Both the position numbers and the translations under genes were made by a program. From contig WTGL01000072.1 of NCBI GenBank assembly GCA_011523565.1, forward strand, positions 1,914 through 57,342: DNA of 55,429 nt, written 5' to 3'. The notes below the pieces were generated by a model. The model made no database searches, was not told the DNA's origin, and saw only the letters and a list, made by a program, of their open reading frames with translations. Source of the DNA: Acidobacteriota bacterium (lineage in GTDB: Bacteria; Acidobacteriota; Thermoanaerobaculia; Multivoradales; Multivoraceae). Below are positions 1-55,429 of the stretch, piece after piece. Position 1 is the first letter of the stretch. The number at the start of each line of letters is the position of its first letter.

Positions 1-1
1 C

Positions 2-304
2 GTGCTCGGCAACCTGTCCATCGACCGCGCGCGCCGCCGCGTGACGGTCGACGGGGTTCCCGTGCGGCTGACCGCCACCGAGTACGAACTCCTGCGGGTC
101 CTCTCCGTGAACGCCGGGCACGTGACGACCTACGAAGCCCTGCTGCGCCGGGTGTGGGGCGGCCGGGTATACGCCCAGCCGCAACTCGTCCGGGCCTTCG
201 TCAAGAAGCTGCGGACCAAGCTCGGCGACGACTCGAGCGACCCGACCTACATCTTCAACGAACGAGGCGTCGGCTACCGGATGCCCAAGCCGGGCGAGGT
301 CTGA
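2..304 (+). CDS. 3' fragment of a gene encoding an OmpR-family winged-helix (Trans_reg_C) DNA-binding domain; the 5' end lies outside the window
   Basis: Translation ...TATEYELLRVLSVNAGHVTTYEALLRRVWGG...LVRAFVKKLRTKLGDD...YIFNERGVGYRM is the canonical OmpR/PhoB C-terminal effector domain. It closely resembles the C-terminus of the hybrid kinase at 40027-42471. Confidence 0.85.
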   Translation: MLGNLSIDRARRRVTVDGVPVRLTATEYELLRVLSVNAGHVTTYEALLRRVWGGRVYAQPQLVRAFVKKLRTKLGDDSSDPTYIFNERGVGYRMPKPGEV

Positions 305-393
305 CTACAGGCGCCGGCACCTGCTGCCGCGTCTCGCCAGGCAGCGCCGGATAGACTGAACGTCGGCGGCAGACCGCCGAGTCGCAGGCAGCG

Positions 394-837
394 ATGACGA
401 CCCCGGAACCACCGCGCTGGCACTATCGCTTCGCCAACTACCGGCGTGTATTCCTCCTGCTCCGGGAAGCCCTGGACAAGGAAGAGCTCACCCAACTCGA
501 ACGGGAAGGGACGATTCAACGTTTCGAGTACACGATGGAACTCGCCTGGAACGTCATGAAGGACTACCTGGAGGCCCAGAACGTCGTCTTCCCGCAGGTC
601 ACGCCCCGGGCCATCATCCGGGTGGCGTTCGAAGCCCAGCTCATCAGGGACGGCGAGGCATGGATGGACGCCCTGGATGACCGCAACAAGATGTCCCACA
701 CCTACAGCTTCGAGCGTTTCGAGGAAGTACTCGAACGAGTCCGCCGCAGGTACCTTGAGGCCATGGACGACCTTCACGTGTACCTCTTCGATGAACTCGA
801 AGGCCGGGAGGCGCCGGCGCAGACCGGTGCGACATGA
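394..837 (+). CDS. hepT: HEPN-domain toxin, HI0074-type nucleotidyltransferase substrate-binding protein (HepT-like)
   Basis: 147 aa. Contains QRFEYTMELAWNVMKDYL and the Rx4H HEPN motif (DDRNKMSHTY). Overlaps the downstream MNT gene by 4 nt (ATGA). Confidence 0.8.
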   Translation: MTTPEPPRWHYRFANYRRVFLLLREALDKEELTQLEREGTIQRFEYTMELAWNVMKDYLEAQNVVFPQVTPRAIIRVAFEAQLIRDGEAWMDALDDRNKMSHTYSFERFEEVLERVRRRYLEAMDDLHVYLFDELEGREAPAQTGAT

Positions 838-1232
838 GCTCTGACGCCGAAAGCGCGGCCCGCGAGGCGTCTGCCGACTTCAGCGACGTGGACCATGGCC
901 TGTCAGCCAGACAGCTCGCCACGGTCCGCAGCATTCTCGAGCCCTGGGCGAACAGGATCACGGCGGTGGAAGTGTTCGGCTCGCGAGCCACGGGCGCCTA
1001 TCGAGCAAACTCGGATCTTGACCTGCTGCTTCACGGGGACCTCGACCACCGCGCCATCGATCGTCTCTGGACCCTGTTTCACGAGAGCAACCTGCCCTTC
1101 GCGGTCGATGTGGCCAGCTACGACCTGACAAGCCACGAGGCGCTTCGCGAGCACATGGACCGCGTCCGCAAACCGCTCTTCGACACTCTAACGGCGACGG
1201 CGCTTGTGGGTTCGGAGCGGAAAGGGCGGTAG
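834..1232 (+). CDS. mntA: Minimal nucleotidyltransferase (MNT, MntA-like antitoxin partner of HepT)
   Basis: 132 aa. Pol-beta-type NTase signature VFGSRATGAYRANSDLDLLL. Translationally coupled to the upstream HEPN gene. Confidence 0.8.
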   Translation: MSSDAESAAREASADFSDVDHGLSARQLATVRSILEPWANRITAVEVFGSRATGAYRANSDLDLLLHGDLDHRAIDRLWTLFHESNLPFAVDVASYDLTSHEALREHMDRVRKPLFDTLTATALVGSERKGR

Positions 1233-1312
1233 CAGCGCCGCTTCTATGCCCAGGCCGGGCGAGGTCTACCGCCGTTGACCGGCCAAGCCTTTCGCACTAC
1301 CGTACTCTGCCG

Positions 1313-3340
1313 GTGGTGGAGTCACAGGTCAGCATCCATCGGCCGGGTTCTGCCCTGCCGCAGCCGCCGCGCGTCATCGACTTGATGATCGACGCGGCCG
1401 TCCGCAACCTGCTGGGCCAGCAGGAGGGAGACGGCCACTGGTGCGCCGAGCTCGAAGGCGACACGATCCTCGAGTCGGAGTACGTCCTGCTGCTTCACTT
1501 CCTCGGCCGGGGCGACGATCCGCGCGTCGGCGCCTGCTGCCAGCGTCTGCGCAGCCAGCAGCAGGAAGACGGCGGCTGGGCGACCTATCCGGACGGCCCC
1601 ACGGATCCGAGCATCTCGGTCAAGGCCTACCTGTGCCTGAAGCTCGCCGGCGACGACCCGCGCTCGCCGCGCATGGCCGCGGCGCGCCGCGCGATCCTGG
1701 CAGCCGGCGGCCTCCGGGCGTGCAACTCGTACACCAGGCTGTACCTGTCGATCTTCGGCCTGTGGGACTGGCGGCGGGCGCCGGCGGTTCCCCCCGAGAT
1801 CATCCTGCTGCCGCGCTGGTTCTACTTCAACACCTACGAGATGTCCTCCTGGACGCGGACGATCGCCCTGCCGCTGTCCGTGATCTGGGCCGTCAAGCCG
1901 AGCGTGCCGCTCGACGTGACCCTGGACGAACTCGAGACGGACGCCGCCCCGGCCGGCCCGAGGACGAGTCTGTTCGAGTTCTTCTGGTCGAAGGTCTTCA
2001 TCGGCATCGACCAACTGATCAAGCTGGTCGAAGTGGTCGGTCCGGTTCCTCCGTGGCGCCGTCGCGCCCTCGAGGAAGTCGAGCGATGGCTCGTCCCCCG
2101 GATCGAAGGAGCGGACGGCCTGGGCGCGATCTTCCCCGCCATGGTCAACACCGCCATCGCCCTGCGCTGCCTGGGCTACGAGGAGGACCATCCCCTCGTC
2201 CGGAGTCAACTGCGTGAACTCGAACGGTTCGAGATCGAGGAGGCGGGCGAGGTCCGCCTGCAGCCGTGCCTGTCGCCGGTCTGGGACACGGCGCTCACGG
2301 TGAACGCCCTGCTCGCCGGCGGCATGGACCACCGGGACGCGCCGATTCAGGAAGGACTGGAATGGCTCCTCGACCGGGAGGTCACGGTCCCCGGGGACTG
2401 GCGGGAGAAGAGCCTCCAGGACGCCCCGGGCGGCTGGTGCTTCGAGTACCGCAACGACTTCTACCCCGACTGCGACGACACGGCCGAGGTTCTCCTGCTG
2501 CTCGCCGGGGTCCGGGGACAGACCGCCGAACTGGAGACGCGCCGGCGGGAGGCCTCGGCCCGCGGTCTCCGGTGGCTGCTGGGGCTGCAGAACCCCGACG
2601 GCGGCTGGGCCTCGTTCGATCGCTGCTGCTCGAAGCGCATCCTGACGCTGATTCCGTTCGCCGACCACAACGCGATGATCGACCCGAGCACGGCGGACAT
2701 CACGGCGCGCGTCATCTGCGCGCTGCTTGCCAACGGCTATCAGCCCGGCGACGAGCCCGTGCGGCGGGGTACCGCCTACCTCCTGCGTGAGCAGGAGGGA
2801 GACGGGAGCTGGTCCGGCCGGTGGGGCGCCAACCACATCTACGGCACCTGGCTCGCTTTGACCGCGCTGCGCCAGGTGGAGAGCCGCTGGCCGGGCCGCG
2901 CGCCCGAGCGGCTGGCGCGCGCGATACGGCGCGGACGCCGCTGGTTGCTGGAGGCGCAGAACGAGGACGGCGGCTGGGGCGAGTCCCTGCGTTCCTACGC
3001 GGAACCGCGCGCCAGGGGCATCGGGCGCAGCACCGCCTCCCAGACGGCCTGGGCGATGCTGGGGCTGGTCTCGGCGGTCGAGGCCGGGACGGACCGGCGC
3101 GACGTCGAACGGGCGCGCGCCGCGCTCGACCGCGCCGTCGCCTTCCTGCACGAACATCAGCTCGACGACGGCGCCTGGTACGACCGGGACTGGACGGGAG
3201 TCGGCTTTCCCCGCGTTTTCTATCTCCGCTACCACGGCTACGCCCAGTACTTCCCGCTCGAGGCGCTGGCCGCCTACCGGCGTCTCGAACTGTCGACCCG
3301 AAACGGCGGCCCGGCCGGCCACGACCTGACCGCCAACTGA
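1313..3340 (+). CDS. shc: Squalene-hopene cyclase
   Basis: 675 aa. Catalytic DxDDTA motif (YPDCDDTAEV). Multiple QW repeats (QQEDGGWATY, LQNPDGGWASF, EQEGDGSWSGRWG, AQNEDGGWGES). GTG start. Confidence 0.95.
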   Translation: MVESQVSIHRPGSALPQPPRVIDLMIDAAVRNLLGQQEGDGHWCAELEGDTILESEYVLLLHFLGRGDDPRVGACCQRLRSQQQEDGGWATYPDGPTDPSISVKAYLCLKLAGDDPRSPRMAAARRAILAAGGLRACNSYTRLYLSIFGLWDWRRAPAVPPEIILLPRWFYFNTYEMSSWTRTIALPLSVIWAVKPSVPLDVTLDELETDAAPAGPRTSLFEFFWSKVFIGIDQLIKLVEVVGPVPPWRRRALEEVERWLVPRIEGADGLGAIFPAMVNTAIALRCLGYEEDHPLVRSQLRELERFEIEEAGEVRLQPCLSPVWDTALTVNALLAGGMDHRDAPIQEGLEWLLDREVTVPGDWREKSLQDAPGGWCFEYRNDFYPDCDDTAEVLLLLAGVRGQTAELETRRREASARGLRWLLGLQNPDGGWASFDRCCSKRILTLIPFADHNAMIDPSTADITARVICALLANGYQPGDEPVRRGTAYLLREQEGDGSWSGRWGANHIYGTWLALTALRQVESRWPGRAPERLARAIRRGRRWLLEAQNEDGGWGESLRSYAEPRARGIGRSTASQTAWAMLGLVSAVEAGTDRRDVERARAALDRAVAFLHEHQLDDGAWYDRDWTGVGFPRVFYLRYHGYAQYFPLEALAAYRRLELSTRNGGPAGHDLTAN

Positions 3341-3361
3341 CCGATCCGCGGACGGACCAGC

Positions 3362-4363
3362 ATGCGCACACCGCTCCACATGGTGACCGACAACCTGAAG
3401 GTCCAGGTGAAGAACGCCCTTCGAGGCCGGCGCCGGTATCCGTTCGTTCTGATGCTCGAACCGCTCTACACCTGCAACCTGGCCTGCCTCGGCTGCTCGG
3501 TGGAGCGGCATACCGGCAAGCTGAAGGACCGGATGCCGGTCTCCGAGTGCCTCGACGCGGTTCGGGCCAGCGAAGCCCCCGTCGTCTCGATCTGCGGCGG
3601 CGAGCCGACGATCTACCCCGAGCTGCCCGAACTGATCGCGGGCATCATCGCCCGCCGCCGGCACATCTACCTGTGCACGAACGCCCTGCTGCTGGACACG
3701 AAGGTCTTCGAGCGCGTGCCTCCCAACCGGCGGCTGACGCTGAACGTCCACCTCGACGGCATGCGCGAAACCCACGACTACGTCTGCGCCCGCGAGGGCG
3801 TGTTCGAGAAGGCCGTCGAGATGATCCGGGAGGCGAAGGAGCGCGGCTACCACGTCACGACGAACACGACCGTGTTCAAGGAAACCCGGGTCGACGAAGT
3901 CGAGGAACTCTGCCGTTTCCTGCGCGACCTGGACATCGACGGCATGCTGATCTCGCCGGGCTACCAGTACGAATCGGTCGACCGGGACATCTTCCTCACC
4001 CGGCAGGACACGGAACGGAAGTTCCGGCGCATCCTCGAGATCGCGGACGACTACAAGCTGACCTCGACGCCCATGTTCCTCGAGTTCGCGGCCGGCCTGC
4101 GGGACTACTCCTGCTCGCCCTGGAGCACCGTGACGCGAACCCCCCTGGGCTGGAAGGGACCGTGCTACCTGATCGGCAAGCGCTACTACCCGACCTTCGA
4201 GGAGTTCTGGGAGGACACCGACTGGAGCTACTGGGAGTCCCGGCAGGATCCACTGTGCAGCAACTGCGCGATGCACTCGGGTTTCGAGGCCTCGGTCGTG
4301 CGCGAGCTCCCCAGCAGTCCGAAGGACGCCCTGCGTCTGGCCGCCTGGCACCTGTCGGGATGA
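3362..4363 (+). CDS. hpnH: Hopanoid biosynthesis radical SAM protein HpnH (adenosylhopane synthase)
   Basis: 333 aa. Radical-SAM cluster motif CNLACLGC near the N-terminus. Lies immediately downstream of shc. Confidence 0.9.
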   Translation: MRTPLHMVTDNLKVQVKNALRGRRRYPFVLMLEPLYTCNLACLGCSVERHTGKLKDRMPVSECLDAVRASEAPVVSICGGEPTIYPELPELIAGIIARRRHIYLCTNALLLDTKVFERVPPNRRLTLNVHLDGMRETHDYVCAREGVFEKAVEMIREAKERGYHVTTNTTVFKETRVDEVEELCRFLRDLDIDGMLISPGYQYESVDRDIFLTRQDTERKFRRILEIADDYKLTSTPMFLEFAAGLRDYSCSPWSTVTRTPLGWKGPCYLIGKRYYPTFEEFWEDTDWSYWESRQDPLCSNCAMHSGFEASVVRELPSSPKDALRLAAWHLSG

Positions 4364-4386
4364 GACCGCGCGACCGGTAACGAGCC

Positions 4387-5433
4387 ATGACGGCTCTCGT
4401 GACCGGCGGCACCGGCTTCGTCGGAGCGCACGTCGTCCGGGCGCTGCTCGCACGCGGCGGAGACGGTGTGCGCTGTCTCGCAAGGCCGGGCGGAGTCCGC
4501 TCGAACCTCGACGGCCTCGACGTGGAAATCGTCGACGGCGACCTGCGCGACCGCGATTCGATGCGGGCGGCAACCGCGGGCTGCAGCGAGGTCTACCACT
4601 GCGCCGCCGACTACCGCCTGTTCGCGCGCAGGCCGCGCGAGATCTACGCCTCGAACGTCGACGGCACGCGCACCCTGCTGGCGGCGGCCGAGCGGGCGGG
4701 CGTTCGCCGGATCGTCTACACGAGCTCGGTCGGCGCGCTCGGGCTCGAACCCGACGGCACGCCCGCCACGGAAACGACGCCGGTCGCGCTCTCCTCCATG
4801 GTCGGCCACTACAAGCGGAGCAAGTACCTGGCCGAACGCGCGGCGGAGGAGGCCGCGGCCGCCGGCGCGCCCGTGGTGATCGTCAACCCCTCGACGCCGG
4901 TCGGCGAGCTGGACGTCAAGCCGACGCCCACCGGACGCATCATCCTCGACTTCCTGAACCGGAGGATGCCGGCCTACGTCGACACGGGTCTGAACCTGAT
5001 CGACGTGCGCGACGTGGCGACGGGCCATCTGCTGGCCGCGGAGCGCGGGGGGCCAGGGGAGAAGTACATCCTCGGCTGCCGCAACGTGACGCTGGCCGAC
5101 CTGCTGCGGGCGCTGGCGGAGATCACGGGCCTCGAAGCTCCGCGCGTTCGGCTGCCGCACTGGCTGCCGCTCGGGGCGGCGGCTCTCGCGACGGGTTGGG
5201 CGCGGCTCTCGGGAGGCGAGCCGCGGGTCTCCCTGGAGAGCGCCCGGATGGCCCGCAAGCGGATGTTCTTCGATGCCGGGAAGGCGGTGAAGGAACTCGG
5301 GCTGCCGCAGAGGCCCGTGGAGCCGGCGCTCGAGCGGGCGGTGCACTGGTTCGAGGACAACGGCTATGTGACACGGCCCGGGGCCGGCCGGCGGCGCGCG
5401 GCGAGCGGCCGGCGGAGCGGTGGAGCCTCATGA
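4387..5433 (+). CDS. hpnA: NAD-dependent epimerase/dehydratase, hopanoid-associated sugar epimerase HpnA-like
   Basis: N-terminal Rossmann motif MTALVTGGTGFVGAHVV. Located between hpnH and hpnG. Confidence 0.8.
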   Translation: MTALVTGGTGFVGAHVVRALLARGGDGVRCLARPGGVRSNLDGLDVEIVDGDLRDRDSMRAATAGCSEVYHCAADYRLFARRPREIYASNVDGTRTLLAAAERAGVRRIVYTSSVGALGLEPDGTPATETTPVALSSMVGHYKRSKYLAERAAEEAAAAGAPVVIVNPSTPVGELDVKPTPTGRIILDFLNRRMPAYVDTGLNLIDVRDVATGHLLAAERGGPGEKYILGCRNVTLADLLRALAEITGLEAPRVRLPHWLPLGAAALATGWARLSGGEPRVSLESARMARKRMFFDAGKAVKELGLPQRPVEPALERAVHWFEDNGYVTRPGAGRRRAASGRRSGGAS

Positions 5434-6227
5434 CGACCGCCTACGATCAGTACCCGGCGGACGCGACCGTCTACCTCGCCGCGATGCGGTTCGAGGCGAC
5501 CGCGATTCTCCGACTGCTCGATCGAAAGCGCCGGGTCCGGGATCCGGAGGGCCTCCGGGTCGTCGCCGGAAGCCTGGGCAGGCGGCCCGTGGTCGTAGCG
5601 ATCAGCGGCATCGGCGCACAGGCGGCGCGAAGAGCCGCCGAGACGTGCGTCCGGCTCGCCGGATGCGGTCGCTGCCGCCGCGTTGTATGGATCGGCATCG
5701 CCGGCGGCCTGTCGCCGGATCTTCAGGTCGGCGATCTGGTCGTCGCCCGCTCCGCGCTCGCCCCGGACCGTCCGCCCGTCGACCTCGACGACGCGCTCGT
5801 CGCGGCCGCAACGGCCCGGAATTGCCGCGCGGGCGTCGTGGTCACGGCCCCTCGGGTCGTCGCAGGGGCCGACGCTCGAGCCGCGCTCTGGCGCCGCGCC
5901 GGCTCTCCTGCGGTCACCGCGGTCGACATGGAGAGCTGGCCGGCAGCGCAGGTGCTTCACGCCGCGGGAGTGCGGTTCGCGGTTCTGCGAGCCGTCAGCG
6001 ATACGGCCGCGCAGGAGCTGCCCGGCTTCCTCCAGCACGTCGACGCGCCGGAGGCAGGCGGAACCGGCCGAGGCCACATCGTCCGCGCGGCGGTCTTGCG
6101 GCCGGCGAACTGGGTCGCCCTGGGCGCTTTCCGCCTGCGAGCCGGTCGCCATGTGCGGCGACTCGCGGCCGTAGCCGCCGCTCTATCCCGACAACCGGCC
6201 ACGGCGTCATCCGCGAGTGAGCCGTAG
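5430..6227 (+). CDS. hpnG: Hopanoid-associated phosphorylase/nucleosidase HpnG (PNP_UDP_1 family)
   Basis: In-frame ATG at 5430 overlaps the hpnA stop (ATGA). Motifs VVVAISGIGAQAA and TAVDMESWPAAQV are typical of MTA/SAH-nucleosidase-like proteins. The longer track ORF from 5196 is an Arg/Gly-rich extension overlapping hpnA. Confidence 0.8.
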   Translation: MTTAYDQYPADATVYLAAMRFEATAILRLLDRKRRVRDPEGLRVVAGSLGRRPVVVAISGIGAQAARRAAETCVRLAGCGRCRRVVWIGIAGGLSPDLQVGDLVVARSALAPDRPPVDLDDALVAAATARNCRAGVVVTAPRVVAGADARAALWRRAGSPAVTAVDMESWPAAQVLHAAGVRFAVLRAVSDTAAQELPGFLQHVDAPEAGGTGRGHIVRAAVLRPANWVALGAFRLRAGRHVRRLAAVAAALSRQPATASSASEP

Positions 6228-7047
6228 CGTGTCTCACTCCGTTCGCCGCCATCTCCGTGTCGCCATCCACGCTTACGACGCGACGATCCGGCAGTTCATT
6301 CCCGGCTACGAGGAGATGCTCCGGACGGCCGCGCGGGAAATGGCGCCGGCCGCCCCGGGTCGGGTCCTGGACCTCGGGGCCGGAACCGGCGCACTCGCCG
6401 AGGCGATCCTCGAGACGTCGCAGTCCGGGACGGTGGAACTCGTCGACGTCGACGCCGAGATGCTCAAGCAGGCGGAGACCCGGCTGGCGCGGTTCGGCAG
6501 CCGCGCGCGCTTCACCGAGGCGTCCTTCCTCGAGCCGCTACCCCGCTGCGACGGCGTGGCGGCGTCCCTGGCGCTCCACCACATCCCGGAACTGGACGCG
6601 AAGCGGGCGCTCTACCGGCGAATCCACGACACGCTCGAACCGGGCGGCGTCTTCGTCAACGCCGACGCCACGATGCCGGCGGAACCGGCGGCGCGCGCCG
6701 CCACCTGGCGCGGCTGGGCCGACCACATGATCAGCCACGGCATCGAGGAGCAAAGAGCGTTCGAACACTTCGAGGAATGGTCGGAGGAGGACACCTACTT
6801 CCCGCTCGAAGACGAGCTGGCGGCAGTCGCTGCCGCAGGGTTCGAGGCCGAGTGCGTGTGGATCGAAGTGGGGATTGCCGTCGTGGTGGGTCGCAAGGCA
6901 GCGAGCCGTCACTCCCGCAGCAGCCGAATCACCCGGGCAATCCCCGCCAAATCCGCCACCACTACCTCCACCACGAAGCCCGCCTCCCTCGCCAGCTCCA
7001 GCACTCCATCCACCTGTCCCTTCCCGATCTCCACCAGCAGCCGCTGA
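6217..7047 (+). CDS. Class I SAM-dependent methyltransferase
   Basis: Motif I VLDLGAGTGALAEAIL and post-I LVDVDAEML. GTG start overlaps the hpnG end. The last ~45 codons are low-complexity and lie antisense to the prmC 3' end, because there is no earlier in-frame stop. Confidence 0.75.
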   Translation: MSRSVSHSVRRHLRVAIHAYDATIRQFIPGYEEMLRTAAREMAPAAPGRVLDLGAGTGALAEAILETSQSGTVELVDVDAEMLKQAETRLARFGSRARFTEASFLEPLPRCDGVAASLALHHIPELDAKRALYRRIHDTLEPGGVFVNADATMPAEPAARAATWRGWADHMISHGIEEQRAFEHFEEWSEEDTYFPLEDELAAVAAAGFEAECVWIEVGIAVVVGRKAASRHSRSSRITRAIPAKSATTTSTTKPASLASSSTPSTCPFPISTSSR

Positions 7048-7772
7048 CCCGCGGCGAACCGGCTCCCGGCCCCGAACAGGCGACGGTAGAAGGCGAGTCC
7101 GTCACCGGCCAACAGGGCCTCCGGCGGCTCGTGGTCCCGGACCTCCGGCATCAGGGCGTGCCATTCGCCTGTGTCGATGTAGGGCGGATTGGACACGACC
7201 ACGTCGAACGGCCGCAGGCGGAGAGCCGAGAGCAGGTCGGCCCGGACAAGACGCACTCGTCCCTCCACGCTGTGCCTCCGGCAGTTCGATGCCGCCACCG
7301 CGAGTGCGCCGAGCGAGAGGTCGGTCGCGACCACCGAGGCGCCGGGGCGCTCCAGGGCCATCGTGACGGCGATGCAGCCGGATCCCGTGCCCAGGTCGAG
7401 CACGCGACTGCCGGCGCCCGTGCAGTCGAGGGCGGCCTCGACCAGGTGCTCCGTCTCGGGCCGCGGAATCAGCACCCGCGGATCGACTTCGAAGCCGCGG
7501 CCGTAGAACTCGCGGCGCCCCAGGAGGTAGGCCATGGGCACCCGGTCCGCCCGGCGCCGGATCAACTGTCCGTAGCTCACGCCGGCGGGTTCGGGCACGT
7601 CGTCGTCCGAGCGCGCATAGATCTCCGCCTCTTCGAGACCCAGGACCTCCCCGAGCAGCAGCGCCGCCTCGCGGCGCGGCTGTTCGACCGAACCGCTCAG
7701 GTGCTCGCGACCCAGGTCGAGCAGATCGACGATTCGAGCGGCCCCCGGCAGAGGCCTGCGGCCATCCGGCAC
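6909..7772 (-). CDS. prmC: Release-factor glutamine N5-methyltransferase
   Basis: 287 aa. Has VLDLGTGSGCIAV and the catalytic NPPY motif (VVSNPPYI). Lies directly downstream of prfA. Confidence 0.9.
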   Translation of the reverse strand: MPDGRRPLPGAARIVDLLDLGREHLSGSVEQPRREAALLLGEVLGLEEAEIYARSDDDVPEPAGVSYGQLIRRRADRVPMAYLLGRREFYGRGFEVDPRVLIPRPETEHLVEAALDCTGAGSRVLDLGTGSGCIAVTMALERPGASVVATDLSLGALAVAASNCRRHSVEGRVRLVRADLLSALRLRPFDVVVSNPPYIDTGEWHALMPEVRDHEPPEALLAGDGLAFYRRLFGAGSRFAAGQRLLVEIGKGQVDGVLELAREAGFVVEVVVADLAGIARVIRLLRE

Positions 7773-7788
7773 CGGGAAGGCGGCTTCC

Positions 7789-8871
7789 TCAGCTCGCGCT
7801 ACCGCCCGACTGCTGCAGCCGCTCCGCTTCGAAGTGCTGGTGCAGCGGGACGATCAGTGGATCGAGGTCGCCTTCGAGAATGGAGGGCAGCTTGTGGACC
7901 GACAGCCCGACGCGGTGGTCGGTAACCCGGTTCTGCGGGAAGTTGTAGGTCCGGATCTTCTCGGAGCGGTCGCCGCTGCCGACCATCCGCCGCCTCTCCG
8001 CGGACATCTCGGACTCGGCCCGGGCCTGTTCGATCTCGAGCAGGCGGCTCTTGAGGACCCGCATCGCCTTCGCCTTGTTCTTGATCTGGCTTCGTTCGTC
8101 CTGGCAGGTGACGACCAGGCCCGTCGGCTGATGCGTCAACCGCACCGCCGAGTAGGTCGTGTTGACGCCCTGGCCGCCGGGGCCGGACGCGCAGTAGGTG
8201 TCCACCCGCAAGTCCGAGGGATCGACCGCGATCTCGATGTCCTCCGCTTCGGGCAGCACGGCGACCGTGACCGCCGACGTGTGAATACGCCCCGAGGCCT
8301 CGGTCTCCGGCACCCGCTGCACGCGGTGGACGCCGGCCTCGTAGCGCAGGGTGGCGAACGCTCCCTGGCCCTCGACGATGGCCGACACATCCTTGATGCC
8401 GCGAATGCCGGATTCGGAGAGGTCGAGGATGTCGACCTTCCAGCCGTTCGCATCGGCGAAACGGCTGTACATCCGGAAGAGCTCCGCGGCGAACAGGGTT
8501 GCCTCGTCACCGCCGGTTCCCGCGCGAATCTCCAGGACGGCGTTGCGCTTCTCGTTCGGATCCTTGGGCGCCAGCTCCTCCTTCACCCGTTCCTCGATCG
8601 TCTCGAGGGTCGCCTCGAGCAGACGCTGCTCCTCGGTCGCCACCTCGAACAGATCGTCGTCGCGGTCGAGTTCACTCAGGAGCTCCGCGGTCTGGTCGAG
8701 TTCTTCCCGGGTCCTCTTGTAACGGTGGAAGAGCTCGACGACCGGGTTCAGCTCCGCCAGCGCCCGGCTCGTGTCGCGATACACGGCGGGGTTTCCCAGC
8801 ACATCCGGATCGGCGAGCTTGGCCGTCAGCTCGTCGAAGGTCTGCTCTAGCTGTTCGAGCTTGTCGAGCAT
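7789..8871 (-). CDS. prfA: Peptide chain release factor 1
   Basis: GGQ motif (SGPGGQGVNTT) and an RF1-type RVQRVPETEASGRIHTSA segment. The ATG at 8871 (MLDKLEQLEQ) is preceded by GGAGGA; an alternative GTG lies at 8904. Confidence 0.92.
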   Translation of the reverse strand: MLDKLEQLEQTFDELTAKLADPDVLGNPAVYRDTSRALAELNPVVELFHRYKRTREELDQTAELLSELDRDDDLFEVATEEQRLLEATLETIEERVKEELAPKDPNEKRNAVLEIRAGTGGDEATLFAAELFRMYSRFADANGWKVDILDLSESGIRGIKDVSAIVEGQGAFATLRYEAGVHRVQRVPETEASGRIHTSAVTVAVLPEAEDIEIAVDPSDLRVDTYCASGPGGQGVNTTYSAVRLTHQPTGLVVTCQDERSQIKNKAKAMRVLKSRLLEIEQARAESEMSAERRRMVGSGDRSEKIRTYNFPQNRVTDHRVGLSVHKLPSILEGDLDPLIVPLHQHFEAERLQQSGGSAS

Positions 8872-8963
8872 TGCCCGAGGATCCTCCAGGCCGTATCCTG
8901 CCACGGACCGGGTGCGGCGGCGTCATCTAGTCTCCCGCCCGAATTGCCCGAAGGAGGCACTGA

Positions 8964-10820
8964 ATGAACAACACATCGAGGCTGCTGATCGTGGGAGCGA
9001 GTCTGGCCATGGCGGCGGGCTCGCTGCAGGCACAGGACAGGACGATCTCGTATGCGGCCACGTCACAGCCGGAAGATGCCGGAAACCTGATTCGCGTCGA
9101 TGCGTTGATCGCCCGAAAGGCCCTCACCGGCGAACTCCGGCGCGTGTCGACGCGAACCGACCGGATCGGACGAGTTCACGAGTACTTCAGCCAGAGCCAC
9201 GACGGCGTGCCCGTCTACGGCGCCGGCTTCTCGAGGCAGCGAGACGCCGGGAGGACCGTATCCGTGTTCGGCAAGGTCCACGAGGGCATCGACCTCGAGA
9301 CCTCCCCAGGTCTTTCGCCAGCCGCGGCTCTGGCTCGCCTGGAAGAGATAGCGGGCGCCAGGCCGGCCACCGGCGCGCCGCCGACCCTGGCCATCATGCC
9401 GACACCGCTTGGCGAACTCGTGCTCACCTGGAGCGCACCGATGCGGGACCGCCACACGCACTTCATCGACGCGCATAGCGGCGATGTGGTCCACCGGATG
9501 GACCACATCTACTCCGAGCGAGCCGTCGGGTTCGGTGCGGGAATCACCGGCGAGCCGCAGAAGGTCAGTACCTGGCACACGGAGGGGCTCTACCAATCCT
9601 GGGATCGGTTGCGGCCGGCCGAGCTCGTGACTCTGGACGCGGAGAACGATCTACTCAACGCCTTCCTGCTGACCCTTCCCAGTCCCGCCTGGCTGGATGC
9701 GGTGGGGGAAGACGATGACAACGAGTGGTCGAACCCTGCCGTGGTCGCGGGCCACGCCAATCTCGGATTAATGTACGACTACCTGCTCCAGAGGCATGGA
9801 TGGCGAGGCATGGACGGCGAGGACGGGCGCGTGTTCTCGATCGTCGCTGCCGGCGACTTCTTCAACGCCTTCTTCCTGTCGGCCCCCTTCGGGCCGCAGG
9901 GGACCGGCACGATCGCATTCGGCACAACACCGGACAACATCCCGTTCGTGCCACTGGACGTCGTGGGCCACGAGTTGATGCATGGCGTCACCTTCTCCTC
10001 CCTGGTGGCGCGTACCGGCCTGCCGTTCCTCGACACGCACACCGCCATCCTGGGTCCGTCGTCCTTCACGGTGGAAGGTGAGACCGTCCGTTGCGGCGAC
10101 ACCTACACCTTCGAGGATCCCTTCAGTGACGATCCGCAGGCCATGACGGACCCGCCGCCTCTGGTGGCGCCCCTTCTCTGTCTCGACGAGAACGGAATGC
10201 CGACTCAGTCCCGCACCGGAAAGCTCGCGCTGTTCTGGAACGAAGGCGGCGCGATCAACGAGGCGTACTCGGACATCATCGGCGCCAGCGCCGAGTTCGC
10301 GTTCCATCCGCCGGGTGATGGCCTGCTGCGCGCGGACTACGAGAATGGAGAGGACGCGGAGGTCTCGATTCGCCGGATGGACGCTCCTCGTTTGGCCCGC
10401 ATAGGGCCCCACCCCTATCCGGAGGCCATTGGCCAGGAGTTCCGCTTCGTCGTAGCCCTCGTCGGCGAGCGGCTCATCGCCTACACGGGCTACGGCATGC
10501 GCGGCAACACCCCCTTCCGGAGAAGCCGCCCGGGCTACTCCGGACTTCACTGGAACTCCACGATCCTGAGCCACGCCTTCTACCTGGCCATCGAAGGAGG
10601 TGAACACGTCCCCAGCGGGCGGACGATCCAGGGGGTGGGAGGCGCCAACCGGGCTCAGGTCGAGCAGGCCTTCTTCCGGGCCATGGTGGACCTGACGCCT
10701 CCGTTCACCACCTTCGCGGCGATGGGCTTCGTCATTCGACAGGCGGCGGCCGACCTCCACGGCGTCGGCAGCGACGCCTTCAACTCCATCCACGAGGCAC
10801 TGACGGCCGTAGGACTCTGA
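8964..10820 (+). CDS. Secreted M4 (thermolysin-like) zinc metalloprotease
   Basis: Signal peptide MNNTSRLLIVGASLAMAAGSLQAQD. HExxH (VVGHELMHGV) with the downstream GGAINEAYSDIIG glutamate ligand motif. Confidence 0.85.
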   Translation: MNNTSRLLIVGASLAMAAGSLQAQDRTISYAATSQPEDAGNLIRVDALIARKALTGELRRVSTRTDRIGRVHEYFSQSHDGVPVYGAGFSRQRDAGRTVSVFGKVHEGIDLETSPGLSPAAALARLEEIAGARPATGAPPTLAIMPTPLGELVLTWSAPMRDRHTHFIDAHSGDVVHRMDHIYSERAVGFGAGITGEPQKVSTWHTEGLYQSWDRLRPAELVTLDAENDLLNAFLLTLPSPAWLDAVGEDDDNEWSNPAVVAGHANLGLMYDYLLQRHGWRGMDGEDGRVFSIVAAGDFFNAFFLSAPFGPQGTGTIAFGTTPDNIPFVPLDVVGHELMHGVTFSSLVARTGLPFLDTHTAILGPSSFTVEGETVRCGDTYTFEDPFSDDPQAMTDPPPLVAPLLCLDENGMPTQSRTGKLALFWNEGGAINEAYSDIIGASAEFAFHPPGDGLLRADYENGEDAEVSIRRMDAPRLARIGPHPYPEAIGQEFRFVVALVGERLIAYTGYGMRGNTPFRRSRPGYSGLHWNSTILSHAFYLAIEGGEHVPSGRTIQGVGGANRAQVEQAFFRAMVDLTPPFTTFAAMGFVIRQAAADLHGVGSDAFNSIHEALTAVGL

Positions 10821-10824
10821 ACCA

Positions 10825-11598
10825 ATGAAGAAGACCCACAGACTCCTCTCGTCCCTCATCGGCGGGCTCTCACTGCTTCTGTTGGCCACCTCCGCCCTTG
10901 CCCAGGATGACGAGGCGAAGGAACGCTGGTACCTCGGCATCGGCGCCGGCATCCTCTCGACCAGCGACGCTCCCGCAGGCACGTTCAGTTTCGACAACAG
11001 CCTGTTCGGTTCCGAGCAGGGAGAGTTCGACGCCGACTACTCGGCAGACGACGACACCGTCTTCGAGCTGTCCGCGGGTGTGCGCCTGGGCGACGGTCCG
11101 TTCGGCCTCGGCCTGACCTGGTCCCAATCGTCGATGTCCGCTCCGGCCGACATCGTCGGGCGCCTGCCGCATCCGTTCTTCTTCGACACCCTGCGAACCG
11201 TCGAAGGCACGGAGGGCAACCTCACTCGAGAAGAGACGGCGATTCACCTCTCGTTCCGTTGGCTGGTCCGCGAGGGCCAGAAGATCGAGCTGACCCTGTT
11301 CGCCGGTCCTTCGCAGATCGAACTCGACCACGATCTGGTGGCCGAGGTGCACTTCGACCAGACGTACCCGTTCGACGAGGCGACCTATGCCGGCACTCAC
11401 CGGCAGATGGAGTCCGGCGACGCGATGGGCTACCACCTGGGCATCGACATCGTCCGCAAGTTCCGGAACACCGTCGGCGTCGGCGGCGTGCTCCGCTACA
11501 GCCAGGCCGGAATCGACCTGGACGGTCCCGCCGGCAGCAGCGTGTCCGTCGATGCCGGCGGTTTGACGGCGGCCGTCGATCTCCGGTTCCGGTTCTGA
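10825..11598 (+). CDS. Outer-membrane beta-barrel protein (OmpA-barrel/porin-like), function unknown
   Basis: Signal peptide ...LLLLATSALAQDD, alternating beta-strand pattern, and a C-terminal aromatic signature ...AVDLRFRF. Confidence 0.65.
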   Translation: MKKTHRLLSSLIGGLSLLLLATSALAQDDEAKERWYLGIGAGILSTSDAPAGTFSFDNSLFGSEQGEFDADYSADDDTVFELSAGVRLGDGPFGLGLTWSQSSMSAPADIVGRLPHPFFFDTLRTVEGTEGNLTREETAIHLSFRWLVREGQKIELTLFAGPSQIELDHDLVAEVHFDQTYPFDEATYAGTHRQMESGDAMGYHLGIDIVRKFRNTVGVGGVLRYSQAGIDLDGPAGSSVSVDAGGLTAAVDLRFRF

Positions 11599-11706
11599 TC
11601 GAACTCCCGTTCGGCGGGACCTGATACAGCGACCACGAGTTCGCTCCCGTGGGCGCCTCCCTGTGCCGCGGGAATGTAGAATCCCGCTTTCCGGTTATCG
11701 TTTCGT

Positions 11707-13956
11707 ATGGCCGCGTCAGCCACGATCGCCTTGACGCTGCCGCTCCTCGTGCTGGCAGCCGAGGTCGATCCGCGCGTTCGCCTGGTCGAGCTGCAGTCCG
11801 ACGGGCAGCAGGAGGCCGCCCTCGAAGAGACCAGGCGGCTTCGCGGCGAGCAGCCGGACCTCGGAGCCGCCTACGGCCTGTGCTACCTGGAGGGAACGCT
11901 GCTGGAGGAGCTCGGGCGGCTCGAAGACGCCTCCGAGGCCTACGCCACCTGCCTGAACGAAACCCCGGCGCTCGAACCCTGGGCCCGCTACCGGCTGGCG
12001 GTCGCTCAGACCCGGCTCGGCGCCCCGGAGATCGCCGCCGGCGTCACCGCGACGCTGCTCGGTGCCCGTCCGCCGCGGGTCCTCGTGCGGCCGGCCGCCG
12101 AACTGCTCGCCTCGAGCCTCGACCGGGGCGGCGACTGCCGGCTCCTCGCCGGCATCCCCGTATCCCGCATGCCGGCATCCGAACGCCGCCTGCTGACCCT
12201 GAGCCGCGCCAAGTGCCGGCTGGCCGCGGGCGGGCAGGACGAGGGGGCCCTCGACCTGGTCGGCCTGCTCGAGGAGCGGTCGAACGACCTCGTCGCCTTC
12301 GAGGCGGCCGAACGCCTGCACTGGCTCCGACCGGAACTCGAGGATCCCGACGAAGTGCTGCTGCTCGGAACGACGTTCCACGAACATCGCGCGTTCGACC
12401 GTTCCAACCAACTGCTGGGGCAGATCGTGATCGACCTGGAGGTACGGTCGAACTCCGACTTCGAGGTCCACTACCGGTGGGCGCGAAGCCACTTCTGGCA
12501 GGGCCGCCTCGAAGACGCGGCCCGGCACTACGAAGTGCTGGCCACCAACGTGAACTCGGCCAGCCGTTCGGCCCAGGCGCTCTACCAGAAGGCCCGGTCC
12601 GAAGAGCTGTTCAGCGACTGGCCGGCCGCCTCGAACACCTTCCGGCGCGCCTATCTGGCCCAACCCCAGGGCAACTTCGCGGCCGCGGCGCTGCTCGGCG
12701 CGATGCGCCTCGACTGGCGCCGCGGACTCGAGGACGAGGCGCTCGAGCTCTACCCCGTCCTGCTCCAGATTCAGAGCGATCGCGCCGTGGTCGCCCGCGG
12801 CAGCCTGTTCCTCGCCGTTTCGGACATCGTCCAGGGACGCCTCGACCGCGCCGGGGACTGGCTGGCCGACGCCGCCCGCACGAGTCGAAGCGTGACGCTC
12901 GAGGTGCGCTACTGGCAGGGCCGGCTGCTCGAAGCCCGCGGCGGCCTGGACCGCGCGATCGAGCACTACGCCGACGTGCTCGCGGCCGACCCCTTCCACC
13001 CCCTGGCGGAGGCGGCCGCCAAGCGCCTGGCGGCGCCGGCGCTCGCGGTTCATGCCCGGCGCATCGCCGGCGAGATGATGAGTTCCCAGAACCCCGCGGC
13101 GCTCTACCGAGCCTGGCTGCTCTACGGCCGGCGCGGCGACAACGCGGAGGCCGCGCGGCAGACGCTCCAGGGGCAACTGGCCGCCGACTCGGCCATCCGC
13201 TCCTTCCTGACGCTGCAGGGCGTGCCGGCCGAGAGCTGGCCACTCTGGAACGAGTCGCTCTCCGATCCGCAGGAACTCATGCTGGCGCTCGGCCTGTGGG
13301 GAGAGGCGGTCGAAGTCGTGAACCGGCACTTCCCCGTGGCCAGTCCGCGTCTCGCCCTGACCGCGGCCGAGGGTCTCGCCGAGACGCGGCCCCGCCGCGC
13401 GCTCCTGATCGCCGAGATCCTGGCTCAGCGGGCACCGGGCCGGCTCCCCGAGCCGCTCCACCCGCCGACCCTCCGCAAGGCGCTCTACCCGAGGGCCTAC
13501 GGCGACCTGATCGACTCCGCCGCCGCCCGGCGCGGCCTCGACCCCTTCCTGGTGGCGGCGATCATGCGCCAGGAGAGCCGGTTCGACCACCAGGCGGTCT
13601 CCGCGGCCTCGGCGCGGGGCCTGATGCAGTTCGTCTATCCGACCGCGGTGCGGCTGGCGGCGAGTTCCGGCACGCCGCTGCGAACGCCGCGCGACCTGGA
13701 GGATCCCGCCCTCGCGATCGAACTCGGCGCCGCGTATCTGGCCGAGTTGGGCGCCCTGTTCGGCAACGAGCAGCACATGATGGTCGCCGCCTACAACGCC
13801 GGCGAACCGGTGGCAGGCCTCTGGCGCCGCTACTGCTACACCGATGGCGCCGACGAGTACTTCACCAAGGTCGCCTTCAACGAGACCCGGAACTACGTGG
13901 AGCAGGTGCTCCACAACGTCGCCCAGTACCACGACCTCTACGACCGCACGGGCTAG
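11707..13956 (+). CDS. slt: Soluble lytic murein transglycosylase (Slt70-like: superhelical N-domain plus SLT domain)
   Basis: 749 aa. SLT catalytic block IMRQESRFDHQAVSAASARGLMQF...AYNAG. Long helical-repeat N-terminus and a signal-like N-terminus. Confidence 0.85.
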   Translation: MAASATIALTLPLLVLAAEVDPRVRLVELQSDGQQEAALEETRRLRGEQPDLGAAYGLCYLEGTLLEELGRLEDASEAYATCLNETPALEPWARYRLAVAQTRLGAPEIAAGVTATLLGARPPRVLVRPAAELLASSLDRGGDCRLLAGIPVSRMPASERRLLTLSRAKCRLAAGGQDEGALDLVGLLEERSNDLVAFEAAERLHWLRPELEDPDEVLLLGTTFHEHRAFDRSNQLLGQIVIDLEVRSNSDFEVHYRWARSHFWQGRLEDAARHYEVLATNVNSASRSAQALYQKARSEELFSDWPAASNTFRRAYLAQPQGNFAAAALLGAMRLDWRRGLEDEALELYPVLLQIQSDRAVVARGSLFLAVSDIVQGRLDRAGDWLADAARTSRSVTLEVRYWQGRLLEARGGLDRAIEHYADVLAADPFHPLAEAAAKRLAAPALAVHARRIAGEMMSSQNPAALYRAWLLYGRRGDNAEAARQTLQGQLAADSAIRSFLTLQGVPAESWPLWNESLSDPQELMLALGLWGEAVEVVNRHFPVASPRLALTAAEGLAETRPRRALLIAEILAQRAPGRLPEPLHPPTLRKALYPRAYGDLIDSAAARRGLDPFLVAAIMRQESRFDHQAVSAASARGLMQFVYPTAVRLAASSGTPLRTPRDLEDPALAIELGAAYLAELGALFGNEQHMMVAAYNAGEPVAGLWRRYCYTDGADEYFTKVAFNETRNYVEQVLHNVAQYHDLYDRTG

Positions 13957-14006
13957 CGCCGCCAAACCTGTCGCAGGCTCCATGTTTGGCCCCAGCCCCC
14001 ACCTCA

Positions 14007-14033
14007 CCAGGAGGCTGCGTCGCAGCCTCCTGG
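14007..14033 (+). terminator. Hairpin downstream of slt, a possible intrinsic terminator
   Basis: CCAGGAGGCTG-CGTCG-CAGCCTCCTGG followed by TTCTGCC. The T-tract is weak. Confidence 0.4.
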
Positions 14034-14040
14034 TTCTGCC

Positions 14041-14763
14041 ATGAGCTCGCCCAGACCGGCGGCCGGCCGGCTGCGGATCGTGGCCACGCCGATCGGCAAC
14101 CTGGCCGATCTCTCCCCGCGCGCCCGCGACGCCCTGCTCTCGGCCGACCTGGTCGCCTGCGAGGACACCCGCCGCACCGGACGGCTGTTCCAGAACCTGG
14201 GCGCCGCCGGCCCGAGCGCCCGGCCGCCGCTCCTTCCGCTTCACGACCACAACGAGGACCGCCAGATCGGCCGCGTGCTGCGAACGCTCGAGGAAGGCGG
14301 CGCGGTGACCCTGGTCTCGGACGCGGGCACCCCGCTCGTCTCCGACCCCGGCTACCGCCTGGTGCGGGCCGCCGTGCGGCAGGGCCTCGCGGTCGAGGCG
14401 CTGCCCGGCCCCTCAGCCATCCTGACCGCCCTCGTGGTCTCCGGCCTGCCGCCCTACCCGTTCACGTTCCTTGGCTTCCCGCCAAGGAAGAAGGGCCGGC
14501 GCCGACGGTTCTTCGGCTCCCACGCGGCGCTCCCGCACACGCTCGTGTTCTTCGAGTCGCCCCGGCGCGCGGCCGCCTCGCTGGCCGACGCCGCCGGCGC
14601 CTTCGGCACCGACCGCGACGCCGCACTGGCCCGCGAGTTGACCAAGCTCCACGAGGAAGTGCTGCGAGGAACGCTCGGGGAAGTCGCCGCGCAGGTGGCA
14701 GGCCGCGCGAAGCTCCGCGGCGAGGTGACGGTCGTGGTCGGCGGGTGCAATCGGCGCCCCTGA
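14041..14763 (+). CDS. rsmI: 16S rRNA (cytidine1402-2'-O)-methyltransferase
   Basis: N-terminus LRIVATPIGNLADLSPRARDALLSADLVACEDTRRTGRLF is the RsmI tetrapyrrole-methylase-fold signature. Confidence 0.9.
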   Translation: MSSPRPAAGRLRIVATPIGNLADLSPRARDALLSADLVACEDTRRTGRLFQNLGAAGPSARPPLLPLHDHNEDRQIGRVLRTLEEGGAVTLVSDAGTPLVSDPGYRLVRAAVRQGLAVEALPGPSAILTALVVSGLPPYPFTFLGFPPRKKGRRRRFFGSHAALPHTLVFFESPRRAAASLADAAGAFGTDRDAALARELTKLHEEVLRGTLGEVAAQVAGRAKLRGEVTVVVGGCNRRP

Positions 14764-14775
14764 CGGCGCGTCGCG

Positions 14776-15423
14776 CTACTGCTCGGGCTCGATCCAGCCT
14801 TCCGGCAGCGGCGGGCTGGCGCTGGCGGGCGGACATTGGGAAGCGGGCCGCCCTCCAAACGTAGGCACCTGCGGCTGCCCCAGCGATACCAGGCTCTCGA
14901 ACAGCCCCTGGCACCTGGGATAGGGCTCGAAGTACCTGGCCGGGATCTGCCCGTCCTGGTCCCATGCGTCGTTGAGCATGAGTGCCGTTCCCCAGTAGCA
15001 GCGCCAGGCGTTGCGACGCGCACCGCGCGGGATCATGCAGACCACTGCGGCGTCCGGATAGTCCCCTGCGTAGCCAGGAGCGACATCCTTGGCCAGACCG
15101 GTTCGCACGGCCCACATCGCCTCCGTGTCGTTGTGCACGGCGAACAGGATCGACTGGCGTTCCGTCGTCACCGCCAGTTCCAGTCTCCAGAGGCCGTCTC
15201 GCTCACGGATGTTGACAAGAGCCTCGGAATCCTCCTGGTCTTCCACCCAGTACAGGACTCCCCTGTCCGACGACCAGGCCGCCGGGTTCGCGAACGTCCC
15301 CATCGACTCGTCCTTCCATGCGACCCGGAACTGCGCGTTCTGCAGGTAGTCCCGGGCAAGGAGCGAGGAGCTGACAAACGCCAGTGCTAGTGCGACCGCG
15401 GCGACGATGGGAAGTCGCTTCAT
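14776..15423 (-). CDS. Secreted hypothetical protein
   Basis: The ATG at 15423 (MKRLPIVAAVALALAFVSSSLLA, a signal peptide) is preceded by GGAAAGGA. The 421-aa track ORF extends upstream as a low-complexity shadow. Confidence 0.6.
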   Translation of the reverse strand: MKRLPIVAAVALALAFVSSSLLARDYLQNAQFRVAWKDESMGTFANPAAWSSDRGVLYWVEDQEDSEALVNIRERDGLWRLELAVTTERQSILFAVHNDTEAMWAVRTGLAKDVAPGYAGDYPDAAVVCMIPRGARRNAWRCYWGTALMLNDAWDQDGQIPARYFEPYPRCQGLFESLVSLGQPQVPTFGGRPASQCPPASASPPLPEGWIEPEQ

Positions 15424-15676
15424 TGGGGACATTCCTTTCCGATGGTTGAGTTGCAGGTCGGCTTGAGTGCTTCGGGCGCGAGTGTAGTGCAAGAAGCAGG
15501 CAGAGAGATAGATGCTCCCCTCAGCCCACAACGGGGGGCCTGAGGCCTCGGCCGGCGGTCCCCGAAACTCACCGATGTAGACTCGCAACTCGGGCGAGAT
15601 CCGGGCCGGTTGGCTGCCCCCTCGAAGAGACCTCACCAGGTCTTGCCCTCCGAAGCTCGAGAGCGAGGGGGCGGAC

Positions 15677-16525
15677 ATGAACAGGGACCAGATCGTCGAG
15701 GCCTTCAGACACCCGGAGCCCAGCGCCGGCAGCGTCGAACTCCAGCGGCGCATCGCGGAGACGATGACCGCCGCGGTCGTCGATGTCGCCGGCAGCCTGC
15801 CGGACTGCGACGAACGCAACGCCTTCATCGACTTCTGCCGGCGGGCCCAGTGGGCGGCCAATACGGCAGCCCTCAGAACGAAGGCCGGCGCATGGACCGA
15901 TCCGGCCGAAGCGCAGGAAGCGGACGTCCCGGCCGGCCCGGAACGCACCGTTTCCGAGGACGGAGTCGTCCGTCTCGGGCTGGCCGGCGCGTTCCACCGC
16001 GCGACCGGGGAGCGGCCCGACTTCGAAACCCGGCTCGACACGCCGCCCGGAACCTACCGGCGGATCGTGTTCCGCTTCCGTGTGCATCACGGCGGCTGGA
16101 ACCGTGTCCCGTCCCGCAACCAGAACCTGTTCTGGTTCGCCCGCGACCGGCACGCCGACCTGTTCGGTTTCGGCGTCGCCAGGGGGCCGGGCGGTCCGCC
16201 GCAGGTCTTCTACCGCACCGACTGGGGCGTCAAGCACACGGACAAGCAACGGGTGGTCGAGCGCTACCTGATGCAGGCCGGCGAGACCTACGACGTCCGC
16301 TTCGACTTCGACGCCGGCGGCGGCCGGATCGTCCTCGCGCTGGCCGACTCGAGCGGCGCCGAAGTGATGCGCGCCATCGGCAAGCCGAACATCGACCAGA
16401 TCCCGTTCAGCGCCGGCCAGAAGGTGGCGGTCGGCTTCGGCTTCCGCGGCGACTACGACAACGAGCCCGCGCAGCCCGGCTGGGTGTGGTCCGATCTGGT
16501 GGTGGAGCTGGAGCCCGCGGGCTAG
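15677..16525 (+). CDS. Hypothetical protein (beta-rich C-terminal half)
   Basis: 282-aa ORF with non-degenerate composition and G/C-rich third positions. No motif recognised. Confidence 0.55.
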   Translation: MNRDQIVEAFRHPEPSAGSVELQRRIAETMTAAVVDVAGSLPDCDERNAFIDFCRRAQWAANTAALRTKAGAWTDPAEAQEADVPAGPERTVSEDGVVRLGLAGAFHRATGERPDFETRLDTPPGTYRRIVFRFRVHHGGWNRVPSRNQNLFWFARDRHADLFGFGVARGPGGPPQVFYRTDWGVKHTDKQRVVERYLMQAGETYDVRFDFDAGGGRIVLALADSSGAEVMRAIGKPNIDQIPFSAGQKVAVGFGFRGDYDNEPAQPGWVWSDLVVELEPAG

Positions 16526-17655
16526 AGAGCCCGCTCGATCCAGCAGCCGCCGAGGACCTGGCTACCCCGATAGAACACCGCCGCCTGACCGGGTGCGACG
16601 CCGGCCTGCGGTTCGCTGAAGCGGACCTCGCAGGCGCCGGCGCCATCCGCGGCCGGCAAGCTCTCTACCGTCGCCCTGACGCCGGGGTGGCGCGAGCGGA
16701 TCCGCACGTCGACCTCCACCGCCCGGTCCGCGGCGGCCCCGGCGATCCAGTGCAGGCCGCGGCCGATCAGGCCCGGCGCCAGCAGTTCGTCACGGCCGCC
16801 GACGACGATCCGGTTGTCTTCCGGCTGCACGTCGAGCACGTACAGCCGGCGGCCGGCGGCAACGCCCAGGCCACGCCTCTGCCCCACGGTGTAGCGGTAG
16901 TACGGCGCGCCGGCGCCCAGTTCCTCGCCGTCGCTCGCGCTGACCTGCGCCGGGCGCCGCGGCAGGTCGGGCCGTTCGCTCTCGATGAACTCCCGCACGC
17001 CGCGATCGACGAAGCAGATCTCCATGCTCTCGCCCTTCTCCGCCACCGCCAGACCGGCCTCGCGGGCCAGTTCGCGCACCTCCGTCTTGGTCAGCTCACC
17101 GAGCGGGAAGAGGGCGCGCTCCAGTTGCTCCTGGTTCAGCTCGAACAGGAAGTAGCTCTGGTCCTTCGACTCGTCGACCGCCCTGTGCAGCTCGTAGAGC
17201 CCACCCGTCCCGCGCCGGATGCGCGCGTAGTGGCCGGTGGCGATTCGGCCAGCCCCCAGCCGGCGCGCCCGCTCCCAGAAGGCCTCGAACTTGATCTCCG
17301 TGTTGCAGGAGATGCACGGGCTCGGGGTGCGGCCGCCGACGTAACCGTCCACGAAGGGATCGACCACGTGCCGGCGAAACTCCCCGTCCATCCTCAGCGT
17401 GTAGTGCGGCAGGCCGAGCTGCTCCGCCACCCGGCGCGCGTCGCCGAGGTCGAGCGAACCGCAGCAGCGGCCGTGCCGGACCTGCTGCGAACGATCCCAG
17501 AGCAGCATCGACAGGCCGACCACCGGCGTCCCCCGGCGCTCGAGGAGCAGCGCCGCCACCGAGGAATCCAGCCCGCCGCTCATCGCCACCGCGGTCAGCG
17601 GTGCGGGCACGGCACTCTCGCCGGCCGGTACCGCTGTCTGGACCTCGGCGGTCAT
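16522..17655 (-). CDS. mnmA: tRNA-specific 2-thiouridylase
   Basis: PP-loop VAMSGGLDSSVAALLL and the conserved ...CCGSLD... and GHYAR blocks. The ATG at 17655 overlaps the stop of the upstream desulfurase gene (ATGA). Confidence 0.9.
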   Translation of the reverse strand: MTAEVQTAVPAGESAVPAPLTAVAMSGGLDSSVAALLLERRGTPVVGLSMLLWDRSQQVRHGRCCGSLDLGDARRVAEQLGLPHYTLRMDGEFRRHVVDPFVDGYVGGRTPSPCISCNTEIKFEAFWERARRLGAGRIATGHYARIRRGTGGLYELHRAVDESKDQSYFLFELNQEQLERALFPLGELTKTEVRELAREAGLAVAEKGESMEICFVDRGVREFIESERPDLPRRPAQVSASDGEELGAGAPYYRYTVGQRRGLGVAAGRRLYVLDVQPEDNRIVVGGRDELLAPGLIGRGLHWIAGAAADRAVEVDVRIRSRHPGVRATVESLPAADGAGACEVRFSEPQAGVAPGQAAVFYRGSQVLGGCWIERAL

Positions 17656-18821
17656 CCGGCCACCGCCCGCGCCGCCGGCTCCGCGGAGAGGGACCGCAGC
17701 GCCTCCACTTCGGCCGCCAGCACCGGCAGAAACCGCGCGATCTCCGCCTCGTCGTTCGTCGTCCCCAGACTGACCCGGATCGACGCCAGGGCCTCGGCCG
17801 CCGGAACGCCCATCGCCAGCAGCGCCCTGCTCGGCTCGACGACGCCCGAAGCGCACGCGGCGCCGGTCGAAACCGCGAAGCCGGCCAGGTCGAGCCGGAC
17901 GACCAGTTCCTCGCCGATCAGACCGGGAAAGGCGACATGGGTCACATGGGGCAGACGCGGCGACGAGGCGCAGTGCAGGCGAGCGTCCGGGAGACCGGAA
18001 AGACCCGCCTCCAGCCCGTCGCGCAGGTCGCCCAGGCGCTCGATGCGCTCGTCAAGCTCCTGTGACGCCAGCGCCGCGCAGGCTCCGAAACCGACCAGTG
18101 CCGCGACATTCTCCGTGCCGGCCCGCCGCCGGCGCTCCTGGCCGCCGCCGAGGATCAGCGGCTCGAAGCCGGCGCCCTCGCGGATCCGGAGCGCCGCCGC
18201 GCCCACCGGCCCGTTGAACTTGTGGGCCGCGACGACGAGGTAGTCCACCCCCAGGGCCCCGGCATCGATGGCCAGCTTGCCCGCCGCCTGGACCGCGTCG
18301 CAGAGGAGCGGCACGCCCCGGGCCCGGCACGCGGCCGCCGCCTCCGCCACCGGCTGCACCGTACCCAGTTCGTTGTTGGCCAGCATGAGGCACACCAGCC
18401 GGGTGTCCGGCCGGAGCGCCGCCACGAGCGAATCCACGGAGACGACCCCGTCCACACCCGGGCAGAGCCGCGTCACCTCGACGCCGAGTCCCTCCAGCCG
18501 GTCCGCCGCGGCCTGAATCGACGGGTGCTCCAGCTCCGAGATCACCAGGTGGCCGCCGCCCTTGCCGGCGAACGCCGACAGCAGAACCGCGTTGTTCGCC
18601 TCCGTCCCCGACGCGGTGAAGACGATCTCGGGGGAAATGCCGCCGACGAGCTCCGCCACCTGCTCCCGCGCCTCTTCGACCGCGGCACGCGCCGTCCGCC
18701 CGAAGGAATGAACCGACGACGGATTGCCGTGGAGCCCCCCGAGCCAGGGCTTCATGGCTTCCGCCACCCGCGGATCGAGCGGGGTCGTCGCGTTGTGGTC
18801 GAGGTAGACGGGAGCGGGCAT
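17652..18821 (-). CDS. Cysteine desulfurase (NifS/IscS family, PLP-dependent)
   Basis: N-terminus VYLDHNATTPLDPRV, PLP lysine block AAHKFNGPVG, and catalytic Cys loop STGAACASG. Coupled to mnmA. Confidence 0.9.
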   Translation of the reverse strand: MPAPVYLDHNATTPLDPRVAEAMKPWLGGLHGNPSSVHSFGRTARAAVEEAREQVAELVGGISPEIVFTASGTEANNAVLLSAFAGKGGGHLVISELEHPSIQAAADRLEGLGVEVTRLCPGVDGVVSVDSLVAALRPDTRLVCLMLANNELGTVQPVAEAAAACRARGVPLLCDAVQAAGKLAIDAGALGVDYLVVAAHKFNGPVGAAALRIREGAGFEPLILGGGQERRRRAGTENVAALVGFGACAALASQELDERIERLGDLRDGLEAGLSGLPDARLHCASSPRLPHVTHVAFPGLIGEELVVRLDLAGFAVSTGAACASGVVEPSRALLAMGVPAAEALASIRVSLGTTNDEAEIARFLPVLAAEVEALRSLSAEPAARAVAG

Positions 18822-18870
18822 GGTGGCGACAACGCACTCGCGTGCCTTACGGACGCCGGGCGTTCTCCAG

Positions 18871-19392
18871 CTACAGGAAGGCCAGGCGGACCAGGGCGAG
18901 GATGATCGGCACGGTGCTGGCGAGGACGAAGCCGAGCAGCCACTTGATCATCGTCAACTGACCGCTCATTCCGTCGATCTTGCCCTCCAGGCCATCCATG
19001 CGACCTTCAAGTGCATCGATCCGGCCATCCATACGACCTTCAATTGCATCGACCCGGCCGCCCAGGCGGGCCTCGAGGCTCTCGAACCTGGCAACGATCT
19101 CCTGGCGGAGAGAGTCGAACCGCTCTCGAACTTCGAGCCGAAGGCCCTCAACGACCATGACCAGGCCGTCGATCCGGCCCTTCACGGCGGCCATGTCGAC
19201 CTTGAGTTCGCCGACGTCGGTCTTGAGGACCTCGACATCCTCCTTGAGGACCTCGACATCCTCCTTGGTCGCCAGTCGATCCTCGCGGCCGGTCATGACC
19301 TCCACCAGGGCCTCAACTTGCACTGCATCGAATCCGGCCTCCTCCAGCCTCTGTCGGGCTCCGCGCCGGTAGTTTACCGTCAGGTTCTCCAC
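18871..19392 (-). CDS. DUF1640-like coiled-coil protein with a C-terminal TM anchor
   Basis: The GTG at 19392 is preceded by AAGGAGGAG. The N-terminus RQRLEEAGFDAVQVEALVEVM parallels the paralog at 49899-50351. Heptad/hendecad repeats are present (KEDVEVL x2, GRxDAxEGRMD x2). C-terminal TM segment: IKWLLGFVLASTVPIILALVRLAFL. Confidence 0.65.
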   Translation of the reverse strand: MENLTVNYRRGARQRLEEAGFDAVQVEALVEVMTGREDRLATKEDVEVLKEDVEVLKTDVGELKVDMAAVKGRIDGLVMVVEGLRLEVRERFDSLRQEIVARFESLEARLGGRVDAIEGRMDGRIDALEGRMDGLEGKIDGMSGQLTMIKWLLGFVLASTVPIILALVRLAFL

Positions 19393-19519
19393 GATCCGTT
19401 CTCCTCCTTGAGCCGGCGATGGTCCACCGGATCCGGTTGCTCTACCTGACAAGGACGGATTCTCGGCCCGGCATCCGGGCTCGGGTGCGCCCGTGGCGGC
19501 ACGCTACGCTTGACCGTTG

Positions 19520-22072
19520 ATGGAAGCCGCCCGAAGAGCCTGGATTCCGGCCCTTGCAGCAGGGCTCCTCTTCGTCTTCACGGCCCCGCTGGCCGCGCAG
19601 GAGGAGAGGAAGGAGACCCGCAAGGAGAGGCGGGAGCGCCGGGCGGCGATGGAAGCGGCCGAAGAGGCGCTGCCGCTCGAGTTCAAGAAGTTCCTCGACG
19701 ACGTCCACTACCTGATCTCGGAGACGGAGCGCGAGGCGTTCCTCGCCGTCACGCAGGACTACCAGCGCCGGGCCTGGATCGAACGGTTCTGGCGCGTGCG
19801 CGACTCCTACCCCGACACGCCGCGCAACGAGTTCCGGGCCCGCTGGGAGGAGCGCCTGCTCTACGTCGAGCAGGAGTTCGAAGACAAGCGATCGGACCGC
19901 GCGTGGATGTTCCTGCTCAACGGGGAGCCTGACGGACGGCTCCAGTTCCAGTGCACGATGGTCACCTGGCCGATCGAGATCTGGTTCTACCGGCGCAGCG
20001 ACCAGGTGGGCCACGAGTTCTTCCTGCTGTTCTACCGCCGCGCCAACCAACCCATCTACGAACTCTGGCACCCCACCGACGGCCTCGACCGGCTGCTGGA
20101 CTACGGCGTCAGCGCGCAGGGGGTGGCCGGCGAAATCCAGGGCTGCAAGGACGGCGACATCGCCGCGTCCGCGATCAACTGGCTGCTGCGCTCGAACGGC
20201 ATGGAGTTCGCCATGCTGATGGGACGCCTGATCGAAACGCCGGAGGCGCCCTCGGCGGAGTGGACGCTCACCTTCGAGGCCTACACGACGGACGTGCCGG
20301 AAGACGCCGAGCCCCTGGACGCCAGCCTCGAGGTCCGCTACCCGGCGCGCTACCAGGCGCGGACCGTGGTCGAGGCCCTGGTCGAGATCGACCCGTCCTC
20401 CGCCCGCCCCGACACGGTGGGCGGGCAGTCGAGCTACAACTTCTTCCTCACCGGGGAAATCCTGCGCGAGGACGCGCTGTTCGAGAACTTCCGGTACAAG
20501 TTCGACCTGCCGCTGGGCAGCGCGGCGGGCATCGACGGCGCGCCGATCCTGCTCTCCTTCGAACGGCGGCTGCGGCCGGGCGACTACCGCCTCGTGCTGA
20601 AGATCGAGGATCTGAACGGCGCCCGCTTCGCCCGCCTGGAGCAGCCCCTCGAGGTGCCGACCCTCGAGGCGCCCGCCGCCCGCCAGCTCGACCCGGCGGT
20701 GCAGAAGATCATCGACCAGGCGGAGGCCGTGCTCTCGAGCGAGGTGCCCACCGTGCAGCTCCTGGAACCGCCCGGCGAACTCCAGACCGGCCTGGTGCGC
20801 TTCGACACTCTGGCGACCGGCGACATCGCCGAGATGCGCTTCTGGCTCGACGGCAACCAGGTTGCCCGCAAGCGCCGGGCGCCGTTCTCGGTCGAGCTCG
20901 ATCTCGGCTCGGTGCCCCGGGTCCACGTCCTGCGCGCCACCGCCCACGATGAGGACGGCGCCGAGGTCGCCTCGGACGAGATCTCCATGAACTCCGGGCG
21001 CAACCGCTTCGCCCTCCGTTTCGCCGAACCGCGCGAAGGCGTCAAGTACGAAGGCGAAGTCCAGGTCGAGATCGACCTCGCCGTCCCGGACACAAGCCTG
21101 GTCGAGCGCCTGGAGCTCTTCCTCAACGACGAGCCGGTCGCCACCCTCTACCAGGAGCCCTTCAGCCAGCGGGTCGAGCTTCCGCCCGGCGACGAGATCA
21201 CCTACCTGCGCGCCGCCGCCTTTCTGGTCGACGGCAACTCCACCGACGCGGTCGTCTACGTCAACGCGCCGGACTACCTGGAGATTCTCGACATCCAGTA
21301 CGTCGAGCTCTACGCGACCGCGCTGCACCGATCGGGCCGGCCGGTCGAGGACCTGCGCGCCGACCAGGTTGCGATCCTCGAGGACGGCGCGCCGCAGGAG
21401 ATCCTGCGCTTCCAGCGGGTCACCGACCTGCCGGTCCACGTCCAGGTGATGCTCGACGTCTCGGCCTCCATGGTCGACCGTCTGGCCACCGCCCGCGAGG
21501 CCGCTCTCGGCCTGTTCCAAAGCGCGATCACCCCTCGCGACCGGGCGGCCCTGGTCACCTTCAACGACCACCCGTACCTCGCCTCCGACTTCACCAACGA
21601 CACCGCCAAGCTCGCCGGGTCGCTCGCCGGTCTCAAGGCCGAACGCGGCACCGCCCTCTACGACGCGCTCGTCTTCGGCCTCTACTACCTGAACGGGATC
21701 AAGGGTCAGCGCGCGCTGGTGCTCCTCTCCGACGGCAAGGACGAGAGCAGCCGCTTCAGCTTCGACCAGACCCTCGAGTACGCCCAACGCTCCGGCGTCG
21801 CGATCTACGCGATCGGCCTCGGCCGCCAGGTGGGCGCCGCCAAGCGGGCACTCTCACGCCTCGCCACGCAGACCGGCGGCCGCTCCTTCTTCATCGGCAG
21901 CGTCGGCGAACTCGCCGGCGTCTACGACCAGATCCTCGGCGAGCTGCGCTCCCGCTACCTGATCACCTACCAGTCGACCAACACGAGCGGCAACCGCCGC
22001 TTCCGCGAAATCGAGGTCGACGCCAGGGTTCCGGGCGTGTCGATCCGTGCGCTGAAGGGGTACTACCCGTGA
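19520..22072 (+). CDS. GWxTD-like domain / Acidobacteria-type VWA (TIGR03436-like) secreted protein
   Basis: Signal peptide. N-terminal block ERFWRVRDSYPDTPRNEF...LLNGEPD. C-terminal VWA with MIDAS-like MLDVSASM...GTALYDAL...LLSDGKDESS. Confidence 0.75.
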   Translation: MEAARRAWIPALAAGLLFVFTAPLAAQEERKETRKERRERRAAMEAAEEALPLEFKKFLDDVHYLISETEREAFLAVTQDYQRRAWIERFWRVRDSYPDTPRNEFRARWEERLLYVEQEFEDKRSDRAWMFLLNGEPDGRLQFQCTMVTWPIEIWFYRRSDQVGHEFFLLFYRRANQPIYELWHPTDGLDRLLDYGVSAQGVAGEIQGCKDGDIAASAINWLLRSNGMEFAMLMGRLIETPEAPSAEWTLTFEAYTTDVPEDAEPLDASLEVRYPARYQARTVVEALVEIDPSSARPDTVGGQSSYNFFLTGEILREDALFENFRYKFDLPLGSAAGIDGAPILLSFERRLRPGDYRLVLKIEDLNGARFARLEQPLEVPTLEAPAARQLDPAVQKIIDQAEAVLSSEVPTVQLLEPPGELQTGLVRFDTLATGDIAEMRFWLDGNQVARKRRAPFSVELDLGSVPRVHVLRATAHDEDGAEVASDEISMNSGRNRFALRFAEPREGVKYEGEVQVEIDLAVPDTSLVERLELFLNDEPVATLYQEPFSQRVELPPGDEITYLRAAAFLVDGNSTDAVVYVNAPDYLEILDIQYVELYATALHRSGRPVEDLRADQVAILEDGAPQEILRFQRVTDLPVHVQVMLDVSASMVDRLATAREAALGLFQSAITPRDRAALVTFNDHPYLASDFTNDTAKLAGSLAGLKAERGTALYDALVFGLYYLNGIKGQRALVLLSDGKDESSRFSFDQTLEYAQRSGVAIYAIGLGRQVGAAKRALSRLATQTGGRSFFIGSVGELAGVYDQILGELRSRYLITYQSTNTSGNRRFREIEVDARVPGVSIRALKGYYP

Positions 22073-24600
22073 GATTCGCAGCAGCGTCCGCGCTTCTCGT
22101 CCTCACCCTCCTCGCCACCGCCGCCCTGGCCCAGGACGACGCCACCGCCACCCTCGACCGCCGCCATGCGGACTTCCTCGACACCGCCGACGCGATCCTC
22201 ACGGACACCGAGCGGCGCGTGTTCGGCGAACTCCGGCACGGCTACCAGCGCGACGCCTTCATCAAGCGCTTCTGGAGCGTCCGCGACCCCTATCCTGAAA
22301 CGCCGCAGAACGAGTTCCGGGAGCGCTTCGATCACATGCGGGAGCTGGCCGACGAGCGCTTCGGCGGCGCCCGGGGCGCCCGTTTCGAGGCGCTGCTCCT
22401 GCACGGGGAGCCGCAGCGCGCGTTCACCACCACGTGCCGGCTGCTGCGCACGCTTCACATCTGGCACTATTCGCACAGCCCGGTCGTGCGCGGCGAGTTC
22501 TACCTCGTCTTCCTGCGCCAAGGGGGCGACTACCGCTTGTGGACGGTCACCGACGGGCTCTCCGGCCTGCTCATCTTCACCGGTGCGGCGATCGACCGCG
22601 ATTCCCGGATCGAGGAGATCAACCGCGAGTGCGCGCGCGGCGGCGACGTGCTGACCGCGCTGGCACTGGCGCTCGACTGGGAGGCGATGGGCGGCGAACC
22701 CGAGCCCGGACGGGCCAACGACGAATGGGCGCTCGCCTTCCTCGACCGCAGCACGGAGGCGCCGGCCGGCGCGGCGCAGTTGCCGGCCGAGATCGCGATG
22801 CGGTACCCGGGACGCCGGGGCAGCCGCACCGTGGTCCAGGCGATCGTCGGCATCGATCCGGCCCGGCTGCCCGAGGCCGGGGACGGCCGCCGGCGCTTCC
22901 TGCTCGACGGCGAGGTCCTGCGGCAGGGCGAACTGTTCGAGAACTTCCGCTATCGCTTCGAGCCGCGCACCCGGTCTCCGGCCAGAGGCAGCGGAGCGAT
23001 TCCCCTCGTCATGCAGCGCTATCTGCGACCCGGGGCGTACCGGCTGGTGGTCAAGGTGCGCGACCAGGACAGTGGCAGCTACTTCGCCGCCAACGCGGAC
23101 ATCGACGTGCCGCTCGTGCCGCGGACACCGGCGGAAGCGGCCGCCCCGGGCCTCGCGGCCAACCCGACCAGCCCGGCCAGCCCGGCCAGCCCGGCGGACT
23201 GGCTGGCCGAGGCGAACGCGGCCGCACCCCTCGACACCGAGTCGGACGAGCACACCGTCCGCATCCTGCCGCTGCCCGAGCGGCTCCTCGTCGGCCGCGT
23301 CCGGATCGGCGCCGACGCCGAGGGCGCGGACATCCACCGGGTCGCGTTCTCGCTCAATGACCGGGAGCTGATCAGCAAGCGACGGCCGCCTTACCAGGTG
23401 GAGATCGACCTGGGTCCGACGCCGCGCATCCACACGCTGCAGGCGAACGCCTACGACCCGCAGGGAGGTGTGCTGGCAAGCGACGAAGTGCTGCTCAACT
23501 CCGGGCCGCACCGCTTCACCGTCCGTCTGACCTCGCCCCAACGCGGAGCTAACCACACGCGCAGCGTGCGCGCGGTCGCCGAAGTCGAAGCGCCGCGCCA
23601 CGAGCGGCTCGACCGGGTCGAGTTCTTCCTCAACGACACCCGCACCGCGACCCTCTACCAGCCGCCCTTCGAGCAGCCGATCCGGATCGATCCGGGCGAG
23701 CCCCTCTCCTACGTTCGCGTGGTGGCCCACCTGGAAACCGGCGCCTGGGCCGAGGATCTCGTCTTCGTCAACTCCCGCGACCGGGTCGAGTACGTCGACG
23801 TCGCCCTGATCGAGCTCTACGTCTCGGTCACTGACCGCTCCGGCGCGCCCCTGACCGGCCTGGCCGAGGGCGACTTTATGGTCTTCGTCGACGGCGAGGC
23901 GCAGCCCCTCCAGCGTTTCGACCAGGCCGCCAACCTGCCCGTCCACGCCGGCATCCTCTTCGACACCTCGACCTCCATGGTCGACCGCATCGACGCCGCC
24001 GAGGAGGCGGCGCTCCACTTCTTCGAACTCGTCCTCGGGCCGCAGGACCGCGCCTGTCTGATCACCTTCAACGACCGGCCCGAGCTCGCCGTCGGCTTCA
24101 CCGGCTCCAGGGAGACCCTGGCCGGCGGCCTGGCGGACCTGACCACGGAGGGCGAGACCGCCCTCTACGACAGCGTGCTCTACGCCCTCTACTACTTCGG
24201 CGGCCTGCGCGGCAAGCGGGCGCTGATCCTGCTCACCGACGGCGGCGACTCCAGCAGCGAGCACCACTTCGACGACGTGCTCGACTTCGCCCGGCGCAGC
24301 CAGGTGGCGATCTACAGCATCGGCATCGACATCGACCAGCGCGAACTCCTCGTTCGGGGCCGGCTGCAGCAGCTCTGCAACGAGACCGGGGGCCGGTGCT
24401 TCTTCATCACCGGAGCATCGGAGCTGAAGCGCGTCTACGAACGGATCGAAACCGAGGTCCGCTCCCAGTACCTGCTCGCGTTCGAGTCTCCCGAGGGCGA
24501 CCCCGACGCCTTCCGCAAGGTCGACGTGAAGCTCGCCAACCCCCGACCCCAGGGCCGCCGTGGCGTCAAGGTCCAGACGATCCCGGGCTACTTCCAGTGA
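22069..24600 (+). CDS. Paralogous GWxTD-like / VWA secreted protein
   Basis: Same architecture as the upstream gene (KRFWSVRDPYPETPQNEF...; LFDTSTSM...ETALYDSV...LLTDGGDSSS). The GTG start overlaps the upstream stop (GTGA). Confidence 0.75.
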   Translation: MRFAAASALLVLTLLATAALAQDDATATLDRRHADFLDTADAILTDTERRVFGELRHGYQRDAFIKRFWSVRDPYPETPQNEFRERFDHMRELADERFGGARGARFEALLLHGEPQRAFTTTCRLLRTLHIWHYSHSPVVRGEFYLVFLRQGGDYRLWTVTDGLSGLLIFTGAAIDRDSRIEEINRECARGGDVLTALALALDWEAMGGEPEPGRANDEWALAFLDRSTEAPAGAAQLPAEIAMRYPGRRGSRTVVQAIVGIDPARLPEAGDGRRRFLLDGEVLRQGELFENFRYRFEPRTRSPARGSGAIPLVMQRYLRPGAYRLVVKVRDQDSGSYFAANADIDVPLVPRTPAEAAAPGLAANPTSPASPASPADWLAEANAAAPLDTESDEHTVRILPLPERLLVGRVRIGADAEGADIHRVAFSLNDRELISKRRPPYQVEIDLGPTPRIHTLQANAYDPQGGVLASDEVLLNSGPHRFTVRLTSPQRGANHTRSVRAVAEVEAPRHERLDRVEFFLNDTRTATLYQPPFEQPIRIDPGEPLSYVRVVAHLETGAWAEDLVFVNSRDRVEYVDVALIELYVSVTDRSGAPLTGLAEGDFMVFVDGEAQPLQRFDQAANLPVHAGILFDTSTSMVDRIDAAEEAALHFFELVLGPQDRACLITFNDRPELAVGFTGSRETLAGGLADLTTEGETALYDSVLYALYYFGGLRGKRALILLTDGGDSSSEHHFDDVLDFARRSQVAIYSIGIDIDQRELLVRGRLQQLCNETGGRCFFITGASELKRVYERIETEVRSQYLLAFESPEGDPDAFRKVDVKLANPRPQGRRGVKVQTIPGYFQ

Positions 24601-25196
24601 GCGGGGCGCCCTCCGCCCCTGGCTCCCTGGTTCTCGCTTCCGCTTCCCCCCGCCGCCGCGAGCTGCTGGAATCGCTTGACCTCGACTTCGTGGTCCGCCC
24701 CGCCGCCGTCGACGAAACGCCGAACCCCGGCGAGCGCCCCCGAGACCTGGTGCGGCGGCTGGCGCGCGAGAAGGCGGAGGCCCAGGCCGAGGACGGCGAA
24801 TGGGTGCTCGCCGCCGACACGATCGTCGTCGAGAACGGCGACGTCCTCGGCAAACCCCGGGACCGCGACCAGGCCAGGGAGATGCTCCAGCGTCTCCAGG
24901 GCCGCTGGCACCTGGTCCTCACCGGCGTTGCCTTGAGGCCCCCCGACGGCGACACGCTGCACGCCGTCGAGAGCACCCGCGTCCTGTTCGCCGAACTCAC
25001 CCCTGAGCAGATCAACTGGTACGCCGCCACCGGCGAACCCGACGACAAGGCCGGCGCCTACGCCGTCCAGGGCCTGGGGGCGCTGTTCGTCGACGAGATC
25101 GACGGCAACTACAGCAACGTCGTGGGGTTGCCGCTGCCGACGGTGCGGCAGTTGTTCGAAGGGGCGGGGAGTGATGTGAGGGCGTTTCGCCGGTAG
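24597..25196 (+). CDS. maf: Maf-like nucleoside triphosphate pyrophosphatase
   Basis: LVLASASPRRRELLESLDLDF...AGAYAVQG. The GTG at 24597 overlaps the upstream stop. Confidence 0.85.
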   Translation: MSGAPSAPGSLVLASASPRRRELLESLDLDFVVRPAAVDETPNPGERPRDLVRRLAREKAEAQAEDGEWVLAADTIVVENGDVLGKPRDRDQAREMLQRLQGRWHLVLTGVALRPPDGDTLHAVESTRVLFAELTPEQINWYAATGEPDDKAGAYAVQGLGALFVDEIDGNYSNVVGLPLPTVRQLFEGAGSDVRAFRR

Positions 25197-25249
25197 GGGG
25201 AGAGGGACTCCAGTAGTATTGCGACACCTGAGGGGGTGTTCTCTTCGAG

Positions 25250-25992
25250 TTCACGAACCAAGCGACGGCCGGTCGCCAATCGAAAAGGAGATCCCGAATG
25301 ACCGAGAGGATCCTCGCAGAGGAAATCGCCTTCTACGAGAAGCACTTCGAGGAGTTTCGCCGGAAGTACGCCGGGCAGTACCTTCTCATTCACGGCGCTC
25401 AGTTGATCGGCGCGTACGACGACGAGTTGGAGGCCAACTACGACGGCTATCGGCAGGTTTGGAGGACGCGCACGGAGGGGCAAGGCTACCTGGTCCTGAA
25501 GGCGGGCGACCCGGCCATGCCGGTCGTGGAGATGCCCATCGTGACCAGGACTCGCTGGCCCTCCGATGCTGAGAATCCAACTTGAGGAGCGCTTCGGTGC
25601 CATCGTACAAGTCGAGATTCGACTACCGAGGGATCTGACACGAGAACAACACGTTCTTGGAAGGCACCCTGAGACTGTTCGGGGGGACGCCCTTGTCGAT
25701 ACCGGGTCCGATGTCACGGCCTTCGACCTTGACGCCGCAGTCCGAGCCGGATTGGAAAAGAGCGGTAGCGGAAAACTGACTACCGTCCTCGGCCACCACA
25801 GCGGGCAGGTTCCGCTACTGCTGGCTGAGGTCGAAATCACCGGATTCGGTACGTTCCCGGTGACAGGCGGCCGAGGCTTCGATCTTGCCCACCTGGACTA
25901 CGTCGCGGTCATCGGCCGCGACATCCTCCGGCACGGCATCCTGGTCTACAACGGCAGAGAAGGCTGGGCGACTCTGTCCCGCAATGGCGGCC
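25250..25992 (+). repeat. Direct-repeat copy 1 (~740 bp) covering the leader, the 95-aa gene and most of the protease gene
   Basis: Aligns by eye with 31033-31780 at roughly 80% nucleotide identity, starting at CA(C/T)GAACC..GCGACGGCCGGTCGCCAATCGAA and ending near CGCAATGG(C/T)GGC. Confidence 0.8.
25298..25585 (+). CDS. Small (95 aa) conserved hypothetical protein, copy 1; partner of the retropepsin-like protease. It possibly resembles DUF5678, but I cannot verify that.
   Basis: AAGGAG lies 8 nt upstream of the ATG. About 80% identical to the product of 31083-31370. Core motif KYAGQYLLIHGAQLIGAYDD. Confidence 0.75.
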   Translation: MTERILAEEIAFYEKHFEEFRRKYAGQYLLIHGAQLIGAYDDELEANYDGYRQVWRTRTEGQGYLVLKAGDPAMPVVEMPIVTRTRWPSDAENPT

Positions 25993-26015
25993 AGACAGAG
26001 GGGCGGTCGGTCTGA
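25566..26015 (+). CDS. Retropepsin-like (clan AA) aspartic protease, copy 1
   Basis: 149 aa. Active-site motif ALVDTGSDVT (D-T-G) and a C-terminal IIGRDILRH flap/dimer-like motif. The start overlaps the upstream gene by 20 nt. Confidence 0.8.
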   Translation: MLRIQLEERFGAIVQVEIRLPRDLTREQHVLGRHPETVRGDALVDTGSDVTAFDLDAAVRAGLEKSGSGKLTTVLGHHSGQVPLLLAEVEITGFGTFPVTGGRGFDLAHLDYVAVIGRDILRHGILVYNGREGWATLSRNGGQTEGRSV

Positions 26016-26190
26016 AGCCGGCGTGCGGGCGTTTCTACCGCCAGATTGCGTCTAGATCTCTATGAGGGGTCAAGACTCCCGTGAGTGCCTGCGCCGAGCA
26101 TCGGCGATCGTCCCTCTCGACATCCCGCTGTTAGCATCACTACTGACGACAGGCTTGCCTCAACGGATTCCACCGCCCTACGGAGAGCAC

Positions 26191-26715
26191 ATGACAACCG
26201 GAGAACAGGTCAGTGAGTCGCGGCGAAACGAGGCGTGGTTCGACTATCTTGAGGCGGTTCGGCTGGAGCGCTACTACTACAAGCTCTACGACCGCTACCA
26301 GGTGTGGAGGCAGGCAATCCGCCTCCTCATCTTTCTGTCTGTCTCGGGCAACGTCGTCGGCGCCTTGCAAGGCGCGCCCTCCTGGGTCATCTGGAGCGTG
26401 AGCACGGTTGCCGCGATCCTGCTGGCCGTCGACTTCCTGGGGGACCATGCCCGAAAGGCCGCCAGTTCCTTCGCCATCAGCCAGGCTTGCGCGGCGCTCT
26501 GCAACGACTACAGCCGTTTGTGGCAACAGATCAATGAGCGGGAGATCGACGAACTGCAGGTCGTCTCCAGACTCGCCGACCTGGCCGAGACCGTACGGAG
26601 AACGACCGGCCGAGCCGGCGATGTGGACCTGCGAACCAACGAGCGGCTGAACGAGCGGTCCACCGTGGAAGCCAACCAGCTCCTGGAGAGCCGCTATGTC
26701 GTCCAGGAAGCATAG
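26191..26715 (+). CDS. Two-TM membrane protein with a SLATT-like architecture (helix, TM hairpin, helical tail)
   Basis: The ATG at 26191 follows GGAGAG; an alternative ATG lies at 26062. TM1 is AIRLLIFLSVSGNVVGAL and TM2 is WVIWSVSTVAAILLAVDFL. They are flanked by an aromatic-rich helix (WFDYLEAVRLERYYYKLYDRY) and a helical tail. Confidence 0.6.
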   Translation: MTTGEQVSESRRNEAWFDYLEAVRLERYYYKLYDRYQVWRQAIRLLIFLSVSGNVVGALQGAPSWVIWSVSTVAAILLAVDFLGDHARKAASSFAISQACAALCNDYSRLWQQINEREIDELQVVSRLADLAETVRRTTGRAGDVDLRTNERLNERSTVEANQLLESRYVVQEA

Positions 26716-26830
26716 TGACGCCGGCAAGCGTCGCAGCGAGATCCGAACCGCTTCCTCCGGAAAGCCGCCGAGGCCGCCGAAGATCAAACCCGTGAAGCCG
26801 CCGCCACGGCCTTCGCCCAAGAAGAAGTAG
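26696..26830 (+). CDS. Possible 44-aa Lys/Pro/Arg-rich peptide ORF, below the ORF-track size cut-off
   Basis: Translation MSSRKHSDAGKRRSEIRTASSGKPPRPPKIKPVKPPPRPSPKKK. Overlaps the 2-TM gene end by 20 nt. Third positions are mostly G/C. No other support. Confidence 0.25.
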   Translation: MSSRKHSDAGKRRSEIRTASSGKPPRPPKIKPVKPPPRPSPKKK

Positions 26831-26867
26831 GGCGCCATCGTTTCCGCTGGGTGTGCGGACCTTCTGA

Positions 26868-29800
26868 TCAGAACTCCATCCGCTGCCACCGGGCGGCTTC
26901 CGAGTCCCAGTACGTCGCGTTCCGGTCGTACGACTTGGCGATTCGCTCCAACACTTGGCTAACGAAGGGAGACCGGAAGGCAAGAGGCCTCGCCCAGCCC
27001 CGGCACCTGGCCGCGAGTTCTCGTTCCTGACCACCGCCTTCTCCACGCCAGACGGCGCCACGAGAATTCAGGACCCCCACAAGAAAACCGCTCGCCGATG
27101 CCTCGGTCGCTACTGCCTCCATCGCCTCGCAGACAGCAGAGCACGGCCATGAGCCATCGCAGTCTGACGGACTCTTGGAGAGTAGCTGGCCGATCCACTC
27201 GTCTACGGCGTTGGCTCGACCATGCCGACTACCTTGTCGCCTCGCTTCGGAAACCCAGCGCTGGAGAGCTTCAACGTCGATCTCGCCGCCTCCAGACTTG
27301 GCGCCAGGGATTCGGGCGGCCTTGCCAAGCACGGAGAAAGCCCTTTCACCCAAGAACGCTCTCTTGTCCGGGCTCGATACGGGCCAGCCATCCGGATCCT
27401 CGCGCCCGTCATTGCGCTTGCACAGAAGGGCCACAAGCCAGACGAAGTAGCTCGGGTCTTCGGAGACTCGACGCTCAAGGTTGGGGATGCCGTAGTCGTC
27501 GTGTTCCAGCTGGTCGAAGAAGGCGAACTCGTAGTCCGCCATCTCCTGCGGAGTTACTCCGCTTCTCTTACTCAGGGATTCGATCGCCCGGCAAACGTCG
27601 TAGGCGCGAATCTGGATACTGGAATCCGGCTCCGGGCCGGCAACGATCCCCTCCAGCAGGCGCCTCAACCGGAGTGTCTCGACCGCACCCCAATCAAGGC
27701 GAAGGGCAAAGAGTGCGGCGCGGGGCCGACCCGCAGCGAGGAGACGGTCGACCAGGTCCGTGAGTTCGTCCCCGGGCACCCGGACGAGGGGATAGGGCCG
27801 GACGTCGCGCCAGTACTTCTCCTGGATGTCACCGCTCTGTCGGCAGACGAGGCGCCACGTCTCCGGACTGAACGGCGCGCAGCAAAGGAGGCGAGCGATC
27901 TGTTTCCGTCGCAGCTCCGCGGTAAGGCCTTGCAGTAGCTCCGTTCGCTCGTCCTCATTTGCCTGGCTGAGAAAGCCTCGAAGGAACCCGTCCACCTGGC
28001 CTTCCTCCAGGTCAAGGCCGGTGGGGAGGTCACGCGACAGGCAGCCGCGAACGACTTCGGCACGTTCGCGCCGGTCGACCGCGCATGGCCAAACGAAGGC
28101 GCCCACCTTACCGGCAGAGTTGCTGGAGGGAAGAAGCGACAGGGCGCCCTTAAGGCCTCGGTCCGTCCAGATCTCCGCCATCGCTTCAGCCCGCCGCCTC
28201 TCAATGGCCTTCGTCCGCTCGGACAAGTCCATCCCGGCATCATGGTCGCCAGGCCATTCGCGAATGAAGTGCTCGGCGAAGAGCCACGCATGGCGCCTCG
28301 CCGGATCGCGCGGCGCGAGGCGGTCGTACATGATCTTCGCCCGCTGCCTCAAGGTGGGCTCGACCGCGGACGCGGACCTGGCGCTGCTGAAGGGCCGGAC
28401 GCGCTCCCGCAGGGCGGCCCGCTGCGCCTCGTCCGGGCGCTCTTCCAGCCACTCGTCGACGAGACTCCAGACCCGAGCCTGCTTCTCGTCCGGCATGTCG
28501 CCGAGAAGATCGATCACGTCCCCCAGTCGCTCGGCATCAAGCTCCTGTGGCCACTTCAGGAGCAACTCGAGCGATTTGCGCTCGAACTCAAGGCGGTCCT
28601 GGACGGAGATCGGCTCGCCCGCGTCCGCCGCATCGCTCCGCCACCGCGGCCGATAGCTGTAGTCGCCTGTCCTTGGACTGCTACGGAGCTGCTCCAGGCA
28701 GACTTGCCAACCCACTTCCGGGACGCGTCTGCAAAGCAGGTCAAGCGCCCCGAACCGATCATCGAGGGATGCGGCTGTCTGCGGCATCCAAGATCGGAAG
28801 ATCGCCTTCAGGCTGTTGATCGGCCGATTGTCCCAGTTGTCGTCTATCGGCGTCTTGGAGAGCTGTCCCAGGATCAGAACGACCCGAGACAGATTCTGCG
28901 GGTTCCATGCCAGACACTCCAGCGCCCAGAGAAGACTGGTTCGCGGACAGTCCCCGAAGGGACCCGGAGGCGCCGGCTTCAGGAGTTCGAACAGGGCCGA
29001 ATCGTCCTGCCTCAGGTCCCTCTCAAGCAGCCGAAGGAAGGCGTCCGGGGCCGCTTCCGCAAGCCTCGGAAGGTCGCGGTCGTAGGACATCAGCGCCTCA
29101 ACCGTCAACGGCGCCTCCGCTCCGTCCGGCGCCAGCAGCCGCCTGACGAGATCCGAGACCTGGGCTTCATGATCAATCCCAAGCCGCGCCTGGAATAGGC
29201 CGTTTCCGTGCACGGCCAGCAGCACCAGCGTTTCACAAACCCCGGTCCGGATCGCGTCCGAGTGATCGCGCAGTTTGCCGTGGATAGCCGCGGCCCATCT
29301 CTCGCCCAAGGGCAGATCCAGAGCGGGATCGATCTCGGACAGGACGTGCTCGGCGCGAAGGAGGAACTCGTCAAGATCATCCCGCGTCATGTGCCCTGCG
29401 ACAGCAAACAACGCATCGATCTGCGAGGCCACCCCCCTGTACTCGCCAACGGACCACACCGGACTGTCGTTCCACGCCAGCAGGCCCTGCAAGTCTTGGT
29501 CGACTTCGCGAAACGGGCGATCGGCAAGAGTCGACAGAAGCGCGCGATCCGCCCCGGAACCGGTCTGCCACGCCCCAACGAGAGCCATCGGCACCAGCCT
29601 GCGCGCGATCTCAGGCTCCTCAGCCCATCGAGGCGTCCCAAGTGCGGCGTTCCCGGAGAGACGACGCCGGAGGATTGTCGGAGAGCGGCCCGACTCCAGG
29701 GCCAACCGACCAACCTCCGCTCGGCTGAACCCCATCGTCTTGAGGGACTCCTCGAACGTCCCGTAGCCCACCAGGCCGAGTTCGATGTCCGGCTTCGGGT

Positions 29801-30959
29801 CTACCGGGTTGCGCGGACGAACTACAATGGCTGGACGCCTCCCGTGCGCGAGTTCACGTTCCGTCTCGCGATCGCTGGCGATCGGAATGAACGACGAGGT
29901 TGCACCTGCCAGGGTTCTCAGCGTCTGCGCCGAGTTCACGACAACGGCATGATCGGAGCTATCGGTGCCAGCTTCCTTGAACAGGCAGGCGAGGAAAGCA
30001 AGGGCCTCCGCAGTCGAATCCGCCGTCACAACGAATGAGCGCTCTCGATCTGGCCTGTTGAGCCAGGAGGCAAAGTCAGTCCGGTGCGTGCGAACCGCGG
30101 GTCCGAACATGCCTTCTGTCAGCCGGGGCTCCGTAACCCCGGCCCACCGCTCCCAGGCCCGGTCGAGAGTCATGCAATCTTCGACCGACGGGAGACCAAG
30201 CTGCTCTGCGAGCCAGACTTGGCCCTCGATGGACTCCTCCAGCCACTGCTCCAGATCGCTCGCGTCTAGAGCCCTCACGTCCTTCCAGTGACCCTCTTTC
30301 CTGCGTTCCTTCGCCCACTGGTTCTTCCTCGGCCAATTGCGCGACGAGACGAACACGAACGTCATCCCGTCTCTCTCCTCAGCCGGAAGAGCCAGTCGAT
30401 TCCTGAAGTCGGACGTGGCCTTGCTCGCGGGATCCTTGGCCGTACTCAACTCCCAGCCCGACCGGCCCTCCGGGATCCAGGGGGTCGCCGCCGCGGCCTC
30501 TACTCGACCGTCCCAACCCCGCCGCTGACCTTGGCCGTATCCAGGAAAGTCGACTTCGCGCAGTTCCCGGCCCGCTGACCGAACCAACCTCCTGACGAGG
30601 ACCGGCAGGCGGCTCCGGGCCTTCTCGTCGTGGTCTGCCCAGGAATCGATCTGCGACGCCTCGATTGTGAGAAACTCCGGCACATAGCTCCGAACCGCGA
30701 TCGTCCGCTCTTCCTCGCGACGCCGAGTACTCTCTGACTCGGCCTGGACGCGGAAAAGGTCGTCCAAATTGGCCCCGAACGCGGTCTTCAGGCGAAGGGC
30801 CATCTGCTGCGACAGTGAGGCTCTGCCGTTGAGGAGGTTCGACAGAGCGACCCTGCTGACGTTCAATCTCTCGGCGGCGGCCTTGACCGTCATCCCGCTG
30901 GGAATGACCCGTTTCCTGATGTAGTCGCCAACGCCCCCCGCCTCGTCTGGTGTCCGCAC
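26868..30959 (-). CDS. 1363-aa protein with an N-terminal HigA/VapI-type XRE helix-turn-helix fused to ~1290 aa of unassigned, mostly helical sequence
   Basis: N-terminus GDYIRKRVIPSGMTVKAAAERLNVSRVALSNLLNGRASLSQQMALRLKTAFGANLDDLFRVQ. I found no Walker A, HExxH or other catalytic motif. Many A/T-ending codons compared with flanking core genes. GTG start at 30959. Confidence 0.8.
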   Translation of the reverse strand: MRTPDEAGGVGDYIRKRVIPSGMTVKAAAERLNVSRVALSNLLNGRASLSQQMALRLKTAFGANLDDLFRVQAESESTRRREEERTIAVRSYVPEFLTIEASQIDSWADHDEKARSRLPVLVRRLVRSAGRELREVDFPGYGQGQRRGWDGRVEAAAATPWIPEGRSGWELSTAKDPASKATSDFRNRLALPAEERDGMTFVFVSSRNWPRKNQWAKERRKEGHWKDVRALDASDLEQWLEESIEGQVWLAEQLGLPSVEDCMTLDRAWERWAGVTEPRLTEGMFGPAVRTHRTDFASWLNRPDRERSFVVTADSTAEALAFLACLFKEAGTDSSDHAVVVNSAQTLRTLAGATSSFIPIASDRETERELAHGRRPAIVVRPRNPVDPKPDIELGLVGYGTFEESLKTMGFSRAEVGRLALESGRSPTILRRRLSGNAALGTPRWAEEPEIARRLVPMALVGAWQTGSGADRALLSTLADRPFREVDQDLQGLLAWNDSPVWSVGEYRGVASQIDALFAVAGHMTRDDLDEFLLRAEHVLSEIDPALDLPLGERWAAAIHGKLRDHSDAIRTGVCETLVLLAVHGNGLFQARLGIDHEAQVSDLVRRLLAPDGAEAPLTVEALMSYDRDLPRLAEAAPDAFLRLLERDLRQDDSALFELLKPAPPGPFGDCPRTSLLWALECLAWNPQNLSRVVLILGQLSKTPIDDNWDNRPINSLKAIFRSWMPQTAASLDDRFGALDLLCRRVPEVGWQVCLEQLRSSPRTGDYSYRPRWRSDAADAGEPISVQDRLEFERKSLELLLKWPQELDAERLGDVIDLLGDMPDEKQARVWSLVDEWLEERPDEAQRAALRERVRPFSSARSASAVEPTLRQRAKIMYDRLAPRDPARRHAWLFAEHFIREWPGDHDAGMDLSERTKAIERRRAEAMAEIWTDRGLKGALSLLPSSNSAGKVGAFVWPCAVDRRERAEVVRGCLSRDLPTGLDLEEGQVDGFLRGFLSQANEDERTELLQGLTAELRRKQIARLLCCAPFSPETWRLVCRQSGDIQEKYWRDVRPYPLVRVPGDELTDLVDRLLAAGRPRAALFALRLDWGAVETLRLRRLLEGIVAGPEPDSSIQIRAYDVCRAIESLSKRSGVTPQEMADYEFAFFDQLEHDDYGIPNLERRVSEDPSYFVWLVALLCKRNDGREDPDGWPVSSPDKRAFLGERAFSVLGKAARIPGAKSGGGEIDVEALQRWVSEARRQGSRHGRANAVDEWIGQLLSKSPSDCDGSWPCSAVCEAMEAVATEASASGFLVGVLNSRGAVWRGEGGGQERELAARCRGWARPLAFRSPFVSQVLERIAKSYDRNATYWDSEAARWQRMEF

Positions 30960-30968
30960 GATCAGATG

Positions 30969-30997
30969 ATCGTAAAGCGACGCTTATCACTTGTCAA
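30969..30997 (-). promoter_or_regulatory. Sigma70-like promoter for the 1363-aa gene
   Basis: Minus strand reads TTGACA-17 nt-TACGAT. The -10 box ends 9 nt before the GTG, which implies a leaderless or near-leaderless mRNA. The spacer contains the palindrome AAGCG-N-CGCTT (30975-30985). Confidence 0.45.
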
Positions 30998-31032
30998 CGG
31001 TCGCTGTGGTAACAGTCAACACAAACGGAGGG

Positions 31033-31780
31033 GATCATGAACCCGGCGACGGCCGGTCGCCAATCGAACAGGGAGATCCCGAATGACCGAGAAGGCACTC
31101 GCCGAAGAGATCGCTCTCTACGAAGAGCACTTTGAGGAGTACCGCCGGAAGTACGCCGGCCGGTACCTCCTGATACACGGCGCCAAGTTGATCGGCGCCT
31201 ACGACGACGAGTTGGCGGCCCACTACGACGGTTACCGGCGGGTGTGGCGAACGAGGACGGAAGAGCGTGGCTACCTCGTGCTCAAGGCCGGCGAGCCGGC
31301 CGTTCCAGTCATCGCGATGCCCATCGTGACGAGGACGCTCCGGCCGTCCGATGCCGAGAATCCGACTTAAGGAGAACTTCGGCGCCATCGTCCAGGTCGA
31401 GATTCGACTTCCACCGGATCTGAGCCAGGAGAAGCAGGTTCTCGGAATCCACTCCGAGCTGGTCGCCGGAGAAGCTCTGATCGACACAGGGGCGGATGTC
31501 ACAGCGTTCGACCTGAAGGCAGCAGAACGAGCGGGCTTGGTACGCAGTGGCACCGGAAGACTCAGCACGGTTCTTGGTCAGCATGACAGCGAAACGCTTC
31601 TCTTTCTCGGCGAGATCGAGATAGCCAGCTTCGGCGCCTTCACCGTCCCCAACGGGCGCGGCTTCGACCTCTCCCACCTGAGCTACGTCGCGATCATCGG
31701 CCGCGACATCCTCCGGCACGGAGTCCTGGTCTACAACGGCAAGGAGGGGTGGGCGAGTCTGTCTCGCAATGGTGGCTCCA
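31033..31780 (+). repeat. Direct-repeat copy 2 of the small-protein/protease module
   Basis: See copy 1 at 25250-25992. Confidence 0.8.
31083..31370 (+). CDS. Small (95 aa) conserved hypothetical protein, copy 2
   Basis: MTEKALAEEIALYEEHFEEYRRKYAGRYLLIHGAKLIGAYDD... Same length and ~80% identity to copy 1. AGGGAG RBS. Confidence 0.75.
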   Translation: MTEKALAEEIALYEEHFEEYRRKYAGRYLLIHGAKLIGAYDDELAAHYDGYRRVWRTRTEERGYLVLKAGEPAVPVIAMPIVTRTLRPSDAENPT

Positions 31781-31806
31781 AGGAGCGAGCGCCGGCTCCC
31801 CCCTAA
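31351..31806 (+). CDS. Retropepsin-like (clan AA) aspartic protease, copy 2
   Basis: ALIDTGADVT active-site motif and IIGRDILRH. Has the same 20-nt overlap with its upstream partner. Its 3' end overlaps the apgM stop by 4 nt (convergent). Confidence 0.8.
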   Translation: MPRIRLKENFGAIVQVEIRLPPDLSQEKQVLGIHSELVAGEALIDTGADVTAFDLKAAERAGLVRSGTGRLSTVLGQHDSETLLFLGEIEIASFGAFTVPNGRGFDLSHLSYVAIIGRDILRHGVLVYNGKEGWASLSRNGGSKERAPAPP

Positions 31807-33050
31807 GCCCCGAACTTCCCGAGCTTCCCCGCATTCGCCAGCAGCAGCCCCATCAACTCGCTTGACGGGATCGTGCCGACCGCGCCGCGGATCGCCTCGG
31901 CCTCGGTGAACCGGGCGCAGTCGTCCACGAAGCAGTACTCCGACGACAGCAGCAGCGGCACGGGGTGCCAACTGTGGGCCTTCATCGGCGCCGGGGTCGA
32001 GTGGTCGCCGGTGATCGCGAGCACGTCGGGGCCCAGGTCCAGCAGGCGGGGCAGCAGGGCGTCGACTTCCTCGATCACGCCGACCTTGGCGGCGAGGTCG
32101 CCGTCCTCGCCGGCCATGTCGGTGCCCTTGACGTGGAGGAAGAAGTAGTCGAAGTCCGCCCAGCACTCCTCAAGCCGGTCGAGCACCTGCCCGAAGGACT
32201 TGCCGCAATCGACCACGTCCATGCCGCAGGCCCTGGCCACGCCGCGGTAGAGCGGATACCCGGCCAGGGCGGCGGCGCGCAAACGGTAGAGCTCGCCAAT
32301 GCCCGACAGCGACGGCAGCCTGGAGAAGCCGCGGAGCAGGAAGGTGTTCGCGCGCTCTTCGGACCGCAGCTCCCGCTGCAGCACCTCGAGGACCGGCGCG
32401 ATCCGGCGGGCTGTCTCCCGGGCCGCATCGCCGCCGATCGCCTCGATCGGCAGCGGCGGAACGCCAAGCTGCTGCGGGTCCGTGTCGGCAAGCGCCGAAT
32501 CCAGCGGCGCCGTCCCAGCCCGGGCCCGGAACAGCAGCACGAACCGATACGCCTCGCCGGCATGGACCTCGACCTCGACGCGGTCGCCGAGCACCCCGCC
32601 GTCCGCTGCTATCCGCCGGGCGAGCAGCCCGCAGATCCGCCGGCCCTCCGCGGTCGGGATGCGCCCAGCGCGCCGGTCCAGCAGCAGGCCGGCCCCGTCG
32701 ACGGTGGCGAAGTTGCCCCGGGCCACCACCGTGTCGGGCGGAACGTCCAGGCCGAGGCCGAGCGCCTCCAGCACGCCGCGGCCGACGTCCGCATCCGGCG
32801 AACCGGGGTCGTAACCGAACAGGGCCAGGTGACCCGGCCCGCTACCCGGCGTGATCCCGGTCCCCGCCGGCACGAGGCGGCCCAGCGCCGACCGTGCCGC
32901 GAGCTCGTCCAGGTTCGGCGTGCGCGCCTCCTCGAGCGCCGTCCGCGGCTGGTCGGCGGTTCGCAGGTCGCCGACGCCGTCGAGCACCAGCAGGACGATC
33001 CGGCGCTCGTTCCCCTGCGCGAGGCGCGTCAACAACTCCTGACGCGTCAT
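31803..33050 (-). CDS. apgM: Cofactor-independent phosphoglycerate mutase, archaeal-type (ApgM/metalloenzyme superfamily)
   Basis: The ATG at 33050 gives MTRQELL.... Motifs VLLVLDGVGD, TPNLDELA and ITGDHSTP...HSWHPVP. The upstream part of the 505-aa track ORF is an Arg-rich extension. Confidence 0.8.
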   Translation of the reverse strand: MTRQELLTRLAQGNERRIVLLVLDGVGDLRTADQPRTALEEARTPNLDELAARSALGRLVPAGTGITPGSGPGHLALFGYDPGSPDADVGRGVLEALGLGLDVPPDTVVARGNFATVDGAGLLLDRRAGRIPTAEGRRICGLLARRIAADGGVLGDRVEVEVHAGEAYRFVLLFRARAGTAPLDSALADTDPQQLGVPPLPIEAIGGDAARETARRIAPVLEVLQRELRSEERANTFLLRGFSRLPSLSGIGELYRLRAAALAGYPLYRGVARACGMDVVDCGKSFGQVLDRLEECWADFDYFFLHVKGTDMAGEDGDLAAKVGVIEEVDALLPRLLDLGPDVLAITGDHSTPAPMKAHSWHPVPLLLSSEYCFVDDCARFTEAEAIRGAVGTIPSSELMGLLLANAGKLGKFGA

Positions 33051-33061
33051 GGCGGCACCGC

Positions 33062-33478
33062 CTACGCCACGAAGTAGGCCGACGCCCGGATCTGCACCCG
33101 CGCGCGAGGCTGGAAGCCGCCGCCGTGAAGCCGCAGCGCCGTGTCGCCGGACAGCACGGGCAGGACGATCCAGCCGTCGAACGTCTCGCCCCGCTGGTAC
33201 GGCGAGACAACCGGTTCGAGTTCGGCGAGCCGCGTCCAGTGGCCGTTCTCCGCGAAGTTCGCCCGCAGTTCGAGGTACGCCTTGTCGAGGTCGATGTTCT
33301 TGCCTTCCCGCGGGTGCCACACCGAGACGACGAAGCGCATCTCGTCGAAGCGGTGCGTGTCCAGGCGCTCGCCCTCACCGTGCGTCAACGGGTAGACGAA
33401 CGCCCCCTTGTTGTCGGTCGCGTAGATCTCCGGCGTGGCCGTGAAGGCCACGTGGAGCGGCTGTACGTTCCGGCTCAA
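33062..33478 (-). CDS. Hypothetical protein (138 aa)
   Basis: Non-degenerate composition. Tightly packed between the macro-domain gene and apgM. No motif recognised. Confidence 0.55.
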   Translation of the reverse strand: MSRNVQPLHVAFTATPEIYATDNKGAFVYPLTHGEGERLDTHRFDEMRFVVSVWHPREGKNIDLDKAYLELRANFAENGHWTRLAELEPVVSPYQRGETFDGWIVLPVLSGDTALRLHGGGFQPRARVQIRASAYFVA

Positions 33479-33482
33479 GTCC

Positions 33483-33998
33483 TCAGCGGAAACCGCGGCG
33501 GAGTTCGTTGCGGAACGTCTGGTAGTTCTGGTCGCCGTGCAGGCAGACGACGACGCGCTCCAGCTTCGTGCCGCCCTGGAGGTAGCGGTGGACCTCCGTC
33601 AGCAGGATGCGGGCGCAGCGATCGACCGGGTATCCGAACACGCCGGTGGAGATCGCCGGGATGGCGATCGTGCGCTGGCCGTTGCGATCGGCCAGGGCCA
33701 GCGACGCCCTCACCGCGGCGGCGAGCTTGCGGTCCTCGTCGCCCTCGCCCATCCGCGGGCCGACGGCGTGGATGACCTGCCTCGCCTTCAGCGTGCCGGC
33801 GCCGGTCATCACCGCGGTGCCGACCGGGGTGCCGCCGATCCGGTTGCACTCGTCCTGGATCGAGGCGCCGCCCTTCTTGCGGACGGCCCCCGCGACGCCG
33901 CCGCCGAGCTGAAGCTCCTCGTTCGCGGGATTGACGATCGCGTCGACTTCCAGTTCCGTGATGTCGCCCTCGATCAGCTCGAGCAGCGTATCGTTCAT
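33483..33998 (-). CDS. Macro-domain protein (ADP-ribose / O-acetyl-ADP-ribose hydrolase family)
   Basis: GDITELEVDAIVNPAN, GGGVAGAV and IAIPAISTGVFGYP. An alternative GTG start lies at 34010. Confidence 0.85.
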   Translation of the reverse strand: MNDTLLELIEGDITELEVDAIVNPANEELQLGGGVAGAVRKKGGASIQDECNRIGGTPVGTAVMTGAGTLKARQVIHAVGPRMGEGDEDRKLAAAVRASLALADRNGQRTIAIPAISTGVFGYPVDRCARILLTEVHRYLQGGTKLERVVVCLHGDQNYQTFRNELRRGFR

Positions 33999-34199
33999 CC
34001 TGACGGCCACAACCTACTCCCAAACTGCCCGCCGAAGGCCGCACCGACCCCTACGTTCAGCGGCCCGCGGAGCGACGGATTTGCAGAACTGTCGAAGCGC
34101 GGCGATTCTATCCCACAGATGAAGATCCCGTGTCACAGGCAGTGCGCCCGTCCGGAATCCGGCGGCGATAGGAAGGCGCTGTTCGTCCGTGGGCGGCCG

Positions 34200-34340
34200 T
34201 CAGGAAAGGACGCGGGGCTCGAAGTCGGGCGGGTTGACGATGCTGGCGCTGCTCCCGGTCGCCCGGATGACGAACAGGCCCCTTCGCTCGGCGTACCGAA
34301 CCACCGACTCGTCGCACCTCAGGTACGCCACCGCACCGTA
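34200..34340 (-). pseudogene. 3' remnant of an unidentified gene with no start codon
   Basis: Reads ...GQTVYGAVAYLRCDESVVRYAERRGLFVIRATGSSASIVNPPDFEPRVLS*. It has no upstream start and abuts the PIN gene stop. Its last 13 codons are repeated at 34909-34952. Confidence 0.4.
34205..34249. repeat. Direct repeat copy A (~44 bp)
   Basis: AAAGG(A)CGCGGGGCTCGAAGTCGGGCGGGTTGACGATGCTGGCGC recurs at 34909-34952 with one indel. Confidence 0.85.
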
Positions 34341-34372
34341 GACCGTCTGCCCCGCCCGCGACCGGAGGCGCC

Positions 34373-34894
34373 CTAACCGGTCAGAGGTTCCCACGGACTG
34401 ATGACATCGACGCCCAGACTTCGGAAGTGGGCGACGTTCCTGGTCGCAACCGTCAGGTGGTGCACAGCCGCCGTTCCCGCGATGAGCGCATCCGCGAGAC
34501 CCGCGGTCCGGCCTGCGCGGCGCGCCTGGGCGCGCAGCGTCGCCGCATGCTGGGCCACACGGCGCCCGACACCGAGAAGCCGGTTGTCGTGCTCGGTAAC
34601 GATGGCGGACAGCACCTTCCGGAGTTCGCGCCGGCGACACCCCGTGGCAAGCAACCGCAACCCGAAGTGGAGTTCGTGAACGACGATGGTCGAAAGCCAA
34701 AGGTCGTCTCTGGAGTTCAGAAACGCCACGACCTGGAGTTCCGGCGCCGACTTCGCCAACTCCGAGACGACGTTCAGGCGCGCCTTCGCCTCAGCGACTG
34801 TCCAGGCTCTTGGCGAATCGGTCTGCTCTGCGTTCACGGGTGGTTCCTCTCGTCGAACATGGTCCAACATAGACCATGTATGGACTGCGGTCAA
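34373..34894 (-). CDS. PIN-domain (VapC/FitB-like) protein, probably degenerate
   Basis: The body NVVSELAKSAPELQVVAFLNSRDDLWLSTIVVHELHFG...LADALIAGTA...VATRNVAHF is VapC-like. The first acidic residue (LDTN) is replaced by an antitoxin-like segment WTVAEAKARL, and the last Asp of the TxNxxDF motif is His. Confidence 0.6.
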   Translation of the reverse strand: MTAVHTWSMLDHVRREEPPVNAEQTDSPRAWTVAEAKARLNVVSELAKSAPELQVVAFLNSRDDLWLSTIVVHELHFGLRLLATGCRRRELRKVLSAIVTEHDNRLLGVGRRVAQHAATLRAQARRAGRTAGLADALIAGTAAVHHLTVATRNVAHFRSLGVDVISPWEPLTG

Positions 34895-34908
34895 GAGACA
34901 CGGTTGCC

Positions 34909-34952
34909 AAAGGCGCGGGGCTCGAAGTCGGGCGGGTTGACGATGCTGGCGC
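34909..34952. repeat. Direct repeat copy B (~44 bp)
   Basis: See 34205-34249. On the minus strand it encodes ...ASIVNPPDFEPR followed by a stop at 34891-34893. Confidence 0.85.
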
Positions 34953-35014
34953 CCTCCGGCCTCGCCGGCGCTCGATCCGAGCGCACCCGAGTAGACTGCC
35001 TGTCAGGAGTCACG

Positions 35015-35227
35015 ATGGCGCAGCAGTGGCAGGACTGGTGGAATCAGGCTCAGTACGACCTGAAGCACGCTGCAGCCGCGCGGTATCCGAACGGCCACGA
35101 GGAAGGAGCGCCGTTCGAGCACTACGGTCCGATTCACAGCGAACTGGGGATTCCGTCTTGCCGGTCACATCCACGACTTCGTCGGTCAAGCGCTGGCCGA
35201 GCTCTGAGACGGTCCTCGATGCCCTGA
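35015..35227 (+). pseudogene. HEPN-domain gene remnant with an internal deletion and a frameshift
   Basis: An N-terminal HEPN-like MAQQWQDWWNQAQYDLKHAAAA is joined directly to the C-terminal ARYPNGHEEGAPFEHY block. The expected tail (...AGHIHDFVGQALAEL) is readable only in another frame. Confidence 0.5.
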
Positions 35228-35235
35228 ACGCCTAG

Positions 35236-35553
35236 GGCGCGGCAGCCGCCAGACGCCGGGACGACCTGCTCGCTCTCGGCTACTTCGGCTCCGTCGCTCG
35301 TGGCGACGCAGGCTTCGGCAGCGACCTGGACCTGATTCTCATCGTCGCGTCCGATGGCCGCCCGTCGATGGAGCGAGCGATCGACTGGCGAACGGACTCC
35401 CTCCCGGTTCCAACCGACCTGATCGTCTACACAAAGGACGAGTGGCGACGCCTCCAGGCAGGCGGCGGCCGATTTGCACGTACGCTGCAGGAAGAAGCGC
35501 GGTGGCTCTGGAACAGCGTCCCGTCCCGTGCGGCGAAGGTGGGCCGGCGCTAG
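35236..35553 (+). pseudogene. MNT-type nucleotidyltransferase gene interrupted by an in-frame TAG
   Basis: LLALGYFGSVARGDAGFGSDLDLILIV is the NTase signature. The frame continues upstream (...ETVLDALNA) across the TAG at 35233-35235, and there is no plausible start after the stop. Confidence 0.5.
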
Positions 35554-35747
35554 CGAGCGGGCCAGTGTCGGGACACTGTTCGCGAGTCGGGCTGGGGAGG
35601 CTGACCATCACCGAGCCTCGCAGCTTCCGGTGAAGGCCGGGCATGACGCGCGGGAGAGGTGGGAAGCAGGCACCCCATCGAAGGCGCGACCGAGTTCGCC
35701 CCCATCATCGCTCCTGCCGGAGCGAAGCATGCCGTCAGCCTGTTCGC

Positions 35748-38700
35748 CTACCGTCGACAGGCATCCGGGAACGCCCTGGTATCAGTGATCGCATTCGCCG
35801 GCTTGCCCGGGCTCTTCGCATACGTCCACGTCGCGTTGGTTTCCGTGTCGGTCACCCGGATGCGGAATCCGAGATCCGTCGCAGACGCAGCAAACACCCA
35901 GTGCTGTCCGTTCACCGCGCAACCGTCCAGTACCTTGATCAGCATCTCCCAGTTCCTTGGATCGAAGAACGAGTAGAGCCCCGAATCCGTCGTACCCACC
36001 GGCACGCGGCGAGCGGATTTGTAGTCGCCGCCCGACGTTCGCCACAACACCCTGACCCGATAGCGCCCATCCTGGAGACAGAGGATCGACGACGAGTTCA
36101 TGCACTCGCCGCTCACAGGTTGAGCCACGGCGACACCGAAGTCGACTTCCTCCGGCCAGGACACGGCATCCCCCACGCTCCGATTCTCAGGCGGGTCGAA
36201 CGTAGCCAGATACCCAGCAACAGCAGAAGAACTGGCGCTGCAGCTCCTCGGAAACGCCTTACTGTCCGTAATCGCGGGCGCCGGCTTGCCCGGTCGATTC
36301 CGATACACCTTCACGCGGCCCGTCACCGTGTCCGTCACGCTGATCGAGTAGCCGAGGTTCGTCGTCGAAGCGCCGTATACCCATACATGGCCGTTCACCG
36401 AACACCCATCCAGTACCTTGATGAGAACCTCCCAGTTCTCCCGCCCGAAGAACCAGAACAGCCCCGAGTCGTTGGTTCCGGCGTAGGCCACTTTCGCCTG
36501 CCCTCGCCTACCATCGGCCGTTAGCCACCGGGCACGTACCCTGTAGCGCGAATCTCCAAGACACAGCGTCTCCTTGCCAGGCTCGCACGTGCCGGCCGGA
36601 TCGCTCGACTCCACCAGGAACGTCCGCGACGTCGCAGACTCGCGGGAACCATCGCTCACCCACAGCGTCACGTCATAGAAACCCGGCTCCGACCAGCTAT
36701 GGTCGACTCTAGGCCGGTTCGACTCGACGCCGTCGCCAAAGGCCCATCGACGGGACGCCACGAAGCCCGTGCTGATGTCCGTGAAGCGGACCTTCTCCCC
36801 GGTCGCTACCCGGCACAACTCGCTGTCGCAGACAATACCGCTCACCTCTATCTCGGACGCAAGAGGCGCAAAGCAAGGGAAAGCGAACTTGTCATTCCGG
36901 GCTTCAGCTACCTCTCCTGAGCCGTTCGTGTGTGCCCACCGCTCACCCTTCGGGTTTTCCACGTACAAGTTGAATGCCCGTAGCGTAGCTGGGGCCACGT
37001 ACACCCAACGATGACCGTTCACGCTACAGCCATCGATCACCTTGACCAGCGCCTCCACGGTGTTGCGGTCGGAGAAGTAGAGCAGGCCCATCCGGCTGGA
37101 GTCCAGCCCCCAGTCCCGGGCATCGCGAACTTCGCCCTTGTCCGTCTCGTAGCACATGCTGACCGTGTAGCCGCCGCGCAGCGTCAGTGAGGGACCGTCG
37201 GGCTCACAGTCCGTTTTCGCCCCGGGACTCAGCGGCGTCGCCGATACAGGCGACACGTCGGGCAGTGGCGTGTCGTCTGACGAGAAACCCCTCTCGCTTC
37301 CCTTGTCCAGGGAGGCCCTAGCAGCCTCAATCTCTGCAGTCGTACATGGAAACGCCGTCGTGTCGCTCACGGTGCGCGCCGTCCGGTCCTTCCGGTTGCC
37401 GACCATGTCGCCCAAGGTGCGCCGAATCCGGTCCTGCGCCCGACGTTCCGAGTCGTAGTACCAGACCTGTCTCCTGTTCTCGATGTAGGGGCCTGACTCC
37501 CGAATCTCGAGCCGGAACGGCAGAGTCGTGACCGGAGCCACGAACACCCAGCGGTGGCCGCTAGTTGCGCAGTTGTCCAGCACGTTGACCAGAATCTCGG
37601 CGTCGTCCCGGTCGGAGAAGTAGAGGAGTCCCGACTGGTCTGCCTCGAGTTGGTAGTCCCAGGCCCGCCGCCGGGCGCCGTCAGCAGTCTCCAGGCAGGC
37701 CCAGACCTGGTAGCCGTCCAGATCGATTCCTGTTTCCCGGTGGAGGCAGTCCGTGATCTCTCCGGATGGGGTTGGCTCCGGGTGCGGTCCCGGCATGAAC
37801 TCCAGATCGAAAGTCTCGCTAGCGTTCCACCCCTTGTCGTTGTACGCAACGACGACGAACGAGTAGCGGCCACTCTCGGCCCTACCGGGAAGCCAGTCCC
37901 CGTCCTCGGTCTTGTAGTAGTCCGTGACCGCAGGCTCATCCTCGGCCAAGAGGCCGTCCACGTCCACGTACCGGGTACGCGCTGGCAGCGGTTCACCGAA
38001 GCGACTCCAGACCTCGTCCGGCTCCTCGCCGGACCACTTGCGGTACCAGACCTCGTAGCCGTCCTCGACACTGGAGTTGTCGCGCCAGTGCAGGCGGACA
38101 CTGTCGGGGCCGGTCACACGAGCGCCGAGCTGGGTCGCCGCAGCCGGCGAACCGGAGACGCGGCCACGCGGTTTCAGGTGGAACACTTCGCTAACCAACG
38201 CAATCGTCCGTGTCTCCGTATCGGGGTCCCAAAAGTTGGGACCCTCAACCGCAATCCTGTAGCTGCCGCCAGGCCGCAAGCCCGCTATATCGACGCCTAC
38301 CTGAGAGCCGTTGGCCCTGACGATCGGTGTAACGTTGCCGTCGGACCACCGATAGGTGTCGTTGGCCCCCCCCACCAGTACCACGCGTACGTTGCCACTT
38401 TCCTGAGAACGCCAGTCCCCCGACCAGGCCACTCGCACCGTGTCACGACTCGTCCAGCGGGCTCCGGTCACCCGACGGGGATACTGCCGGGCCCTGTAGG
38501 GCACCTGACCACTAACCACCGCCACAGGAACCGTCTCGTAGAACAGGCGTTCGACCTCGCTCGTCCCCGCGACCCCGATCGTCCAGCCGTTCGGCTTGTG
38601 CCTGACCGAGGAGTAGAAGGGTTCCGTTTCGTAGAAACGCGTGGGGTCGTCAAACGTCTCCTGGCCATAGCTCATGATCGTCGCCGGACAAAGTAACCAG

Positions 38701-39842
38701 TCGCCAGACCCTCTCCGTTTGGCGCACGAGGTCATGTCCGTGTGGCCGAAGCGGTAAGGCCTGAAGCTGCTGGATTGGTACTCCTCAAATCCGTCGCCGA
38801 ACGTCACCGGTTCATGGTGCCCACCGAGGTTGTGGCCGATCTCGTGAGCGAACACCCACCCTGATGGCACGGACCAGCCGGTCAGCACGTACGGATCAAG
38901 GCTGAAGCGCAGGGCGCCCTGGCCGGCTGCGCCAGGTGCTCTCACATCCGGAATGAAGTGAATCAGATCCGGCCTGTGGCGCTTCCGGAGGCTCGCGACC
39001 TCCGGACTGTCCCTCAGTTCCCAGTGCCAGACTCGTCCGACGGAGAACCGGCGCAGGAAGTGGAACCCCTGCGTCCGTGGGTGGTTCGCGAGCTTGGGGT
39101 CCCAACGCACTGGGATCAGGTTCGCGGTCTCCTTGATCGCTCCGTTGCGAAGCACCATGTTCAGGTAGTCGGCGAGTTGCCGGACGCCCACCGCGGTACC
39201 GCCGATCGCCCGCCAGTACCGCTCGGTTCCACTTGTGTAGAGCGTAAGGATGTCCAGGCGGTCGTCGCTCGATTGTGAGGCCACTGATACTTGGCGATCC
39301 GCCGTCGCGGCAACATCACGCACCAGGTCGCTCCCCGGACCGGCCTCGACACCACACCAGTCGCCGGCCGGCCCGACTTCCTGGGCCAGCGAGCCGCGCC
39401 CGTCCGGGTCGGCGTAGACGACGTACTTCGGCCCTCCTGGCTCCCCGAACCACCCCACAAGATGCCCGTCCTGGACGGTGAACAGCACGCTTTCGTAGCC
39501 CGCTCCCGGCACTTCGCCGGTCCACATCAGGTTGCCGCCTCCCCGGTCCTCGAACACCGCGTTCTCGGCCTCAACAACCGAGCCGTCCGGCAGCGGGAAC
39601 TCCAGGTAGCCCATACCGAGGCGCAGGTAGTCGTAGGTGACCTGCACGGTCGCCGCTTCGACGGACGGCGCGCCGGCGGCCGCGGAGCTGATCGCCGTGC
39701 CGTCCATCACGATCGGCGTAGCCGGCTGGAGTGCAACTTCCTCGATGTTCCAGAGCTGCTGGGCCGAGCTCGCGGCGGGCAGGGCCAGCAGGGTGATCAG
39801 TCCCAGAGTGGCTCCGGTCAAGGCGGGAGTGCATGGGGTCAT
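35748..39842 (-). CDS. Giant secreted metzincin (reprolysin-like) multidomain protein: protease, Fn3-like domains, 2 Cys-framed modules, PKD, then 2 more Cys-framed modules
   Basis: Signal peptide ...LLALPAASSAQQ. Zinc motif FAHEIGHNLGGHH (HExxHxxGxxH). Fn3-like VTGPDSVRLHWRDNSSVEDGYEVWY. PKD segment VRFTDISTG...WAFGDG...HSWSEPGFYDVTLWVSDG. Four ~115-aa repeats. Confidence 0.85.
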   Translation of the reverse strand: MTPCTPALTGATLGLITLLALPAASSAQQLWNIEEVALQPATPIVMDGTAISSAAAGAPSVEAATVQVTYDYLRLGMGYLEFPLPDGSVVEAENAVFEDRGGGNLMWTGEVPGAGYESVLFTVQDGHLVGWFGEPGGPKYVVYADPDGRGSLAQEVGPAGDWCGVEAGPGSDLVRDVAATADRQVSVASQSSDDRLDILTLYTSGTERYWRAIGGTAVGVRQLADYLNMVLRNGAIKETANLIPVRWDPKLANHPRTQGFHFLRRFSVGRVWHWELRDSPEVASLRKRHRPDLIHFIPDVRAPGAAGQGALRFSLDPYVLTGWSVPSGWVFAHEIGHNLGGHHEPVTFGDGFEEYQSSSFRPYRFGHTDMTSCAKRRGSGDWLLCPATIMSYGQETFDDPTRFYETEPFYSSVRHKPNGWTIGVAGTSEVERLFYETVPVAVVSGQVPYRARQYPRRVTGARWTSRDTVRVAWSGDWRSQESGNVRVVLVGGANDTYRWSDGNVTPIVRANGSQVGVDIAGLRPGGSYRIAVEGPNFWDPDTETRTIALVSEVFHLKPRGRVSGSPAAATQLGARVTGPDSVRLHWRDNSSVEDGYEVWYRKWSGEEPDEVWSRFGEPLPARTRYVDVDGLLAEDEPAVTDYYKTEDGDWLPGRAESGRYSFVVVAYNDKGWNASETFDLEFMPGPHPEPTPSGEITDCLHRETGIDLDGYQVWACLETADGARRRAWDYQLEADQSGLLYFSDRDDAEILVNVLDNCATSGHRWVFVAPVTTLPFRLEIRESGPYIENRRQVWYYDSERRAQDRIRRTLGDMVGNRKDRTARTVSDTTAFPCTTAEIEAARASLDKGSERGFSSDDTPLPDVSPVSATPLSPGAKTDCEPDGPSLTLRGGYTVSMCYETDKGEVRDARDWGLDSSRMGLLYFSDRNTVEALVKVIDGCSVNGHRWVYVAPATLRAFNLYVENPKGERWAHTNGSGEVAEARNDKFAFPCFAPLASEIEVSGIVCDSELCRVATGEKVRFTDISTGFVASRRWAFGDGVESNRPRVDHSWSEPGFYDVTLWVSDGSRESATSRTFLVESSDPAGTCEPGKETLCLGDSRYRVRARWLTADGRRGQAKVAYAGTNDSGLFWFFGRENWEVLIKVLDGCSVNGHVWVYGASTTNLGYSISVTDTVTGRVKVYRNRPGKPAPAITDSKAFPRSCSASSSAVAGYLATFDPPENRSVGDAVSWPEEVDFGVAVAQPVSGECMNSSSILCLQDGRYRVRVLWRTSGGDYKSARRVPVGTTDSGLYSFFDPRNWEMLIKVLDGCAVNGQHWVFAASATDLGFRIRVTDTETNATWTYAKSPGKPANAITDTRAFPDACRR
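39317..39764 (-). repeat. Inverted-repeat arm (N-terminal coding region of the metzincin paralogs)
   Basis: About 85% nucleotide identity by eye to 42889-43339 on the opposite strand. Example: ACCGTGCAGGTCACCTACGACTACCTGCGCCTCGG versus ACCGTGCAGGTGGTGTACGACTACCTGCGGCTCGG. Confidence 0.8.
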
Positions 39843-39918
39843 GGGGGCTTCTTCGTGTAGTTCACGACCAGGCGGTGCGCGTTGGAGAGCGCAGAGTAGG
39901 ACGCCAAAGCGAACCAGG

Positions 39919-39946
39919 CGTGAACTTGCGTGTCAGAAATGTGAAC
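39919..39946 (-). promoter_or_regulatory. Conserved 28-bp element with two GTTCACG-type direct repeats 21 bp apart (site A), 77-104 bp upstream of the 35748-39842 gene
   Basis: Minus strand reads GTTCACATTTCTGACACGCAAGTTCACG, which is 23/28 identical to site B at 42500-42527. Homology continues through TTCGCTT. Confidence 0.55.
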
Positions 39947-40026
39947 GGCCTACCCGCCGGGGCAGTCCGGGGCCGCAATGAGCGCAGCCGTCGATAGTCC
40001 AGCAGGGGCTACTCGGCCCTCGCGGT

Positions 40027-42471
40027 CTAGCCTTCGCCGAAACTCATGCGATAGCCGACGCCGCGCTCGTTCAAGATGTAGCCCCCTCCGCTCCCAGCGT
40101 CGCCCAGCTTCCGGCGGAGCTTCTTGACGAAGGTGCGCACCAGCTTCCGGTTGCCGGTATCCCGCCCGCTCCAGACCCTGCGCAACAGGTAGTCGTAGGT
40201 CGACACGCGCTCGCCGTTGGCCGCCAGCGCCCGGAACAGTTCGAACTCGGTGGCCGTGAGGTCCACCGGAGCGCCGGCGACAGTGACGCGCCGCCGCTCG
40301 TAGTCGATGGTCAGGTCTCCCACAACGAGAGGAGCCGCGCTGGCGCGTTTTCGCAGCGCGGCCCGCACTCGCGCGACCAGCTCCGTGGCCGAAAAGGGCT
40401 TGACGATGTAGTCCGCGGCGCCGAACTCCAGGGCGCGGGCGATCGTCTCGTCCCTGCCGTAGGCAGAGATGAAGATGACGGGCAAGTCCGCCATCTGGGG
40501 AAGGCGCTCCATCAGTTCGACGCCGTCCGTACCCGGAAGGATGAGGTCCAGCAGGATCAGCTTCGGCCCCTCGGACTCGATGATGCGGGGGATCTCGTCC
40601 GGGTCGGCGCTAACGAGGGGGGCGTAGCCGCCTCCGATCAGGGCGTCGCGAACGTACCGGAGGATCTGGGGGTCGTCGTCGACCACCAGAATCGGCTCCC
40701 GGTCGCGCCTTCGCCCGGACGAGCGGACCGCCCGGTCCCTGGCCGGGCCGGCGGCGCCCGTCGCGGCGCCCTCCGCCACGGGAAGCGTAAAGCTGATCCG
40801 CGTCCCCTGGTGCAGCCCCCTGCTCTCGGCCCGGATCCGCCCTCCATGCGCTTCCACCAGCCCCTTGCAGATGGCGAGCCCCAGGCCATGGCCCGTCGCC
40901 CCGCGCTCCCGATCCCGGGTACCCAGTGCCGTGTACTTCCGGAAAAGGTGCGGAAGCCGGCCCGGAGGTACGCCCTCACCCTCGTCCGACACCGAGACTT
41001 CCACGAGCATGCCGTCTACCCTTGCCTCGACGCTGATCGCCGAGGATTCGGACGAGTGCCTCGCGGCGTTCGAGAACAGGTTGTTCAGGACCTGAACGAC
41101 GCGGCGCCTGTCCGCCATCACGCGCGGCAGGTCCTGCGGCAGATCGATCCGGATGGCGTGGCGACCTCCTCCGCTCAGGAAGGTGCTCCGGGCGCCGTCC
41201 ACCAGGCTGGCCACATCCATCGGCTGGGGGTTGACCGACAGATTGCCCGCCTCGATGCGCCCCGCGTCCAGCAGGTCGCTGATCAGGCCGTCCATGTGAT
41301 CGGCCTGCTGATCGATGATCCGGAGAAACTGGAGCCATTCGGCCCGCTCCATGTCCGCAGACCTGCCGAGCACGGTCGTCGTCGAACCCTTGATCGAGGT
41401 CAACGGCGCGCGCAGCTCGTGGCTCACGATGCCAAGAAACTCGGCTCGCTGCCGCTCGAGTTCCTCGAGCGGCGCCAGGTCCTGCATCGTGACGACCACG
41501 GACTCCACCGCCCCGTCACCTGAGCGAATCGGCGTGGAGTTGACCAGCGTCGTCACGCTGCGGCCATCGGCGACCGAAAGGGTGATCTCCTCGAAACGAA
41601 CGGTCTCCGCCGTGCTCAGCTCCCGCGCGAGCAGAAACTCGCCGGCTGCGATCTCGTGACCGTCCGCCCGCCGGAGCGACACGAGCTCGAGCAGTTCTTC
41701 CGGGGAACCGTCGGGGAGCTGAAGACCCGAGAAGATCCGCCTGGCCTCCCGGTTCAGCGACGTGACTTTGCCGGTCTGCGCATCGAGAACCGCGACTCCT
41801 ACGGGGGAGGTGTCGACGAGCGCTTCCAGGTCGGCCCGGGTTCGCTGCTCCTCCCGGTGGGTGCGCGCGTTCGCGATAGCGACCGCCGCCTGACCAGCGA
41901 ACAGGAGCAGAACCTCTTCGTCCTCCGGCGTGAACTCGAGGCCGCCTTCCTTCTCGGCGAGACAGAAGTAGCCGACATCGGCATCCCGGTAGCGCATCAG
42001 CGTGCCCTGGAACGTCATCGGCCGGATGATCTCCGAGAAGCGACCGAGCGCCTCGACGTACGGCGGCATCTGCTTCTCCGTCATCACGCCCGGATGACTG
42101 CGCAGCAGATCGAACAGCCTCGGTCCTTCCGGCCACTCACTCATACGGCGGTGTTCCTCGGCCGTGGCGCCGGACGTCACGAAGTCCTCGGGGCCGCCGG
42201 AGTCGTCGAGGCTCACGATCGCGCCGTATCGGGCGCCGGTGAGCTCCCGCGCGCTCTCCACGATCTCCTCCAGGACCGTCCCCACCTCGAGGCTGGCGTT
42301 GATCCGCAGGGCGGCCGCGCTCAACCTGGACATCCGTTCCCGCAACATCCTGTTGTCTCGCTTCATTTCGTCGATATTCACTGGCCCTCGTCCTTCCTGG
42401 AGCGTGGCGCCTGAACCAGCGGACGCTCGCTGCCGCCCCCGGTCGATTATGGCCGTTTCCGTGAACGCCAA
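40027..42471 (-). CDS. Hybrid sensor histidine kinase fused to a complete OmpR-type response regulator (GAF-PAS-HisKA-HATPase_c-REC-wHTH)
   Basis: H-box IVSHELRAPLTSIKG. N and G boxes NLFSNAARHS and GHGLGLAICKGLVEAHGG. REC ILVVDDDPQIL...LILLDLILPGTDG...KPF. wHTH LTATEFELFRALAANGERVSTYDYLLRRVW...NERGVGYRM. The start is uncertain: TTG at 42471 or ATG at 42366. Confidence 0.85.
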   Translation of the reverse strand: MAFTETAIIDRGRQRASAGSGATLQEGRGPVNIDEMKRDNRMLRERMSRLSAAALRINASLEVGTVLEEIVESARELTGARYGAIVSLDDSGGPEDFVTSGATAEEHRRMSEWPEGPRLFDLLRSHPGVMTEKQMPPYVEALGRFSEIIRPMTFQGTLMRYRDADVGYFCLAEKEGGLEFTPEDEEVLLLFAGQAAVAIANARTHREEQRTRADLEALVDTSPVGVAVLDAQTGKVTSLNREARRIFSGLQLPDGSPEELLELVSLRRADGHEIAAGEFLLARELSTAETVRFEEITLSVADGRSVTTLVNSTPIRSGDGAVESVVVTMQDLAPLEELERQRAEFLGIVSHELRAPLTSIKGSTTTVLGRSADMERAEWLQFLRIIDQQADHMDGLISDLLDAGRIEAGNLSVNPQPMDVASLVDGARSTFLSGGGRHAIRIDLPQDLPRVMADRRRVVQVLNNLFSNAARHSSESSAISVEARVDGMLVEVSVSDEGEGVPPGRLPHLFRKYTALGTRDRERGATGHGLGLAICKGLVEAHGGRIRAESRGLHQGTRISFTLPVAEGAATGAAGPARDRAVRSSGRRRDREPILVVDDDPQILRYVRDALIGGGYAPLVSADPDEIPRIIESEGPKLILLDLILPGTDGVELMERLPQMADLPVIFISAYGRDETIARALEFGAADYIVKPFSATELVARVRAALRKRASAAPLVVGDLTIDYERRRVTVAGAPVDLTATEFELFRALAANGERVSTYDYLLRRVWSGRDTGNRKLVRTFVKKLRRKLGDAGSGGGYILNERGVGYRMSFGEG

Positions 42472-42499
42472 CAGGATTCCTCTAAGGCAACTCCCAAGA

Positions 42500-42527
42500 G
42501 TTCACGATTCCGACATGAAAGTTCACG
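42500..42527 (+). promoter_or_regulatory. Conserved 28-bp element (site B) in the divergent region between the hybrid kinase gene and the 42805-46650 gene
   Basis: GTTCACGATTCCGACATGAAAGTTCACG. An inverted half-site CGTGAAC lies at 42460-42466. Confidence 0.55.
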
Positions 42528-42804
42528 ACAGATTCGCTTGAATGGCCTACCCTAAGTGGAATAGTCCGTGTTTCTGTCAAGAGGCCACAGGAGACGTGTC
42601 CGGTTCGCAGACTTTGCTCTTGCAGCATTGGCGGTGGCAGTTGGAGTGTTACTGGCAGCTGCCGCTCTTGTGTTGATCTACTACTGGGTCATCGCCTCCT
42701 GACTTCCGTGGCGGCGCCTCCTAGCTACCTCGACAAGAGCGCGTGCCGGGGGTAACCCCTCGTGGGCTGCACTTGGAACTCGAACCCGAAACGGAGGCGA
42801 CCCC

Positions 42805-45800
42805 ATGAACTGCAACCGCTCTCGTACCTTGCCAGGGATCGCCGTGGGACTTGTCGCCGCAGCGAACGGCATGCCCGCCGTGGCCAGGGCCCAGCAACTC
42901 TGGAGTGTCGAGGAAGTCGCGGCCCAGCGACCTCCGTCGATCGCGATGGACGGCCTCGCGGTGAGCGCCACAGCCGCGGCCGGCGGTCCGGCTGCCGAGG
43001 CGGCGACCGTGCAGGTGGTGTACGACTACCTGCGGCTCGGGATGGGCTACCTCGAGTTGCCGCTGCCGGACGGCTCAGTGATCGAGGCCGCGAACGCTGT
43101 CTTCGAGGACCGTGGCAACGGCAACCTGGTGTGGACCGGAGAGGTGCCGGGAGCCGGCTACGAGAGCGTGCTGTTCACGGTGCAGGACGGGCACCTCGTA
43201 GGCTGGCTCGGCGAGCCGGGCGGGCCGAAGTACGTCGTGTACGCGGGGCCGGACGGCCGCGGCTCGCTGGCCGAGGAAGTGGGACCGACCGGCGACTGGT
43301 GCGGCGTCGAAGCTGGGCCGGTCGGCGACCTGGCCCGGGACGGGGCGAGCGGGGCTGGGGCGTGGCCCGTAGGTGCGGACCCTTCGCGGTTCGTAGAAGC
43401 CGCTCCGCCAGCGGAGCCGTCGCGCAGCGCCACCGGCAGTTCGAACCTCGACATCGTCGTCCTGTACACCGAGAGCTTCGGGCGAGCAGCTGCGACGGCC
43501 GGAGGCGCCGAGACGGTGATTCGAGCAGGGTTTGACTACTTGAACATGGTGTTTCGAAACAGCGGATTGCCCGCGACGGCCAGGCTGCGAGCGGCGGCAC
43601 CTGCTTCGGAAGTGATCGAGAATGCTGTCCCTGGTGGTAGGAGCGCCCTCTTGGCGGCGCTGGGCAGGGATGTGGAAGCCGGACGCCTCCGACAAAGCAA
43701 CGAAGCCGATCTGGTACACCTCTTCTCAAGCGATTTCGGGGTAGGCGGACTGGCCCAACTCTTCACCGGGACCGTCGCGGCGAGCGGAGGCTTCGGAGTT
43801 AGCTCGTCGCCGTTTGTGATCTTCGCGCATGAGGTAGGTCACAACCTGGGTGGAGGTCACGACCCGAACTCGTTCGGAGATCGCTTCGAGGAAGTGAGAA
43901 AGGCGTACGTCAAGCCTTACGCCTTTGCCCATGTCGGCAGCACGGAAGACCCGGAGGAGCCCGTCTGCACGGTCCTCGCAATCGCGTACTACGATTGTTC
44001 GTACGAGCCCTACTACTCCTCGGTTGAGCACAAGCCGGTCGGCTGGACGATCGGAGCGGCCGGAAGGACGGAGAACGAGCGTGTGTTTCGGGAGACGATC
44101 CACGCGGTGGCGACCACCAGCGACGAAGTCCTTCGTTCTCCCTTGGGGCCGTCCAACCTCAGGGTCTCTGTCACGGGCCCGAGAAGCGTGCGCCTGATGT
44201 GGGAGGACAACTCCCACAATGAAGACGGCTTCGTCCTGGATGTTTGGGGCTCCGGCGATTCGAGGGACAACAGGTCGGTCGAAGTGACTCCAGGCGCACA
44301 TGCATACGACCTTGTCGACCTTGAGGCGTCGGAGTATCAGGTTACGGTTCGGTCCTTCAATGACGCAGGGCAGGCTCGCTACTTCTGCTGGTGGACAGTA
44401 GAAGTTCGGATTGAGGGTCTGCCGCTGACGCCGGGCGCGCCGTTGCCTCCGTACGCTCTGAGACGGTCGAGCGGGCGGAAACCTCTCAGTCAAGCCGTCG
44501 TGTGGCAAGAAGCCTCCTCGGATGAAGAGGGCTTCCGGTTGTGGCGGCGAGGCGGCGGTCCGGGAAGTTCACGGGTTCTGGTGGCGGAAGGCGACCGTGA
44601 GGCGACCGCCGCGGCGGTGCCGAGCAAGTTCCTGCGGTCCGGAGTGCGGACTGGTTTCTACCAGGTCGAGGCGTTCAACCGGTACGGCAGTTCCTGGAGC
44701 AGAGAGGTGGAGTTGGATGAGTTCAGGGCCTTTCGAATAAGGGCCGAAGCCTCAGGCACGGACAAGGTCCGTGTCGTGTGGCCAGCCGACCTGGGAGAGG
44801 TGAAGGCTCTGTACCTCACAGCTGGCTGGGAGGACGCCGATGGAGAGTGGCAGTACCGCGCATGGTTGCTGTCCTCGGCACACGGGGAACTGGAGGAGTT
44901 AGAGGTTCCGGATCTGGTCGAGGTTGTCCAGCTTTCCCCGGGGGACACGGAACTGGAGTTCGACGTTCCGGATCTGGCCGGGGTTCTCCAGTCGTGGCGC
45001 GGAATTGAAGTCCAACTTGGCTTGAATCCGACTACATGCATTCCCGTCGTGGGCTGTGCTGCGTACTGGGGCGCACAGGTACGGCTGCACGACCCTTCGC
45101 GATCGAACTTCCTCTATTGCAGAGACGGGTGGGGCGTGGGACCTTTGGACTATCTTCGTCCCGAGAGTGATCATCTGGTCACGTTGTGCTTCGAGGACCC
45201 GACGGGACAGCAAACCATGGCCTGGGACTATGAACTTGAGTCGAGCCAGTCGGGCCTCATGTACTTCTTTGACCGCGACAACGTGGAGGTGCTGGTCAAG
45301 GTCCAGAATGGGTGCGGGATCAACGGTCATCACTGGGTGTTCGTGGCTCCGGTGACGGATCTCAGGTTCTCCTTGAAGGTCTATGCTCCGGGTCGGGAAC
45401 TGCCTTGGCTGCACGAGAATCGCGTAGCCGGTAGGACGGCGCGCACGATGAGCGACACGACAGCCTTCCCCTGCACCACGGCGGAGATTGCCGCCGCGAC
45501 GGCCAGAGCGGCGGACCTTCCCGCGCCGGCTCCCTCTGCATCACTGATGACCGGCGCCGAGACCGACTGCGTGCCGTCCGGCCCGGCGTTGACGCTGGCG
45601 GGCGGCTACCGGGTGAGCGCGTGCTGGGAGACGGAGAACGGCGAGACGGGCGACGCCATGGACTGGGGGCTGGATTCGGACCGGATGGGCCTGCTGTACT
45701 TCTCGGACCGCGACCTCGTGGACGTGCTGATCAAGGTGCAGGATGACTGTGCGGCCGGCGGCAACGTGTCGGTTGCTGTGGCGCCGGCCACGACGGCTGC

Positions 45801-46650
45801 ATTCAACCTGCGTGTGGAGAGTCCGAACGGCTATGTCTGGCGCTACGCCAACCGTCTTGGCGAAACCGCGGAGGCGGTAACCGACGTCTCGGCGTTTCCC
45901 TGCATGGGTGCGCCGCCGGACGCCCTCGTGTGCACCGGTGTGACCTGCCTCCTGCAGGGAGAGCGCTTCAGGGTGAAGGCCTGGTATTCGAAGGGAGGCA
46001 GTCGCAGCCAGAAGGCTGGAGCGATAGCGGCGGCGCTGGGAGCTTCGGCCGGGCTCTTCACGGCCGACAGCGGCAATGCTGAGCTGCTGGTGCGGATCGT
46101 CAATCAGTGCAGAGCGACCGGCTGGTGGGAGGTCCATGCGGGCGTCGCGTCGGACGCGAACTTCGCCGTTGCGATCCGGGACACCGAGACCAACGCGCTC
46201 AAGTGGTTCCGTTCGCGAGGCCGGTCCGCCGTCGATACGGAGGCGTTCGCGTGTACGGAAAGCGATACCGGGGCCATGGCCGGCGGTGCTCCGGCCGAAC
46301 CGGGTGCCACTTGTACAGGCGTAACCTGCCTTCTCCAGGACAGCCTGTTCAGAGTGAAGAGTCGTTACAGACGTGAGAGCGGTTCGAGTGCGTCAGCCGC
46401 CGCAATCCCGGTGGACCTTGGCGGGTCCGCCGGCCTCTTCGCTTTCGCCAGCGGCAATCCCGAGTTGTTGGTGCGGATCGCTGACACCTGCAGCAGCAGC
46501 GGTTACTGGACGGTCTTCGCAGGCGCCGCTTCAGGCTCGGACTTCAGCGTCGCGATCAGGCACACCGGGACCAACGAACTCAAGTGGTTCCGTTCCCGGG
46601 GCGGTCAGACGGTTGTCGACACCGGGGCGTTCGCCTGTGGCGGCCGCTAG
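42805..46650 (+). CDS. Giant secreted metzincin (reprolysin-like) paralog with Fn3-like domains and four C-terminal Cys-framed modules
   Basis: GGAGG RBS 8 nt upstream and a signal peptide. Zinc motif FAHEVGHNLGGGHD. N-terminal ~150 aa are ~80% identical to the paralog. The last two modules (from ~45928 and ~46309) are near-duplicates. Confidence 0.85.
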   Translation: MNCNRSRTLPGIAVGLVAAANGMPAVARAQQLWSVEEVAAQRPPSIAMDGLAVSATAAAGGPAAEAATVQVVYDYLRLGMGYLELPLPDGSVIEAANAVFEDRGNGNLVWTGEVPGAGYESVLFTVQDGHLVGWLGEPGGPKYVVYAGPDGRGSLAEEVGPTGDWCGVEAGPVGDLARDGASGAGAWPVGADPSRFVEAAPPAEPSRSATGSSNLDIVVLYTESFGRAAATAGGAETVIRAGFDYLNMVFRNSGLPATARLRAAAPASEVIENAVPGGRSALLAALGRDVEAGRLRQSNEADLVHLFSSDFGVGGLAQLFTGTVAASGGFGVSSSPFVIFAHEVGHNLGGGHDPNSFGDRFEEVRKAYVKPYAFAHVGSTEDPEEPVCTVLAIAYYDCSYEPYYSSVEHKPVGWTIGAAGRTENERVFRETIHAVATTSDEVLRSPLGPSNLRVSVTGPRSVRLMWEDNSHNEDGFVLDVWGSGDSRDNRSVEVTPGAHAYDLVDLEASEYQVTVRSFNDAGQARYFCWWTVEVRIEGLPLTPGAPLPPYALRRSSGRKPLSQAVVWQEASSDEEGFRLWRRGGGPGSSRVLVAEGDREATAAAVPSKFLRSGVRTGFYQVEAFNRYGSSWSREVELDEFRAFRIRAEASGTDKVRVVWPADLGEVKALYLTAGWEDADGEWQYRAWLLSSAHGELEELEVPDLVEVVQLSPGDTELEFDVPDLAGVLQSWRGIEVQLGLNPTTCIPVVGCAAYWGAQVRLHDPSRSNFLYCRDGWGVGPLDYLRPESDHLVTLCFEDPTGQQTMAWDYELESSQSGLMYFFDRDNVEVLVKVQNGCGINGHHWVFVAPVTDLRFSLKVYAPGRELPWLHENRVAGRTARTMSDTTAFPCTTAEIAAATARAADLPAPAPSASLMTGAETDCVPSGPALTLAGGYRVSACWETENGETGDAMDWGLDSDRMGLLYFSDRDLVDVLIKVQDDCAAGGNVSVAVAPATTAAFNLRVESPNGYVWRYANRLGETAEAVTDVSAFPCMGAPPDALVCTGVTCLLQGERFRVKAWYSKGGSRSQKAGAIAAALGASAGLFTADSGNAELLVRIVNQCRATGWWEVHAGVASDANFAVAIRDTETNALKWFRSRGRSAVDTEAFACTESDTGAMAGGAPAEPGATCTGVTCLLQDSLFRVKSRYRRESGSSASAAAIPVDLGGSAGLFAFASGNPELLVRIADTCSSSGYWTVFAGAASGSDFSVAIRHTGTNELKWFRSRGGQTVVDTGAFACGGR
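42889..43339 (+). repeat. Inverted-repeat arm, partner of 39317-39764
   Basis: See the partner arm. Confidence 0.8.
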
Positions 46651-46662
46651 CAGCTAGCTAAG

Positions 46663-48042
46663 CTAGAACAGGTCGCTGTCGCCCTTCGTGTAGTACGCCC
46701 GACGCAGCCGCGCGTGCGCGTCGCGGCAAACGAACGGCACCTGGATCGTGACCAGCGACTGCGGCTCCGGCCGGCGGACGAAGCCGAGGCTGTCCAGTTC
46801 CCTTGACCACCAGCGCGGCCGTTCACTGAACCAGCCGACGATCGGGAAATCGGGCACCCGGATCTCGTCGACCAGCACGCGCAGGGCGCCGAGTTCCGCC
46901 GGATCGACCAGCGCATCGCCCCACTCCACGCGGTCGGGGAACCGCATCGCCGCCACCCATGCCGCCAGGCGTCCCCCCCGGTAGGCGGCGATCAGCTCGG
47001 GACCCTCGACCGGACAGTCGAGATAGCGCCAGCGCAGGTATTCGGCGGAGCGCTCGACGAGCAACCCGTAGCGGCCGCTCACCCGCTCGAACAGGGCGTC
47101 GAACGCCGCTCCGACCTCCGAACGCTCCGTGACGCGCCTCAGATCGTAGTGGCGGCGGAATCGGATGCCGCGGCCGAGCGGCGCCGACGGCGGCAACTCG
47201 CGGTAGGGCGCGTCCTCCACCACCTCGGCTTCGAGAAAGCGACAGGAGAACTTCGTGATGTTGCCGGTGTTGAAGCCATAGTTGAAGGCGATCCGGTTCC
47301 TGCAGTGCACCGCGTAGAAGTGTCTCCCCGTCCGCGCCAGCAGGCTGGTCGGTCCGCGGCCGACGGTACGGGCGCTGGGGCGGGTCATCGTGTCGCCGAC
47401 CTGGTGGCTGTCGTCGGGGCCAAGCGGCGGCAGACCGTGCCAGCGCACCGGATACGCGCAGTACTGGCCGACGAGCTCGCCCTCGGGCGAGAAGGCAAGG
47501 GAGATCCGTGGACCGCCACGTGGATTGTCGACGTACCGCCACCTCCAGTGCTCCGGATCCTGAGCGACACCGAACGTCTCCCGGTACAAGTCGAAGATGG
47601 CGTCCTCGTCGCCCGGGCGGTAGTCGCGCACCCGATAGCCGTCGCGGCGCCCGCGCACGACGCGGAACGGCGGCGCCGCCTCCTGCCCCGCGACCGGCGC
47701 GGGAAGTCCGGCCCGTTCGGACACCAGCCGGAATCCCCCCTCCAGCAGATCCACGATCAGCCGGTCGTAACCGCTCGGCCCGGCCTCGCCGGCAGCGGCG
47801 TCGTACGCCCACCCGACCAGCACCTCGTCCGGCAGCTCCTCAACAGAGCCGATCGCCTGCGTGCCGACCACCACGCGAAGCCCCTCCGGCGGCATCTCCG
47901 TCAGGCCGCCACGCGGCAGCACGGCCGCCACCGCCTGGTCGAGACCGGCTTCCGGCTCCGCGCCGGCGCGGCGGCGTTCCAGGCAACGCTGCCAGGCCTC
48001 GACCGCCGCAGAGGCCGTCTCCGCGCCGCGCTGTGCGTTCAC
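46663..48042 (-). CDS. GNAT-like acyltransferase family protein (N-terminal extent uncertain)
   Basis: YRVRDYRPGDEDAIFDLYRETFG...PEHWRWRYVDNP...AEYLRWRY...YYTKGDSDLF resembles GNAT-fold proteins found in exopolysaccharide loci. I cannot confirm the family. Confidence 0.5.
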   Translation of the reverse strand: MNAQRGAETASAAVEAWQRCLERRRAGAEPEAGLDQAVAAVLPRGGLTEMPPEGLRVVVGTQAIGSVEELPDEVLVGWAYDAAAGEAGPSGYDRLIVDLLEGGFRLVSERAGLPAPVAGQEAAPPFRVVRGRRDGYRVRDYRPGDEDAIFDLYRETFGVAQDPEHWRWRYVDNPRGGPRISLAFSPEGELVGQYCAYPVRWHGLPPLGPDDSHQVGDTMTRPSARTVGRGPTSLLARTGRHFYAVHCRNRIAFNYGFNTGNITKFSCRFLEAEVVEDAPYRELPPSAPLGRGIRFRRHYDLRRVTERSEVGAAFDALFERVSGRYGLLVERSAEYLRWRYLDCPVEGPELIAAYRGGRLAAWVAAMRFPDRVEWGDALVDPAELGALRVLVDEIRVPDFPIVGWFSERPRWWSRELDSLGFVRRPEPQSLVTIQVPFVCRDAHARLRRAYYTKGDSDLF

Positions 48043-48052
48043 GACGGCGATG

Positions 48053-49102
48053 CTACTCGGCCCGCAGATCGCGGCAGCCCGCGCCGCTCACCCGAACCGA
48101 CAGGTCCGCGCGCGCCTCCCGGACCACCTCGGGCGGGAGTTCGAAGTCCGCCGGGGCCTTGGCAGCCAGGCGGCAGCCGGCGGCCGGGACGCCCAGCGGC
48201 AGCGTCGTGACCTCGATCCACGCCTCGCCCTCCACCGCCGAGGCGGGCAGCGCCGGCGGATCGGCGAAGCGCCGGGGCAGGCGCTCGATCAGCCGCAGCA
48301 GCGCCGCGAACCAGGCGCCGTAGCGGCGGCGCCGGAAGCGCTTCATCGACTCCTCGAACCACATCTGGGCTCGAGGCTCACGCTGCGCGCTCTGGTCGTA
48401 GGCATGCACCGCGCGCGCCGCCGGAACCAGCACCGCCCGCGCGCCCTGCTCCCGGGCGCGCAGCAGCCAGTCGGTCTCCTCGAAGTAGAGCCGGAAGCCC
48501 TCGTCGAACGGCCCGACCCGGCGCCAGCAGTCCGTTCTCATGGCGAGAAGGGCGCCGGTCAGCTCGAAGCAGGGCATCGGCTCGCGGGCCGACCAGAAGG
48601 CGCGGGCGCGCCGCCGCCAGCGCCGGCGGTACGAGCGGCCCCAGAGCTTCGACCGTTCGGCGCAGACCGCGTCCACCTCGGCGGCGCGCGTGCGCACCTG
48701 CTGCGGCGGCAGCATGAGCCGGCCGCCCCGGTCCCAGAACAGCCGCGGACCGGCGATGTCGGCCTCGCGCAGCGCCTCAACCAGCGCCCGCAGACACCCC
48801 GGCACGACGATGACGTCCGCGTTCATGAGCAGCAGCACGTCGCCCGCCGCCGCGCGGGCGCCGAGATTGACCCCGCCGGCGTAGCCCAGGTTGGACGGCG
48901 GCTCGATGACCCGGGTCCCGAGATGCCCGGTATCGAGCCGCTCGTCCCGCGACGCCGAGGACGCCCCGTTGTCCACCACGATGACCTGGAGCCTCAGGTC
49001 CGCATGCCGCGCGTCGGCCTGGAGGGCCTCCACCGCAGCCGCGAGGAAGTCCGGCGTCCGGTAGTGGACGATCACCGCCGTGATCGTCGGGTCAGATTTC
49101 AT
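48053..49102 (-). CDS. Family 2 glycosyltransferase
   Basis: ITAVIVHYRTPDFL...VIVVDNGASS...GYAGGVNLG...LLLMNADV is typical of the GT-A/GT2 fold. Confidence 0.8.
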   Translation of the reverse strand: MKSDPTITAVIVHYRTPDFLAAAVEALQADARHADLRLQVIVVDNGASSASRDERLDTGHLGTRVIEPPSNLGYAGGVNLGARAAAGDVLLLMNADVIVVPGCLRALVEALREADIAGPRLFWDRGGRLMLPPQQVRTRAAEVDAVCAERSKLWGRSYRRRWRRRARAFWSAREPMPCFELTGALLAMRTDCWRRVGPFDEGFRLYFEETDWLLRAREQGARAVLVPAARAVHAYDQSAQREPRAQMWFEESMKRFRRRRYGAWFAALLRLIERLPRRFADPPALPASAVEGEAWIEVTTLPLGVPAAGCRLAAKAPADFELPPEVVREARADLSVRVSGAGCRDLRAE

Positions 49103-49889
49103 CCGCCAGGCCGTCCTTCAACCGGGCAAACAGCGCGCCGCCCAGGACCACGGCCCCGGCGGCGCAGGCGATCAGCGGCACCAGGCTGACCCGAAGCCCG
49201 CCGCCGAGGAACGCCGCGCGGTAGAGGTAGACCAGGCCCGTCAGCGGGTTGAGTTCCAGCAACTGCCGGATCGTCTCGTTCTCGATGAAGTTGATCGAGT
49301 AGATGATCGGCGTGACGTAGAACCAGGTGTTGAGGACCAGACCCGTCGCCTGGGCGATGTCGCGGAAGTAGACGTTCGCTCCGGCCAGACCCAGGCCGAG
49401 GCCGAAGGTCAGCGCCGCCTGCAGGACGACGGCGACCAGCAGCAGGGGAAGGCTGGCCACCGAGAGTTCGCCGAGCACGGCCAGAACGACGATGAACGCC
49501 AGGGCGCCGACGCCCGAGTGGAGCATGGCGCCGAGAACCAGGGAAGCCACCAGGAGTTCGGCAGGCAGGAGCATCTTCTTGACCAGGTCGGGGCTGTCGG
49601 TGATCGCCGATGCGGAGCGGCTCAGCCCCTCGTGCATCGCGAACCAGGGCAGCAGCGCGCAGAACAGGAAGACGGCGAAGCTCTCCGTCTGCTCTCCCGG
49701 GATACCGAACTTGACCACGTACGAAAACACGAACGTGAACAGCGCGAGCTGCCACAGCGGGTTGACCAGCGACCACAGGAGGCCAAGGACCGAGCCCGCG
49801 TAGCGCGACCTGAGGTTCCGCACGACCAGCTCGCGCAGCAGGAAGAGGGACTGCCGCGCGCGACGGCCGCCGAGCGGAACACCAACCAC
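49092..49889 (-). CDS. ABC-2 type polysaccharide/O-antigen export permease (Wzm/TagG-like)
   Basis: LRELVVRNLRSRYAGSVLGLLWSLVNPLWQLALFTFVFSYV followed by six hydrophobic segments. Confidence 0.8.
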   Translation of the reverse strand: MVGVPLGGRRARQSLFLLRELVVRNLRSRYAGSVLGLLWSLVNPLWQLALFTFVFSYVVKFGIPGEQTESFAVFLFCALLPWFAMHEGLSRSASAITDSPDLVKKMLLPAELLVASLVLGAMLHSGVGALAFIVVLAVLGELSVASLPLLLVAVVLQAALTFGLGLGLAGANVYFRDIAQATGLVLNTWFYVTPIIYSINFIENETIRQLLELNPLTGLVYLYRAAFLGGGLRVSLVPLIACAAGAVVLGGALFARLKDGLADEI

Positions 49890-49898
49890 GGGCGGCCG

Positions 49899-50351
49899 TC
49901 AGCTCAGGAAGAACCGGTCGAGCGCGGTGAAGATCGCAAGCAGCCCACCCATGGCCATCACCATGCGCCACGTCAAATCGGCGCGGACCTTCTCCATCTC
50001 GGCACGCAGGTCGCCGATGTCCGCCTTCATCTCGGCGCGCAGGTCGCCGATGTCCGCCTTCATTTCGGTACGCAGCTCGGCGATGTCCGCCTTCATCTCG
50101 GCACGCAGGTCACCGATGTCCGCCTTCATTTCGGTGCGCAGCTCGGCGATGTCCTTCTTCAGCTCGGCACGCAGCTCGCCGATCTCGCCGCGCAACTCGC
50201 CGATGTCCTCCTTGGTGGCGACTCCCTGGAAGACCGCGATGCGGATCGTCTCGGTGACGGCTTCAGCCTGGGAAGTCCCCATGCCGGCCTTCTCCAGGTT
50301 GCGGACGGCCGCGAGGGTGTCGAACGTGGCGACGCTCATCTGATCCTTCAT
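49899..50351 (-). CDS. DUF1640-like coiled-coil protein with a C-terminal TM anchor and an 11-residue tandem repeat
   Basis: N-terminus FDTLAAVRNLEKAGMGTSQAEAVTETI. Repeats DIGDLRAEMKA / DIAELRTEMKA run about six times. C-terminal TM segment: WRMVMAMGGLLAIFTAL. Confidence 0.7.
   Translation of the reverse strand: MKDQMSVATFDTLAAVRNLEKAGMGTSQAEAVTETIRIAVFQGVATKEDIGELRGEIGELRAELKKDIAELRTEMKADIGDLRAEMKADIAELRTEMKADIGDLRAEMKADIGDLRAEMEKVRADLTWRMVMAMGGLLAIFTALDRFFLS
49995..50213. repeat. 33-bp tandem repeat (~6.5 units) inside the DUF1640-like gene
   Basis: Units begin at 49995, 50028, 50061, 50094, 50127 and 50160 (CATCTCGGCACGCAGGTCGCCGATGTCCGCCTT and variants). Confidence 0.9.
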
Positions 50352-50500
50352 CGTACCGGAAGGGCCGACGGGTCAGTGCGACCGCAGGCACTTCTACGGA
50401 CCAGGACGGAAAAGGGGCGCTGGTTCTTGTTGCCTACCGGGCGAGGCTCACGGAGAGCCACCAGCCTTCGGATCTGCGGCTGGTCTCTGCCCGGCCCGCT

Positions 50501-51601
50501 CTACGGGCAGACCACGGCCACCGACCGGGCAGCCGCCCGGTTGTTCGTCGGCGGATTCAACTCGACGATGGCGGGCGTGACCTCATTCGGCACGGTCGCG
50601 TCCGCCGTGATCGTGACGGTGACCGAGTAGTCGTTGTCTTCGCTGCAGTAGTCGTCGTTTGGCGTGATCGTCAACGTCGCCACGTTGGCGGCCGTCGCGA
50701 TGGACAGGCCCGCGGCGCTCTCGCTCGTTCCGCCGGGCGCGTCGACCGCCGTGTCGGCGTCTACTCCCCCCGCGGTGTAGCTGGCGGTGAACGTGGCGGT
50801 CAGCGGCGTACCACCCTCGTGGCCGAGTCTCGCGTCGCCCGTCTCCGCCGAGGTGAAGTGACCGGTTCCGTTGCCCCAGAGGTCGAACTTCACGTCAACG
50901 GAAGCGTCGGTTGCGACCGGCCGGAGAACGCGGCCTCCGGGCGAGATCGGGCTCCGCTCGCCCGCGTAGACGTCCTCGGGGCCCAGGACGCGGAGCACGG
51001 TTCCGCCGTCGCCCAGCGCGCAGTTGGTGGTTTCCCGGCGGTAGGGGCTGGCGGTCGTGCCGGCGCCGGTGTAGTCGCAGACGTTCGCCGGCCCCAGGTC
51101 CGCCTCGGGCACCGGCAGGATGGTCGGCAGGATGCCGATACGGCCGCTGGCCGTGTGCTTGAGGAAGGCCGCGCCCATGCCCGCCGAGATCGAAACGCTG
51201 TCGCCAGGGTCGGTGATCTCGACCGGCTCGTTATCGAGAACGTCCGCCGCGATCAGGTTGCCGATGGCCGAGCTCCAGGTGTCGTTGACCCAGTACCAGC
51301 CGCCATCCTCGAGGCCCGCGATCTCGAAGGTGCCGTCGTCCCGATCGCAGCGGAGGCCGTTGTCGCGGTTGAACGACTGGGACACCGTGTCAGCCTGGAC
51401 CGGGATCTCCCCGGTGGTCGTGACGCTGCCGCAGGAAGCCACGAAGGTGACCTCGTCGACTCCTGCGGCGGGCGTTCCGATGAATCCGCCGGCGCCCTTG
51501 TAGATCGGGACGACGTGGTCGCACCCGCCGCAAACGAGGTCCTGCGCGAACGCCGTGCCCGGAAGCACGCAGAGCATCAGCGCGATCGCGATCTGCTTCA
51601 T
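50501..51601 (-). CDS. Secreted Cys-patterned hypothetical protein, paralog A
   Basis: AGGAG RBS and signal peptide MKQIAIALMLCVLPGTAFAQ. Mature N-terminus CGGCDHVVPIYKGAGGFIG. Collinear similarity to 51758-52933. Confidence 0.7.
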   Translation of the reverse strand: MKQIAIALMLCVLPGTAFAQDLVCGGCDHVVPIYKGAGGFIGTPAAGVDEVTFVASCGSVTTTGEIPVQADTVSQSFNRDNGLRCDRDDGTFEIAGLEDGGWYWVNDTWSSAIGNLIAADVLDNEPVEITDPGDSVSISAGMGAAFLKHTASGRIGILPTILPVPEADLGPANVCDYTGAGTTASPYRRETTNCALGDGGTVLRVLGPEDVYAGERSPISPGGRVLRPVATDASVDVKFDLWGNGTGHFTSAETGDARLGHEGGTPLTATFTASYTAGGVDADTAVDAPGGTSESAAGLSIATAANVATLTITPNDDYCSEDNDYSVTVTITADATVPNEVTPAIVELNPPTNNRAAARSVAVVCP

Positions 51602-51630
51602 CCGTCCTGTCTCCTGGGGCGAGGCGGACC

Positions 51631-51678
51631 AAGAAGAAAGAGCGGCAACCTCCGCGCCGGGCGAACCCGGCGCGGAGG
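51631..51678 (-). terminator. Intrinsic terminator downstream of 51758-52933
   Basis: Perfect 13-bp stem CCTCCGCGCCGGG / CCCGGCGCGGAGG with a 4-nt loop (51649-51678). On the minus strand it is followed by TTGCCGCTCTTTCTTCTT. Confidence 0.6.
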
Positions 51679-51757
51679 CGCCGCTTTGAAGTCGTTCTCC
51701 CTGTTGGACTTAAGGACTCGTGAGCCCCTCAGCCCGAGGGAAGATCGGCTGTTCCCC

Positions 51758-52933
51758 TTAGTTGACGGGGAACGGGTTCTCCGGAACCAGCTCGACGCCC
51801 TGCTGAGAAGCAGAAGGCGAGGGGCAGACCACCGTGAGCTTGAACGTTGCCGCATTGCCGCCCGCGGCGGGGACTGCGAGCCTGGGCGTCACCTGGGTGG
51901 CCTGGGTCGTGTCAATGGCCGCCGTGAAGGTGACCTCCGCCGGGTAGTTGACCGGGGGGTTCGCCGTGGGAGCGCAGTAACTCGCGTGCTGCGCCATGGT
52001 CAGCGTCCCCACGTCCGAGGTGCCGTCGTGCTCGAACGTCAAACCCGCGCTCGCTGCGGCGTCCGTCGTGATTGCCACACCGGCATTCGGGCCGACAGCG
52101 CCGAGCATGGCCGAGATCGTGGTGTCCAGAGGGACTCCATCCGGGCCGTGTCCGAGCCTCGCGTTGGCGCCGTTGTCGGCGGCATCGTACGTCGTGACGA
52201 AGTGGCCCGAGCCGTTGCCCCATAGGTCGACCGTCACGGTCAGGTTTCCGGTAGTCGGCCTGGTAACGCTTCCGCCTGGCATGAGGTCGGTCCGCTTACC
52301 GGTGAAGACGTCGGTCGGACCCTGGGCCCTGATCATCGTCCCACCGTTGCCGAGCATGCAGTTGCTGTCTTCCCGCACGTACGGGCTCGCCGCCGTTCCG
52401 GCTCCGCCGTAGGAGCAGGTGTTGACCGGCGTCGGCTCCACATCCGCCACGGGCAGGATGTTCGGCAGGAGGCCGAACCGACCGCTCGTGTGCATGACCA
52501 GGGAGACACCGGCACCGTCCGTGATCGTCACGCTGTCGTGCGCGGTGATGTCGGTCATCTCGTTGTCCATGACGGCATCGGCGACAAGGTTGCCAATGCC
52601 CGAGTTCTCGCCTACGTGCATCCAGAACCAGCCGCCATCCATGACGGGGCCGAGTTCGAACGTGCCATCTTCGTCATCGCAGGCGAGGTCGCCGCCGAGC
52701 GACATGGAGACGACACCGTCGTCGTCGGCCATTTCCGAGCCGGTCCGGGTGACGTTGCCGCAGGTAGAGCGCCAGTTCACCTCGTCACCGGTGGCCGTGG
52801 CGATGAACCCGCCCGCACCCATGTAGATGGGCACCTGGTGGGTGCACCCTTCGCAGTCGGCGGTCTGACCGAACGCCACCGCCGGAATCGCGCAGAGAAC
52901 CAGCGCGATCGTGATGTGCTTCATCAGCTTCAT
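51758..52933 (-). CDS. Secreted Cys-patterned hypothetical protein, paralog B
   Basis: The ATG at 52933 (MKLMKHITIALVLCAIPAVAFGQ) follows AAGGAG. Mature N-terminus CEGCTHQVPIYMGAGGFIA. Shared blocks DGTFE, DGGW(Y/F)W, IGNL(I/V)A, LWGNG(T/S)GHF and ARLGH. Confidence 0.7.
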   Translation of the reverse strand: MKLMKHITIALVLCAIPAVAFGQTADCEGCTHQVPIYMGAGGFIATATGDEVNWRSTCGNVTRTGSEMADDDGVVSMSLGGDLACDDEDGTFELGPVMDGGWFWMHVGENSGIGNLVADAVMDNEMTDITAHDSVTITDGAGVSLVMHTSGRFGLLPNILPVADVEPTPVNTCSYGGAGTAASPYVREDSNCMLGNGGTMIRAQGPTDVFTGKRTDLMPGGSVTRPTTGNLTVTVDLWGNGSGHFVTTYDAADNGANARLGHGPDGVPLDTTISAMLGAVGPNAGVAITTDAAASAGLTFEHDGTSDVGTLTMAQHASYCAPTANPPVNYPAEVTFTAAIDTTQATQVTPRLAVPAAGGNAATFKLTVVCPSPSASQQGVELVPENPFPVN

Positions 52934-53369
52934 CAGTTTGTTTTCTCCTTGAGCGGCTTCATGCCGCCGTTCGTTTACCGGGCTGGCCGTGTGCCGGCCC
53001 GGAAGTTCTTCGATCCGAAGATCAGGCCACGAAGATGCGGACAACCCGCTCTGCCATGGCCGCTGACGTTTTCTCTCTTGACGACCGGTTCCTGGTCCTA
53101 AGTGAACCGCCGACCGTCACACACGCTGATGCTGCGCATCACCTCCCGCTAAAAGACTTCAAGGCCGTCTGTCCAAACGTTGGTGGAACCTTACCGGAAA
53201 TGACCGCTTAAATCCAGTGGCCCGGCACGTCGCTGACGCAGGGGGCTGGCGGATCGGGATACGGCCTCTTCTGCCGATTCAATTCCTCCGAGGCACGACA
53301 CTATAGGGCCTTTTGGGGGATTCGTCAAGGGGTAGGGGTGTGGGAGTCAAATTATTGAGGGGATTGGAG

Positions 53370-54590
53370 TTAGGGTCGAACGGGAGAGTCCCAGGGGAAG
53401 TCCTCCGGGTGCTCCTCGCCCGGGGCCGGTTCGGCCGGGCGGACGAGGCCGCGCTCCAGGGCCGGAAGCAGGGTGCGGGCGGCGGTCCCCTCGCGGTAGG
53501 CGGTCGTTTCCGGGGCCTCGAGGCGCCGCAACGCGGAGAAGTGGACCTTTTCGCCGACAACCAGCGGCACGCCGTCCTCCCGCCGCTCGCCGATTCGCCG
53601 GTCGTGGCGGCCCCAGAGCCGGTAGAGCAGGCGCATCGAGTCGCCCAGGGGGCCGAGCTCGTCGGGTACCAAGCGGGCGCCGGCGGCGGCGGGATCGAGC
53701 GCCAGGCCGGCCGCGTGCGCCCTGGCCCACATCCAGAGCAGGGCGCGGTCGGAGAGCGCGGTGCTCGGCCGCCCGCCGCCGACATCGCTGTGAACGCCCG
53801 GGAACCAGAGCTGCTCGACCTGCTGGCCGGCCGCCGGCCGATTCGCCCACAGGGTCGGGGCGAAGGGGCGGCGGCCCTCGTCGATCGCCACCGCGTGGCA
53901 CGCGTGCCGGATGTGGCGGTCGAGCCGCACGTCGTGGAAGCGGTGGCGGCGGGCGCCGATCCAGTTCAGCCAGGTGACCGGCACGCCCAGGGCGCCGACC
54001 GTGTCCCAGACGCCGACGAAGTGGACCTGGCAGGGATGGGCCGGCGCGGCCGGCCCAGGCTGGCGGTCTGCGGCGGCGGGCGTGGCCGGCCCAGGGTGGT
54101 CGGCCGTGGCCTGGGGCACGGCGAAGGTCTCGACGTGGCGCGCCGCCCGCTCGGTGCGCTCGGCGCCGCGCGGCCGGCGGTAGATCGTCATGCCCTCAAG
54201 AGCGATGTCGGCGACGCTAAGGCCGGCAGCGGCGCAGCGCTCCGGGTCTGGAACGCCGCAGAGACCCAGTAGCCCGGCCAGGCTGCGGGCGGTGTAGGCC
54301 CCGCGGCTGTAGCCGAACAGGAAGAGCCGGTCGCCGGACCGGTAGTGCGAACTCAGCCAGACGTAGGCCAGCTCCACGTTGCGGGCAAGACCCAGGCCGA
54401 CGACGCCGCCCCGCACCCGGTCGAACCGCCCGGTGCCGACGCCCCGGTCGTAGTAGCGAAGCTGCGGCGTGCCCGCCGCGGTCTTCGGCACGAGCGCCTG
54501 GCTGGTCTTGACGACGTTCGTGGGCGAAGCCCGATCGTCGCTGTTCCAGGTGCCGTCGAAGCAGAGTGCGATGTTGCGTGGGCCGGCCAA
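53370..54590 (-). CDS. DUF2235 alpha/beta-hydrolase (Tle1-like phospholipase fold) protein
   Basis: IALCFDGTWNS, LFGYSRGAYTARSLAGLL and FVGVWDTVGALG are the DUF2235 signature blocks. Confidence 0.8.
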   Translation of the reverse strand: MAGPRNIALCFDGTWNSDDRASPTNVVKTSQALVPKTAAGTPQLRYYDRGVGTGRFDRVRGGVVGLGLARNVELAYVWLSSHYRSGDRLFLFGYSRGAYTARSLAGLLGLCGVPDPERCAAAGLSVADIALEGMTIYRRPRGAERTERAARHVETFAVPQATADHPGPATPAAADRQPGPAAPAHPCQVHFVGVWDTVGALGVPVTWLNWIGARRHRFHDVRLDRHIRHACHAVAIDEGRRPFAPTLWANRPAAGQQVEQLWFPGVHSDVGGGRPSTALSDRALLWMWARAHAAGLALDPAAAGARLVPDELGPLGDSMRLLYRLWGRHDRRIGERREDGVPLVVGEKVHFSALRRLEAPETTAYREGTAARTLLPALERGLVRPAEPAPGEEHPEDFPWDSPVRP

Positions 54591-54623
54591 GCAGGGACTT
54601 GGAGTAGGCGGGGCGCGTGGAGC

Positions 54624-54959
54624 CTAACCCGATCTGAACAGGCTCTCCATCTTCATCGCGAGCCCCATGTCGCCCGAGATCCGCAACCGGCCGCCCATGA
54701 AGGCGGTCATGCCGTTGAGCCGGCCGGCGATGAGCTCGACGTAGTCGGCCGCTTCCATCGAGATCGTCATCGTCGGCGTGTCGTGGGCGCCATCGTGGAC
54801 GGTGCAGGCGCCGTCCTTGATCGTGCAGTGCCAGATGCCGCCGCCTTCGCCGCCGAGGTCGAGCTGGATCGTGGCGTCGAGGCCGGCGGCGACGCCCGGA
54901 TCCAGACGGCTCGGCATGTTCGTGATGATCTCTCTGACGGCGGCGGCGGTATCGGTCAT
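54624..54959 (-). CDS. SCP2 sterol/lipid-binding domain protein
   Basis: 111 aa. ...LDATIQLDLGGEGGGIWHCTIKDGACTV...ADYVELIAGRLNGMTAFMGGRLRISGDMGLAMKM is the SCP-2 pattern. Confidence 0.8.
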   Translation of the reverse strand: MTDTAAAVREIITNMPSRLDPGVAAGLDATIQLDLGGEGGGIWHCTIKDGACTVHDGAHDTPTMTISMEAADYVELIAGRLNGMTAFMGGRLRISGDMGLAMKMESLFRSG

Positions 54960-54993
54960 GGCGATCTCCTGCGTTTGAGGGTGGGCGCAGAGA

Positions 54994-55429
54994 CTATCCG
55001 GGGCCGAGAAGCGTCACCGGCTCGATGCCCCCGGCCGGCATGAAACCGAGGACCTGGCCGTAGAAGCTGAGCTCCGCCTCCAGGGCGCGGACGATGTTCC
55101 CGGCGCGGCGGAAGCCGTGCTGCTCGCCTTCGAACAGGAGGTAGGCGACGGGGACGCCCGTGGCGCGCAGCGCCTCGACCATCGCCTCGGCCTGGTTGGG
55201 GGGCACGATCCGGTCTTCCGCACCCTGGAAGAAGATGACCGGGCAGGAGAAGCGGTCGCGGGCGGACAGCGGCGAGCGCTCGTCGTAGAGATCGCTGCGC
55301 TCCGGATAGGGGCCGACCAGGCGGTCGAGGTAGCGCGACTCGAACTTGTGGGTGTCGCGGGCGAGGGCGGCCAGGTCGGCGACGCCGTAGTGGCTGGCGC
55401 CGGCGGCGAAGGTGTCCTTGAAGGCGAGC
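54994..55429 (-). CDS. C-terminal part of an S9 (prolyl oligopeptidase/acylaminoacyl peptidase-like) serine hydrolase; the 5' end lies outside the window
   Basis: The frame is open to the window edge: ...[24 protein letters not shown]...[21 protein letters not shown]...FEGEQHGF. These are the catalytic Asp and His blocks. Confidence 0.75.

Follow-up and report, generated by a model that had tools for sequence, protein, structure and literature searches.

Accessory genes in the maf-apgM interval of an acidobacterial genome: a giant HTH protein with a STAND-like module, a small-protein/retropepsin-like protease cassette and a two-helix membrane protein

Results and Discussion

Organization of the maf-apgM interval

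The window, i.e. the whole stretch of 55,429 nt analysed here, comes from an Acidobacteriota bacterium, a member of Thermoanaerobaculia (Candidatus Multivorans-like), and carries between the genes maf and apgM the features listed in Table 1. Pairwise alignment delineated two direct repeats, copy A (~25250-26000, with homology to orthologues from other genomes beginning at 25227) and copy B (~31035-31785), spaced by 5785 nt. The two ~740-bp repeats proposed in an earlier sequence-only reading of this DNA are thus real, with an identity of 76% (567/744, one gap; over 25250-25992) that is slightly below its estimate of ~80%. By part, the identity is 88% in the 48-nt leader, 81% in the 95-aa ORF and 70% in the protease ORF (65% in its middle); exact matches extend over at most 28 nt. 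Each copy encodes, as had been suggested, a 95-aa protein and, in an ORF overlapping by 20 nt, a 149- or 151-aa protein containing a D-T-G motif. The two copies flank a 174-aa two-TM gene and a convergent gene for a 1363-aa HTH protein (the giant gene), both of which had been recognized correctly. A third intervening gene, a possible overlapping basic peptide, found no support: it is absent from public gene calls on the same DNA, and overlapping ORFs of such size are abundant throughout this high-GC sequence.

Table 1. Features of the maf-apgM interval (positions in the window)
Feature	Position	Strand	Evidence or remarks
Cassette copy A, 5' leader	25227..25297	+	hairpin GCGAC-GGCCG-GTCGC 25262-25276; GGAGAT ribosome-binding site
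sp95A, 95 aa, putative antitoxin-like partner	25298..25585	+	81% aa identity to sp95B
prA, 149-aa retropepsin-like aspartic protease, putative toxin	25566..26015	+	D-T-G, G-R-D motifs
tm174, 174 aa, two-helix membrane hairpin, remote SLATT_4-like	26191..26715	+	NCBIfam SLATT_4 matches
Terminator-like hairpin, 3' of giant gene	26790..26809	-	consensus scan only
Giant gene, 1363 aa	26868..30959	-	Pfam HTH_3, TIGR02607, phrog_18693, AF2, Foldseek
Giant: HigA/XRE HTH	aa 10-87, nt 30699-30932	-	Pfam HTH_3, TIGR02607
Giant: alpha/beta domain	aa 100-260, nt 30180-30662	-	
Giant: STAND-like module without P-loop	aa ~296-600, nt 29160-30074	-	Foldseek
Giant: HEAT-like alpha-solenoid	aa 604-1363, nt 26871-29150	-	AF2, Foldseek
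Giant-gene promoter TTGACA-17-TACGAT	30969..30997	-	sigma-70-like site
Putative operator, palindrome TAAGCG-T-CGCTTTA	30973-30986		in promoter spacer
Cassette copy B, 5' leader	31035..31082	+	hairpin 31046-31060; 12-nt deletion vs copy A and orthologues
sp95B, second small-protein copy	31083..31370	+	divergent from giant gene, 123 nt from giant start
prB, 151 aa, second retropepsin-like protease	31351..31806	+	stop overlaps apgM stop

The compositional contrast with the surroundings holds as described: the GC content is 0.61-0.65 in the interval vs 0.69-0.73 in the flanks, and GC3 is 0.68-0.83 in the six internal genes vs 0.905-0.938 in the flank genes (maf, apgM, both GWxTD/VWA genes and two further genes). 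The repeats are not a recent duplication, because dS between the copies is 0.8-1.0 vs 0.42 for maf (window genome/L003), and the copies are no closer to each other than either is to its orthologues in other species. The predicted product of the ~5.8-kb excision that recombination between the repeats had been expected to cause was seen in no relative.

The interval in related Thermoanaerobaculia

Comparison of the maf-apgM interval among related genomes revealed the parts of the window in every combination, or as decayed copies. The block is accessory, compositionally foreign and variable, which supports the earlier reading in part. In L043 tm174 stands alone between the housekeeping genes (maf, tm, apgM), while L044 has maf, tm, sp95, a protease remnant and apgM. 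L004 has maf, giant, sp95-pr and apgM, with no tm174, and L003 has the same layout plus tm. L001 contains the giant gene, sp95, a protease cut to 29 aa, and tm. A truncated giant gene, or one split into four fragments, is what remains in L002 and L047. We therefore hold, with moderate confidence, that the interval is a variable hotspot which accommodates three separable accessory modules rather than one system.

The sequence-only reading suggested that all genes between maf and apgM might be one horizontally acquired multi-gene defence or abortive-infection system, in which proteases and a membrane effector would act jointly with a DNA-binding sensor. The lowered GC and GC3 common to all parts and their adjacency, both in the window and in identical population variants, are in line with this, as is the fact that a SLATT-like two-TM protein, a protease and a STAND-like protein are the types of parts found in conflict systems. 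However, besides occurring apart at this very site in relatives, the giant gene lacks the other parts in 24 of the 31 genome loci, and the cassette was seen with neither the giant nor the two-TM gene at 59 other loci from metagenomes, most of which are short, so that the absence of the giant gene from them is weakly informative. Homologues of tm174, in turn, were found at this site only, in one genome with none of the other parts. The comparative data thus already largely refute the proposal of a single system, and we consider it highly improbable.

The small-protein/protease cassette

The leader block also precedes the sp95 genes of L001, L003, L004, L030, L046, L048 and L047; across these orthologues the stem of its hairpin is conserved, with loops of 3-14 nt, and the leader has no match in Rfam. 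dN/dS is 0.13 for sp95A/sp95B; prB shares 66% aa identity with prA and 74% with the L003 orthologue, and dN/dS for the protease is 0.23. Judged by these ratios, both cassette copies in the window are under purifying selection.

The search for protease homologues identified 298 representative clusters (E<=1e-3), and an alignment of 50 family members displays the invariant motifs D45-T46-G47 and G117-R118-D119, both intact in prB. Two relatives, P0173 and P0192, pass the gathering thresholds of Pfam gag-asp_proteas and Asp_protease_2, and the window copies, at 19.6-23 bits, stay below these. The retropepsin-like (clan AA) proteases, to which the family can be assigned by its motifs and these relatives, are characterized by a catalytic D-T/S-G and a second G-R-D/N motif on a fold of ~100 residues. 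At 59 of 80 metagenome loci (62 of which leave room 5' of the protease), an sp95-like ORF lies immediately upstream of the protease and abuts or overlaps its start. No conserved third gene was found at these loci, whose host GC ranges from 34 to 65%. The small protein and the protease are therefore an autonomous two-gene cassette that is mobile among unrelated contexts. The window sp95 proteins show no match to PF18929 (DUF5678), while 3 of 5 sp95 relatives match it with E 0.002-0.15 and at most 18.4 bits, vs a gathering score of 23.2.

With two small overlapping genes, the smaller one first, and a distribution over unrelated contexts, the cassette resembles type II toxin-antitoxin (TA) modules. 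A further similarity is that the second gene decays while the first persists: sp95 is intact next to the protease remnants of L001 (29 aa) and L044, and next to the L004 protease, where DTS replaces DTG. Unlike in type II TA modules, however, sp95 has no recognizable DNA-binding domain. A literature search found no described TA family with a retropepsin-like protease as the toxin. We propose that the protease would be toxic and that the small protein would inhibit it.

The arrangement of copy B, divergently upstream of the giant gene, recurs in L001, L003, L004, L030, L046, L048 and L049 and occupies two different chromosomal sites in the lineage. Looser adjacencies were found in Holophagales (L031, where the giant gene is followed by a small-protein pseudogene) and in Binatia (L010, a cassette 2.3 kb upstream). 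This association of the cassette with the giant gene is the one link between the parts that stands. As the cassette recurs beside the giant gene in the lineage, functional coupling is possible there: the two could form a three-gene system in which the protease processes the sensor or is controlled by it, or in which the HTH of the giant protein controls the cassette from the shared intergenic region. The giant proteins at the two sites are only 53% identical and the intergenic blocks are nevertheless conserved, which speaks for such a partnership, as do the additional adjacencies in L031 and L010 and the occurrence of several other sp95 homologues on contigs equal in size to contigs of giant-gene homologues. 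Against it, the giant gene is intact in L001 beside the 29-aa protease remnant, the L004 protease has DTS for DTG, no cassette accompanies the giant gene in L042 or at 24 further loci, the cassette is an autonomous unit in other contexts, and copy A has neither the palindrome of Table 1 nor a shared intergenic region. On balance we regard a working partnership as unlikely. In keeping with separable modules, one cassette copy travels with the giant gene in this lineage, perhaps as a stabilizer, and the other is an old copy still under purifying selection.

The two-helix membrane protein tm174

The 174-aa start of tm174 is supported by all its homologues, of which only 17 clusters were found, each at least 67% identical. 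All those at the examined sites lie in the maf-apgM interval. In the window, L003, L043, L044 and L047 the gene immediately follows maf; in L001, which is rearranged, it is found towards apgM. There is no Pfam match. All 12 scanned homologues match SLATT_4 (NCBIfam NF033632; best E 1.3e-7) below its cutoff of 55 bits, the window protein with 22.7 bits. These consistent matches and the two-helix hairpin recall the two-TM effector domains of the SLATT group (Burroughs et al. 2015, as cited in PMC7159879); unlike those, tm174 scores far under the curated cutoff, occurs alone in L043 and adjoins no enzyme that generates or senses a nucleotide signal, its neighbours being maf, apgM, the cassette or the giant gene. 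Its GC content is low also in genomes where it stands alone, and it, too, may have been acquired long ago instead of being resident in the strict sense. The tm174 gene appears to be weakly SLATT-like, with a lineage-restricted residence at this site, and a link to the giant gene or the cassette is not demonstrable.

Domain structure of the giant protein

The giant protein matches phrog_18693 over its full length (E 5e-114) and, as the earlier reading would require, matches no housekeeping family. The first ~80 residues form a HigA/XRE HTH (TIGR02607, 42.7 bits; PDB 2icp, 4mcx). For the N-terminal half, all top Foldseek matches of the AF2 models (pLDDT 87) are STAND proteins (Avs4, E 9.4e-6; Apaf-1, 1.3e-4; Avs5, 3.6e-4; CED-4, 2.6e-3), with low TM-scores (0.20-0.38), a core sheet of four strands only and weak HMM matches; the sequence similarity to solved STAND proteins is not significant. 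No Walker A motif GxxxxGK[ST] was found in 25 family members searched by regular expression, and its structural equivalent, the beta1-alpha1 junction, is a 3-residue loop with invariant A313-D314-S315. Walker B is not obvious either, and the family therefore does not comprise NTPases of that kind. The PADLOC profile PD-Lambda-4_A (= Avs8) gives a weak match in 11 of 25 members.

Residues 604-1363 are modelled as an all-alpha solenoid (pLDDT 87), for which Foldseek reported the HEAT-type solenoids of importin, CRM1 and CAND1. Identity among homologues is 46-48% in this half vs 55-61% in the N-terminal half. The region aa 100-260 exhibits an alpha-beta-beta-beta-alpha-beta core with invariant D150, E170 and K180; D150 and E170 are located on the strands expected for PD-(D/E)xK enzymes, and K180 is on the following helix and is not part of an ExK motif. 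A single BFVD match, annotated as "Restriction endonuclease" (153 columns, rmsd 4.1, E 0.039), was obtained for this region, with no sequence match in PDB or Pfam. It is possible that it represents a PD-(D/E)xK-like domain.

Promoter and putative operator

The promoter of the giant gene is the sole sigma-70-like site within 25100-31900, and the palindrome TAAGCG-T-CGCTTTA, located between its -35 and -10 elements, occurs once in the window. Related palindromes precede giant-gene homologues in different phyla and the homologue of a Shewanella plasmid: AGCG-N1-5-CGCT is present at 12 of 38 loci vs 0.04 expected, and a half-site motif, defined post hoc on sequences already viewed, at 34 of 38 vs 0.086 expected. 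Most likely, the HTH of the giant protein binds the palindrome in its own promoter and would thereby repress its own gene. In its first ~80 residues and in this apparent autoregulation from a palindromic putative operator, the giant gene is similar to HigA antitoxin genes; it differs from them in being ~13 times larger and in having no adjoining HigB-like toxin gene.

Phylogenetic spread and genomic neighbourhood of the giant gene

The giant family comprises at least 2462 homologous clusters from many phyla; loci in the genome collection cover at least 7 phyla at 45-50% identity, and 60 plasmids, 29 of them conjugative, carry the gene. The database names of the homologues are HTH regulator and "HigA family antitoxin", the latter fitting the N-terminus only. 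No family-wide conserved neighbour or partner was found. At 14 of 39 loci, a type I restriction-modification (RM) system is found no more than 10 kb from the giant gene; in one clade, hsdR comes immediately 3' of the giant gene in the same orientation, after 35-170 nt. Among the other neighbours are AbiE, AAA_21 ATPases, Mrr/NA-iREase1, a methyltransferase, Fic, and a KAP NTPase accompanied by an integrase. The homologues reside in defence islands, plasmids and integrative elements, defence or mobile-element contexts that support the earlier reading of the locus as defence-like. On gene neighbourhood only, a role against phages or plasmids is pointed to, because the gene is recurrently found beside type I RM and other defence genes.

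This association raises the alternative that the giant protein, instead of being an independent sensor-effector, assists or regulates RM systems or serves in plasmid maintenance or exclusion. The proximity to type I RM genes, above all in the hsdR-linked clade, and the proportion of conjugative plasmids would suit such a function. However, RM genes are not nearby at 25 of the 39 loci, the window included, and those found belong to two unrelated type I lineages in different orientations; co-location in islands therefore fits better than one fixed partnership, and we consider this alternative very unlikely.

Another alternative is a signal-sensing transcription regulator of the MalT or AfsR type, with the HTH as the output and no role in defence. 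It would account for the N-terminal XRE/HigA HTH and the conserved palindrome in the gene's own promoter, and the combination of a STAND-like core with a repeat sensor is like that of MalT/AfsR-type regulators, in accord with the database name. Nonetheless, no target operon is conserved alongside the gene, its own promoter being the only conserved DNA site, the invariant alpha/beta domain is left unexplained, and the mobile and defence settings are at odds with this explanation, which we judge distinctly improbable.

Comparison with known sensor systems

The closest parallel is with Avs/AVAST proteins (Avs4, Avs5; Avs8 = PD-lambda-4), which likewise are single large proteins and occur in defence islands. 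The domain order, too, appears to be shared, with an effector-like domain at the N-terminus, then a NOD-like core (NBD, helical domain and winged helix in STAND proteins) and, at the C-terminus, a long repeat sensor. Avs4, Apaf-1 and Avs5 are the best structural matches of the giant protein, and the weak match to PD-Lambda-4_A is recurrent. The giant family differs from Avs in that none of 25 members has a Walker A motif, the site reading A-D-S, in that a HigA-type HTH with a cognate putative operator is added at the N-terminus, and in that the sensor is HEAT-like, not TPR. Precedent for a catalytically inactive STAND-like module is provided by the iSTAND components of MoxR-vWA ternary conflict systems, which serve as sensing or scaffolding parts and whose genes always have MoxR and vWA genes as partners (Kaur et al. 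2020, PMC7159879). No such partners were found beside giant homologues in the Pfam-annotated neighbourhoods examined. The two VWA genes near maf in the window were considered as candidates and rejected, as they are conserved flank genes with no accompanying MoxR gene.

An analogy can also be drawn with DSR2-type sensors, which combine an enzymatic head with a HEAT-repeat sensor and have no NTPase (PMC11263360). By this analogy, the alpha-solenoid of the giant protein would sense a phage protein and activate the N-terminal enzyme without nucleotide hydrolysis. DSR2 has a SIR2 head and is not known to carry an HTH, while the head of the giant protein would be the alpha/beta domain; the likeness is one of analogy.

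Proposed function

Of the three modules (giant gene, cassette and tm174), the giant gene appears to be a self-contained, horizontally mobile single-gene unit, whose product, apart from the HTH, resembles a one-protein sensor-effector of the Avs/NLR type, made up of a possible PD-(D/E)xK-like domain, a STAND-like oligomerization module minus the P-loop, and a faster-evolving HEAT-like solenoid. We speculate that the solenoid binds a protein of the invader and that this binding switches on the N-terminal domain. Jointly, we can suggest only tentatively, and with more doubt than conviction, that the giant family represents undescribed, widespread single-protein immune sensors and that the sp95/retropepsin cassette is the first TA-type module with a retropepsin-like aspartic protease as the toxin. 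If this is true, the giant proteins would constitute an NLR/Avs-like family that has dispensed with nucleotide hydrolysis, i.e. a free-standing "iSTAND", with an HTH-operator autoregulatory circuit of its own and a cryptic nuclease-like head.

Architecture and composition of the locus

The interval between maf and apgM contains two direct repeats at a spacing of 5785 nt, each encoding a 95-aa small protein (sp95A or sp95B) and, in an ORF overlapping it by 20 nt, a D-T-G protein of 149 or 151 aa that resembles retropepsins (prA or prB). A global alignment of copy A with copy B gave 76% identity (567/744), so the repeats recognized in the sequence-only reading are confirmed, at slightly less than the ~80% estimated there. 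By segment, the 48-nt leader is 88% identical, the 95-aa ORF 81% and the protease ORF 70%, with a longest common exact run of 28 nt. The gene content described from the sequence was borne out, with a 2-TM protein gene (tm174) and a convergent gene for a 1363-aa HTH protein (the giant gene) between the copies, and so was the contrast in composition: GC drops from ~0.70 outside to 0.61-0.65 inside the locus, and GC3 is 0.68-0.83 in six internal genes vs 0.905-0.938 in six flank genes. The "overlapping basic peptide" was discarded, as no support was found for such an ORF, as was a 217-aa start of the 2-TM protein, since all homologues use the 174-aa start. An Rfam scan of 24900-32000 gave no match.

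Features of the window, of selected compared loci (L numbers) and of the giant protein
Feature	Position	Strand	Remarks
GWxTD/VWA-domain paralogues	19517-24600		two, tandem; 843 and 851 aa, ~37% identical, 4-nt overlap
Site of a 57-nt deletion in L034	25017-25074		3' part of maf, just upstream of copy A; ~15820 in L034
sp95 leader	25227-25297
Repeat copy A	25250-25992
tm174	26191-26715	+	174 aa, 2 TM; between repeat copies
Giant gene	26868-30959	-	1363 aa, convergent; between repeat copies
End of giant -10 box to GTG start	30957-30969	-	9 nt
Giant promoter	30997-30969	-	TTGACA-17-TACGAT
sp95 leader	31035-31082
apgM block	31800-33477		inverted in L003 (reverse-complement coordinates 15075-16782); L002 and L004 as window
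5'-truncated PIN ORF	34373-34775	-	junction 34775
Protease of L004 (Ca. Multivorans)	~9175-9600	-	D-T-S where others have D-T-G; ORF otherwise intact
Giant gene of L038	7001-11101
Giant gene of L136	8001-12101
Giant protein, HTH	aa 10-87		AF2
Giant protein, alpha-beta-beta-beta-alpha-beta domain	aa 100-260		invariant D150, E170, K180
Giant protein, alpha/beta + helical + winged-helix module	aa ~296-600		AF2
Giant protein, HEAT-like solenoid	aa 604-1363		AF2

The GWxTD/VWA pair is found upstream of maf in all relatives and belongs to the flanks, outside the island. Relative to the same-population assemblies L032 and L035, the window is missing 250 nt, in which lie the greater part of a PhdYeFM antitoxin gene and the beginning of the PIN toxin gene paired with it.

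The maf-apgM interval in relatives

The window flanks exhibit 85-90% DNA identity to chromosomes of Candidatus Multivorans (Acidobacteriota, Thermoanaerobaculia), and public assemblies from this population, L032-L035 among them, match the window's island DNA exactly. A "truncated prA" (L035) and a "missing Phd" (L033) are not real variants; the differences come from the start chosen in gene calling and from a stretch of Ns. Among the relatives compared, the position of the interval is conserved and its content is not. L043 has tm174 alone between maf and apgM, L044 has tm, sp95 and a protease remnant between the same genes, L047 has tm, the giant gene in four fragments and sp95, and L004 has the giant gene and sp95-protease, with tm absent. 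L003 contains tm, the giant gene and a single sp95-protease copy beside the inverted apgM block, L001 contains the giant gene, sp95, a 29-aa protease remnant and tm, and in L002 the giant gene is without its first 130 codons and both cassette genes are truncated. Because of these varied contents, we regard the interval as a hotspot whose tenants are gained, lost and decay independently. Of the earlier proposal of a single accessory, defence-like locus bracketed by repeats, the accessory nature and the foreign composition stand; the idea of one new system does not, and we consider the locus a mosaic of three modules.

A recent duplication of the cassette was discarded, given a dS of 0.8-1.0 between the copies (the dS of maf between this genome and L003 is 0.42) and the fact that the copies are as distant from each other as from orthologues. 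sp95A and sp95B are 81% identical, and the identity of either to orthologues from other species lies at 78-83%. prA and prB are 66% identical to each other, but 73-74% identical to the L003 protease. The dN/dS values (sp95: 0.13, protease: 0.23) indicate that both copies are maintained by selection. The position of copy A, between maf and tm174, is empty in every relative examined. Excision by recombination between the repeats, also proposed earlier, was discarded too: none of the relatives shows its predicted product.

The sp95-protease cassette

The protease family comprises 298 representative clusters, with DTG and GRD motifs invariant in the family alignment, and its relatives pass Pfam gathering scores. 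Among 80 metagenome loci retrieved with a 12-sequence protease alignment, 62 have room upstream of the protease and 59 exhibit an sp95-like ORF (~80-95 aa) directly upstream, abutting or overlapping the protease start. The host GC of the metagenome cassette loci is 34-65%, and neither a conserved third gene nor the giant gene nor tm174 was found at these 59 loci. sp95 relatives resemble DUF5678 weakly, and a segment at the C-terminus of sp95 is conserved, reading IPAL-LGIL in relatives. Decay of the cassette is asymmetric: sp95 is intact where the protease is truncated (L001 and L044) or carries D-T-S (L004), which may be an inactivating change. This pattern is in keeping with a toxin-antitoxin module in which the antitoxin gene comes first and the protease would be the toxin, and the cassette could plausibly represent a new toxin-antitoxin type. 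Literature on retropepsin toxin-antitoxin systems and DUF5678 yielded nothing describing the cassette families.

At a second chromosomal site in Thermoanaerobaculia (L030, L046, L048, L049), adjoining DUF885 and type I R-M genes, the cassette lies divergently upstream of a giant gene, whose products are only 53% identical to that of the window. In view of this pairing, a lineage-specific partnership or co-mobilisation is possible.

The ~75-nt leader of sp95 is conserved in the window, L001, L003, L004, L030, L046, L047 and L048, in the order GGAGGGGGTGTTCTCTTCGAGTTCACGAACC, a GGCGAC/GTCGCC hairpin (loop of 3 to 14 nt) and the ribosome-binding site. RNAalifold predicted the hairpin as well as a pairing in which the ribosome-binding site would be occluded, with no compensatory changes seen in either; the leader has no Rfam match.

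The tm174 family

Homologues of tm174 form 17 clusters, all at least 67% identical, and every one examined sits in the maf-apgM interval. All 12 homologues scanned matched NCBIfam SLATT_4, far below cutoff (best E-value 1.3e-7). We treat tm174 as a putative SLATT-like resident of the interval. Literature on SLATT with protease toxin-antitoxin systems contained nothing describing this family.

The giant protein family

Homologues of the giant protein form at least 2462 clusters of uniformly ~1355 aa. They are named only "HigA antidote", "HigA antitoxin", "HTH protein" or "HTH regulator", since the names derive from the first 80 residues. Pfam, NCBIfam and PDB recognize the N-terminal HTH only (HTH_3; HigA TIGR02607, 42.7 bits), and a full-length PDB profile search found nothing beyond it. 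A Pfam VMAP-M15 match (E-value 0.23, 1/25 members) was treated as chance. The AF2 models of both halves are confident (pLDDT 87). The best PDB matches of the central module are Avs4 (E-value 9.4e-6), Apaf-1, Avs5 and CED-4, followed by AAA+ clamp loaders. PADLOC PD-Lambda-4_A was weakly matched by 11/25 family members at aa ~589-739; the PD-Lambda-4 system now goes by the name Avs8 and is a STAND sensor that recognises capsid protein. All 25 members checked lack a conserved Walker A motif, and an invariant A-D-S occupies the equivalent loop. The closest precedent for such a P-loop-less module comes from MoxR-vWA systems, whose "iSTAND" is inactive; these systems, however, have MoxR and vWA partners, whereas the giant gene is without them. 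The domain between the HTH and this module is tentatively nuclease-like, judging from its topology, the invariance of D150, E170 and K180 and a single BFVD match ("Restriction endonuclease", E-value 0.039); PDB and Pfam profile and member-sequence searches with aa 95-275 found nothing.

The giant promoter, 9 nt upstream of the GTG start, is the only sigma-70-like site in 25100-31900, and its spacer carries the palindrome TAAGCG-T-CGCTTTA, unique in the window. The counterpart in close relatives is CGTAAAGCG-N-CGCTTTACG, and in distant homologues, including that of a Shewanella plasmid, TTGTAT-TGTGTAGCG(N)CGCTACAC-GATACAAT. AGCG-N1-5-CGCT occurs in 12/38 upstream regions of giant homologues (expected 0.04) and a half-site motif in 34/38 (expected 0.086), the half-site and looser motifs having been defined post hoc, after sequence inspection; a strict promoter-plus-palindrome expression matched 6/38 loci only. 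We infer that the protein's own HTH autorepresses the giant gene. As the AT-rich promoter-operator accompanies the gene across phyla, the giant gene appears to be a self-contained mobile unit.

With the -10 box so close to the GTG, the giant mRNA would be nearly leaderless. Gene callers instead begin the protein at an ATG 22 codons further in, and this start would cost it the conserved G11 and P20. The scan found no sigma-70 promoter for sp95B, hence overlapping divergent -35 boxes of this gene and the giant gene are speculation.

Homologues at 45-50% identity are found in Gemmatimonadota, Nitrospirota, Binatia, Latescibacterota, Planctomycetota and Proteobacteria. The family is also represented on 60 plasmids, of which 29 are conjugative; among the 60 are pS19502 of the culturable Shewanella baltica OS195 and plasmids of Rhizobium. 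The whole protein matches PHROG 18693 of unknown function (E-value 5e-114). No family-wide conserved neighbour was found across the neighbourhoods compared. In 14/39 loci, type I R-M genes are found no more than 10 kb away; they represent two unrelated R-M lineages and two orientations. Other neighbours include AAA_21 ATPases and a large methyltransferase (L038, L136; a hotspot with other genes variable), a KAP NTPase, Mrr and an integrase (L040), Mrr/NA-iREase1 (L135), Fic (L137), and AbiE with UvrD-like and AAA genes (L131). Such surroundings bear a defence-island and mobile-element signature, by association only.

L038 and L136 come from two related genomes and represent the same site, with an Opp permease gene on one side and a Peptidase_M48/DUF898 pair on the other. 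Upstream of the giant gene, one has a helicase, an AAA_21 and a 392-aa gene, the other 854-aa, 205-aa, AAA_21 and 919-aa methyltransferase genes; we regard this site as a second variable hotspot.

The giant family would combine an Avs-like body plan that lacks a P-loop with an HTH-operator circuit of its own, and we consider it the most interesting part of the locus. Literature on HTH-STAND defence proteins contained nothing describing it.

Implications

For genome scans the locus calls for caution: adjacency, common low GC and flanking repeats pointed to one system here, while setting this interval side by side across relatives showed three independent tenants of one hotspot. The roles of stand-alone bacterial retropepsin-like proteins are mostly unknown, and a protease-toxin cassette, if true, would give them a function. 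The giant family is widespread and unstudied. If its members are immune sensors, the NLR/Avs body plan would work without an NTPase switch, and the candidate defence genes would gain a family of at least 2,400 clusters that occurs on numerous plasmids and in numerous phyla of soils and sediments.

Follow-up and report, generated by a model that had tools for sequence, protein, structure and literature searches.

A large family of HTH-fused, P-loop-less proteins with Avs-like architecture as candidate self-repressed sensor nucleases

The antiviral STAND protein PD-lambda-4A, which is Avs8A, has been described as consisting of an Mrr nuclease, a P-loop NTPase and a sensor that detects the HK97-fold major capsid protein (10.1101/2025.07.02.662641; 10.64898/2026.01.04.697583). 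Its homologue KpAvs8, one of the Avs proteins tested for activity against phage, naturally lacks the residues that bind the nucleotide (10.1101/2025.07.02.662641; 10.64898/2026.01.04.697583). Upx is a defence protein that joins a large sensor to a PD-(D/E)xK domain, has no STAND NTPase and senses terminase (PMC13601566). Here we describe a 1363-aa protein for which the best reading is that of an Avs-like sensor nuclease that represses its own gene and probably works independently of nucleotides.

The window, the whole stretch of 55,429 nucleotides from an Acidobacteriota bacterium (contig WTGL01000072.1) that was analysed, contains the following gene and downstream element.

26868–30959, minus strand: complete coding sequence of 1363 aa, GTG start, stop codon at 26868–26870
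26790–26809, minus strand: terminator-like hairpin with T-rich tail, 59 nt past the stop codon, found by consensus scan only

The reading frame holds no internal stop codons, and close relatives have an ATG precisely at the position aligned to the GTG. The database gene call (P0001) is 1341 aa long and begins at M23, which would remove helix 1 of the helix-turn-helix (HTH). The earlier note had named an artefact as a point to be checked; homologues are conserved at full length in 31 genome loci and the dN/dS of the gene is 0.09–0.42. The ORF is intact and under purifying selection. A foreign origin had also been proposed from codon usage. The GC3 of the gene is indeed 0.76 versus ~0.9 in the flanking genes, and this offset recurs in other high-GC hosts, but transfer, if any, was not recent because synteny around the gene is kept in four related genomes.

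The AF2 models show a domain order of a HigA-type HTH, a PD-(D/E)xK/Mrr-like domain, a STAND-type NBD-HD-WHD unit without P-loop and a HEAT-like solenoid of ~820 aa.

30735–30932, minus strand: HigA/XRE-type helix-turn-helix, aa ~10–75, with a linker helix up to aa ~87
30180–30659, minus strand: putative nuclease domain, PD-(D/E)xK/Mrr-like, aa ~101–260, with invariant D150, E170, K180 and D184
29391–30116, minus strand: STAND/AAA+-like NOD module without P-loop, aa ~282–523, from AF2 and Foldseek
26871–29339, minus strand: all-alpha HEAT/ARM-like solenoid, putative sensor, aa 541–1363, ~820 aa

The order of an Mrr/PD-(D/E)xK-type domain, a NOD module and a long helical sensor is also that of Avs8, and the sizes are equal once the HTH is removed: members of the family without HTH (~1264–1272 aa) have protein coordinates nearly equal to those of the 1283-position PADLOC profile PD-Lambda-4_A. 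This profile matched the window protein at 7e-5, an HTH-less member at 4.2e-7 and 15 of 34 homologues. The matches are weak and collinear and cover only ~110–150 of the 1283 positions, in the helical region just after the winged helix (aa 589–739, in the solenoid), and similarity to Avs8 at the sequence level is marginal and partial. The lack of nucleotide-binding residues is shared with KpAvs8, but Walker A and B are missing in the whole superfamily here and in single members of Avs8. Other differences are the additional, putatively autoregulatory HTH at the N-terminus and the apparent lack of an Avs8B-like second gene, as judged by neighbour conservation over 31 loci. Avs8 has been reported from Proteobacteria only, whereas full-length conservation of the present family extends over >10 bacterial phyla and to conjugative plasmids. 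Upx resembles the protein in being a single large polypeptide with a sensor, a divergent PD-(D/E)xK domain (putative here) and no working NTPase (PMC13601566). The nuclease of Upx is C-terminal, however, and its sensor uses beta-augmentation (PMC13601566), whereas the domain order is opposite here and the family has an all-alpha solenoid sensor and a NOD-like fold. No PADLOC Upx model was among the matches listed for the family.

The region following the HTH had been described in the earlier note as a body with no recognisable catalytic or NTPase motif, most of which resembled helical repeats. The latter holds for the all-alpha solenoid at aa 541–1363, but a distinct alpha/beta, helical and winged-helix module at aa ~282–523 had been missed, as had the weak collinear relation to Avs8/PD-lambda-4A. 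The model covering the STAND/AAA+-like NOD module has a pLDDT of 85.5, and its subdomains are alpha/beta (aa 282–390), helical (aa 399–461, with the motif GRSPTILRRRL) and winged helix (aa 469–523). Foldseek searches of the PDB returned Apaf-1 (2.3e-4), CED-4 (9.5e-4) and the Avs5 filament (1.8e-3), and also RFC, ORC and NRC4, and a search of BFVD gave RFC/AAA+; the TM-scores were low (0.2–0.33), as expected with multidomain superpositions. None of the Pfam/NCBIfam STAND, NACHT, NB-ARC or AAA models matched the module. According to Foldseek the NBD-HD-WHD fold is that of Avs1–5, Avs7, Apaf-1, CED-4 and plant NLRs, with which the protein also has the tripartite effector-switch-sensor logic in common. 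In contrast to these receptors, it has neither a P-loop nor a Walker B motif. Neither GxxxxGK[ST] nor GK[ST] occurs anywhere in the 1363 aa, no segment matches the Walker B pattern hhhhD[DE], and there is no conserved acidic pair at the ends of beta-strands. The place of the P-loop is taken by a two-residue 'DS' loop between beta1 and the helix in all sequences compared (112/112), and the P-loop is also absent in relatives of 25–30% identity. Since HExxH, DEAD and GGDEF motifs are missing from the protein as well, the earlier reading that it contains no classical catalytic or NTPase motif was correct. The arginine-rich end of beta4 (R381-P-R383-N384) lies at what we take to be the position of the STAND sensor-1 motif, and the GxP-like G424-x-S-P427 presumably occupies that of the STAND GxP motif. 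Judging from the model, the module looks like an NLR-type switch from which the nucleotide-binding loop has disappeared. As no part of the superfamily has Walker A or B, the switch step would probably proceed without binding or hydrolysis of NTP. The canonical STAND switch is gone along with the P-loop, which makes oligomerisation an assumption.

The solenoid was modelled with a pLDDT of 89, and Foldseek related it to importin-beta, SF3B1, CRM1 and condensin HEAT structures. Its segment at aa ~801–1060 is the fastest-evolving stretch of the protein, with the highest dN in 8 of the 8 pairs compared, and the C-terminus is mosaic between loci L003 and L004. We consider the modelled solenoid a putative sensor.

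A restriction-endonuclease-like core with a non-canonical D/E/K arrangement had been suspected from the sequence, and the model and residue conservation support this proposal. DSSP analysis of the AF2 model gave an alpha-beta-beta-beta-alpha-beta core at aa 111–231, with helices at aa 111–129, 177–188 and 212–222 and strands at aa 131–137, 151–157, 165–172, 199–205 and 227–231. In the model, D150 is at the start of beta2, E170 in beta3 and K180 in the helix after beta3. These three residues are invariant across 112 close homologues; with D184 they are invariant down to 25% identity, and D/E/K are kept at 25–30% identity. Beta3 lacks the canonical (D/E)xK lysine, there being no lysine two residues past E170; the invariant K180 belongs to the helix that follows. 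By manual comparison the motif order is collinear with the PD-(D/E)xK catalytic domain of the type IV restriction enzyme Mrr of E. coli, with similar spacing: GDGGID of Mrr corresponds to RRGWDG, YVQAK to GWELS, GVFITTSGFT to TFVFVSSRNW and VLVDGERLVHL to VRALDASDLEQWL. The domain differs from Mrr in that the QxK lysine is not kept in place and that Pfam Mrr_cat does not match. Searches with Pfam, PDB profiles, hhalign and Foldseek, the latter with a query other than the isolated domain, gave no supporting match; the PDB profile search found spurious uS13 matches only and hhalign against Mrr gave a probability of 0.3%. Its predicted topology and conserved residues indicate that the region at aa ~101–260 is probably a nuclease, and we infer a nuclease activity of the full protein.

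The assignment of the N-terminal domain as a HigA/XRE-type HTH, also made earlier, was confirmed by a match to Pfam HTH_3 (33.5 bits, cut-off 23, E 4.5e-8, aa 14–68), which scored above gathering in 34 of 34 homologues, and by YbaQ and HigA at 1e-6 to 1e-5 in the PDB profile search. Helices of this region span aa 10–87 in the AF2 model, with HigA/GraA as Foldseek matches (TMt 0.67–0.77). The HTH is thus of the same subfamily as those of the HigA, YbaQ and VapI antitoxins and of R-M control (C) proteins, but here it is fused to a 1290-aa body, and its score against the NCBIfam HigA equivalog TIGR02607 (42.7 bits) falls short of the cut-off of 47.7. The HTH does not act as the antitoxin partner of a toxin: no HigB/RelE-type protein was found among the flanking ORFs or Pfam matches, nor as a domain, and distant relatives have no HTH or one of another type. 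It is missing in branches represented by Ralstonia, Adhaeribacter, Shewanella BA175, P0224 and P0258, and in other members the HTH gives matches to R-M control proteins (8.5e-15) or to the PADLOC mad1 (MADS) HTH model. On these sequence comparisons the family can do without the HigA-type HTH, an optional addition that some relatives lack and others replace by a different type.

The same observations bear on a fused toxin-antitoxin or addiction module, in which the HigA-like domain would neutralise a nuclease-like toxin in cis and repress the promoter, and which would stabilise plasmids or islands without sensing invaders. Fused toxin-antitoxin defence proteins such as CapRel are known, plasmid copies of the gene often lie beside partition genes, and the HTH is of the appropriate type. 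We nevertheless regard this explanation as very unlikely, since besides the lack of a HigB/RelE-like partner or domain, members without HTH would be constitutively toxic, one clade has kept the gene stably at a single chromosomal site, and the conserved yet fast-evolving 820-aa solenoid and the NOD-like module would be left unexplained.

Upstream of the gene, the following promoter elements were identified.

30969–30997, minus strand: sigma-70-like promoter TTGACA-17-TACGAT, ending 10 nt before the GTG (near-leaderless)
30975–30985, no strand: palindrome AAGCGTCGCTT, putative HTH operator of the clade-specific type 2, within the -35/-10 spacer

Like HigA antitoxins and C proteins, the protein thus has a palindromic putative operator in its own promoter. 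Equivalent palindromes are present in loci L003, L004 and L030. With ≤2 mismatches allowed, a type-1 palindrome, GTGTAGCGCTACAC, occupies the identical place in the promoter spacer of ~20 loci from other phyla and is also found in that of the Shewanella plasmid pS19502; there is just one more match in 848 kb. Where the HTH sequence differs (GRPALSN...RLEK versus [ST]RVALSN...RLK[TA]), the operator type differs as well, a co-variation that is essentially one evolutionary switch. This conserved, HTH-co-varying palindrome points to autorepression, and the HTH most likely autoregulates the gene through it.

Among STAND proteins, regulators whose effector binds DNA form an established class, and the protein could be a transcription factor that senses a signal in the manner of MalT, AfsR or GutR, with a STAND-type switch and a repeat sensor controlling the HTH and the nuclease-like domain as a non-catalytic relic. 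Its output would be its own promoter, where the palindrome is conserved, and a divergent operon for a 95-aa protein and a protease that shares the intergenic region and, in one clade, accompanies the gene. However, the palindrome sites were found solely in the gene's own promoter, the 95-aa neighbour is limited to one Acidobacteriota clade, and the branches with a different HTH or none at all retain the nuclease-like D/E/K residues and the remaining body, which makes a role as transcription factor unlikely.

The family is very large, unnamed and spread horizontally. It comprises 3,547 clusters at 50% identity, and more than 2,462 clusters at 90% identity have the same architecture, so that its description as unusual in the earlier note was overstated. 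Beyond the HTH no Pfam or NCBIfam model covers it, and a profile match to a non-conflict family, for which the note had asked, was not found. Family members occur in 75 plasmid records, of which 34 are conjugative, with one copy inside an F-type tra operon; a single genome has two diverged paralogues. Phage genomes contain almost no homologues, which speaks against the Avs-like reading. The neighbours include AbiJ, AbiE, Fic, Uma2, AAA_15/21 ATPases and IS elements. These defence-type neighbours and the conjugative plasmids agree with the mobile, conflict-system character suspected before, and overall the first interpretation was partly supported.

A housekeeping HEAT-repeat scaffold, non-catalytic, DNA-associated and without conflict role, would be in line with the absence of catalytic motifs recognised by profile libraries. 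It is highly improbable in view of the patchy, horizontally transferred distribution with plasmid/ICE carriage, the GC3 below that of the host and the invariant polar residues of the nuclease-like domain. The gene also evolves faster than its surroundings (64–74% identity among related genomes versus 78–97% for flanking genes). An annotation artefact, which belongs to the same slim chance, is excluded by the number of homologue clusters and by dN/dS values <0.45.

There is no universal partner gene, as no neighbour is conserved across the 31 loci. Type I R-M genes (hsdR/S/M) directly adjoin the gene in about one third of these (~10/31) and in L033, L036 and L044; type I HsdS accounts for 10 of 120 flanking genes. 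The R-M genes are placed convergently in some loci and co-directionally in others, two unrelated arrangements that would fit a guard of type I R-M whose solenoid monitors the R-M complex or captures anti-restriction proteins (Ocr/ArdA-like DNA mimics), blocked restriction then unleashing the nuclease. PrrC, PARIS and Ronin are precedents, and anti-anti-restriction systems have been described (10.1101/2023.04.06.535777). Such guarding is quite unlikely, since in two thirds of the loci, this window among them, no R-M system lies next to the gene, the loci with such linkage group together in the phylogeny and represent few independent events, and plain defence-island clustering gives the same adjacency.

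We therefore prefer a stand-alone Avs-like (NLR-like) intracellular sensor-effector on mobile or defence-island DNA, to which we assign, from sequence and models, a probability of about 55%. The HTH, probably as a dimer, would bind the palindrome between -35 and -10 and limit the expression of a protein that could be toxic, and it may control the adjacent divergent operon as well. As to the defence function and trigger of the family, we infer that the C-terminal solenoid captures a protein from an invading phage or plasmid. This would release autoinhibition and allow oligomerisation via the NOD-like module, and the clustered N-terminal Mrr-like domains would then cut DNA, by which the invader would be stopped or the cell killed.

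The open reading frame of the HTH protein is intact, with a GTG start and 1363 codons. Close relatives have ATG at the codon that aligns exactly with this GTG, which supports the assigned start. Residues 10-22, which precede the alternative start M23, are conserved in the homologue alignment and make up the first HTH helix in the AF2 model; thus the 1341-aa database gene call P0001 is probably too short and misses N-terminal residues. The gene and the flanking features that a consensus scan gave are:

26868-30959 (-), gene of the 1363-aa protein
end 10 nt upstream of the GTG, sigma-70-like promoter TTGACA-17-TACGAT
after the stop codon, terminator-like hairpin

Because of the position of promoter and hairpin, the gene looks monocistronic and nearly leaderless. 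Its third-position GC content is 0.76 versus ca. 0.9 for the neighbors, and homologues in other high-GC genomes show a similar offset.

Searching the protein against 5.8 billion proteins gave more than 2,462 clusters at 90% identity; among the matches listed, nearly all were 1340-1380 aa long, with alignments spanning 98-100% of the query. Residues 95-560, used in a full HMMER scan, retrieved 3,547 clusters at 50% identity (E<=1e-3), 1,376 of them with E<=1e-30. Genome loci with homologues were found in Acidobacteriota, Gemmatimonadota, Nitrospirota, Binatia, Latescibacterota, Planctomycetota, and Alpha- and Gammaproteobacteria. The family also occurs in mobile contexts: 75 plasmid records carry members, 34 of them conjugative, and the carriers include Shewanella baltica, Ensifer, Rhizobium, Cupriavidus metallidurans CH34, Ralstonia, Adhaeribacter and Arthrobacter. 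At locus L045 (8001-12071) the member lies on the opposite strand within an F-type tra operon, at the junction of traU and the downstream gene. A search of phage genomes returned a single marginal match. Public labels of the family are solely 'HigA family antidote', 'HTH regulator' or 'hypothetical'.

The earlier note had named an artefactual reading frame as an outcome that would refute it. The full-length homologues and pairwise dN/dS values of 0.09-0.42 show that the frame is real, and thousands of homologue clusters together with this dN/dS range rule out an annotation artefact. A housekeeping scaffold or an artefact is highly improbable as an explanation. In two loci from MAGs (L015 and L019) a frameshift splits the homologue, which could reflect pseudogenization or a long-read assembly error. 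Two other large proteins of the window were considered as further family copies and rejected as unrelated, secreted proteins with an HExxH-type motif. They are paralogues of ca. 1300 aa with signal-peptide-like N-termini and cysteine-containing repeated C-terminal domains, and their GC3 is also lower (0.77-0.79):

35748-39842 (-), 1364 aa, motif HEIGHNLGGHH
42805-46650 (+), 1281 aa, motif HEVGHNLGGGH

The fold was examined with AF2 models of residues 1-560 (pLDDT 85.5) and 541-1363 (pLDDT 89). Following the HTH, the first model contains an alpha-beta-beta-beta-alpha-beta-alpha-beta domain (residues 101-260), a four-stranded alpha/beta domain (282-390), a helical bundle (399-461) and a winged helix (469-523). 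The top Foldseek matches in the PDB were Apaf-1 (2.3e-4), CED-4, the Avs5 filament (1.8e-3), RFC, ORC and the NRC4 resistosome, and BFVD gave RFC/AAA+ proteins. On the basis of this topology and these matches, we assign residues 282-523 in the model to a STAND/AAA+-type NOD module. The second model is wholly helical and matched the HEAT solenoids of importin-beta, SF3B1, CRM1, condensin and ATR; this solenoid is the putative sensor.

The NOD module carries no recognizable nucleotide-binding loop. Strand beta1 (residues 309-313) connects to the next helix via just D314-S315, which were invariant in 112 of 112 sequences, as were E318, A321 and F322, and the loop is equally short in relatives at 25-30% identity. 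A motif scan of the protein agreed with the earlier reading that GxxxxGK[ST], HExxH, DEAD and GGDEF motifs are all missing, and found no GK[ST] whatsoever and no hhhhD[DE]. Scattered [AG]xxxxGK[ST] strings in some homologues are chance matches, unconserved and outside the NBD. Judged from the aligned sequences, the P-loop is missing from the entire superfamily. Two other motifs are conserved, G424-R-S-P-T-I-L-R-R-R-L and, following beta4, R381-P-R383-N384, at positions that we take to be those of STAND GxP and sensor 1.

Residues 101-260 are likely a nuclease of the Mrr type, a prediction drawn from motifs that the statistical tests do not support. D150 immediately precedes beta2, E170 lies within beta3, and K180 and D184 are in the following helix of the AF2 model. 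All four residues are invariant across the superfamily, distant relatives included, which answers the earlier suggestion that conservation of a putative D/E/K core be mapped. Read side by side with E. coli Mrr, the motifs are collinear in order and spacing:

Mrr GDGGID, protein RRGWDG
Mrr YVQAK, protein GWELS
Mrr GVFITTSGFT, protein TFVFVSSRNW
Mrr VLVDGERLVHL, protein VRALDASDLEQWL

An hhalign comparison of the domain with Mrr was not significant (probability 0.3%), and neither the 34 homologues nor the 6-7 distant plasmid homologues gave a Pfam match for it. The initial description of this core as weak and non-canonical was fair wording. The PDB profile search with the domain returned only noise, including spurious matches to ribosomal uS13, and a Foldseek search of BFVD aimed at viral nucleases matched only AAA+/RFC and HTH proteins.

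Searches of Pfam, NCBIfam and PADLOC with the whole protein, the 34 homologues and the 6-7 distant plasmid homologues matched nothing but HTH models and, weakly, PD-Lambda-4_A. The latter profile matched the window protein at 7e-5 (residues 589-739 against 517-659 of its 1283 positions) and 15 of the 34 homologues. In the window protein the offset of ca. 72-80 residues from the profile is about the size of the HTH region, and in members without an HTH the coordinates are almost identical:

P0224, an HTH-less homologue of 1264 aa, residues 527-637 to profile 562-664, E = 4.2e-7
Shewanella BA175 protein of 1272 aa, residues 599-740 to profile 596-738

PD-lambda-4A is Avs8A, described as an AVAST-family protein with an Mrr nuclease and a P-loop NTPase that senses the major capsid protein (10.1101/2025.07.02.662641; 10.64898/2026.01.04.697583); in one homologue, KpAvs8, the residues for nucleotide binding are naturally missing (10.64898/2026.01.04.697583). 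Because of the likeness in architecture and length and the weak collinear similarity, Avs8 appears to be the closest known relative, with the protein family a candidate for membership. Matches to the VMAP-M15, mad1, capH and RmrA profiles were HTH matches or noise, and identity with Upx or Ronin was ruled out by architecture.

Overall we read the protein as an Avs-like sensor-nuclease, with a probability of roughly 0.55 and a mechanism modeled on Avs proteins. The solenoid would bind a foreign protein, the NOD-like module would then oligomerize without NTP, and the Mrr-like domains would become active on DNA. Repression of its own promoter by the HTH would limit autoimmunity.

The HTH (residues ca. 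10-87) matched Pfam HTH_3 and, slightly under the cut-off, the HigA equivalog TIGR02607 (42.7 bits), and YbaQ and HigA in the PDB resemble it by sequence and by fold; a PDB sequence-profile search matched nothing beyond this domain. Relatives from Ralstonia, Adhaeribacter and Shewanella BA175 have no HTH, a Rhizobium relative has another XRE HTH that matches R-M control proteins (8.5e-15), and an Arthrobacter relative has one of the HTH_17/mad1 type. A MalT/AfsR-like protein, in which sensing would serve regulation, is unlikely. A fused addiction module is very unlikely; no HigB-like toxin was found upstream of the gene.

When the 130-nt upstream regions from all loci were aligned, a 14-bp palindrome, GTGTAGCGCTACAC, emerged in ca. 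20 loci from many phyla and on the Shewanella plasmid pS19502, flanked by a TTGTAT/TTGAC -35 box and a TACAAT-like -10 box. When 848 kb were scanned with up to 2 mismatches, all matches but one lay 39-91 nt upstream of the gene. The clade of the window (the window, L001, L003, L004, L030 and L031) instead carries a palindrome of the TAAAGCGnCGCTTTA type at the matching promoter position. The window contains the following palindromes, the second of which is unconserved in relatives:

30975-30985, AAGCGTCGCTT, of the TAAAGCGnCGCTTTA type
30960-30971 (-), GATCATCTGATC, small, between the -10 box and the GTG

Palindrome type and HTH sequence change together, with ...V[ST]RVALSN...RLK[TA] in the window's clade as against ...[VI]GRPALSN...RLEK, a co-variation of limited statistical weight since it is a single event. 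This co-variation and the conservation of a non-coding site across phyla favor autorepression, and the HTH is best read as an accessory autoregulator acting via this putative operator.

No universal neighbor or conserved partner gene was found among 31 loci. The family does occur in defence-island contexts: type I HsdS accounts for 10 of the 120 nearest flanking genes, an hsdR-M-S operon is convergent with the homologue in Nitrospirales, Binatia and Terriglobia, and Multivorans and Holophagales have the co-directional order gene-hsdR-hsdS-phd-hsdM. Further neighbors include AbiJ_NTD4, AbiE, Fic/DUF4172, Uma2, M78 peptidases, AAA_15/21 ATPase, DUF4143, IS elements and ParAB. That the protein is a guard of type I R-M systems, sensing anti-restriction proteins, is quite unlikely. 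One genome has two paralogues, 65% and 53% identical to the query and 270 kb apart.

The window shares synteny with four Thermoanaerobaculia/'Ca. Multivorans' MAGs (Macro, PGM-like, Maf and vWA genes), to which the flanking proteins are 78-97% identical whereas the protein itself is 64-74% identical. It is therefore an old resident of the locus that evolves faster than its neighbors. The sensor end changes fastest, with the dN maximum at residues 801-1060 in 8 of 8 pairs. Between L003 and L004, dS was 0.01-0.05 for residues 275-800 versus 0.36-0.41 for residues 801-1363; such mosaic alleles suggest recombinational exchange of the sensor end.

Several other elements surround the gene:

25270-26015 (+) and 31055-31806 (+), direct repeat of ca. 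760 nt (ca. 80% DNA identity) bracketing the gene and orf217
26062-26715 (+), orf217, 217 aa, convergent with the gene
ca. 31040-31065 and ca. 25270-25290, GC-rich inverted repeat GGCGAC...GTCGCC
19517-24600 (+), two tandem vWA + Big_7 paralogues of ca. 850 aa (37% mutual identity), conserved in L002-L004

Each direct repeat holds a 95-aa ORF overlapping by 20 nt an ORF of ca. 150 aa with a D-T-G retropepsin-like motif (Pfam gag-asp_proteas/Asp_protease_2 under threshold). The 95-aa gene adjoins the homologue in L001-L004, L030/L033, L031 and L044, also in differing genomic contexts, and not in other phyla. The inverted repeat, which immediately precedes the Shine-Dalgarno sequence of each 95-aa gene and is kept in L001, L003 and L004, could act as an operator or form a hairpin in the 5'-UTR. 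Orf217 has two hydrophobic, possibly transmembrane stretches by eye and no Pfam match; it is conserved in L003 (79%) and in L001 (59%), there at another position of the locus, and in L001 its homologue replaces the protease downstream of the 95-aa gene. The 95-aa/protease pair and orf217 were rejected as partners, both being clade-specific.

The family may represent a class of nucleotide-independent, HTH-coupled NLR-like immune receptors, a proposal that we regard as rather doubtful. The superfamily (more than 3,500 clusters at 50% identity) would keep the STAND NOD fold with GxP-like and sensor-1-like motifs and have a conserved D-S-x-x-E in place of the P-loop, so that either another ligand or the binding of the target alone would drive activation. 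Through the fused HTH, the state of the receptor would govern how its own gene is transcribed, oligomerization relieving the repression, and in R-M-linked loci the family might act as a guard by sensing anti-restriction proteins.

Single-protein NLR-like sensor-nucleases are already known as a kind, and one P-loop-less Avs8 homologue has been reported. New are a whole P-loop-less superfamily outside the Pfam, NCBIfam and PADLOC models, its breadth over environmental phyla and conjugative plasmids, and the predicted fusion of a HigA-type autorepressor with a conserved putative operator. One of the larger unannotated soil and sediment protein families, labeled until now 'HigA antitoxin' or 'HTH regulator', would thereby receive a name and a model open to testing, and cultured hosts exist in Shewanella baltica, Ensifer, Rhizobium, Cupriavidus metallidurans CH34 and Ralstonia. 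The family would also be a clear example of a defence gene to which a putative repressor of its own is fused, together with a conserved operator. If true, the proposal would extend Avs/NLR-like immunity to receptors without any NTPase switch, which bears on how NOD modules are activated.
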